Source: Pedosphaera sp. (GTDB lineage: Bacteria > Verrucomicrobiota > Verrucomicrobiia > Limisphaerales > SIBH01). Taken from it: a stretch of DNA of 37,290 nt. The notes beneath the pieces are model-generated. The model saw nothing but the letters and a program-made list of their open reading frames with translations. It searched no databases and was not told the DNA's origin. Below, in pieces: positions 1-37,290 of this stretch (positions within the stretch are counted from its first letter, which is position 1; each line of letters begins with the position of its first letter). The stretch is from assembly GCA_031414955.1 (NCBI GenBank), contig JANOQV010000109.1:1-37290 (forward strand), given 5' to 3'. The position numbers and the translations under genes are program-made.

Positions 1-70
1 GGAGCGGCGGCATCCCTGCCGCCGGGATCAGAGGCAGAACTCCCCACGGCGGCAGGGATGCCGCCGCTCC
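1..70. repeat. REP-like palindrome, perfect 24-bp inverted repeat inside the kinase reading frame
   Basis: 1-24 GGAGCGGCGGCATCCCTGCCGCCG is the exact reverse complement of 47-70; 22-nt loop. Confidence 0.9.
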
Positions 71-3000
71 CAACCGCCGCGTCCACCGCCGGCACGCCGG
101 GCTACATGGCCCCGGAGCAATCCTCCGCGCCGCAGCAGGTGGATGCGCGGGCCGACATCTATTCGCTCGGCGTCGTCTTCTACGAAATGCTCACCGGCGA
201 ACTGCCCGGCGCGAAACTTCAGCCGCCTTCGCGCAAAGTGCAGATCGATGTGCGGCTGGATGAAATCGTCCTGCGCGCGTTGGAGTCGAAGCCGGAACTT
301 CGCTACCAGACGGCGGGCGAGTTCCGCACTCAGATTGAGACGCTCACCACAACCAACCCGAAACCCGAAACCAGAAGCCCGGTAAAGCCCACCCGCCTGT
401 TGAAGACCTGCACCAGCACCTTCACCACGCCGGAGCGGCTGGCCACGCTCACCGGACAGTTATTCCTCCACCGCACCCGCGGGCCGCTGATTCTCGACGA
501 ACACCAACTAACTTTCGACGGCCCAGGGACGCGGACGGTGATTCCACTCACGGCCATCCGCGACCTGAGCATCGGGGAATACCCGCGCTTGATGAATCCC
601 GCCGGACTCGCGTTGCTCAGTGTCACCTACGAGGAGGCGGGCCAGAGCCGCCGCGTCTTCCTCTCGCCGATGGAAGGTTTCATTGGCCTGCCCTCGACCT
701 GGAACGCGCGCGTGATCGAGTGGCACGCGGCCATTCACGCCGCCATTGTCGGCGCGACCGGTCGGCTGCCGGGCACCACACCGATGGAGCGCCTCGGCAT
801 CCCTTCCAGCGCGCCGGGCGTTGGCTTGATGATGCTGCTCAGTCCCTTGCTGGTCGGGGCAATTTTCCTGGCCTTTCTGTTTTGGTTCCGCCGTCCCGGT
901 GACCAGTGGGAGGCGATTCACTTCATTCCGCTGCTCACGATCATGGCGAGTTTTCTCGTGCCCATGTTGTTCCTGAAAAAGCGGCGCGGCTGGGTGATCG
1001 GAGCGTTGGCCGCGCTCATCACCTTGGGTGTGTTCCTCGTGATCCACAGCGTTACCAGTCGCCCCGCGGCCAGCGAAGCCATCAAGCAAACGTGGATCGA
1101 TCCCGTGGGCGTGAGCAACAACGTGGTCGTCGTGGACATCTCCACCGTGGTCGAACGCTGGAGCGCCGAGGTGCGCGCCGGACTGATCGGGCCGCGCCCG
1201 ACGGCGGATGAAGAAGCGGCACTCAAGGAGGACGTTGCGCCCGGCTTCAACGGCTTGTTCATCAAGCCCGTGCCCACGTCCGGCAATCAATCGTGGAAAC
1301 TGCATCCGGCCGGAAGGCACACCTGGCGCGTCGGTTTCGCGCTGCCCACGGCGGCGCTCGCGCAACAGGCGTTCCGTGGCCTGCAGCCGCTCAACTCGTT
1401 CACGAGCGCCTCGGGGGCGGGCTACGAATCAAAACTCTTCACCGTGCGCGCGACCGACGGCGCCGAATACCGCGCGGAGATTCAGGTCGCACCGCCGTTG
1501 CACTCGGGAAACCCGGAGTGGGTTCATGTTCTCGGCCAAAGTTCGCGCAGCGACACCGACGTGCGAGTCACCTGGCAGATCGAGGCCGCCCAACCCGGCT
1601 ACGTGCGCCTGACCCGGCCCGGCGTGTACGCGCCGCTCCAGACGGTCCAACTCCGCGCCAATCCCAAAACCAAGTTCTACGAGGCGGAGGTGAGCTTGGA
1701 ACTCCTTCGCCTCGGCTCGAACCAAGTGCGGATTACTCGCAAGGTGGCTGGCGCGTCGGCCTCCGAGGGATTCCCGGGGCGTTTCAGCGATCTGGCAGAT
1801 GAAATGACCCGGACCGCGCAACTCAGCGCCAAGACCATGCGCGGGGAACTGACGGAATTGGGCTGCGTAAACGGCAAAGCGTTAGTCGTGCAAGTAAACA
1901 ACATCGCCGGTTCCCCCAGCCCGAGTTACAGCCCGGCGACAACCGCGCCCCTGCCGTCAGACGGATTGTCCATGCTGTCTCCGATCATCGGCCAAGGCAT
2001 TCCCACGAATAGCTTTTGCTCCGCGACGACCATCTTGAAACGCCGGCACGTCGGCGTGTGGACGTTTACCCTGGAAACTCCTGAAGGCACCAACGTCGTC
2101 CCGGAGGTAAGCTTTTGGGCCCTGGCGCAAAACGCCCCGGAACCGCTGTCGGTGAGGGCGGACTGGATAGCCCGCCCCCGCTACACCGACGTGACGACCG
2201 TGGACTTGTCCGTGGACGTGTCCGGCAGCCGTTTCATGAACACAGGGGAAAATTTTCCCAGGTTGACGAATTATTCCTGGAACGCCGTCCCGCAGACCCG
2301 CTCCTACTGGGTTGGCCCGGGGGAATGGAGCCTGAACGACACCAATCAAATCACCATCCTCGAAGGTGTGAGGCGGGACGATCCGAATCATCGCGCCATA
2401 GTGCGATTGGGCTTCAGCCTGTTCGCCCTGCCGAGTGGGTTCACGCCCGTCGGGAACGCCAGTCGCACCCCTCTCATCAGGTCTGGCCTCGACTGGCGGG
2501 CCGCCCTGCGCCTGCCCGGCGAAGTGGATCTTCCAGTGACGCGCCTTGGCCTGTCGGAGACCGGCGCTCCCTTGCCGCAACCGGCCTTCACGACCCATAC
2601 GACCATCGGAGCGACATGGTTGACTCTGCTGGGCGTAGTCGTTGTCTTCGCGGTTGGCGGTGGCATCGGTCTCGTGCTGCTGATCTCGTTGGTGCGCAAG
2701 CGCGGATCAAACGCTGTCAAAGTTCTGGCCCTCCTCTGCGGCGTGGCCTTGCTCCTGTTCCTCCTCCTCGCCGGCTTGGTCCTCACCTGGGTGAAATCTC
2801 GTCGGGCGGAAGCAACCCGGGCCGTGGCAGTCGAGCAACAGGCCATCATGGTTGAACGCCAGCAGCTCCAGCGACCGGTGGAAGAGCACGCGAATGGAAT
2901 GGCGTCTCCTCCGCTGATTGCGGGCCCCTCGGCTGGGATCGGCGTCGCCCTGCGCAGGCAGAATGAGAGCTTCATCATCCACTCCATCATTCCGAACACT

Positions 3001-3255
3001 CCGGCGGCGCGCGACGGCCGGCTCAAGGCGGGCGATCAGGTGCTGGCTTTGGAAGAGCAAGGGCGTGACGCGGTGTATCTCGACGGCATGTCCCTCGTCG
3101 AAGTGGTCAAGCTTCTGCGCGGCGCCGAGGGCAGCGCCGTCACGCTGCATGTCCAGCCAGTTGGACAGGCGCTCGGTGAGCTGGTGCGGATTCGATTGGT
3201 GCGTGAACGTCTGGCCTTGCTCGAAGCGGAAGCCAAGGAACAGGTGCTGCCCTGA
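1..3255 (+). CDS. Membrane Ser/Thr (Hanks-type) protein kinase, 5'-truncated by the window edge, with several transmembrane segments and a C-terminal PDZ domain
   Basis: Frame is open from nt 1. Kinase subdomains VIII-XI are visible (GTPGYMAPE, ADIYSLGVVFYEMLTGELP, ALESKPELRYQTA). Several hydrophobic segments follow. C-terminus GIGVALR...IIPNTPAARDGRLKAGDQVLAL...LRGAEGSAVTL is PDZ-like. The ATG at 58 is not the real start. Confidence 0.85.
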   Translation, partial: GAAASLPPGSEAELPTAAGMPPLPTAASTAGTPGYMAPEQSSAPQQVDARADIYSLGVVFYEMLTGELPGAKLQPPSRKVQIDVRLDEIVLRALESKPELRYQTAGEFRTQIETLTTTNPKPETRSPVKPTRLLKTCTSTFTTPERLATLTGQLFLHRTRGPLILDEHQLTFDGPGTRTVIPLTAIRDLSIGEYPRLMNPAGLALLSVTYEEAGQSRRVFLSPMEGFIGLPSTWNARVIEWHAAIHAAIVGATGRLPGTTPMERLGIPSSAPGVGLMMLLSPLLVGAIFLAFLFWFRRPGDQWEAIHFIPLLTIMASFLVPMLFLKKRRGWVIGALAALITLGVFLVIHSVTSRPAASEAIKQTWIDPVGVSNNVVVVDISTVVERWSAEVRAGLIGPRPTADEEAALKEDVAPGFNGLFIKPVPTSGNQSWKLHPAGRHTWRVGFALPTAALAQQAFRGLQPLNSFTSASGAGYESKLFTVRATDGAEYRAEIQVAPPLHSGNPEWVHVLGQSSRSDTDVRVTWQIEAAQPGYVRLTRPGVYAPLQTVQLRANPKTKFYEAEVSLELLRLGSNQVRITRKVAGASASEGFPGRFSDLADEMTRTAQLSAKTMRGELTELGCVNGKALVVQVNNIAGSPSPSYSPATTAPLPSDGLSMLSPIIGQGIPTNSFCSATTILKRRHVGVWTFTLETPEGTNVVPEVSFWALAQNAPEPLSVRADWIARPRYTDVTTVDLSVDVSGSRFMNTGENFPRLTNYSWNAVPQTRSYWVGPGEWSLNDTNQITILEGVRRDDPNHRAIVRLGFSLFALPSGFTPVGNASRTPLIRSGLDWRAALRLPGEVDLPVTRLGLSETGAPLPQPAFTTHTTIGATWLTLLGVVVVFAVGGGIGLVLLISLVRKRGSNAVKVLALLCGVALLLFLLLAGLVLTWVKSRRAEATRAVAVEQQAIMVERQQLQRPVEEHANGMASPPLIAGPSAGIGVALRRQNESFIIHSIIPNTPAARDGRLKAGDQVLALEEQGRDAVYLDGMSLVEVVKLLRGAEGSAVTLHVQPVGQALGELVRIRLVRERLALLEAEAKEQVLP

Positions 3256-3354
3256 ACTTAAACCGACCCCGGCCGGAAAAGTATTTTACGAAAGGCTTCG
3301 AGACCTTTATGTCATGGGCGGGCACGCGCCCATCAGAATCAGAAGATACAAACT

Positions 3355-4281
3355 ATGAAACGCTTATTCCTTGTCCCCCTCGTCCTCTTAACTCTGGCCC
3401 TGGCCCAAGCAGGCCAGGCCATCGAAGCCCCGCCCTATTTTGGCGGCCTGCGCATCGAAGTGACCAACCAACTGGCCCTGGCCAGCAATGCCGTGCCCAG
3501 GAGTACCTCCTTGATTCTCGCTTTGAAGAAAGCCCTCAGGACGATCGACACCGCCAATCCCACCAACCTGGTCAAGGATGCCAAGTCGCTGTCCCTCCTC
3601 GCCTCCACCTTGAACCGCACCGTCCTCTCCAACCTTTTCGACCTCCATCTCCAGGGTCTGGCCGACCTCTATGTGGACGATTTCACCGTTCTCGAAGACG
3701 AACTCTCCGACCGCCTCGCTTTGACCTACCCCTCCCGGTCGCACACCGCCGCCCTCAAGTCCCTTGGCCGTATGCTGGCCGCGCTCCAGGTCGGCAGCAC
3801 CAACGTCAACACCACCAAAGCCACCCGGTCCATCTACCGGGCGGGTACCAACTTCAGCCTGGCGCTGAAGCAGGTGGCGCGAGCCGAGGCCGCCCTCGCG
3901 CCGGCCTCGCGCATCATCGCCCGGGTCACTGGAGCCGCGCCTTCTTCCACTTTCCGGACTTCGGGACTCAGCATCTCCAATCCGACCGAGAACAACTTCA
4001 ACCTCATCGGCGTCCACGCCTCCCTGAACGGTCATATCGTCAGCTTCACCCTTTACGGGGTCAACGATGGCACCTCCACCGTCCCCATCACCGAAGGCAG
4101 CCTGCTGGCGGGAACCTTGCATCCGCGGAGTTTTAGCGAAAATATTACGGGCACGGCGACCGTCACCAGAATCCCGGGCCTCAACACCCTGTATGGCACC
4201 TTCACCTTCACGGCGGTGGATGAGGATAACCCCGCCGCCTCGGCCACCATCACGGGCACATTTTTCGGAACGTACCTCTGA
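3355..4281 (+). CDS. Secreted hypothetical protein (308 aa)
   Basis: Sec-type signal peptide MKRLFLVPLVLLTLALAQAGQA; high-GC3 codon usage; no family recognised. Confidence 0.75.
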   Translation: MKRLFLVPLVLLTLALAQAGQAIEAPPYFGGLRIEVTNQLALASNAVPRSTSLILALKKALRTIDTANPTNLVKDAKSLSLLASTLNRTVLSNLFDLHLQGLADLYVDDFTVLEDELSDRLALTYPSRSHTAALKSLGRMLAALQVGSTNVNTTKATRSIYRAGTNFSLALKQVARAEAALAPASRIIARVTGAAPSSTFRTSGLSISNPTENNFNLIGVHASLNGHIVSFTLYGVNDGTSTVPITEGSLLAGTLHPRSFSENITGTATVTRIPGLNTLYGTFTFTAVDEDNPAASATITGTFFGTYL

Positions 4282-4432
4282 GGCTCGGCCTCTGCTCGAT
4301 CGCGCGCGGATGGAGACATCCGCGCGCTTTTTCATTTCCCTGGGCCGGTCGAGACCATGAGCACCAGGCGCGGATCATCGCGACGAATCATGATCTTAAC
4401 GACGGGCGTGCTCAGGCCACCAGAAGGGGGGG

Positions 4433-4617
4433 CAGGGCCGACGCATCAAAATGTTTGGTTCCACGGGCTAAAATCCAAATCCCAAATAAGCTCTCAATTC
4501 CAAACTCCCATGGGAGTGCGAACGCCTGGTATTGGAATTTGGGCCGTTGGAATTTATTTGGAATTTGGGATTTGGGATTTCGTGCGAAACACCGCGAAAT
4601 TAGATGGGCCTGCCCTG
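4433..4617. mobile_element. MITE-like element with CAGGGC termini and a 13-bp target-site duplication
   Basis: Imperfect terminal inverted repeats 4433-4452 and 4598-4617 (15/20 match). Flanks CCAGAAGGGGGGG (4420-4432) and CCAGAAGGGGAGG (4618-4630) match 12/13. No transposase inside. Confidence 0.6.
4471..4580. repeat. AT-rich inverted array of heptamer-like units (AAATCCC/AATTCCA facing TGGAATT/GGGATTT)
   Basis: aaatccaaatcccaaataagctctcaattccaaa on the left pairs with ttggaatttgggccgttggaatttatttggaatttgggatttgggattt on the right. Confidence 0.75.
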
Positions 4618-4668
4618 CCAGAAGGGGAGGCTTGCGGTGCGGCGACAAACCAGTACCATCCCGGCGCA

Positions 4669-4827
4669 ATGAAATTGTTTCTCGCTTTCGCAGTGTGGGG
4701 TGGCATGGCGGCAGTGCTGGCCGTGGGTCTGGTCCTGGCCGTGGCGGGCAAGCCCCTGCTCCTGGCCCTGGGCGTGCTGGGCTTCGTGCTGCTGGTGGCC
4801 AAGTATGGCTGCCTGACCCACGACTGA
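4669..4827 (+). CDS. Small membrane protein (52 aa, two predicted TM helices)
   Basis: MKLFLAFAVWGGMAAVLAVGLVLAVAGKPLLLALGVLGFVLLVAKYGCLTHD; strong GC3 bias. The longer ORF from 4357 runs through the repeat element and is unlikely. Confidence 0.7.
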   Translation: MKLFLAFAVWGGMAAVLAVGLVLAVAGKPLLLALGVLGFVLLVAKYGCLTHD

Positions 4828-5124
4828 CCTCGCCCTCGATCCGCCTGCTCCCTCTCTTCCCGGCCTCGGCCTTCTTCTGGCTCCGCTTCGCCCGGATTAT
4901 TTCCGCGCATGTCCATGCCTCAAGCGCATCATCCGGGCGCTCATCTGCCCGAAGGGCACTCCCTTGTCCCCAGACTGCGCGCGGTAGTTTAAGCCCGAAT
5001 TCCGAAGTCGAACCTCAGCCCGGCCCGTGTGCGGCCCGACCGCAACCGTCCCGCCCTTCCGGCCTCGGAATTCGAGTTAAGAGCATGTCCGCGCCCAACT
5101 GGCCAGGCCCGGGCAGGATTCTGG

Positions 5125-8100
5125 CTACGGTCGCAAGACGATGCGGTAGAGGCGTTGCGTGTTCGTGCCCACGGGGTCGGCGAGGCTCAGGGCCGGGCCG
5201 GGCGCGGGAAGGTTGGTGGCGAGGGTGCTCCAGTTGGCTTCGCTCAGGTGGTTCTTGTATTCCACATCGTAACTGCGTCCGGTGATCGTGTTCCAACCCA
5301 GCGTGACGATCTGGTTGGAGACCGTGATGCTGGTCCGCAGTTCCGACGCTGCCACCACCACCTCGAAAGTGCGTGTGGCGTTGAGCGCGCCCGGCCCGTC
5401 GTCGGTGGCTCGAACGGAGAACACGTTCGTGCCCACGGCGTTGGCCACCCAGGTGAAGTTGCCGTTGGTGGCGTGGATGCTCGCGCCGGAGGGCGGCGGG
5501 CTGGCGAAGTCGAAGGTGATGAGCTGCGGGGGCAAATCCGAGTCGATGGCGGTGGCGGTGAAGGAAACATTCTCGCCGAGCGCGGCGGTGCGATTCGTGA
5601 TCGCGTCGAGCAGCGGCGGGACGTTGGCCTCGGCCACGGTGACGGCCACGAGGAAGGAATCGCTGAACTCGGGGCTGCCGTTGTCGGTGGCGCGAATGCG
5701 GAGGTTGTAAATGCCCGGTCCCTGGCCCTCGGTCGGAGTCCAGGCGAAGCTGCCAGTCACGGGGTCGATGGTCGGGCCGGCCGGAAGATTCTTCGTGTCG
5801 AGGCTGTAGGTGAGTTGCTGCGCGGGCAGATCGGGATCGGTGGCGCTGACGGTGAAGGCGAGGAGCGATCCTTCGGTCACGAACTGGTCTCCGACGGGCG
5901 GGAGCACCGGATGGCTGTTGGTCTTCACGACCGTGATGGTGAAGCTCTGGGTGGCGCTGAGCGGGGGCAGGCCGTTGTCGGCCACGCGAATGGAGATGGG
6001 GAAGGCGTTGCCGCCGTCGAGTTCGCCGGGCAGCCAGTTGAAGGTGCCGTTGGTCGATCCGATGGAGGCGGCGGGCGGAGCGCCGGGCAGCAGGGACCAG
6101 GTGAGTTGCTGGAAGGGCAGGTTGGCGTCGTTGGCGGCGGCAACGAAGAAGACGAGTTGGTTCTCGAACAAGGTCTGGCTGCTGAGGGGACTGAGCACGG
6201 GCGTGGCGTTGGGCTGGGGATAGAAGTTGGCCGCGCGCGGGGTGAGGTTGGTCAGATTGTAGAACGATCCGGTGCCATCCGGGTAGCGTCCGCGCGCCAG
6301 GTCGGTGGTCTGGAGGCCGAAGGTGACGGAGTCGATGGCCAGCCCGGTGGGCGTGAAGAGGCCGAGGGCTTCGCCGGATTTCGCGAGGCTGAAGTCGGCG
6401 TGCAGGTCGGGCCGGGCGGCGCTGTTCTGGCCCGGCTCATTGTCGGCCCAGACGAGCAAGTAGCCGTGCGCCGGCACCGTGTAGCCGGGCGGGATCTGAT
6501 ACTTGAACTTGTTGGTCAGCGTGTCCGTGAGGAAATAGCCGCCGAGGCTGACGGCGTTGCTGCCGGGGTTGTAGATCTCGAACCAATCCTCGAAGTCACC
6601 GTCCGCCGGATCGGCCAGCGCGCCAATGTTGTCGGCCAGCCATTCGTTGATGAAGACCACGACGGGCGGGAGCGTGCCGTTGTTGGTCGCGGCGGGCGTG
6701 ACGAAGTAAAACTCCTGGCGCGTGAACAACTGGCCGTCGGGGAAGGAGCCGTAGGAGTGGTCGAGACCGGCGAGGTGATTCACGTAATCGAGCACTTGCG
6801 TCTGGTTGTTGGAGATGCGCGTGAGCGCGAGCGAGCCGGAGCCGCTGGGCAGGCGGAAGCTGGTGTGCAGCTCGTTGTTGGTCGATGGCGCGGGCTGGCC
6901 GTCGCAGAAGACGATCAGGAATTGCGTCGGGCCAATCGAGACGTTGGTGGGGAAGGGCCACTGGAGCAGGTTGGTGTAGCGGTCGGTGAGCCAGAGGTTG
7001 GTCAGGGTCACGGTGTTGCTGCCGGCGTTGAAGATTTCGATCCACGGTTCACGCTCGGCGTTGTTGTCCAAAATCCCGCTCAGGTTGTCGGCCTGGACTT
7101 CGTTGATCCAAAGGTTGGGGAAGGGGACCAGGTTCGTCGCACCCTGGTTGTTGGTGCCGGGCGAGAGCGTGTTGGTGCCGGCCACGAGCAGGATGGGCGG
7201 CACGTAGTTGGAGGGCGTGTAGGTCACGGAGACGTTGGTCGTCAGGTTAAGCGGGCCGCTGTTGAGCAGTTTCACGGTCAGGTTGGTGGCCGCGCTGGTG
7301 GCGTAGAACCAGAAGCTCAGGGTGTGAACGGCGTTGGTCAGCGGGGCCGGAGAAAGCAACTGCGAGACGACGCGCGGTTGGGCATTGGCAAAGGTGGCGC
7401 AGACGAGTTGCAACGCGCCGCTGCCGGCGTGGACCGGGTTCCCGACGATGAGCGTGTTGGTGTAGTTGGTTCCGATGTGCCAGCTATTGGTCAGGGCCGG
7501 CACCTCGAGGAGCGGAGTGCTTTCGAAGTCGCCGTTGCGGACGAAGTTGTAGCCCACGGCGGCGTTGGTGCCTGCGACCACCGAGATGTCGTCCAGCGCC
7601 ACGTTGGCCCCGTTGATTTCGCCGCTGCCCAGATTGATGACCAACCGCATCTGCTGGCCGCCCGCGCCGGGACCGGCGATGCCCGTGGCGCTCACGAAGC
7701 GCCAGCCGGCGTTGGTCTGCGCGGGTGTGATGATCTCGGGCGAGTAGAGGTTGCTGTGGTAGAGCGCGAACCAGTTGCCGGGCCGGCTGTTGTCCTGGCG
7801 CGGGTCGATGAGTTGCAGGGAGGAGCCGGTGGCGTTGGCGTTGGTCGTCCACGGCGGCGCACTGTCGTAGCGCACCTTGTCGATGGCGACATCCGTGGCC
7901 GTGGTCAGGCCGGGCTTGACCAGGGTGAGCGTCTCGCCGTTGGCCTGGAGGTTGCCCGCGAAGAAGGCGGAGGGAATGATGTTCGTGCCGTGGGCCAGGG
8001 CGAAGGCCACCTGATCTTTCGCCAGGAGGAAGAAGGTGCGCGGCGTCATCACCACGCCCTCGGGAAACACATAGTCCACGCCATCCAGCCGCCAGCCCGA

Positions 8101-11100
8101 CAGGTCGAAGCTCACGTTGCTCGAAGTGTTGAACAGCTCGACGTATTCCGCGCCGGGTACGAGCGGGTCGAACATGATCTCGTTGATGACCAGAAAATCC
8201 TGTGGCGGCGCGGCAGGCGCGGTGACGTTCACGTTGATGGTGTCGGTGGCGTTGGTGATGGCGCGGCCATAAAGGTCGTAGCCTATGACGGTGAGCGCGT
8301 TGGTGCCGGGCGGCAGCGCCACGCGCACGCTCCAGTTCGTCAGCGTCGTCCAGGTGATTTGATACTCGATGCCGTTCACCTCGATGCGACTGATCTCCAG
8401 CGGAGCGCGTCCGGTCAGCGTGACGAGGTTGTTGCCCGTGGAGAATTCCACGCCGCCATTGTTCTGAATGTCAAAGGGCGCGGTGTTGTTGGCCGCGATC
8501 TGCCCGAGGATGTAAGCGCGCCGCGCGGCGATGAAATCCTTGATGCCCTGCGGACTGCCCACGCCGCTGCCCGCCGCCGTCATCCCGTTGAAGCGCGCGT
8601 CGAGAATCGTGTCGGACCGTCCGGCGGTCATGAAGCCGTTCGCCGCCTCGATGAGCGCCTGCCAGTAGATGCGGGTGAAGGGCGCGTGGTCATTGCGCGG
8701 GCCGTGGTCCGCGCCGCCAATGCCGAAGAGGTTCGCATCCGTGGCGCTGCCGCCGAAGGCGAAGTCGATGTCCCAGAGGAGCAAGTCCCACGGCCCGTTC
8801 TCGGTCTTGTACATGAAGGCGTTCTGGCCGCCACCGTAGGAGAAGCTGTCGCCGTTGTTGTAGAGATGCTGCGTGACGTGGACCTTGTACCACTCGCGCA
8901 CGTCGAAGAAATTGGTCAGCACCGTCGTGTAGGCCGGCGTGTTGATGGCCGCCGGCGTGAGCGTGGCGTTCACCAGGGCGTAGAGGTTCGTGTAGTCATT
9001 GAACTCCTGCACGGAACTGGAGCGCCGCGGGAGCGTCTGCCGGTAGCGCGCCATTTTGTAAGCGCCGCCCGTGGTCGTGTACCGGGCGAAGTTCGCCCCG
9101 ATGGCGGTGTAGCCCGCCTCGCCCGCGCCGTAGGCCGTGTCGCCAAACTCGAAGCCCAGTTGAATCTTGTGCAACTCGCCATTGGCGTCGTCGGGATACC
9201 ACTGCTCGACGAAATCGCCGTTGGGCTGCTGGGCATCGTGAAACACGCCGCGCAACTGGCTGTTCACCCGCACGAGGACCGGCCGGTGGTAGAGGAACGG
9301 CGTGCCAAACTCCTTCGCGAACCAGTGCCCGTGGACTTCCGCTTGCGCCGTGCCGTCGCCGCCGCCGTTGCCGGGACGGAACAAGTTGATGTCCGTCTCG
9401 CCGAGGAACTTGTCGTCACTCGGGAAGCCCATGTCGTAATCGCAGCCCGCGCTGACGGGTGAATCGTAGGCTGGCGAGTGATACGGGCTGCCGTGGAACC
9501 AGGCGCCCGCGTTATAGACGACGCGGTTGGTGCCGTAGAGGAAGGTCACGTCCTTGGGCTTGTTGCTCATCTTCTCCTCCGCCGTCCAGCGGGCGATGTT
9601 GGCCTGGCTGATCCAGAAGCGATACAGGCCGAGCGTGTTGTTGCCGTAAACCGCCGTGTCGCCCCAGCTCACCAGACACTCGCGCGTGGGCGCGTCGCTC
9701 GGAAAGCGCGCGCCGAGAGCGGGAGAAACCTTGTCCGCCGCCTGGATGAAAAACGCCGCCACCGCGCCCGCCGCCTGGCCGGGAATGACGGCGCTGAAAT
9801 AGCCCGCGCCATTGTTGGTCATGCTCACGGTGGTGAAGTTCGTCACCGGATCGATCCGGTAACTGAGCAGCATGGTGGCCAGCCCGTCGGGATCGGAGGC
9901 GCGCGCCGTGACCAGCACCTGCTGGCTCGCCGCCGGCAGCGGAGGCCAGTGGGCCACGTCGGAGATGGCCGGCGCGGCGTTGGTCGTGGCGTTGCCGTTG
10001 ATCGCGCCGGGCGTGCCGAGATTGCGCGCCGTGACCACGTAGCCGGGCGCTTCCATGTAATTGCCGCGCAAGCGCAGCAACAGGTTCGGGTTGCCCTTCA
10101 GCCAGCGGACTTTGGCGCGGAGCGTCACGTTGACCGTGCCGGAGGCGAGGGTGAAGGGCAGTTGGGTGCGGATGCGGTTCGCCCCGGCGTCGCCGCGACC
10201 CGTGGTGCGCAGGTGCAACGAGCGCGTGCCGGCGTACGCTTCGGTGGTTTCGAGGCTCGTGGCGTTGTGATTGCCCTGGAAGACCCAGTTGTTCGTGCCG
10301 GTCTCGAACGTCCCGTTGCCGATGATGTTGGTGCCGTAGCTCGCGGCGAAGATTTCCACGTTGTCGATCAGCACCTCGCCCGCGCCCATCAGCGTGATGT
10401 GCAATTGCGTGGCGTTCTCGTAGCCGTTGTCCATCACGCCGGTGGCCTCGACGTTCACCCACGCGCTCTTGGCGCTCTCGTCGCTGTCGGCCCAGTTGGG
10501 CGCGAGCCGGCGGTTCGCGCGCCAGTCGCGCAGCTCCAGGCTGCTGCCGCCACCGCCCGCCCATTGGCCCCAGCGCCCGCCGTCGCGATACGACACCTCG
10601 TCCATGACGATGTGAATGGTGTTGGTGACCGGCTGGCCCAGTCCGTTGGTGGAAACCGTCTCGTCCGGCATGGTCAGGGCGATGCGTTCGCCGCTGTTCT
10701 TGAGCGAACCCTCCCAGTCGCCGAGGCAATTCGTCGTGGACAAGACACCCGGATAATTCCCGCGCAGCCGCCCCGCGTTGGCCGCGAGCACGAGGTAGCC
10801 CTTGGCCGGGATGACGGTGTTGTTCGGCAGCGTGAATTTCACCGCATCCTTGAGCTTCCACTTGCTCACGTTCAGGGCGTTGGTGCCGGGGTTGTACAGC
10901 TCCACGAACTCGTCATCGCTGTTGTCCGAGGCGGGGTCGTACATGATCTCGTTGATGACCACCACCGGCGCGCGGATGGCCGTGTTGTTCGTGCCGGGAG
11001 TCTTGGTTTGCAGCCGGTGAAACTCCTCCCCGCCATCCGGGGCGCGTCCCGTGGACACGCCGTTCTCCTGGCCCTCAAAGCGCACCGCGTCGAGCACGCG

Positions 11101-13062
11101 CGTGCTCTGCGGGTTCTTGAAAAAGATCGTCTCGCCCGCCGAACTGAGGCTGAAGCCAAGGTTCGTCTCGTAATAGACCAGGTAGCCATTGGCCGGGATG
11201 ATCGTGCCCGCCGGGATGATGAACTTGTTCGTGTCCGGATCATCGGTCAGCACGCAGCCGGCGAGGTTCACGGAGGTCGCCGAGTAGTTGAACAACTCGA
11301 TGTAATCGAGGTCCGGCAGGTCCGTGTGCGCCAGCAGTTCGTTGATCATCACGTTGCGATACAGATTCGCGCCCGCCGTCTCGTTCGTGCCCGGAGTGCC
11401 GCCGATCACGTCGCTGGCCGACCAGGCGCGGGCATCGACCGTGCCGTAGCTGGGCTTCGCCAGCACCAGTGAAGGCCCGCCGCCATCCGCCGCCGCGGGG
11501 TAGGGCGCGTCGCCGGTGTATTCCATCTCGAACATCACCGCGTCGCGCTTGTTGCGCAGCCGCAACGTGCCGTCGCCGTTCTGCAAAGATCCCGTCCACG
11601 GCCCCAGCACGCCGGTGATTCCGTACAGCGCCTGCACATCGGACGGCATCGCCGCGATGACGACGTAGCTGCGCGCATTCAGGACGAAGTTGCTCGGAAA
11701 GGTGTAATCCACCGCGCCAGAAATCTTGAACCCGCCCATCTCCTCGAACCACGGATTGGAGTTGAAGACCTCAATGAACTCGATGTTGCGCAGGTCGGTG
11801 CGGTTGGTCGGGTGATACATGATCTCCGAGATGATGAATGGCCCGCGCCGCGTGGCCGGGCCGGGTTGCTCGGACGCCGGGCGCAGGTAGCCGATGTCCA
11901 GCGGGCGCGCGTTGATGTTGAAGGTGCGCTGCGTGTTGGGCGCAATGGTGTTCGGCAAATTGGCGCGGTCGCGCACGTTGTTGACCGTCAACGTGTAAGT
12001 CACGTTCGCCGCCATCGGCGTGGTGGTGAGCACAATGGTGCGGGTGTCCACGCCGAAGGTGGCCCCGAGGACCGAGATGCCGTTGTTGATGGTGTAATTC
12101 GCGCTGTTCGCCGCGCTCACCACGTCCACCGCCTCCGAGAACACCACCGTCAGCGAGGTGTTGTCGCCAAGATTGCCCACGGTCGAAACGGTCGGTGGCG
12201 TGGTGTCGGCCACGACCCGCAGCAACGCGTTGGTCGTGGTGTTGGTGCCGGCAAAGTTCAACGCGATGCAGCGGAAGACGCTGCCGCTGTCGGAGAGCGA
12301 GAGCGGGCCGAGCAGCAGGTTGGCGGTGTTTTGTCCGGGGATGTCCGTGCCGTTGCGCTGCCATTGCAGCGTGGCGCTGAAGCTGTGCGTGATGCTCACA
12401 GCGAAGTTGATCGAGTTGCCTTCCACCACCGTCACGTTCGTCGGCTGCAAGGTGAAGATCGGCGCGGTCACACCCACCGGCGTGCAGCGCGCGGCGGGAA
12501 TTGGCAGCGTCGGATCGGCGGGCACTTCCCAGACCCCGCCCGGCAACTGCCAGCGCACGCTGAGGTGGTCGCCGCCGCCGCCCTCGGACTGCAACGCCTC
12601 GATGTAATACTTCTGCCCGGCGGTCAGCGTGATGGGCGCGGACTGCTGGTTCGTCTCCTTGGTCCATTCCCGCCAGGCCGTCCAGGTGGCGACCGAAGCG
12701 ATGCGCTGGCGGTTGGCCGGCGTGGTGTCGGTGCTCAGCCACAATTCGCAGTTGTCATCGCCCGCGATCCAGAACGTGTAGCTGCCCGTGGTCGGCGCCG
12801 TGAGCAGCGCGCGCATCCGGGTGCCGAAATTCTCGATGTTCGGCGAGGTCTGCGGGTAATCCATGTAGCTCGTCAGCACCTCGTCGAAGGAGGGGTAGAG
12901 CGGATAATTCACATTGTTGGTCAGGCCGGGGATGGAGCCGCCGGCGATGCCGGTGAAAATCTCTCGGGTGATCCCGTTGGAAGGCTGCGCCGCCACTTGC
13001 GGCAAAATTGTGAGCAAAGCCGACAGGCAAATGGCCAAGGCCGGCAATCGGTGCAACTTCAT
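5125..13062 (-). CDS. Giant secreted protein (about 2645 aa): PA14, Ig-like, multiple lamin-tail domains, CotH kinase-like domain, cadherin/He_PIG-like repeats, C-terminal sorting-like domain
   Basis: Signal peptide MKLHRLPALAICLSALLTILPQVAAQ at 13062. PA14 (TGSYTFWIAGDDNCELWLS...EGGGGDHLSVRW). Repeated INEIMY/INELLA/INEWLA...EFIE/DYIELFN lamin-tail starts. CotH-like NGDSFSYGGGQNAFMY...WDIDFAFG. Repeats such as ATDPDLPAQQLTYSL. Ends TNTQRLYRIVLRP. Confidence 0.85.
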   Translation of the reverse strand: MKLHRLPALAICLSALLTILPQVAAQPSNGITREIFTGIAGGSIPGLTNNVNYPLYPSFDEVLTSYMDYPQTSPNIENFGTRMRALLTAPTTGSYTFWIAGDDNCELWLSTDTTPANRQRIASVATWTAWREWTKETNQQSAPITLTAGQKYYIEALQSEGGGGDHLSVRWQLPGGVWEVPADPTLPIPAARCTPVGVTAPIFTLQPTNVTVVEGNSINFAVSITHSFSATLQWQRNGTDIPGQNTANLLLGPLSLSDSGSVFRCIALNFAGTNTTTNALLRVVADTTPPTVSTVGNLGDNTSLTVVFSEAVDVVSAANSANYTINNGISVLGATFGVDTRTIVLTTTPMAANVTYTLTVNNVRDRANLPNTIAPNTQRTFNINARPLDIGYLRPASEQPGPATRRGPFIISEIMYHPTNRTDLRNIEFIEVFNSNPWFEEMGGFKISGAVDYTFPSNFVLNARSYVVIAAMPSDVQALYGITGVLGPWTGSLQNGDGTLRLRNKRDAVMFEMEYTGDAPYPAAADGGGPSLVLAKPSYGTVDARAWSASDVIGGTPGTNETAGANLYRNVMINELLAHTDLPDLDYIELFNYSATSVNLAGCVLTDDPDTNKFIIPAGTIIPANGYLVYYETNLGFSLSSAGETIFFKNPQSTRVLDAVRFEGQENGVSTGRAPDGGEEFHRLQTKTPGTNNTAIRAPVVVINEIMYDPASDNSDDEFVELYNPGTNALNVSKWKLKDAVKFTLPNNTVIPAKGYLVLAANAGRLRGNYPGVLSTTNCLGDWEGSLKNSGERIALTMPDETVSTNGLGQPVTNTIHIVMDEVSYRDGGRWGQWAGGGGSSLELRDWRANRRLAPNWADSDESAKSAWVNVEATGVMDNGYENATQLHITLMGAGEVLIDNVEIFAASYGTNIIGNGTFETGTNNWVFQGNHNATSLETTEAYAGTRSLHLRTTGRGDAGANRIRTQLPFTLASGTVNVTLRAKVRWLKGNPNLLLRLRGNYMEAPGYVVTARNLGTPGAINGNATTNAAPAISDVAHWPPLPAASQQVLVTARASDPDGLATMLLSYRIDPVTNFTTVSMTNNGAGYFSAVIPGQAAGAVAAFFIQAADKVSPALGARFPSDAPTRECLVSWGDTAVYGNNTLGLYRFWISQANIARWTAEEKMSNKPKDVTFLYGTNRVVYNAGAWFHGSPYHSPAYDSPVSAGCDYDMGFPSDDKFLGETDINLFRPGNGGGDGTAQAEVHGHWFAKEFGTPFLYHRPVLVRVNSQLRGVFHDAQQPNGDFVEQWYPDDANGELHKIQLGFEFGDTAYGAGEAGYTAIGANFARYTTTGGAYKMARYRQTLPRRSSSVQEFNDYTNLYALVNATLTPAAINTPAYTTVLTNFFDVREWYKVHVTQHLYNNGDSFSYGGGQNAFMYKTENGPWDLLLWDIDFAFGGSATDANLFGIGGADHGPRNDHAPFTRIYWQALIEAANGFMTAGRSDTILDARFNGMTAAGSGVGSPQGIKDFIAARRAYILGQIAANNTAPFDIQNNGGVEFSTGNNLVTLTGRAPLEISRIEVNGIEYQITWTTLTNWSVRVALPPGTNALTVIGYDLYGRAITNATDTINVNVTAPAAPPQDFLVINEIMFDPLVPGAEYVELFNTSSNVSFDLSGWRLDGVDYVFPEGVVMTPRTFFLLAKDQVAFALAHGTNIIPSAFFAGNLQANGETLTLVKPGLTTATDVAIDKVRYDSAPPWTTNANATGSSLQLIDPRQDNSRPGNWFALYHSNLYSPEIITPAQTNAGWRFVSATGIAGPGAGGQQMRLVINLGSGEINGANVALDDISVVAGTNAAVGYNFVRNGDFESTPLLEVPALTNSWHIGTNYTNTLIVGNPVHAGSGALQLVCATFANAQPRVVSQLLSPAPLTNAVHTLSFWFYATSAATNLTVKLLNSGPLNLTTNVSVTYTPSNYVPPILLVAGTNTLSPGTNNQGATNLVPFPNLWINEVQADNLSGILDNNAEREPWIEIFNAGSNTVTLTNLWLTDRYTNLLQWPFPTNVSIGPTQFLIVFCDGQPAPSTNNELHTSFRLPSGSGSLALTRISNNQTQVLDYVNHLAGLDHSYGSFPDGQLFTRQEFYFVTPAATNNGTLPPVVVFINEWLADNIGALADPADGDFEDWFEIYNPGSNAVSLGGYFLTDTLTNKFKYQIPPGYTVPAHGYLLVWADNEPGQNSAARPDLHADFSLAKSGEALGLFTPTGLAIDSVTFGLQTTDLARGRYPDGTGSFYNLTNLTPRAANFYPQPNATPVLSPLSSQTLFENQLVFFVAAANDANLPFQQLTWSLLPGAPPAASIGSTNGTFNWLPGELDGGNAFPISIRVADNGLPPLSATQSFTITVVKTNSHPVLPPVGDQFVTEGSLLAFTVSATDPDLPAQQLTYSLDTKNLPAGPTIDPVTGSFAWTPTEGQGPGIYNLRIRATDNGSPEFSDSFLVAVTVAEANVPPLLDAITNRTAALGENVSFTATAIDSDLPPQLITFDFASPPPSGASIHATNGNFTWVANAVGTNVFSVRATDDGPGALNATRTFEVVVAASELRTSITVSNQIVTLGWNTITGRSYDVEYKNHLSEANWSTLATNLPAPGPALSLADPVGTNTQRLYRIVLRP

Positions 13063-13329
13063 ATTGATTCCGGCCAAACTAGCACCGTCGCCTGCGCCCA
13101 ACCAGAATCTTTCCATTCCTGCGGGGACGTAGTGGAGACGAGCCGTTCCCGCGCCGCCGAGCGGGGACGGCTTGTCCGCCCAGGCCGGCGTGGAATCTCG
13201 CCTCGCCAAAGGAAACAGCAGCCCAAACAGAAGGCTGGCCGCCGCCGGAGCGCGGGCGGTGAGTTCAGCCCAGCTGAGGCGCTGAACATTTTTGTCGCCG
13301 GAATGCGAGCCAGCGCGTCTGCCAAGCTC

Positions 13330-14325
13330 ATGAAATCCAATTTGTCCATCGCCCTCGGTCTCGCTTGGAGTCTGGCTTTGCTGGGCACCTGTCGATCTAA
13401 GGCCGCTGAAAGCTCCGCCACCAAGGCGCAGGTTCTGCCGGGCAAAGGATTGGCGCAGCACGACTTCATGTATGCCGGCGAGTCGAAGCAGCGCCGCGCC
13501 TTTATCGTGCGCAAGGGCCAGGTGGTCTGGTCGTATGACGATCCGACCGGGCGGGGCGAGATCAGCGATGCAGTGTTGCTCTCCAATGGCAACCTGCTGC
13601 TCGCGCATCAATACGCGGTGAAGATGATTTCACCGGAGAAGAAGGTGCTTTGGAATCTCGACGCGTCCAAGGGCACGGAGATCCACACGGCCATGCCCAT
13701 CGGCACCGAGCATGTTCTCTATGTGCAGAACGGCGACCCCGCGCTGGTGAAGGTGGTGAACATCAAGAGCGGCGAGACGAAGAAGGAATTCTCGGTGCCC
13801 GTCGGCAATCCCAAAGGCGTTCACGGACAGTTTCGCCACGGACGCCTCACGTCGCGCGGCACGTTGCTGCTCGCGCACATGGACATGAAAAAGGTTTGCG
13901 AGTACGACGCGAGCGGCAAGGAAGTCAGATCATGGGCAGCCGGGAATCCGTGGGGTGTCACTCCGCTGAAGAACGGGAACATCCTCATCGTGGACCGTCC
14001 GTCCATCCGCGAGGTGACACTGATGGGTGAGACGGTGGCGACAATCACGCCGAGCGCCGACTCGCCGGATTTCAAAATGAACAGCCTGCAACTCGCGTGG
14101 CGTCTGCCGAACGGGAACACGCTCGTGAACAACTGGTTCAACGAGTGGGGTGGGAAGTTGGACCGCATGAACCCGCCCGTGCAAGCGGTGGAGTTCACGC
14201 CCGACAAGCGAATCGTTTGGGTGCTGCGCTCGTGGGAAAACCCCGATCTCGGCCCTGCGACGACCATTCAGATTCTGGATGATGCCGACGCGCCAGAGCA
14301 GGTGAACTTCGGGAGCATCAGGTGA
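13330..14325 (+). CDS. Exported beta-propeller protein (PQQ/arylsulfotransferase-like fold, 331 aa)
   Basis: Signal-like N-terminus MKSNLSIALGLAWSLALLGTC; repeating LSNGNLLL / LKNGNILI / LPNGNTLV and V-W blade motifs. The upstream extension to 11812 is antisense to the giant gene. Confidence 0.75.
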   Translation: MKSNLSIALGLAWSLALLGTCRSKAAESSATKAQVLPGKGLAQHDFMYAGESKQRRAFIVRKGQVVWSYDDPTGRGEISDAVLLSNGNLLLAHQYAVKMISPEKKVLWNLDASKGTEIHTAMPIGTEHVLYVQNGDPALVKVVNIKSGETKKEFSVPVGNPKGVHGQFRHGRLTSRGTLLLAHMDMKKVCEYDASGKEVRSWAAGNPWGVTPLKNGNILIVDRPSIREVTLMGETVATITPSADSPDFKMNSLQLAWRLPNGNTLVNNWFNEWGGKLDRMNPPVQAVEFTPDKRIVWVLRSWENPDLGPATTIQILDDADAPEQVNFGSIR

Positions 14326-14331
14326 CGGTGC

Positions 14332-14406
14332 CGTTCCCTGAAACCTGCCGGGAGGATGCGGCGTCCGTGTAGCCGAGCCATGCTTTTCATGCACGTCCCA
14401 GTTCAC
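14332..14406 (+). promoter_or_regulatory. Duplicated promoter/leader element, copy A (ECF-like TGAAAC-N17-CGTCC followed by a conserved ATG segment)
   Basis: 62/75 nt identical without gaps to 29340-29414; AAC-N17-CGT spacing is typical of ECF sigma promoters. Confidence 0.6.
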
Positions 14407-14589
14407 CGCCTTGAAGCCGATGCTGGCTCGCAGCGTGGTCTCGCTCATCTCGGTGCCAGAAAACTCGGACTTGCCGCGTGTTTCACCGATCCTCAAGATT
14501 CCGCCATGAATCCAACGGCGCACTGTTTCTATGTTCCTATCATCGCCTTGGGCGCTGCCGAACATCCCGTGCTTTCAAAATCACCGTAA
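14380..14589 (+). CDS. Possible leader ORF (69 aa, begins MLFMHVPVH)
   Basis: ATG lies in the conserved part of the duplicated element; N-terminus resembles the 29388 ORF (MLFNHAHVH). Codon usage is not convincing. Confidence 0.25.
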   Translation: MLFMHVPVHRLEADAGSQRGLAHLGARKLGLAACFTDPQDSAMNPTAHCFYVPIIALGAAEHPVLSKSP

Positions 14590-14621
14590 CTAACCAATAA
14601 TCCCAGCCTGTCAGAAATATC

Positions 14622-15191
14622 ATGAACACCACAAAATCCATCCTCACCATCCTCGCCGCCACTTTGGTCAGCGCCCTGCCGCTGCTGGCCCAGCAAAAGA
14701 AGGCGGCCTCCACCGGCGGCAACAGCCCGCATGAAACCACCAGCGCCGTCATTGACGGCAGTCGGGTGACGATCACCTACGGCCGTCCGTTCACCAAGGA
14801 TCCCAAGACGGGCGAGCCGCGCAAAATCTGGGGCGGCCTCGTGCCGTGGGACAAGGCCTGGCGCACCGGCTCCGACGAAGCCACGACGCTCGTCACGCAG
14901 TTGCCGCTCGTCATTGGCGAAACGACGATTCCGGCCGGCGCTTACACCCTCTACGCCGTGCCGTCGGAAAGCGGCGCGTCCAAACTCGCCTTCTCCACCA
15001 AACTCGGCGCCTGGGGCGTGCCCGTGAATGAGAAAAATGATCTGGCCCGCGTGGACCTGAAGAAAGAGCCGCTCGAAAAAGCGGCGGAGCAATTCGCCAT
15101 GGCCGTGGCGAAAAATCCGGCGGGCGGCGGCGTGATCAAACTGATGTGGGAGAACACCCAGTTCTCCGTGGCGTTCACCGTCAAGAAGTAA
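14622..15191 (+). CDS. DUF2911-family exported protein
   Basis: Signal peptide; motifs SPHETT...ITYGRP...RKIWGGLVPWDKAWRTGSDEAT...IPAGAYTLY...LMWENT match DUF2911 as I know it. Confidence 0.85.
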   Translation: MNTTKSILTILAATLVSALPLLAQQKKAASTGGNSPHETTSAVIDGSRVTITYGRPFTKDPKTGEPRKIWGGLVPWDKAWRTGSDEATTLVTQLPLVIGETTIPAGAYTLYAVPSESGASKLAFSTKLGAWGVPVNEKNDLARVDLKKEPLEKAAEQFAMAVAKNPAGGGVIKLMWENTQFSVAFTVKK

Positions 15192-15257
15192 CGCGGTCGC
15201 GGGAAATGTCCTTCGCCGTACCAGAGGGTGCGGCGAATTTTCTGAGTGCGCCTGCGC

Positions 15258-17795
15258 ATGGAAATCATCACTTCACTCCCAAGGCGGAACCGGCGTGCGC
15301 GCTGGTTCCGTTGTTTCGCCGTGGCTGGCTCGTGCTTGCTCGCCTGCTGGCCGGATCGCAGCCGCGCGGCGGAACCACCGCCGGGCGCGGCCATCCTGCA
15401 AGACCTGCGGAGCTTTCGCACGATGGGCACGGTGCTCCACATTGCGGCGCATCCCGATGACGAGAACACGCAACTCATCACCTACCTCGCGCGCGGACGC
15501 GGCTATCGCACCGCCTACCTGTCCATCACGCGCGGCGACGGCGGGCAAAACGAAATCGGCGCTGAGTTCGACGAGAAACTCGGCATCGCCCGCACGCAGG
15601 AACTGATGGCGGCGCGGCGGCTCGATGGGGGCCGGCAGTTCTTCACGCGCGCGATTGATTTCGGATTTTCCAAGACGCCGGAAGAGACGCTGCGTTTCTG
15701 GGATCGGGAGCAGGTGCTGGCCGATGTGGTGCGCGTCATCCGCACCTTCCGGCCCGACGTGATGGTCACGCGCTTCCCCGTTCCGCCCGGCAGCGGCGGG
15801 CATGGACACCACACGGCGTCGGCGATTCTCGCGGTGGAGGCGTTCAAGATTTCTGGCGATGCAACGTTTTTCCCCGAGCAACTCGCGGAAGGATTGAAGC
15901 CGTGGCAGCCGAAGCGCGTGCTTTGGAACGGCGGCGGTGGAGGACGTGGCGGCGCGGTGGCCGGCGGTGCGGTGGTGCGGGTGGACATCGGCGGCAGCGA
16001 TCCGGTCACCGGTGAATCATTCAGCTCCATTGCCGGACGAAGCCGGGGCATGCACAAGACGCAAGGCTTCGGTGGCGGTGGCGGTGGCGGCGGCGGACCG
16101 AATGTGCAGACGTTCACGCTCCTGGCCGGTGCGCCCGCCACCAATGATCTCATGGACGGCGTGGAACTGACCTGGAGCCGCGTCACCGACGGTGCCGAAA
16201 TCGCGCGACTTACAGACGAGGCCATCGCGCAATTCAAGACCAACGATGCTGCGGCCAGCGTCCCGGCACTGCTCGCGATTCGCGCGAAGCTCGTCGCGTT
16301 GCCGTCCGACCCCTTGGTCAAGGACAAGCGCCGGCAGTTGGATGGCCTCGTGCAAAACTGCCTCGGCCTTTCCGTGGCGACGACGGTGCCGGAACCCGAA
16401 GTTGCGCCCGGCGAATCCGTGAAGCTGTTTCACACCGCGACCGTGCGTTCCAGTTTCCCGGTGCGCTCGCTCGGGATACGCTATCCTAGCCTCAAGAGTG
16501 AAATCCTGGGTGCCCCGGCCTTGCAGGTGGACGGGGTGGCCGTTCGCATCATGCCGAACACAGTTACGATTCCTGCCAGCACTCCGCCCACGCAGCCATA
16601 CTGGTTGCGTGAGGAAAGCGCGGCGGGAATTTTCCGCGTTGATGACCGCAAGCTGATCGGTCGCCCGGAGAATCCGCCGGCGTTCCCGGTCGAGTTTGTT
16701 TTCGAGGTCGGCGGACAAACGCTCGTCGTGGCGGATGAACCGGTGTCCACGAAGGACACCGGCCAGCCGCGCCACCTTGCGGTGATTTCGCCGGTGGCCC
16801 TGCACTTTGGTTCCGCCGTCGCGCTGTTCAAGCCGGGCGCGGGCCGGAGCATCGAAGTGGAAGTGACGGCAGCCCGCGCCGCCGTCGAGGGCACGCTGCG
16901 GTTGCAAGTGCCGGCGGAGTGGAGCGTCTCGCCCGCGCAGCAGCCGTTCAAACTTTCCAAGGCGGGCGGGAAAAACAAAATCGCGTTCACGGTCACCGCT
17001 CCGGCGAAGGCGGCATCCGGCAGCATCATGGCCGTGGCTGAAGTCGGCGGCGCGCGCTTCAGCAATCAGCGCATCGAGATTCGCTACGACCACATCCCGC
17101 TCCAGCTTTTGCAGCCATCGGCCAAACTCAAAGTCGCGGCGTTCGATTTTGCGACTCGCGGCCAGGCCGTCGGGTATTTGCCCGGCGCGGGCGACGACAC
17201 GGTGGGCAGTCTCCAACAGTTGGGTTACACCGTCACGACGCTCACCGGCGCGGACCTCACGCCGGAGAAACTGCGTGGACTCGATGCCGTGGTCATCGGC
17301 GTGCGCGCGTTCAACGAGCGCACCGATCTTGCGGCGAATCTGCCGGGGCTTTTTGCCTACGTCACGAATGGCGGCACCGTCATCGCGCAATACAACCGGC
17401 CGAACGGATTGCAGGCTTCACGCCTCGGTCCGTATCCGCTTTCGATAGCCGGCAACGCTCCGCAGTGGCGCGTGACCGACGAGACGGCACCGGTCACGTT
17501 CCTCGCGCCGGAAAACGCCGCATTGACGACACCAAACAAGATTGTCCCCGCCGATTTCAACGGTTGGGTGCAGGAGCGCGGCGCTTATTTCCCCAGCAGC
17601 TTTGATGCGGAGCATTACACGCCGCTCCTGGCGATGAGCGATCCCGGTGAGCAACCGCTCAAGAGCAGCGTGCTCGTGGCCCAGCACGGCAAAGGCTATT
17701 TCGTCTATACCGGCCTGGCGTTTTTCCGGCAGTTGCCGGCGGGCGTGCCTGGAGCCTACCGGCTGTTTGCCAATCTGGTTTCGCTGGGGAAATGA
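15258..17795 (+). CDS. Large PIG-L/LmbE-family Zn-dependent deacetylase/amidase with NEW3-like Ig domain and C-terminal GATase-like fold; probably exported
   Basis: HIAAHPDDE, TRGDGGQN, RTQELMAAR and GHGHH motifs of the PIG-L family; N-terminal signal-like segment. Start is ATG 15258 or GTG 15246. Confidence 0.85.
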   Translation: MEIITSLPRRNRRARWFRCFAVAGSCLLACWPDRSRAAEPPPGAAILQDLRSFRTMGTVLHIAAHPDDENTQLITYLARGRGYRTAYLSITRGDGGQNEIGAEFDEKLGIARTQELMAARRLDGGRQFFTRAIDFGFSKTPEETLRFWDREQVLADVVRVIRTFRPDVMVTRFPVPPGSGGHGHHTASAILAVEAFKISGDATFFPEQLAEGLKPWQPKRVLWNGGGGGRGGAVAGGAVVRVDIGGSDPVTGESFSSIAGRSRGMHKTQGFGGGGGGGGGPNVQTFTLLAGAPATNDLMDGVELTWSRVTDGAEIARLTDEAIAQFKTNDAAASVPALLAIRAKLVALPSDPLVKDKRRQLDGLVQNCLGLSVATTVPEPEVAPGESVKLFHTATVRSSFPVRSLGIRYPSLKSEILGAPALQVDGVAVRIMPNTVTIPASTPPTQPYWLREESAAGIFRVDDRKLIGRPENPPAFPVEFVFEVGGQTLVVADEPVSTKDTGQPRHLAVISPVALHFGSAVALFKPGAGRSIEVEVTAARAAVEGTLRLQVPAEWSVSPAQQPFKLSKAGGKNKIAFTVTAPAKAASGSIMAVAEVGGARFSNQRIEIRYDHIPLQLLQPSAKLKVAAFDFATRGQAVGYLPGAGDDTVGSLQQLGYTVTTLTGADLTPEKLRGLDAVVIGVRAFNERTDLAANLPGLFAYVTNGGTVIAQYNRPNGLQASRLGPYPLSIAGNAPQWRVTDETAPVTFLAPENAALTTPNKIVPADFNGWVQERGAYFPSSFDAEHYTPLLAMSDPGEQPLKSSVLVAQHGKGYFVYTGLAFFRQLPAGVPGAYRLFANLVSLGK

Positions 17796-17938
17796 AACTG
17801 CCTTCTCCCGAACCGGCCGACGATGAATCCCCGGGCGTGCCGGGCTTCCGTACCTGGCGCGGCGTTTACCTCTTCGTGTTCGGCTGCTTCGTGCTCGTGG
17901 TGGTTCTGCTCGCAATCTTCACGCGGGTCTTCGCATGA
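17792..17938 (+). CDS. Small single-TM membrane protein (48 aa), likely accessory subunit of the sodium:solute symporter; absent from the ORF track
   Basis: MKLPSPEPADDESPGVPGFRTWRGVYLFVFGCFVLVVVLLAIFTRVFA; ATGA overlaps at both ends (17792-17795 with the PIG-L stop, 17935-17938 with the symporter start). Confidence 0.8.
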   Translation: MKLPSPEPADDESPGVPGFRTWRGVYLFVFGCFVLVVVLLAIFTRVFA

Positions 17939-19662
17939 ACGTCACGGACTGGATTGTGTTGCTCGGCACCATGCTCGGTATCGCCGCGTATGGAACGTGG
18001 CGGACCCGGCACACGGACAATCTCAACACCTACCTCAAGGGCAATCACAACACCGGCTGGCTGACCATCGGCCTGTCGGTCATGGCCACGCAGGCGAGCA
18101 CCATCACCTATCTCTCGCTGCCCGGCCAGGCCTACGAGAACGGGATCGCGTTTATCCAAAACTATTTCGGCTTGCCGCTCGCGCTCATCATCGTGTGCGT
18201 GGCCTTCCTGCCGATTTATCGGAGGCTCGGCGTGTATACAGCCTACGAGTATCTGGGCAAACGCTTCGACGCCAAAACCCGGTTGCTCGGCGCGGCGCTC
18301 TTCCTCCTGCAACGCGGCTTGCAGGCCGGCATCACGATCTATGCGCCGGCCATCATCCTCTCGACCGTGCTCGGCTGGCGGCTCGAACTGACGATTATTT
18401 TCACTGGCCTTCTCGTGATTGTTTACACCGTCACCGGCGGCAGCGCGGCGGTGAACCTGACGCAGAAGTGGCAGATGGCCGTCATCTTTGGCGGCATGGT
18501 CACGGCGTTCGTCGTGCTGCTGACGAAGTTGCCGCCCGACGCGGTGAACATCGCCGGCGCGATGGGCAAGCTGCAGGCCGTGGACTTCACGCCGGACTTG
18601 AAGCGGCGCTACACATTTTGGAGCGGAATGTTGGGCGGATTATTTTTATCGCTCTCGTATTTCGGCACCGACCAGTCGCAGGTGCAACGCTACATCGGCG
18701 GGGCTGCGTTGCGTGAAGGCCGCCTGGGGCTGATGTTCAATGCGGTGTTCAAGATTCCCATGCAGTTCCTCATCGTGATGCTCGGTGCCCTGCTGTTCGT
18801 CTTTTATCAGTTCCAACCAAACACCCCGGTTTTCTTCAACCAGACGGAGTGGCAACGCCATGCACAGGGACCGCAGGCGGCGACCTTCCGCGCCATCGAG
18901 GTGAAGCACGCCGCGCTGCACGCGGACAAACAGGAAAAGATTCGCGTCTGGGTGGCCGCACGCGATCGCGGCGAGACGGCTGCGGAAACCGCAGCGCGGA
19001 CGGCCATGGTGGAGGCACAAAAGGCGTCTGGCGCAGTCCGGCAGGAGGCGCGCGATGCACTGCGGGCTGTTGATCCGAAAGCGAAGATCAAGGATTCGGA
19101 CTACGTGTTCATCACCTTCATCCTGACCCAACTGCCGCATGGCGTGATCGGGCTGCTGATCGCGGTGATGTTCGCCTCCGCGCTTTCCTCCAAGGCCGGC
19201 GAACTCAACGCGCTGGGCACCACCAGCACGATTGATCTGTGGCGGCATTTCCGGCCGCTGGCCGCGCAGGACGAGCCGCGAAATGTCCGCAACGCAAAAT
19301 GGTTCACAGCCGCGTGGGGCTTCTTCGCCATCGGCTTCGCGCTCTTCGTCAGCTTCGCGGAGAACCTGATCGAGGCGCTCAATATCGTGGCGTCCATTTT
19401 TTATCCGGCGCTGCTCGGAGTGTTTGTGGTGGCGTTCTTCCTTAAAAAAGTGGGCGGCTCGGCGGTCTTCTGGGCCGCGGTGGCGGCGCAGATTCTCGTC
19501 CTGGCGCTTTTTGCTTTGGGCAAATTTTATCCGGCCCGTGAGATCGGTTATCTCTGGTTCAACCCGATCGGCTGCGCGGCGTGTGTGCTGTTCAGTCTCG
19601 TGCTCCAAGCGGTGCTCGGGACAACGAAGCCGCCACTCGGGCACGTTCCTCCAGCCGCATGA
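17935..19662 (+). CDS. Sodium:solute symporter (SSS/SLC5 family)
   Basis: GLSVMATQASTITYLSLPGQAY, TAYEYLGKRFD, YTVTGG, GTDQSQVQRY, LPHGVIGLLIAVMFASALSS; many TM helices. Confidence 0.92.
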   Translation: MNVTDWIVLLGTMLGIAAYGTWRTRHTDNLNTYLKGNHNTGWLTIGLSVMATQASTITYLSLPGQAYENGIAFIQNYFGLPLALIIVCVAFLPIYRRLGVYTAYEYLGKRFDAKTRLLGAALFLLQRGLQAGITIYAPAIILSTVLGWRLELTIIFTGLLVIVYTVTGGSAAVNLTQKWQMAVIFGGMVTAFVVLLTKLPPDAVNIAGAMGKLQAVDFTPDLKRRYTFWSGMLGGLFLSLSYFGTDQSQVQRYIGGAALREGRLGLMFNAVFKIPMQFLIVMLGALLFVFYQFQPNTPVFFNQTEWQRHAQGPQAATFRAIEVKHAALHADKQEKIRVWVAARDRGETAAETAARTAMVEAQKASGAVRQEARDALRAVDPKAKIKDSDYVFITFILTQLPHGVIGLLIAVMFASALSSKAGELNALGTTSTIDLWRHFRPLAAQDEPRNVRNAKWFTAAWGFFAIGFALFVSFAENLIEALNIVASIFYPALLGVFVVAFFLKKVGGSAVFWAAVAAQILVLALFALGKFYPAREIGYLWFNPIGCAACVLFSLVLQAVLGTTKPPLGHVPPAA

Positions 19663-19684
19663 ACCCGCACTGTGCCCACATTTT

Positions 19685-19891
19685 CAATCCCAACGGGATT
19701 GTGTCCCCCAGCCCGGAGTTGCGATTTGCAGCGCCGGGCATGCTGAAAGCGCCAGATCCGACTCCCTCTCCCCTCAACGGGGAGAGGGCTGGGGTGAGGG
19801 GTGGAAACGTCACGAATCATCGCCGATGTGAGAGTGGCGGGCGGCATCACCCCTCACCCCTAACCCCTCTCCCCGTTGAGGGGAGAGGGGA
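19685..19891. repeat. Intergenic REP cluster: CAATCCC-AAC-GGGATTG palindrome plus an inverted pair of CCCTCTCCC...GGGAGAGGG...GGGGTGAGGG units
   Basis: Palindrome at 19685-19701; arms 19762-19803 and 19848-19891 are near reverse complements; same family as 30959-31099. Confidence 0.85.
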
Positions 19892-19966
19892 ACCAGAGTT
19901 GGCCCGCCGTTTCAATCGCACTCGACCAGTGTTCTTCGATTTCAATGTCCATTTCCGCTGCACAAC

Positions 19967-20740
19967 ATGAGCGCGCCAGTCATCTGTTTCGGCCAGCAAC
20001 CTTGCGGAATCTTTCCGCGCCGCTACCTGTTCGCGAAAATCCAGACCGCTCGGCGACTGCAACGCGAACTGGGCGGCGAGATCGTTTTCTTCTATCACGA
20101 CAGCGATCATGATCCGCGCGAAACGCGGACGAGCCTGCGCCACCGCAAAACCAACGAACAGGCCCAGCTCAATTTCGCCGTGGAGAACAAACTTCAGCGC
20201 AAGTTCTCGCCGCTGTTCCTGAAACGCATTGCTGCCGACTGGCCGGCCAAGACCGCGCTGCAACTGCCCAATTACGTGGAGGGTCGCCTGATTGAAATTT
20301 TCAAGAACACTACCGCAGTCACCGTGGCCGACTTCTGTCTGGAGATGTATCGCGGCCTGGGGCTGCTGGAGGGAATCCGCGTCGCGAGGTCAGGCGATCC
20401 GGCCTTACGCCGTGCCGCCTGCGACGTGTCGGAGTTTTTCGTGGACGTGCCGCACGAAAGTGAAATCGTGCGCGCTCGTTTCTCCAACGGAACGTTGCAA
20501 TTGCACGAGGGCGGCGACTCCTTCGTGACGTTGCCCCCGACGCCTTTCACCAAGGAGCAAATCAGCCCGACGCGCGACAGCCGTCTGCGCTGGATGCAAT
20601 CGGTCCTGCATTGCACCCACTACATTGCCGGCGCGGGCGAACAAGCCTACCTGCAGCAGGAAGATGCGCCGGAGATTGCCTTTGTCTGCCGCGACACGAT
20701 AGATCGTCCCGATGAAGCCTACACCGAACTCCCAAACTGA
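19967..20740 (+). CDS. bshC: Short BshC-like protein (putative bacillithiol cysteine-adding enzyme, 257 aa)
   Basis: FGQQPCGIF...AKIQTARRLQRELG...VFFYHDSDHD and YIAGAGEQAY correspond to the BshC motifs TGQQ.G...K...A..L...VFW...DHD and YIGGPGE.AY. Overlaps bshB1; bshA is nearby. Confidence 0.65.
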   Translation: MSAPVICFGQQPCGIFPRRYLFAKIQTARRLQRELGGEIVFFYHDSDHDPRETRTSLRHRKTNEQAQLNFAVENKLQRKFSPLFLKRIAADWPAKTALQLPNYVEGRLIEIFKNTTAVTVADFCLEMYRGLGLLEGIRVARSGDPALRRAACDVSEFFVDVPHESEIVRARFSNGTLQLHEGGDSFVTLPPTPFTKEQISPTRDSRLRWMQSVLHCTHYIAGAGEQAYLQQEDAPEIAFVCRDTIDRPDEAYTELPN

Positions 20741-21449
20741 CCTCGCGCCCCTGCTCGCGTTTGGCGCGCACCCCGACGACATCGAATTCGGATGCGGCGG
20801 CGTGATCGCGTTGGAAACGCGCTTCGGACGCAAAGCCCATCTCGTCGTCTGCTCGCGCGGAGAATCCGGTTCGCACGGCACGCCGGAAGATCGTGTGGAT
20901 GAAGCGAAGCAGGCCGCCGCGTTGCTCGGTGCGACCGTGGAGTTTGTCGAACTGGATGGTGACGCGCATCTGGAACTGAAATCCGCCCACGCCATCAAAC
21001 TCGCCAGCATCATGCGCCGCGTGCAGCCGGGCGTCGTCCTCGCGCCGAGTCTGGTTGAGAATCAGCACCCCGATCATTGGCGGCTCGGCCGGCTGGTGCG
21101 GGACGCCGCCCGGCTCGCGCGTTATGGCGGCGTGCCGGAACTGCGCGCACAGGCTCCCCACTCGATCCAGCAACTGTGGTTCTACGCCGTGACACCCGAG
21201 GCCGAACCTCGCGACATCTCGCCCGTGCTCATCGACATCTCCGCGCCGGAAATTCTCGCCGCGTGGACCGCCGCGATGGAAGCGCACACGTCGCAGACTT
21301 CCGCGCGCAACTACATCGAGTTGCAAACCACCCGCGCCCGCCTGAACGGACTGCGCGCCGGCACCGGCCATGCCATCGCCCTGTTCCCCAACGACCCGCC
21401 CGTGCTCGACTCGCTCGAACAACTCAGCCGTGGCGCGCGCCGCTTCTGA
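20712..21449 (+). CDS. bshB1: GlcNAc-malate deacetylase BshB1-like (PIG-L family)
   Basis: LLAFGAHPDDIEFGCGG, SRGESGSHGTPEDRVDEAKQAAALLG, HPDH, AHTSQ; context with bshC-like and bshA. Confidence 0.78.
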   Translation: MKPTPNSQTDLAPLLAFGAHPDDIEFGCGGVIALETRFGRKAHLVVCSRGESGSHGTPEDRVDEAKQAAALLGATVEFVELDGDAHLELKSAHAIKLASIMRRVQPGVVLAPSLVENQHPDHWRLGRLVRDAARLARYGGVPELRAQAPHSIQQLWFYAVTPEAEPRDISPVLIDISAPEILAAWTAAMEAHTSQTSARNYIELQTTRARLNGLRAGTGHAIALFPNDPPVLDSLEQLSRGARRF

Positions 21450-21527
21450 CTGGCTGTACGACGGCACGAGAGAAACTCTGGCGAGGCCCCGAAACTGACG
21501 GTAGGCGAGTGGAGTCGATGGTGGACG

Positions 21528-22085
21528 CTACTCGACATTCTTGATTTCCGTGAACAACCACGCTCGTGCATAAGCCCACCAGCGTTTGGCCGTGGCTTCG
21601 GAGATGCCGAGGACTTCGGCGGCTTCTTCGATCTTCAGGCCGACGAAGTAGCGGAGCTTGACCAGTTCGGCCTGCTGCGGTTCCAGCGTGGCGAAAAGAT
21701 CGAGGGCGTCGTTGAGCGCGAGAAATTGGTCGTCGGGCGCGGGGCTGGCGATTTCGAGTGCGTCGGCGTCGAGGTGTTCGGCCCCGGAGCCACGGCGTTG
21801 GCGGCTCTTGCGGCGGGCGCGGTCGATGAGAATGCGGCGCATGGCCTCGGCGGCGGCACCGAAGAAGTGCGCACGGTTCTGCCAGGATTGCGCGGGAGCA
21901 TCAACCAGCTTGAGCCAGGCTTCGTGGACGAGCGCGGTGGGCTGGAGCGTGTGGCCGGCGGGTTCCGCGGACATCTTGTGCGCGGCGAGCCGGCGCAGTT
22001 CCTGATAAACGAGCGGCAGCAATTCGTCGGTGGATTTGGCATCGCCTTGTTCGATGGCCGTGAGGATGCGCGTGACTTCGCTCAT
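21528..22085 (-). CDS. ECF RNA polymerase sigma factor of the kinase-associated PVC type (TIGR02999-like, 185 aa)
   Basis: MSEVTRIL...ELLPLVYQELRRLAA...HTLQPTALVHEAWLKL...HFFGAAAEAMRRILID...VKLRYFVGL...WAYARAWL. Real start is ATG 22085. Confidence 0.92.
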   Translation of the reverse strand: MSEVTRILTAIEQGDAKSTDELLPLVYQELRRLAAHKMSAEPAGHTLQPTALVHEAWLKLVDAPAQSWQNRAHFFGAAAEAMRRILIDRARRKSRQRRGSGAEHLDADALEIASPAPDDQFLALNDALDLFATLEPQQAELVKLRYFVGLKIEEAAEVLGISEATAKRWWAYARAWLFTEIKNVE

Positions 22086-22086
22086 G

Positions 22087-22269
22087 CTACGGTTTTTTTG
22101 CGGTGGCTTTCTTCGCGGCTTCGGACTGGTCGAACTCGGCCAGTAGTGCTTCAAGTCGTTGGCGGAGGGCTGCTTCACCTTCACATTCGGCGTCGAGCCA
22201 GGCCGCGCGTTTCGCAGCGGGCTTGCTGAGCGCAAGCTGGAACAGGAGGGCTTCGCGGTTAGGGTTCAT
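22087..22269 (-). CDS. 60-aa stand-alone homolog of the N-terminal helical extension of ECF-associated Ser/Thr kinases
   Basis: EALLFQLALSKPAAKRAAWLDAECEGEAALRQRLEALL aligns by eye with the neighbouring kinase N-terminus EQAVFAEALLRPTPEARVAYLDGTCGLDTPLRRRVEALL. ATGA overlap with the kinase stop; its stop is 1 nt from the sigma ATG. Confidence 0.75.
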   Translation of the reverse strand: MNPNREALLFQLALSKPAAKRAAWLDAECEGEAALRQRLEALLAEFDQSEAAKKATAKKP

Positions 22270-25200
22270 GGCTGTTTGCTCTCCACTTTCTCCTTGGCTT
22301 CCTTCGCAGCGATCTCTTCAAACGAAGGCGCCCGCAAAACGTGAAGCGGTCCTTTGCCGCCGCCCATGACGAACATCCGCGAATCCGGCGAGAAGGCCAG
22401 GTAGTACGGTGGCTGGCTCTTGGGCGTGAAGCTGACGATCTCACGGAACGTGGCCAGATGCCACAGTTTGACCGTGCTGGTGCTTGACGACGCGAGAGTT
22501 TTGCCGTCGGGCGAAACCGCCAATTTAGCAACGGCCCCTTCATGCCCAATGATCTTCACCCGTGCCCGTCGCTCACGGATGTCCCAAACGATGATCAGGC
22601 CATCTTGACCGCCAGTAACCAGGGTATTGCCGTCTGGAGCGATGACCAAGCTGGCAATAAACATTTTGTGACCATTGAGATCACCTAGCTGCCGCCCGCT
22701 GATGCGATCCCATACCACCGCCTTCGAGGAGCCATTGTCCACCGTCACAAAATGCTTTTCATCCGGCGAGAACGCGAAATTGTCAAAGTTTGCCTCGAAA
22801 GCCGCTAGCGCCTGGCCATCATCAACACTCCAGAATCGCAGTTGCCGGGGCGACCAAGTGGCCAACGTTTTCGTGTCGTGCGAGAGGGCGGCGCCATTGA
22901 TTTCTCCGCTCTCTCGCAGAGTGGTTTGTGACCGAACCGAATGCGATCTGGTATCCCAGAACGTAAGGGTGCCGGCCCGCTCCACGGTTATCAAACCCTT
23001 CCCACCATCATACAGCGCGAGAGGTTCGGCTGGTCGTTCGGACAAACGTTTGGGCTGGGCGGTAGCGCTGTCCCACAGGACCACCCGTCCGCGGGAATCC
23101 ATGGCGACCAGCATTGAGGTGTCCTGCGAAATCAACGGGGCCGAACCAACCCCCGGGATGAGAGTGGCCGGTCTTTCCGGATGCACGGGCCAAAGCATGA
23201 TCGTTTCATCTTTGCTGCCGGTCACGAGGGTTTGGCCGTCCGGCGTGAACTTCACGGCCCAGACTTCGTCTCCGTGACCGCGCAGGATGCCTTTGGTTTG
23301 CCAGCTTCCCACGTCCCATAGACGCACGGTCTGGTCCGAACTCGCGGTCGCCAGAATTTTCCCATCAGGAGAGAAGGCCATGTCCCAAACCATTCCAGTG
23401 TGTCCGGCGAGGTTAGTCAAAACGCGCTGCCCCGCCAGATCCCAGACGAGCAGATCTCCGGCCCAATAACTCACCACGAGATTTTTCCCATCAGGAGAGA
23501 AGGCCATCGACTGGACGGTAGCTGCCTTGGGCAAGTGACCGACGGATTGTTGGGAAGCCAGATTCCACAGAGTTACGCCTTCGTTCTGGCCACCCAGCGC
23601 GAGCACGCTCGCATCCGGATAAAACGCGACCCGGGCGCCGCCGCGCGGAATCCGGGCCACTTCCCGGTTGGCCACGTAGTCCCACACTGTCACGTCCTTT
23701 CCGGCGCCTGGGTAAAAGTCTCCGCTGGAGCCGTAGGCGAGCAGATTACCCTTGGGCGCAAAAACCACGGCCGCAATATCTCCGTCGAAAGTAGCCAGTA
23801 ACCGCAAGTTTGTCGCGTCCCAGAGGGTAACGCCTTTCCCAAAGAGGCCAGCCGCGAACACTTTGCCATCCGGTGCGAACGCAACCGAATAGAGCCCATC
23901 CTGGAAGTTTAAGGTCGAGATCAGCTTGTGAGAGGCGAGATCCCACAGCCGCACCGTGCCGTCCTGGCTGCCGGACAAAATGGTCTTGCCGTCGGGCGAC
24001 AGGGCAATGGACACGACGACTCTGGAGTGGCCGCGCAACGTGGCAAGATTGTCCCCTCGTGCGGCTTCCCACAGGTAGCGCCATTCAAATCCACGAACAT
24101 CTGTCCGACCGGGTGCCGGCCGATGCCCATCCAGCAAGGCACGCGCGTAGCCCAAGTTTCCAACCTTGATCGCCTGCTGAGCGAGGTTCATGTCGGCCGC
24201 ATAGAGGTTTTGGCGCGCAGCCAGTTCGTTTTCTTCCGCTTTTTTGCGCTCAACCGCCTCGCCTGCGCGCGCGCGATCCGCATCTTCACGAAGTCGAGTT
24301 TGCAAGCTTTCCGCCGCTACCGCCCGGTCATGCGCCTTGGTTTCGCGAAAGAATAACCACAGTGAAACGCCCAAGCCAATCATCAGCGTGGCCATGACGG
24401 CGGTGGCGGCCGCGAAGGCCAGCTTGTTGCGGCGCACCATTTTCTGGAAGCGATAGCCGGTGCTTGGCGGACGCGCGACAACCGGCTCGTTGTCCAGATG
24501 ACGCTGGACGTCCGCCGCCAGACCGTTGGCGGTTTCGTAACGACGGGTGCGGTCCTTCTCCAGCGCCTTCATCACGATCCAGTCCAGATCGCCGCGCAAC
24601 AAAGTCCCGAGCCGCGCCGGTTCCGCGTGGCGGTGACTGGCCACGGCGGTGAGGTCGGCGGCCAGCAGTGTGCTCAGTCGCGTGGAGGGTCGGGCCGGTT
24701 CCTGTTCCAGGATGATGCGGCGCATCGCGTCCAGTCCGCCGGCCATCAATTCCTTGGCATCGAACGGCGTGCGGCCGGTGAGCAATTCGTAGAGCAGCAC
24801 GCCGAGCGCGTAAATGTCCGTGCGCGTGTCGATGTCCAGGCTCGTCATCATGGCCTGCTCAGGACTCATGTAGGCGGGTGTGCCGATGAACTGCTCGAAG
24901 GCGGTGAACACGGTCTTGTCCGTCAGGCGCTGGCCGGTGGTGGCCTTGGCGATGCCGAAATCAATGACCTTGGGACAGCCCGGCGAACCGGGTTCGCTGA
25001 TGGTGACGAGGATGTTCGACGGCTTGATGTCGCGATGGATGATGCCCTTCTGGTGCGCGTGCTGGATGGCCTGGCAGACTTGCGTGAACAGTTTCAACCG
25101 TTCTTCCGTGGGCAGATTGTTCTGGTCGCAGTAGTCGGTGATTTTGATCCCGCGCACCAGTTCCATGACGAAGTAAGGCCGTCCGGTTTGCGTCGCGCCA

Positions 25201-25655
25201 CCGTCGAGTACCTTGGCGATGTTCGGATGGTCCATCAACGCCAGCGCCTGCCGCTCGGCCTCGAAGCGCGCGATGACTTCCTTGGTGTCCATGCCGAGCT
25301 TGATGACCTTGAGCGCCACGCGACGGCGCACCGGCTCCTCCTGCTCCGCCATGTAAACGACGCCGCAACCGCCTTCGCCGATTTGCTGGAGGAGTTTGTA
25401 ACGTCCGATTTTGTCGCCCGGTTGCTCGCTGGGCACGTTCACGACCATGGTTGTGCCGCCGGCATTCGACAAACCCGTCGGCGGTTCTTCCAGAAAATCA
25501 CCGGCGTTTTGCGCGGCGCGGAGCAAGGCCTCGACGCGCCGGCGCAACGGCGTGTCCAACCCGCAAGTTCCATCCAAATACGCGACGCGGGCTTCCGGCG
25601 TGGGGCGCAGGAGCGCCTCGGCAAACACGGCTTGTTCAGGCGATGCAGGTTTCAT
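22266..25655 (-). CDS. Ser/Thr protein kinase with one TM helix and C-terminal WD40 repeats
   Basis: IGEGGCGVVY, VALKVIK, HRDIKPSN, DFGIAK, GTPAYMSPE; TM LAFAAATAVMATLMIGLGVSLWLFF; many GH...FSPDG...SGS.D.TVRLWD repeats. Start 25655 preferred over 25676. Confidence 0.93.
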   Translation of the reverse strand: MKPASPEQAVFAEALLRPTPEARVAYLDGTCGLDTPLRRRVEALLRAAQNAGDFLEEPPTGLSNAGGTTMVVNVPSEQPGDKIGRYKLLQQIGEGGCGVVYMAEQEEPVRRRVALKVIKLGMDTKEVIARFEAERQALALMDHPNIAKVLDGGATQTGRPYFVMELVRGIKITDYCDQNNLPTEERLKLFTQVCQAIQHAHQKGIIHRDIKPSNILVTISEPGSPGCPKVIDFGIAKATTGQRLTDKTVFTAFEQFIGTPAYMSPEQAMMTSLDIDTRTDIYALGVLLYELLTGRTPFDAKELMAGGLDAMRRIILEQEPARPSTRLSTLLAADLTAVASHRHAEPARLGTLLRGDLDWIVMKALEKDRTRRYETANGLAADVQRHLDNEPVVARPPSTGYRFQKMVRRNKLAFAAATAVMATLMIGLGVSLWLFFRETKAHDRAVAAESLQTRLREDADRARAGEAVERKKAEENELAARQNLYAADMNLAQQAIKVGNLGYARALLDGHRPAPGRTDVRGFEWRYLWEAARGDNLATLRGHSRVVVSIALSPDGKTILSGSQDGTVRLWDLASHKLISTLNFQDGLYSVAFAPDGKVFAAGLFGKGVTLWDATNLRLLATFDGDIAAVVFAPKGNLLAYGSSGDFYPGAGKDVTVWDYVANREVARIPRGGARVAFYPDASVLALGGQNEGVTLWNLASQQSVGHLPKAATVQSMAFSPDGKNLVVSYWAGDLLVWDLAGQRVLTNLAGHTGMVWDMAFSPDGKILATASSDQTVRLWDVGSWQTKGILRGHGDEVWAVKFTPDGQTLVTGSKDETIMLWPVHPERPATLIPGVGSAPLISQDTSMLVAMDSRGRVVLWDSATAQPKRLSERPAEPLALYDGGKGLITVERAGTLTFWDTRSHSVRSQTTLRESGEINGAALSHDTKTLATWSPRQLRFWSVDDGQALAAFEANFDNFAFSPDEKHFVTVDNGSSKAVVWDRISGRQLGDLNGHKMFIASLVIAPDGNTLVTGGQDGLIIVWDIRERRARVKIIGHEGAVAKLAVSPDGKTLASSSTSTVKLWHLATFREIVSFTPKSQPPYYLAFSPDSRMFVMGGGKGPLHVLRAPSFEEIAAKEAKEKVESKQP

Positions 25656-25677
25656 GGGATTCGATTCATCGCCCATA

Positions 25678-25707
25678 CATGCGCCATTGAGCCGGAAAAA
25701 GGCTCAC
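25678..25707 (-). promoter_or_regulatory. Putative ECF promoter GTGAGCCTTT-N11-TGGCGCATG driving the kinase/mini-protein/sigma operon
   Basis: Reverse complement reads GTGAGCCTTT TTCCGGCTCAA TGGCGCATG; both boxes are identical to those at 25731-25760. Confidence 0.7.
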
Positions 25708-25730
25708 GACACACGAAAAGAAAAGATCGC

Positions 25731-25760
25731 GTGAGCCTTTCCTTCGGGATTTGGCGCATG
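25731..25760 (+). promoter_or_regulatory. Putative ECF promoter GTGAGCCTTT-N11-TGGCGCATG driving the ScyD/ScyE-like gene
   Basis: GTGAGCCTTT CCTTCGGGATT TGGCGCATG, ending 14 nt before ATG 25775; mirror of 25678-25707. Confidence 0.7.
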
Positions 25761-25774
25761 ACGGGGTGAACATC

Positions 25775-27571
25775 ATGAAAACATCAAAAACATTACTCAC
25801 ACTCTTCGTTTGCGTCCTCGCCTTGGCGACGGCCGCGCCTTCCGTCAAGGCGCAGAACCCGATCACGTTCAATTTCACCGGCGTCATCACTTCGGTGGAT
25901 GACGCGCTCGGCTGGTTTCAGAACACCTACGAGGTGGGGGCCACCGTCACCGGCTCCTACACATTTTTTGACTCCAACTATTTGAGAGGGGTGGATTTTT
26001 CCGATCCCGACCACTCGGTAACCTACCAGTATTACTTCAAGCCCAATTTCTTGGGCGTGCCCCTGACCAATCCGGATTTTCGGCTGAAGGCGGGAGATCG
26101 GGAGATCAAGAAAGACACCGCACCCTTTGCCTGGGATTTCTTCTGGATTCCAACTTGGAACGATTCCGCGCAGAGTTATCCTGGGGCGGGCGACGGCTAT
26201 GCAGTCACCTCCGCCATCGGCTTTCCCTCGTTCTGGCGGGACTTCACAGGTGATCCCGTCGCGGACCCGGACGGCTTTTTGTTTCCCCTGCCCATTGCGA
26301 ATCTCCGCTTGCACGATCCAACCAGCAACACGCTCAACTCGGTCGCTCTGCCGCTCATGCCGCCCAATCTCGCCGCGTTCTCTGAGCGTTCTGGTTCGAT
26401 CTTCATCTCGGACGGCAACGGCGAACCCGACTACGCGACCGCCAAGTTCCGCATCACCTCGTTGACGCGTGCCTGTCCCGTCGTTGAGACCTTCGCGACG
26501 GGCCTGCTCGCGCCCAGCAAAATCATCCAGACCCCGCGCGGCAACTTCATCGTCGCCGAAGGCGGACCGGAAGTGCCGAACAACGGCCGCGTCTCCATCG
26601 TGGACAAGCACGGCAATCGGCGAACGCTCATTGAAGGTCTGCCGTCCGCCCGGACCTTCGTCGGGGATTTCAACGGCACGACCGGAGTCTGGCTGGACGG
26701 ACGGACGCTCTACATCCTGAACGGCCAGGGCGATGTCACGCTACGGGGTCCACTCCCCGGCACCGAGATGGCCAATCCCACGCCCGCGTCGCCGATCTTC
26801 AGCTCAGTGCTGGCGGTTCACTTCAGCGAGTCGATGGAGGAGAAGACCACCGGTGTCACGCTCACGCTGGCGGATCATCAGGCTTTGAAAGCCGGCCAGC
26901 GGCTGACCCGGTCGGATGCCAAGGGGCGCAAGATGATCATCGAACTCATTGCCGACTTCCCCGACTACGCGCCCGAGCCGCGCCCGAACTTCGCGGACAA
27001 TGTCCGTCACTCGCATCCCTACGGCGTGGTGGGCCAGGGGCGGCAGCTCTACATCGTGGACGCCGGATGGAACATCGTGCGCAAGGTGGATGTCCGCCGT
27101 GGCACGACAGAAACCCTGGCGAGCTTCGCGCCCACGCCCAATCCGCGATTCCCGGTTGGCCCGCCCGTCCTCGAGAATGTGCCCACGAGCATCCGCTGGG
27201 ACGGCCACGACTTGCTGGTGACGTTGCTTAGCGGCGCGCCGTTCTTTCTCCCAAGTTACTCCACGGTCCAACAGGTGGACCCGCGCACAGGCGAGATCAC
27301 GCCGTTGGTTGGTGGATTGTCCTCGGCCATCGATGCGACGCCGATCAAATCTCACGGTGATGACGAGGGCTATCTGACCCTCGAATTCAACCTGACATTC
27401 CCGACGTCCGGTCCAGGGCGGCTTCAGTTTTTCCGTACCGCCAACGCGACCCCGGCCGTGCTGGCGGATTGCCTCACGACCCCGACCAGCATGGTCCTGG
27501 ATCGCAAGGGTGACCGGGTGGTGATCACGGAGTTGGCCACCGGCCGGCTGGTCACACTGAAGTTCCCGTGA
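25775..27571 (+). CDS. Secreted two-domain protein: N-terminal beta-rich domain plus ScyD/ScyE-like beta-propeller (598 aa)
   Basis: Signal peptide MKTSKTLLTLFVCVLALATAAPSVKA; C-terminal FATGLLAP...VAEGG...LIEGLPS...SHPYGV...LYIVDAGWN...VPTSIR...LLVTLLSGAPF resembles the ScyD/ScyE family. Confidence 0.75.
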   Translation: MKTSKTLLTLFVCVLALATAAPSVKAQNPITFNFTGVITSVDDALGWFQNTYEVGATVTGSYTFFDSNYLRGVDFSDPDHSVTYQYYFKPNFLGVPLTNPDFRLKAGDREIKKDTAPFAWDFFWIPTWNDSAQSYPGAGDGYAVTSAIGFPSFWRDFTGDPVADPDGFLFPLPIANLRLHDPTSNTLNSVALPLMPPNLAAFSERSGSIFISDGNGEPDYATAKFRITSLTRACPVVETFATGLLAPSKIIQTPRGNFIVAEGGPEVPNNGRVSIVDKHGNRRTLIEGLPSARTFVGDFNGTTGVWLDGRTLYILNGQGDVTLRGPLPGTEMANPTPASPIFSSVLAVHFSESMEEKTTGVTLTLADHQALKAGQRLTRSDAKGRKMIIELIADFPDYAPEPRPNFADNVRHSHPYGVVGQGRQLYIVDAGWNIVRKVDVRRGTTETLASFAPTPNPRFPVGPPVLENVPTSIRWDGHDLLVTLLSGAPFFLPSYSTVQQVDPRTGEITPLVGGLSSAIDATPIKSHGDDEGYLTLEFNLTFPTSGPGRLQFFRTANATPAVLADCLTTPTSMVLDRKGDRVVITELATGRLVTLKFP

Positions 27572-27584
27572 GTTGATAAAACGC

Positions 27585-27614
27585 AACGCCGCCGGCCTTG
27601 CGCCGGCGGCGTTT
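27585..27614 (+). terminator. Intrinsic terminator-like hairpin
   Basis: AACGCCGCCGGC-CTTGC-GCCGGCGGCGTT, 12-bp perfect stem starting 14 nt after the stop; short U tract. Confidence 0.65.
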
Positions 27615-27625
27615 CACCTTGATAT

Positions 27626-27776
27626 AACACTACCGGCCTCGTGCTCGACCAAAGCCTCACCGGCACCGGCGCGTGGTCGCACGTCACCTTCCCTTACACG
27701 ACGAACGCGACAGACATCAGCCTCAGCTCTGTCCGCGCCGACGGGGAACAAATTCTACCGACTGCGCAAGCAGTAG
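27626..27776 (+). pseudogene. Frameshifted remnant of a secreted-protein C-terminal domain
   Basis: One frame gives NTTGLVLDQSLTGTGAWSHVTFPYTTNATDISLS; after a shift near 27728 another gives LSAPTGNKFYRLRKQ-stop. The ending resembles the giant protein's TNTQRLYRIVLRP. Confidence 0.6.
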
Positions 27777-28049
27777 CACGCAACTGCCGCTTTCGTGATT
27801 CTCCTGCGCCGGAAGCATTGACTGCCCTGGAGCGAATCGGGACTCGCGAAACTCATCCAGACGGAGTGCCCATTTAAGCTTGGAGTTTCGGTTTGGAATT
27901 TCGCGCCAGGATCGCTCCTTCACCGACACGGCCTGATTCTCGATGATGGAGTCCATCTGTTCGGGCGTGTTCTGGCTCGTGGAGAGCGAACGGAAACCGG
28001 AATTGATTTACACGCGCCACGGAGTTGTTGAACGTCACCAGCAATCGAA

Positions 28050-29216
28050 TTGCCCGGACCTTTGCAAACTGGAACATCACTCAAGATCGGCATCACCTGT
28101 TATCCGTCGGTGGGCGGGAGCGGCGTGCTGGCGTCGGCGTTGGGCGAGGATTTGGCGCGGCGCGGGCACGAGGTGCATTTCATCAGCTACGAGCGTCCGT
28201 TCCGCCTGTCGGCGGACGCGCCACGGCTGCATTTCCATCCGGTCGTCATCAACGATTACGATCTGTTCAAGTATCCCGACTACACGCTGCCGCTCTCGGT
28301 CAAGATGGCCGAGGTCAGCCGCGACCACCAGCTGGACGTGCTGCATGTGCATTACGCGGTGCCTCATGCGACGGCGGCGATTCTCGCGCGCGCCATGCTG
28401 CCGCCGGAGCAACAGCCGCGCGTTGTCACAACATTGCATGGGACGGATACGACGCTTCTGGGACGCGATGCCGGCTACGGGCCGGCGATTCGCCATGCGC
28501 TCAACTGCTCCGATGCGGTGACGTGCGTCTCGGCTTTCCTGAAGACCGAGACTCAGCGCCTGCTCGACTTTGCCGGGCCGATTGAAGTCATCCACAATTT
28601 TTTCGATCCGCGCCCGCCGCAACGCGCGCGGGCCGAAGTGCGACGTGAGCTGGGATTGCAAGACCACGAAGTGATGGTGCTGCACTCCTCGAATCTCCGC
28701 CCGTTGAAGCGCATCGATCTGTTGCTCGAAGCTGCGGCGCGCATCCGCCCCGCCGATTCCTTCAAGCTCGTGATTCTCGCCGGCGGAAGTTTTGCCCCGT
28801 ACGTGGAACAGGTGCGCCGCTTGGGATTGGAGAACCGCGTCCTCGTGCGCGAGAGCATCAGCGTGATCGAAGATTACCTGCAAGCCGCCGACCTCGGACT
28901 CATCACGTCGGAGACCGAGAGCTTCTGCCTGAGCATTCTGGAAGCCATGTGTTTCGCCTGCCCGAGCGTGGCCAGGAGCGTCGGCGGCATTCCCGAAGTC
29001 ATCGAGGACAACGTGAGCGGACTGCTTGTTCCTGGTGGCGACGCCGACGCGCTCGCCCGTGCCGTGGAAAGCTTGATTAAAGATCCGCCCCGTCGGGTCG
29101 CGCTGGGCCGCGCCGCGCAGCACCGCGCCCGTGAATGGTTTTCCGCCGCCGCCATTGTGCCGCGCTACGAAGCCCTTTACCGCCGGGTGATCGGCGAAGT
29201 TCAGGTTCCACGTTGA
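28050..29216 (+). CDS. bshA: N-acetyl-alpha-D-glucosaminyl L-malate synthase BshA (GT4 glycosyltransferase)
   Basis: KIGITCYPSVGGSGVLA...LARRGHEVHFISY...LFKYPDY...HVHYAVPHA...TTLHGTDTTL...HSSNLRPLKRI...SETESF, all BshA-type motifs. Start codon uncertain (TTG). Confidence 0.9.
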   Translation: MPGPLQTGTSLKIGITCYPSVGGSGVLASALGEDLARRGHEVHFISYERPFRLSADAPRLHFHPVVINDYDLFKYPDYTLPLSVKMAEVSRDHQLDVLHVHYAVPHATAAILARAMLPPEQQPRVVTTLHGTDTTLLGRDAGYGPAIRHALNCSDAVTCVSAFLKTETQRLLDFAGPIEVIHNFFDPRPPQRARAEVRRELGLQDHEVMVLHSSNLRPLKRIDLLLEAAARIRPADSFKLVILAGGSFAPYVEQVRRLGLENRVLVRESISVIEDYLQAADLGLITSETESFCLSILEAMCFACPSVARSVGGIPEVIEDNVSGLLVPGGDADALARAVESLIKDPPRRVALGRAAQHRAREWFSAAAIVPRYEALYRRVIGEVQVPR

Positions 29217-29339
29217 AGTTGAACTGATGAGCCACGTAGCGAAAGCACCGCCGATGCACCTCGCCGAGCAAGGCGTCACCCGCTTCCGATGGTTGATTGC
29301 CGTGTCAGGGTCAAGTCCCCAACCGCTTCCGAGCCGTTG

Positions 29340-29414
29340 CGTTCCCTGAAACCTGACGGGCGAGCGGGGCGTCCGTGGAGCCAAGCCATGCTTTTCAATC
29401 ACGCCCACGTTCAC
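29340..29414 (+). promoter_or_regulatory. Duplicated promoter/leader element, copy B
   Basis: 62/75 identical to 14332-14406; TGAAAC-N17-CGTCC; ATG at the same offset (29388). Confidence 0.6.
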
Positions 29415-29552
29415 GCATCTTCGATGCATGTCCGCTCATCGGTGCGGACGAGCGTTCTCCTGCCGGGTGGGTGGGTCTGGATTCTTCAAGTGTTTGTCGC
29501 GTATCCGCCAGAAGCGCATTGCGGGTCAGGCCGCAGTCCCATACAGACCTGA
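29388..29552 (+). CDS. Possible leader ORF (54 aa, begins MLFNHAHVH)
   Basis: Counterpart of 14380-14589; stop is 3 nt before the ATG at 29556. Confidence 0.25.
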   Translation: MLFNHAHVHASSMHVRSSVRTSVLLPGGWVWILQVFVAYPPEAHCGSGRSPIQT

Positions 29553-29555
29553 TTT

Positions 29556-32318
29556 ATGAAGTGGCAACTCAAGCATGGCTGGCAGCTAGAGGCTCATGAC
29601 GCGGCGGGCCGTTGGTTCGCGCGACTGGTCGCCGCCCTAGCGATTCTAGGTGGCTCTGTGTCAGGTGCTCAGGCTCCAGCGGTGGCGCAATTTCGCAAGG
29701 ACGTGCAGCCCATCCTCAAGGAGTTTTGCTACGACTGCCACGGCGACGGGGCGAAGAAAGGCGAGGTCGCGTTCGATGAATTGAAGACGGACGCGGCGCT
29801 GCTGAATCACGAACTGTGGTTGAAGGTTTTGAAGAATTCACGCGCCGGGCTGATGCCGCCGGAGAAGAAGCCGCAACCCTCGGCGGAGCAACGGCAGCAG
29901 TTGGAGAAGTGGATCAAGTTCTCGGCCTTCGGGATCGATCCGAAGAATCCTGATCCCGGTCGCGTCACGGTGCGGCGGCTCAATCGCGTCGAGTATCGGA
30001 ACACGATTCGCGATCTCATGGGCGTGGACTTCGATACGGAGAAGGAATTTCCCCAAGACGACTCGGGCCACGGCTTCGACAACATCGGCGACGTGCTGAC
30101 CATCTCGCCCATGCTGCTGGAGAAATATCTGGATGCGGCAAAGGCGATTGTTTCGAAGGCGGTGCCGGTGGTCTCGGGCGTGCCAGTGGAGGAAGTCTTG
30201 ACTGGTCGCAGCTTTCGTCCCATCGAGGCGGGCGTGTCCGGCCCGTCCGGCGGAAATAACCGCGGTCCGCAGCAGTTCACGAATGCGCTGCCGCTGTCGT
30301 ATTACCAAGCCGCCTCCGTCTCCAACACGTTTCAGGCGCCGCACGCCGGGCGCTACCAACTGCTCGTGGACGTGACCGCGAGCGAGCGGTACGTTGAGAA
30401 TCAGTTCGACTACAACAAGTGCCGGGTCGTCTTCAAAGTCGATGGACAGGAGTTGCTGCGGAAGGAATTCGTCCGCGAAGGCGGCAAGGCGTTCCACTTC
30501 GAGTTCGACCAGGAGTGGAAGGCGGGCGCGCACGAAATGACCTTCGAGCTGGAGCCGCTGACGCAAACGAATCAAATCAGGTCACTCGCATTACGGATTG
30601 ATGCCGTGACCGTGCGCGGGCCATTGGCCGAAAAGTTTTATGTCCGGCCCAAGAACTACGAGCGTTTCTTCTCCAAGGATGTTCCGAAAACCCTGACGGA
30701 GCGCCGCGCGTCTGCGCGCGAGGTGCTGGGAAGTTTTGCCCGCCAGGCATTTCGTGGCCCGGTGGATGATCAGACGGTGACGCGTCTCGTGGCGCTGGCC
30801 GAAGGCGTCTCCAGCCAGCCGAAGAAAACTTTCGAGGCCGGCCTCGCGCAGGCGATGGTGGCCGTGCTGGCGTCACCGAGATTTCTTTTCCGCGAGGAAG
30901 AAATCGAAAGTGCGGAGCATCTGGCGAAGGAGCGCGCTGCCGATGCGCTGGCGACTGGTTCTCCCTCACCCCGGCCCTCTCCCTCTGGGAGAGGGGGAAT
31001 CGCATCCAGCGCTGGAGCAAGTGGTGGCGTCTCGATTATCGCCGAGCGCGGCGATACTGGCTCCCTCTCCCCTGGGGAGAGGGCCGGGGTGAGGGGGAAC
31101 AGCGCACTCAAAATCGCCGCGACTTCACACTCCTCTGCATTTATCAGCGAATACGCCCTCGCCTCCCGCCTTTCCTACTTCCTCTGGTCGTCCAAGCCCG
31201 ACGAAGAACTGTTCCGCCTCGCCGCCGGGAAAAAACTCCGCGCCCACCTGAGCGCGCAAGTGCAGCGGATGCTCGCCGACCCGCGCGCGGAAGCCTTGAT
31301 GCAGAACTTCAGCGGGCAATGGCTCCAAGCCCGTGACATCGAGACGGTGCCGATTGATTCACGCGCCGTCCTCCAGCGCGACAGCGGCACCACGGGCAAT
31401 CAAGGCGGGGGCGGCCGGCGTCCCGGCAACTTCGGCAACTTCGGGCGCGGCCAGCGTGTGCAACTGGACGGCGAGTTGCGCAAGGCGATGCGGGAGGAAA
31501 CCGAAAGGTATTTCGGCCACATCGTCCGTGCCGACCGCAGCGTGCGCGAATTGATCGAGAGCGATTACACGTTCCTCAATGAACGGCTCGCGCGGCATTA
31601 CGGCCTGACGAATCTCGCGGTGGAGGGATCAGAAATGCGTCGGGTGAAACTGCCGCCGGACAGCGAGCGCGGCGGTGTGCTCACGCACGGCACCGTCCTC
31701 GCTGTCACGTCGAATCCGAATCGCACGTCGCCGGTGAAGCGCGGTGTCTTCATTCTCGAAAACATTCTTGGCACGCCGCCCTCGCCGCCGCCGCCGGACA
31801 TTCCGCCGCTGGAGGACGCAGGCAAAGGCGCGACGAACGTGCTGAGTCTGCGCGAGACCCTGGCCTTGCACCGCGAGCAGCCGCTGTGCAGTTCGTGCCA
31901 CAACCGCATGGACCCGCTCGGTCTTGCGCTGGAAAATTTTAATGCGCTGGGCATGTGGCGCACGCAGGAACTCAAGCAGCCCATTGACGCGGGCGGGAAA
32001 TTGATCACCGGCGAATCGTTCACCAGCATCCAGACGTTGAAGCACATCCTTGCGACCCAGCGCCACCGCGATTTCTACCACGCGCTCACCGAGAAGCTGC
32101 TCACCTACGCGCTCGGGCGCGGGCTGGAGTATTACGACGTGCAGACGGTGGACACGATTGTCGAGCGGATGGAGCGGGAGAACGGCCGCTTCTCCGCGCT
32201 GCTGATGGGCATCATCGAATCCGCGCCCTTCCAAAAAAGTCGAAACGTGGACGCGCCGGGCCACGTCGTTCCCGTGCAGCCATTGAACCAGCGCGCCGAC
32301 ATAAAAACGAAGCCATGA
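29556..32318 (+). CDS. DUF1592-family protein with planctomycete-type cytochrome c domain (DUF1587/1595/1592/1588/1585 architecture)
   Basis: CYDCHG and CSSCH heme motifs; RRLNRVEYRNTIRDL, LASPRFLFR, LASRLSYFLWS, TSPVKRG, MDPLGLALENF, LLTYALGRGL. Exact start uncertain. Confidence 0.88.
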   Translation: MKWQLKHGWQLEAHDAAGRWFARLVAALAILGGSVSGAQAPAVAQFRKDVQPILKEFCYDCHGDGAKKGEVAFDELKTDAALLNHELWLKVLKNSRAGLMPPEKKPQPSAEQRQQLEKWIKFSAFGIDPKNPDPGRVTVRRLNRVEYRNTIRDLMGVDFDTEKEFPQDDSGHGFDNIGDVLTISPMLLEKYLDAAKAIVSKAVPVVSGVPVEEVLTGRSFRPIEAGVSGPSGGNNRGPQQFTNALPLSYYQAASVSNTFQAPHAGRYQLLVDVTASERYVENQFDYNKCRVVFKVDGQELLRKEFVREGGKAFHFEFDQEWKAGAHEMTFELEPLTQTNQIRSLALRIDAVTVRGPLAEKFYVRPKNYERFFSKDVPKTLTERRASAREVLGSFARQAFRGPVDDQTVTRLVALAEGVSSQPKKTFEAGLAQAMVAVLASPRFLFREEEIESAEHLAKERAADALATGSPSPRPSPSGRGGIASSAGASGGVSIIAERGDTGSLSPGERAGVRGNSALKIAATSHSSAFISEYALASRLSYFLWSSKPDEELFRLAAGKKLRAHLSAQVQRMLADPRAEALMQNFSGQWLQARDIETVPIDSRAVLQRDSGTTGNQGGGGRRPGNFGNFGRGQRVQLDGELRKAMREETERYFGHIVRADRSVRELIESDYTFLNERLARHYGLTNLAVEGSEMRRVKLPPDSERGGVLTHGTVLAVTSNPNRTSPVKRGVFILENILGTPPSPPPPDIPPLEDAGKGATNVLSLRETLALHREQPLCSSCHNRMDPLGLALENFNALGMWRTQELKQPIDAGGKLITGESFTSIQTLKHILATQRHRDFYHALTEKLLTYALGRGLEYYDVQTVDTIVERMERENGRFSALLMGIIESAPFQKSRNVDAPGHVVPVQPLNQRADIKTKP
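30959..31099. repeat. REP pair inserted in frame in the DUF1592 gene
   Basis: TTCTCCCTCACCCCGGCCCTCTCCCTCTGGGAGAGGGGG (30959-30997) and its near reverse complement at 31061-31099; translated as SPSPRPSPSGRGG...SLSPGERAGVRG. Confidence 0.88.
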
Positions 32319-33721
32319 AGTCGAACCACCCTGCGGACGAAATTCTCGCGGCCCAGCGCGCCGCCCGCCTCAGTCGTCGCCACTTTCTGCGCGGGGTCGG
32401 CGCGTGCCTGGCGCTGCCAGCGTTCGAGTCGCTGGGCGCGTTGAAGGCGCTCGCGGCCGAGGCGAAGTCCGTCAGCAAACTCGCCGCGACCGCCAGCGGT
32501 GCGCCGCTGCGCACCGCGTTTGTTTTCTTCCCGAACGGCGCGATCCCATCCGCGTGGTGGCCGGAAGGCGAAGGGAGTGATTTCAAATTCAAGGACACGC
32601 TCTCGCCCTTGGAGGCGAGCCGGCAGCACTTGCAGGTTCTCGGCGGTCTGGATCACGTTTGCGCCAACGGCGGGCCGGATGGCGGCGGCGATCACGCGCG
32701 CGGCAACGGCGTGTTCCTGACCGGCGTGCGGCTGAACAAGAGCGCGACGGATGTGCGCGCCGGAGTGTCCATTGACCAGGCCATTGCCAAACAGGTCGGA
32801 CATCTCACGCGGCTGCCTTCGTTGGAACTGACTTGCGACAGCAAGCGGCAGTCGTCCGGCTGCGATTCAGGCTATTCCTGCGCCTACCAGTACAACATCT
32901 CGTGGAGTTCACCGAACACGCCGGTGACGGCGGAATCCAATCCGCGCCTCGTCTTCGAGCGGCTCTTCGGCACGGGCGCGCCCGGCGAGCGCAACGAAAA
33001 CGCCCGGCGCCGCCAGCAGGAGCAGCGTTCGGTTTTGGATTTCGTCCTCGAAGACGCGCGCGCCATGCAGCGCCGGCTCAATGCGCGCGACCAGGACAAG
33101 CTCGATCAATACCTGACCAGCGTGCGCGCCATCGAGACGCGCATCCAGCAGGCCGAACGATTCGGGCAGGTCAAAGACCCCGGCGTCGAGACGCCGGCGG
33201 GCATCCCGGAAGCCCACGCCGATTACATCCAGCTCATGTACGACATGATGGCGATGGCGTTTCAAACGGACTCCACGCGCGTGGCCTCGTTTGCCCTGGC
33301 GCACGACGGCGACAACCGCTCCTTCTCACACCTGGGAATTTCCGAAGGGCACCACGACATCTCGCACCATCAAAACCGCGAGGACCGCATCCAGAAGCTG
33401 GTGCAGATCGATCAGTTCTACGTGCAGCAGTTCGCGAAGTTTTTGCAGAAACTGCAAAGCACGAAGGACGTGGACGGCCAGTCGCTGCTGCACAACTCGA
33501 TGATTGTCTATGGCGGCTGCAACGCCGACAGCAACCGCCACACGCACACCAACCTCTCGCTGCTGCTGGCCGGTGCGGGCGGCGGCGCGCTCACGCCCGG
33601 CCGCTACGTGAAGCACGGCTCCAAGCCCACGACCAACCTGTTCCTCAGCCTGGCCGACCGCATGGGCGTGCAGGGCCTGGAACGCTTTGGCGATTCGACG
33701 GGGCGGCTGGGGAATGTTTGA
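32315..33721 (+). CDS. DUF1552-family protein with Tat-like signal
   Basis: LSRRHFLRGVGACLALPAFES, FFPNG, GGGDHARG, SIDQAIA, CDSGYSCAY, NPRLVFERLFG, AFQTDSTRV, HHDISHH, FGDSTG; ATGA-coupled to the DUF1592 gene, its usual partner. Confidence 0.9.
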   Translation: MKSNHPADEILAAQRAARLSRRHFLRGVGACLALPAFESLGALKALAAEAKSVSKLAATASGAPLRTAFVFFPNGAIPSAWWPEGEGSDFKFKDTLSPLEASRQHLQVLGGLDHVCANGGPDGGGDHARGNGVFLTGVRLNKSATDVRAGVSIDQAIAKQVGHLTRLPSLELTCDSKRQSSGCDSGYSCAYQYNISWSSPNTPVTAESNPRLVFERLFGTGAPGERNENARRRQQEQRSVLDFVLEDARAMQRRLNARDQDKLDQYLTSVRAIETRIQQAERFGQVKDPGVETPAGIPEAHADYIQLMYDMMAMAFQTDSTRVASFALAHDGDNRSFSHLGISEGHHDISHHQNREDRIQKLVQIDQFYVQQFAKFLQKLQSTKDVDGQSLLHNSMIVYGGCNADSNRHTHTNLSLLLAGAGGGALTPGRYVKHGSKPTTNLFLSLADRMGVQGLERFGDSTGRLGNV

Positions 33722-33722
33722 A

Positions 33723-33850
33723 GGAGCGCGGACCGCCGAGTCCGCACGTCCCAAAATTTTCAACCACGGATGGACACCGATGCACACGGATGAAATGGCC
33801 GCAGAGAACGCAGAGAATTAAACCGCTGATGGACGCTAATTCACGCTGAT
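33723..33850. repeat. Cluster of short repeats between convergent genes
   Basis: GCGGAC-CGCCGA-GTCCGC hairpin in 33723-33751; degenerate 9-10-nt period units CACGGATGGA/CACCGATGCA/CACGGAT, CGCAGAGAA twice, CGCTGATGGA/CGCTAATTCA/CGCTGAT. Confidence 0.7.
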
Positions 33851-36816
33851 GCCGGAGCGGTGGACGCACGCCCACGACGGCGCGGGGTGGCAGGCAGCAG
33901 CGGGGCGGTGAGCTGTTCGTAGAGGCGGAAGAGGTGTTCCACGCGCTCGCGGTCGGAGTGGAAGGGTTCGGCGCGATAGCATTTCTCCACGGCGCGATCC
34001 AACTCGGCGTGGGCGCGGAGCAGATCGCGCGGCATGGTGTTCGGGTCGTAGAGATCGGCGAGCGTGGCCGTCCCGGTGGGGTGAGACTCCGTCGAACCCT
34101 GATCAAGTTTTCCCTGGATGAGCCGCGACTTCGCCGGGCCGCGGGCTTTTTTGATGCTCGCTCCGCTCGCCTCGCTGCGCTCGTTCGACGGCTCGACGGA
34201 GTCTCGCCCCACCGGAGTCATGTAGCGCGCACGCGCGGCCAGCACTGCGCGGGCTTTTTCTTCCACGCGCTCGCGTTGTGCCGGAGTTGGATTCGGCCAG
34301 GGGAAGTTGTTGTAAATGGATGGCGCATAGCTCAACCGCGATTCAAGACGCCCGCAGACTACTCGAACCCAAGCCATGTGGATGCCCGATGTGATTACGC
34401 CAAAGTGGTAGATGCTTCCGTCAACAATGATTTGCAGCTTGTTACTCGCGATGACCGTTGGAGGCAGGAAAGCAATGGGAATGTATCGACGGTTCTCCGA
34501 GGAAACTTCCGGGACTGCAATGAATTCCGTTTCCGGCTGCCGGTCTTGAGTAAAAAGAGACGGTGCCGACGCACAGTCTCGGACGTGTTGAGTTGGACTT
34601 CGCAGACGCGATTCACGAACACGCTCGACGCGGTCCATGACTTTCGGAAGACGGCGCAGAAGCTCAGGTCGTGCGTTCTTGAGCCACAGACACCAACGGT
34701 GCGTGCTCTGAATCAGTTCATCTCCACCAATGAAAGGCTTGAGGAACGGCTCCGCGCCGGGTTCTTCGCGAATGAGTTCGTTCTTCTCTTCTTCTGTGAG
34801 AATTAGGTGTCCGCCGTCTGTCGGCTGGCTGCCTTTTTTCATTTGAGGAAAACCGGAGCGTGGCTCCGTTCGAGATGGAAGAATGATTGTGGTGCCAGCA
34901 ACGAGATAAGGGTTGATGTTAGAACACTCGGTCAGAGTCGGTTGCATCCCGGTTGGGTCGGCATCGTAGTCATATATTCTTCGAGCGATAGGCGGGCGAA
35001 CTGAAAATCCGATGATGACAACATCTACCTGTGCTCTGCCGCGAGCAGAGCTAGCCCAGTTGAACGTGCGATGGGCGAAATCAATCGAAATACCGCGTGA
35101 CAGAAGTTCCGCCCAGAGAATGCCGACCTGCTCACCTTGCGTGATGGAGTTTGTGGCGACGAATCCGACATGCGCCGAAGTCCCAACGACAAATTCAGCG
35201 GCGCGACGAAACCAGCAAGTCACATAGTCGAGCCGACCGAAGCGCCCATTCTCGCCCCATACACTCGCCATGTCCTCCTGTTGTTCGGTGTTTCTCCACT
35301 GATGGCCTACGAACGGCGGATTGCCCAGCACGTAGCTGCATTTAGCGCGCGGCAACACCGAGTTCCAATCCGTGCGCAGCGCGTTGCCTTGGACGATGTG
35401 CGGCGAGGCGCGGAGCGGAAGGCGGTCGAAGCTTTGGCCGAAGGCTTCGGCGGCTTGTGCGTTCATCTGGTGGTCCATGAGCCAGAGAGCAACTTCGGCG
35501 ATCCGCACGGGCCATTCGGAGTATTCGATCCCGTGGAATTGATCCACGTCCACGAGACACAGGTTGCGAACATCCAGTTCGCGCTGCTCTGCGCCGTGAA
35601 TCTCCTTGAGGACTTCGAGTTCGAGCAGGCGCAGTTCGCGGTAGGCGAGGACGAGGAAGTTGCCGCAACCGCAGGCCGGATCGAGGAACCGGAGCGCGCG
35701 CAGTTTCTGGTGGAAGGCTTCGAGATTCGCGCGGCGGCGGGTGGAGCGGTCGCGCTGGAGTTGCGCGAACTCGGCGCGGAGTTCGTCGAGGAACAGTGAG
35801 CGGAGCACCTTTATGATGTCGCGCTCGCTGGTGTAGTGCGCGCCCTGCTGGCGGCGCGCGCGGTCTTCCATCACGCCTTGAAAGAGCGAGCCGAAGACGG
35901 CGGGCGAGATGCCGGCCCAGAGGAATTCGCAGCAGTAGAGCAGCGAGTCGCGCATGGCGCGATTGAAGACGGGCGTGCGGAGGTGTTCGCGAAAGAGCAG
36001 GCCGTTGACGTAGGGGAAGGCGGCCAGTTCCTCGTCCAGGCCGGGCTGGCGTTGCGCGGGCGAGGTGTCGAGCACCTCGAACAGATGGTTGAGCTGCTGG
36101 CCGAGATCAGAACCGTCCTCGCGGGTGCGGCTGCGGATGAATTGCGTGAAGGCGTCGGGCGGAAAAATTCCCGTGTCCTCCGCGAACAAACAGAACAGCA
36201 CGCGCACCAGCAGGCGCTCCAGCTCGTGACCGGAAAATCCACCCGCGAGGAGTGCGTCATGCAGCTCGCACATGCGGGCGTAGGCTTTCTCGTTCGCCGG
36301 GTCTTCGGGATCGAGCCGCACGCGCGTCTGCCCGAGCATGAAGGCGAAGGAGCGGATGGCGCGCGGGAATTCATCGAGCGTGAACGAGACGCGGGAACTC
36401 GGGCGTCCAGCAAAGAGCGGCAGATCGCGCTGCTCCTCTGGCTCCAGATCGAACAGAACGAAGCGGGCAAAATCGGAGACGAGAACGAAGCGCGGAATCT
36501 CGTCGTGGCGGTTTTCGCGGGCGAGGTCTTCGATGTAGCCGAGCGCCTGCGTCTCCGCAGCGTCGAGGCTTTGGCCGAAACTCTTGTGTTCGACGAGGAG
36601 CCGTCCGCGCCAGAGCAGATCGATGGCGTTGGTGTGGCCTTGCAGATTGCGGACGTTGGCCTCGAACGAGGCGACAGAGGCGCGGCGGATGCCGAAGACG
36701 TCGAAGAACTCGTTCCAGAACGTCTGCTTGTGGGCGCGTTCTGAGCGGTCGCCCGCGTGACTGCGCGAGAAACGGATCGCGCGATCCCGGACTTCACTCC
36801 AAGAGAGATGAGGCAT
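33841..36816 (-). CDS. MmeI-like type IIL restriction-modification enzyme (nuclease, m6A methyltransferase and target recognition domain in one chain)
   Basis: FWNEFFDVFG, IDLLW...VEHKS (PD-ExK), FPYVNGLLF, GAHYTSE, FLDPACGCGNFL (motif I), GNPPFVG (motif IV), TNSITQGEQ, FAHRTFNW, VSSENRRYIPI, YNNFPWP, TLADLYDP. Confidence 0.92.
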   Translation of the reverse strand: MPHLSWSEVRDRAIRFSRSHAGDRSERAHKQTFWNEFFDVFGIRRASVASFEANVRNLQGHTNAIDLLWRGRLLVEHKSFGQSLDAAETQALGYIEDLARENRHDEIPRFVLVSDFARFVLFDLEPEEQRDLPLFAGRPSSRVSFTLDEFPRAIRSFAFMLGQTRVRLDPEDPANEKAYARMCELHDALLAGGFSGHELERLLVRVLFCLFAEDTGIFPPDAFTQFIRSRTREDGSDLGQQLNHLFEVLDTSPAQRQPGLDEELAAFPYVNGLLFREHLRTPVFNRAMRDSLLYCCEFLWAGISPAVFGSLFQGVMEDRARRQQGAHYTSERDIIKVLRSLFLDELRAEFAQLQRDRSTRRRANLEAFHQKLRALRFLDPACGCGNFLVLAYRELRLLELEVLKEIHGAEQRELDVRNLCLVDVDQFHGIEYSEWPVRIAEVALWLMDHQMNAQAAEAFGQSFDRLPLRASPHIVQGNALRTDWNSVLPRAKCSYVLGNPPFVGHQWRNTEQQEDMASVWGENGRFGRLDYVTCWFRRAAEFVVGTSAHVGFVATNSITQGEQVGILWAELLSRGISIDFAHRTFNWASSARGRAQVDVVIIGFSVRPPIARRIYDYDADPTGMQPTLTECSNINPYLVAGTTIILPSRTEPRSGFPQMKKGSQPTDGGHLILTEEEKNELIREEPGAEPFLKPFIGGDELIQSTHRWCLWLKNARPELLRRLPKVMDRVERVRESRLRSPTQHVRDCASAPSLFTQDRQPETEFIAVPEVSSENRRYIPIAFLPPTVIASNKLQIIVDGSIYHFGVITSGIHMAWVRVVCGRLESRLSYAPSIYNNFPWPNPTPAQRERVEEKARAVLAARARYMTPVGRDSVEPSNERSEASGASIKKARGPAKSRLIQGKLDQGSTESHPTGTATLADLYDPNTMPRDLLRAHAELDRAVEKCYRAEPFHSDRERVEHLFRLYEQLTAPLLPATPRRRGRASTAPASA
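34073..34215. repeat. REP pair inserted in frame in the MmeI-like gene
   Basis: CCGGTGGGGTGAGACTCCGTCGAACC (34073-34098) versus reverse complement of 34190-34215, 24/26 match; translated PVGRDSVEPS...QGSTESHPTG. Confidence 0.88.
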
Positions 36817-36941
36817 AGCTGTTCGCTCGCGCGCGAATCAGCCCTGTCGGGGTGGCGTGTCCTCCGTGGGTTCTTTCCCGGTGCCTGAAAAACAAATGGG
36901 ACGTGTCTACACACGCCCCATCACAGGCACCGCTAAGAGCC

Positions 36942-37001
36942 CACAGAGGAGCGCTTTCAACACGCCCCAGGCGGGGCGTGCATCAAGCGTTGTCCTCTGT
37001 G
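36942..37001. repeat. Long imperfect hairpin upstream of the R-M gene
   Basis: CACAGAGGA/TCCTCTGTG outer stem, CGCTT/AAGCG middle stem, CACGCCCC-AGGC-GGGGCGTG apical stem. Confidence 0.55.
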
Positions 37002-37290
37002 TCGAAATTAGCGGTTTCGTGATGGACAGCAGCCGAAGCTACGCGAATTGGTTTTGGTTAAATTGGTTTCTTGATCGTTTTGTTTTTCTGAACGCGGCGA
37101 GAGTAGCGGGGGCGGAACGCGGGCGACAATCTCGAAAGATTTTGGCGAGAGAGGGGGGCGTATTTTGAAAGTCCCACCGTGGTGCTACTGGGGGCCACGA
37201 CACAGGAATGTGTCTGAACCTGCCGGCAGGTAAGCCGGCGTTACGCCGTTGCGCCGGGGTTTCACCCCGCAGGGTTGGTGAAATTGAAGT

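Follow-up and report, generated by a model that had tools for sequence, protein, structure and literature searches.

The locus and its genes

The window (the whole 37,290-nt stretch of DNA that was analysed) carries a short gene related to bshC in the midst of a cassette of plus-strand genes, which are arranged as follows.

14622..15191 (+): DUF2911 protein of 189 aa (PF11138, E 2e-35)
15246..17795 (+): large LmbE/PIG-L hydrolase of up to 849 aa (PF02585, E 9e-16), with an HPDD motif and a later His motif
17792..17938 (+): 48-aa ORF with one hydrophobic stretch, overlapping both neighbours and without a Pfam match
17935..19662 (+): sodium:solute symporter of 575 aa (PF00474 and TIGR00813, over cut-off)
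19967..20740 (+): gene for the short BshC-fold protein, 257 aa, with an ATG start and without an internal stop
20712..21449 (+): BshB1-like LmbE/PIG-L zinc deacetylase of 245 aa (PF02585, E 4e-21; PDB matches 1uan, 2ixd and 6p2t)
28050..29216 (+): BshA, GlcNAc-malate synthase (TIGR03999, 396 bits against a cut-off of 273.7; 5d00, E 2e-88)

In the 257-aa protein, GQQ occupies residues 9-11, DHD residues 47-49 and YIAGAGEQAY residues 219-228, and 29 residues remain after Y228. The first-pass annotation of this DNA had described an intact-looking 257-aa ORF with GQQ, DHD and Y.AG.GE.AY motifs, and all of these were confirmed at 19967-20740. It had also described a 29-nt overlap with bshB1. The overlap stands; the name bshB1 is one of best match and context, as the ORF scores 129 bits against its best family, TIGR04001 (BshB1), and so falls below the family cut-off of 182.5. 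The bshB ATG lies 29 nt before the stop of the short gene, with no alternative in-frame ATG, GTG or TTG from there to the HPDD motif, and the identical 29-nt overlap recurs in 33 of the 77 related loci with a placeable bshB start (any overlap, 41/77).

BshB keeps its zinc ligands, and the equivalent of R53 is present in 103 of 104 sequences. The K207 position is occupied by Leu or Ala, with an adjoining Arg, in 79 of the 104, and the BshB of the window has Leu214 where BcZBP of B. cereus has Lys207. We take Lys207 of BcZBP to have a role in malate binding, and R53 likewise to have a functional role. BshA, for its part, keeps the B. subtilis motifs CYP.GGSG, LHGTD and SN.R..KR (the rows compared include duplicates of one gene), and this retention favours malate as the acceptor. 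The bshA gene lies 6.6 kb beyond bshB in the window, and its true start may be a few codons downstream. The stretch between the two (21528-27571) holds genes for an ECF sigma factor (TIGR02999), a WD40 Ser/Thr kinase (minus strand) and a member of the ScyD/ScyE family; in most relatives, unlike the window, bshA comes directly after bshB. At the other end of the cassette, the N-termini of the large LmbE hydrolase and the DUF2911 protein resemble signal peptides, as judged by eye, and the 48-aa ORF is possibly a small subunit of the symporter.

The cassette thus runs in the order DUF2911, large LmbE-like hydrolase, sodium symporter, short bshC, bshB and bshA. Its composition was followed in 80 GTDB loci, the best 80 of at least 588 relatives. 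The bshB gene is adjacent downstream in 76 of these and bshA no more than 1.6 kb downstream in 73; the symporter is found in 77 (directly upstream in 69), the large LmbE hydrolase in 68 and DUF2911 in 57, with several of the gaps being contig ends. When the ORFs of at least 90 aa were clustered over the 80 loci, what remained beyond these six families was mostly shadow frames. The order short gene-bshB-bshA is likewise found in 25 of the 27 loci of 26 Verrucomicrobiota genomes with the short form, and one genome (G321) has the cassette twice (L005 and L027).

Several repeats occur in and around the cassette. A 126-bp palindromic element with 38-nt arms, 84% complementary, lies between the symporter and the short gene (19764-19889). 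When the 304-nt intergenic sequence between these genes was used as a query, BLAST gave 62 rows in the genome, about 50 of them over the palindrome and many paired from both arms. A related copy of the palindrome is found within an ORF at 30958-31100, and a palindromic repeat at 34073-34215 lies inside the coding sequence of a 991-aa DNA methyltransferase-like ORF with a weak PglX match (33841-36816, minus strand). A 75-nt direct repeat, 83% identical, occurs upstream of the DUF2911 gene (14332-14406) and downstream of bshA (29340-29414). Elsewhere in the window, a very long minus-strand ORF of up to 2828 aa (5125-13611) appears to carry repeated extracellular-type modules.

A conserved half-size family

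Where the first-pass annotation had looked to a plain profile scan to tie the protein to the BshC family, the Pfam and NCBIfam libraries returned no family at all for the 257-aa sequence. Pfam likewise found no BshC family in 40 short-form homologues, and five distant ones were also without a match. A PDB search with the single short sequence gave no matches to E 10, a search with the short-family profile gave only three chance matches (E 0.8-1.0), and neither TIGR03998 nor PF10079 matches anywhere in the window's genome. The short protein is conserved and unannotated.

The extent of this conservation is considerable. Of 8,000 candidates that were scored (141-450 aa), 6,813 are homologues of the short protein, and the best 120 of them measure 246-289 aa and are unnamed or "hypothetical". 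The taxon names attached to close homologues (Pedosphaera, Limisphaerales, Verrucomicrobiae) put the window in Verrucomicrobiota. The GTDB scan gave at least 588 relatives among at least 598 pattern matches; in the best 80, a stop codon lies within 20 codons of the end of the match in 79, and of the 78 loci having an ATG, 77 encode 253-291 aa. Even distant full-length members of the short family (31-41% identity) have 253-268 aa. A HMMER scan of 50% representatives at E 0.001 produced 261 matches, and among the 150 listed all are family members or fragments. When longer forms were sought, the 10 matches carried PIG-L, symporter or glycosyltransferase families or none, and a BshC family in no case; most of the six inspected resemble frameshifted read-throughs into neighbours. 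A clean fusion of short BshC and BshB (P0272), found on a single contig, is indistinguishable from an error and was set aside. The family also extends to 3 of the 151 genomes in the class of G403, a genome whose locus is titled Tepidisphaeraceae.

Selection on the gene was gauged from eight hand-chosen pairs, each setting the window gene against a close, indel-free locus, and dN/dS was 0.09-0.14 in all eight. Nothing besides its length favours the gene being a recent truncation or pseudogene of full-length bshC, an idea refuted by the 6,813 homologues, the stop shared in 79/80 loci, the low dN/dS and the lack of a BshC family in the longer forms. The first-pass proposal of a natural half-size form has therefore held, with close relatives carrying the same short length and same-length orthologs under purifying selection. 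As for expression, a metatranscriptome search found one dataset with 0.08 of the words searched for, where the contigs are mostly those of relatives at less than 95% identity.

Structural and sequence relation to BshC

The connection with BshC emerges from structure and from the comparison of profiles. An AlphaFold2 model of the 257-aa protein (pLDDT 94.6) had as its top Foldseek match 4wbd, the BshC (YllA) of B. subtilis, at E 1.9e-10, with the next entry at 6.5e-4. In the VIA comparison the model aligned to 4wbd over 239 of its 257 residues (Z 20.3, rmsd 2.5 Å), the next neighbour being class I LysRS (Z 14.4), and MshC reached Z 7.5. A profile-profile comparison of 47 short sequences with 115 full-length BshC sequences gave E 1.4e-5 at a probability of 80%, against E 0.35 in the reversed control. 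The link to BshC put forward in the first-pass annotation is thus borne out by the predicted fold and by the profile comparison. The homologue P0086, used as the ESM Atlas query, had two unnamed Verrucomicrobiota clusters as its closest neighbours, followed by PF10079 clusters, the first named ones (0.91). Finally, a full-length BshC profile run against the six-frame translation of the window's genome had the short ORF as its sole match to E 10, at E 0.068. Identity between the short protein and BshC is 18%, and no family cut-off is reached.

Ten residues of the short family, G9, Q10, Q11, D47, H48, D49, Y219, G222, E225 and Y228, are invariant in its alignment (40/40 rows), and each of them is aligned with a column whose conservation reaches at least 95% across the 115 full-length BshC sequences. 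On these alignments, the motif match of the short protein is more than chance. Of the 49 columns with at least 90% conservation in full-length BshC, HHalign found 16 the same in the short family, 21 different and 12 without a counterpart, the middle of this alignment being of low confidence. The residues common to both families include G9, Q10, Q11, K24, D47, H48, D49, E52, S200, R206, Y219, G222, E225, Y228 and P235. Near-invariant BshC columns that are unmatched in the profile alignment include (L113 numbering) G96, P97, W127, R280, P321 and P337 and, toward the C-terminus, P477, Q482-E483-R484 and H514, with the QER and H514 positions 99-100% conserved in the 115 full-length sequences. The short family has in turn an invariant set peculiar to itself: C13, P17, R19, R203, W209, C216 and H218.

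The short protein is predicted, from the models, to have a BshC-type Rossmann core with a short tail in place of the coiled-coil excursion. The whole-model alignment starts at BshC residue 82 and ends at residue 521, past the coiled coil, and beyond residue 228 the model lacks any long helix. When residues 1-242 were modelled separately, 224 residues aligned to BshC 82-377; in this alignment the nearly invariant R242 falls on BshC R377, a column that is 100% conserved in full-length BshC (R363 in L113). The short family also has an internal gap of about 40 residues relative to BshC in the profile alignment, and PF24850, the coiled-coil/C-terminal domain, was over cut-off in none of five genomes tested. 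Since all 15 tail residues are aligned, at least the last of them past the coil, the coiled coil looks to have been skipped internally and not cut off, a reading drawn from the aligned ranges and residue counts of two models, which does not distinguish loss here from gain in BshC. The earlier suggestion of a minimal catalytic core consequently survives in part: the protein is a half-size, coil-free BshC homologue, but it is not a simple N-terminal half, as about 80 N-terminal and about 40 internal residues are missing too and the tail aligns to residue 521. A homodimer prediction for the short protein scored 0.00 and carries no weight for or against a dimer.

A second, ADP-holding pocket of BshC is presumably built from residues after 380, and the short form would have lost it. 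In the structural description given in PMC4360819, the canonical site holds citrate and the ADP lies in this second pocket.

Replacement of BshC and the redox partners

In a sample of 401 genomes of Verrucomicrobiota, 26 carry the short form, 4 have a TIGR03998 match (three of them over cut-off) and 30 have a BshA that passes its cut-off. The 30 BshA genomes are exactly the 26 with the short form plus the 4 with the full-length protein, and no genome is in both sets; as the 26 belong to five families and the 4 to two, these are not independent events. The profile supports the view that the short form takes BshC's place in the pathway.

Fifty of these genomes were chosen for further searches: the 26 short-form genomes, the 4 full-length genomes and 20 BshA-negative genomes, the 20 listed out of 371 negatives. 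The large LmbE hydrolase was found in 26/26, 2/4 and 0/20 of these sets, respectively, and DUF2911 showed the very same distribution. Occurring as they do in two of the four full-length genomes and in none of the 20 BshA-negative ones, these genes form a module that tracks the pathway and not the type of BshC, which points to the same kind of product. GshB was over cut-off in none of the 50. Directly upstream of each full-length bshC (L112-L115) there is an ORF of 250-265 aa that looks, by eye, like a SAM methyltransferase and is possibly nmbA.

The redox partners of bacillithiol are distributed quite differently. Searches for YpdA (over cut-off), BrxA/B and BrxC/YtxJ found each of them in 4/4 full-length genomes and in 0/26 short-form genomes, a contrast that is confounded with lineage as the four full-length genomes represent two families. 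According to passages in PMC6591457 and PMC12719100, YpdA co-occurs with the bacillithiol synthesis enzymes. Three short-form genomes have weak YpdA matches only (about 150 bits), inside frames of about 775 aa, and in 10 further carrier genomes none was over cut-off and two were just under. In three control genomes with PF10079 over cut-off, YpdA was over cut-off in all three and PF06491 in one, indicating that Brx genes are not universal. YpdA-like genes just under cut-off occur in 33/151 genomes of the G403 class, namely all three short-form carriers and 30 non-carriers; these genes were considered as a partner of the short form and rejected as too common. BstA (NF009807) was over cut-off in 0/50 genomes, including 0/26 short-form and 0/4 full-length ones, and is uninformative.

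Proposed function and its alternatives

The reading that we favour, with a probability of about 0.55, is that the short protein is a compact BshC-family enzyme that carries out the third step of the pathway and yields bacillithiol by the addition of cysteine. That it acylates glucosamine-malate is a broader claim and a highly probable one. In the proposed scheme, BshA is predicted to supply GlcNAc-malate, the overlapping BshB-like enzyme would strip the acetyl group and so free the amine, and the short enzyme would join activated cysteine to this amine, in a pocket lined by the shared residues, to give bacillithiol. The large LmbE hydrolase might then cleave conjugates outside the cytoplasm, with the symporter re-importing glucosamine-malate. 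This recycling role is suggested by analogy with Mca and Bca, which, in the account of PMC5790435, cut thiol conjugates and release the amino-sugar core. Among acyl groups we rank cysteine first, since canonical producers share the core motifs, partner genes and exported module.

It is also conceivable, though doubtful, that the same step is performed with an amino acid other than cysteine, or with another acid, on glucosamine-malate or a close acceptor, the conjugate being exported, cleaved by the LmbE hydrolase and recycled via the symporter. The missing redox genes add weight to this option: YpdA, BrxA/B and BrxC were not found in any of the 26 short-form genomes, and BstA was not found in the same 26 either, though it was over cut-off in none of the four full-length genomes as well. 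So do the sequence differences, in that QER and several other invariant BshC positions are unmatched while a new invariant set (C13, P17, R19, R203, W209, C216 and H218) has appeared, as well as the position of class I LysRS as the next structural neighbour (Z 14.4) and an affinity to a glycosyltransferase-linked BshC-like ORF taken up in the last section. There are counterweights. With four full-length genomes in two families the redox contrast may reflect lineage and not chemistry, and a sub-cut-off YpdA-like gene is present in all three carriers of the G403 class (as in 33/151 genomes there). Moreover, the exported module also occurs in two of the four canonical genomes, BshA keeps its B. 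subtilis motifs, and most core motif residues are kept in the short protein. Without cysteine the product would no longer be a thiol analogue, contrary to the new bacillithiol analogue that the first-pass annotation had envisaged for a different acyl group. Taken furthest, the cassette would make no cytoplasmic redox buffer at all, the short protein being a distinct branch of the BshC superfamily whose non-cysteine metabolite is exported, cleaved and recycled; this version is tentative to a similar degree, and it would explain the missing reductase and bacilliredoxins.

A further reading, which we consider improbable, makes the short protein a subunit whose partner, encoded elsewhere, supplies the role of the coiled-coil/C-terminal domain. 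The C-terminal QER and H514, so strongly conserved in full-length BshC, indeed have no sequence counterpart here, and canonical BshC is thought, in the discussion of PMC5790435, to depend on an as yet unknown cofactor, substrate or protein. Against such a partner, PF24850 is not over cut-off in the five genomes tested, a second ORF in the window's genome (95.9% complete) is not picked up by the full-length profile, and the tail of the short protein already aligns past the coiled coil. A locus-encoded partner is opposed by the 80 loci, where no further coding family recurs among ORFs of at least 90 aa; a non-homologous partner is still conceivable.

Least credible of these functional alternatives, and very unlikely, is a non-ligase role in the same cassette, in which the protein would bind, hydrolyse or regulate the sugar-malate pool and glucosamine-malate would be the end of the pathway. 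In its favour, function does not follow from a shared fold and no redox partners were found; against it, the complementarity with full-length BshC is exact and the motif residues are retained.

Implications

The bacillithiol pathway is treated in parts of PMC5372718, and passages of PMC5790435 (2018) describe the BshC reaction as unknown and not reconstituted in vitro; no later reconstitution was apparent in the literature searched. For the phylum itself, the relevant portions of PMC6282198 give no documented or predicted low-molecular-weight thiol in Verrucomicrobia, and the supplement of PMC12719100 places Verrucomicrobiota among the phyla without a complete pathway. As described in those portions, both surveys required a length similar to that of the Chlorobaculum query, so that the short form would be missed. 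The literature searched, whose coverage mostly leaves out subscription journals, held nothing on a short BshC, and nothing related was found there on DUF2911.

In this setting, the short form fills a published gap in the low-molecular-weight thiols of a common phylum. With a natural single-domain version, the search for catalytic residues can be confined to about 17 shared positions, and the dimerising coiled coil would seem dispensable in the short family. The short protein also offers a simpler enzyme for solving the BshC reaction, practical for both crystallography and donor screening. Given the missing redox partners, the identity of the product is a real question. Were the non-cysteine reading true, there would be an undescribed metabolite in common soil and freshwater Verrucomicrobiota, and BshC-fold enzymes would constitute an aminoacyl-transferase family with several donors.

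Comparison with known systems

The nearest relatives outside BshC proper include an ORF linked to a family-2 glycosyltransferase (GT2) in another genome.

L149:337-1875 (-): GT2-linked BshC-like ORF of genome G551, about 514 aa, unannotated

This ORF shares with the short family the first motif block, G.Q..F...FAK..A..L...IGG..F...DSD. Against it the N-terminal motif of the short family scores 15.6 bits over 48 columns, vs -3.5 bits for the full-length BshC profile. The two differ in that the ORF has twice the length of the short form, adjoins the glycosyltransferase and not BshA, matches no described Pfam family and shows its likeness within the first 50 residues only. On sequence, it appears to be another BshC-like clade. 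Because this ORF is closer to the first motif block of the short family than to canonical BshC, the short family is possibly a sister branch, and direct descent from BshC is not established.

The class I synthetases and their relatives belong to the same fold superfamily as the short protein, as seen with class I LysRS (1irx, Z 14.4), MshC (3c8z, Z 7.5) and glutamyl-Q synthetase (4a91, Z 7.7). MshC catalyses the analogous cysteine ligation in mycothiol synthesis. All three have lower Z scores than BshC and are 11-12% identical to the short protein, which, unlike the class I synthetases, has no HIGH or KMSKS text motif by eye and no anticodon-binding domain.

The closest described system remains BshC itself (YllA of B. 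subtilis, 4wbd; TIGR03998; PF10079 and PF24850). In common with it, the short form has a predicted Rossmann core with the connecting-peptide region, the GQQ, DHD..E, S..R and Y..G..E..Y residues together with R377, and a co-occurrence with BshA and a BshB-like gene. There are also differences. BshC has about 540 aa vs 257 aa, and the short form is without its first ~80 residues, an internal stretch of ~40 residues and the coiled coil, through which BshC dimerises according to passages in PMC5790435 and PMC4360819. Short-form genomes are without YpdA, BrxA/B and BrxC (over cut-off), unlike the full-length BshC genomes of the sample, and the short form sits in one cassette with the large LmbE hydrolase, the symporter and DUF2911. 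As the short protein scores below the BshC cut-off and lacks the coiled coil, it is placed as a variant of BshC and not as a member of the family.
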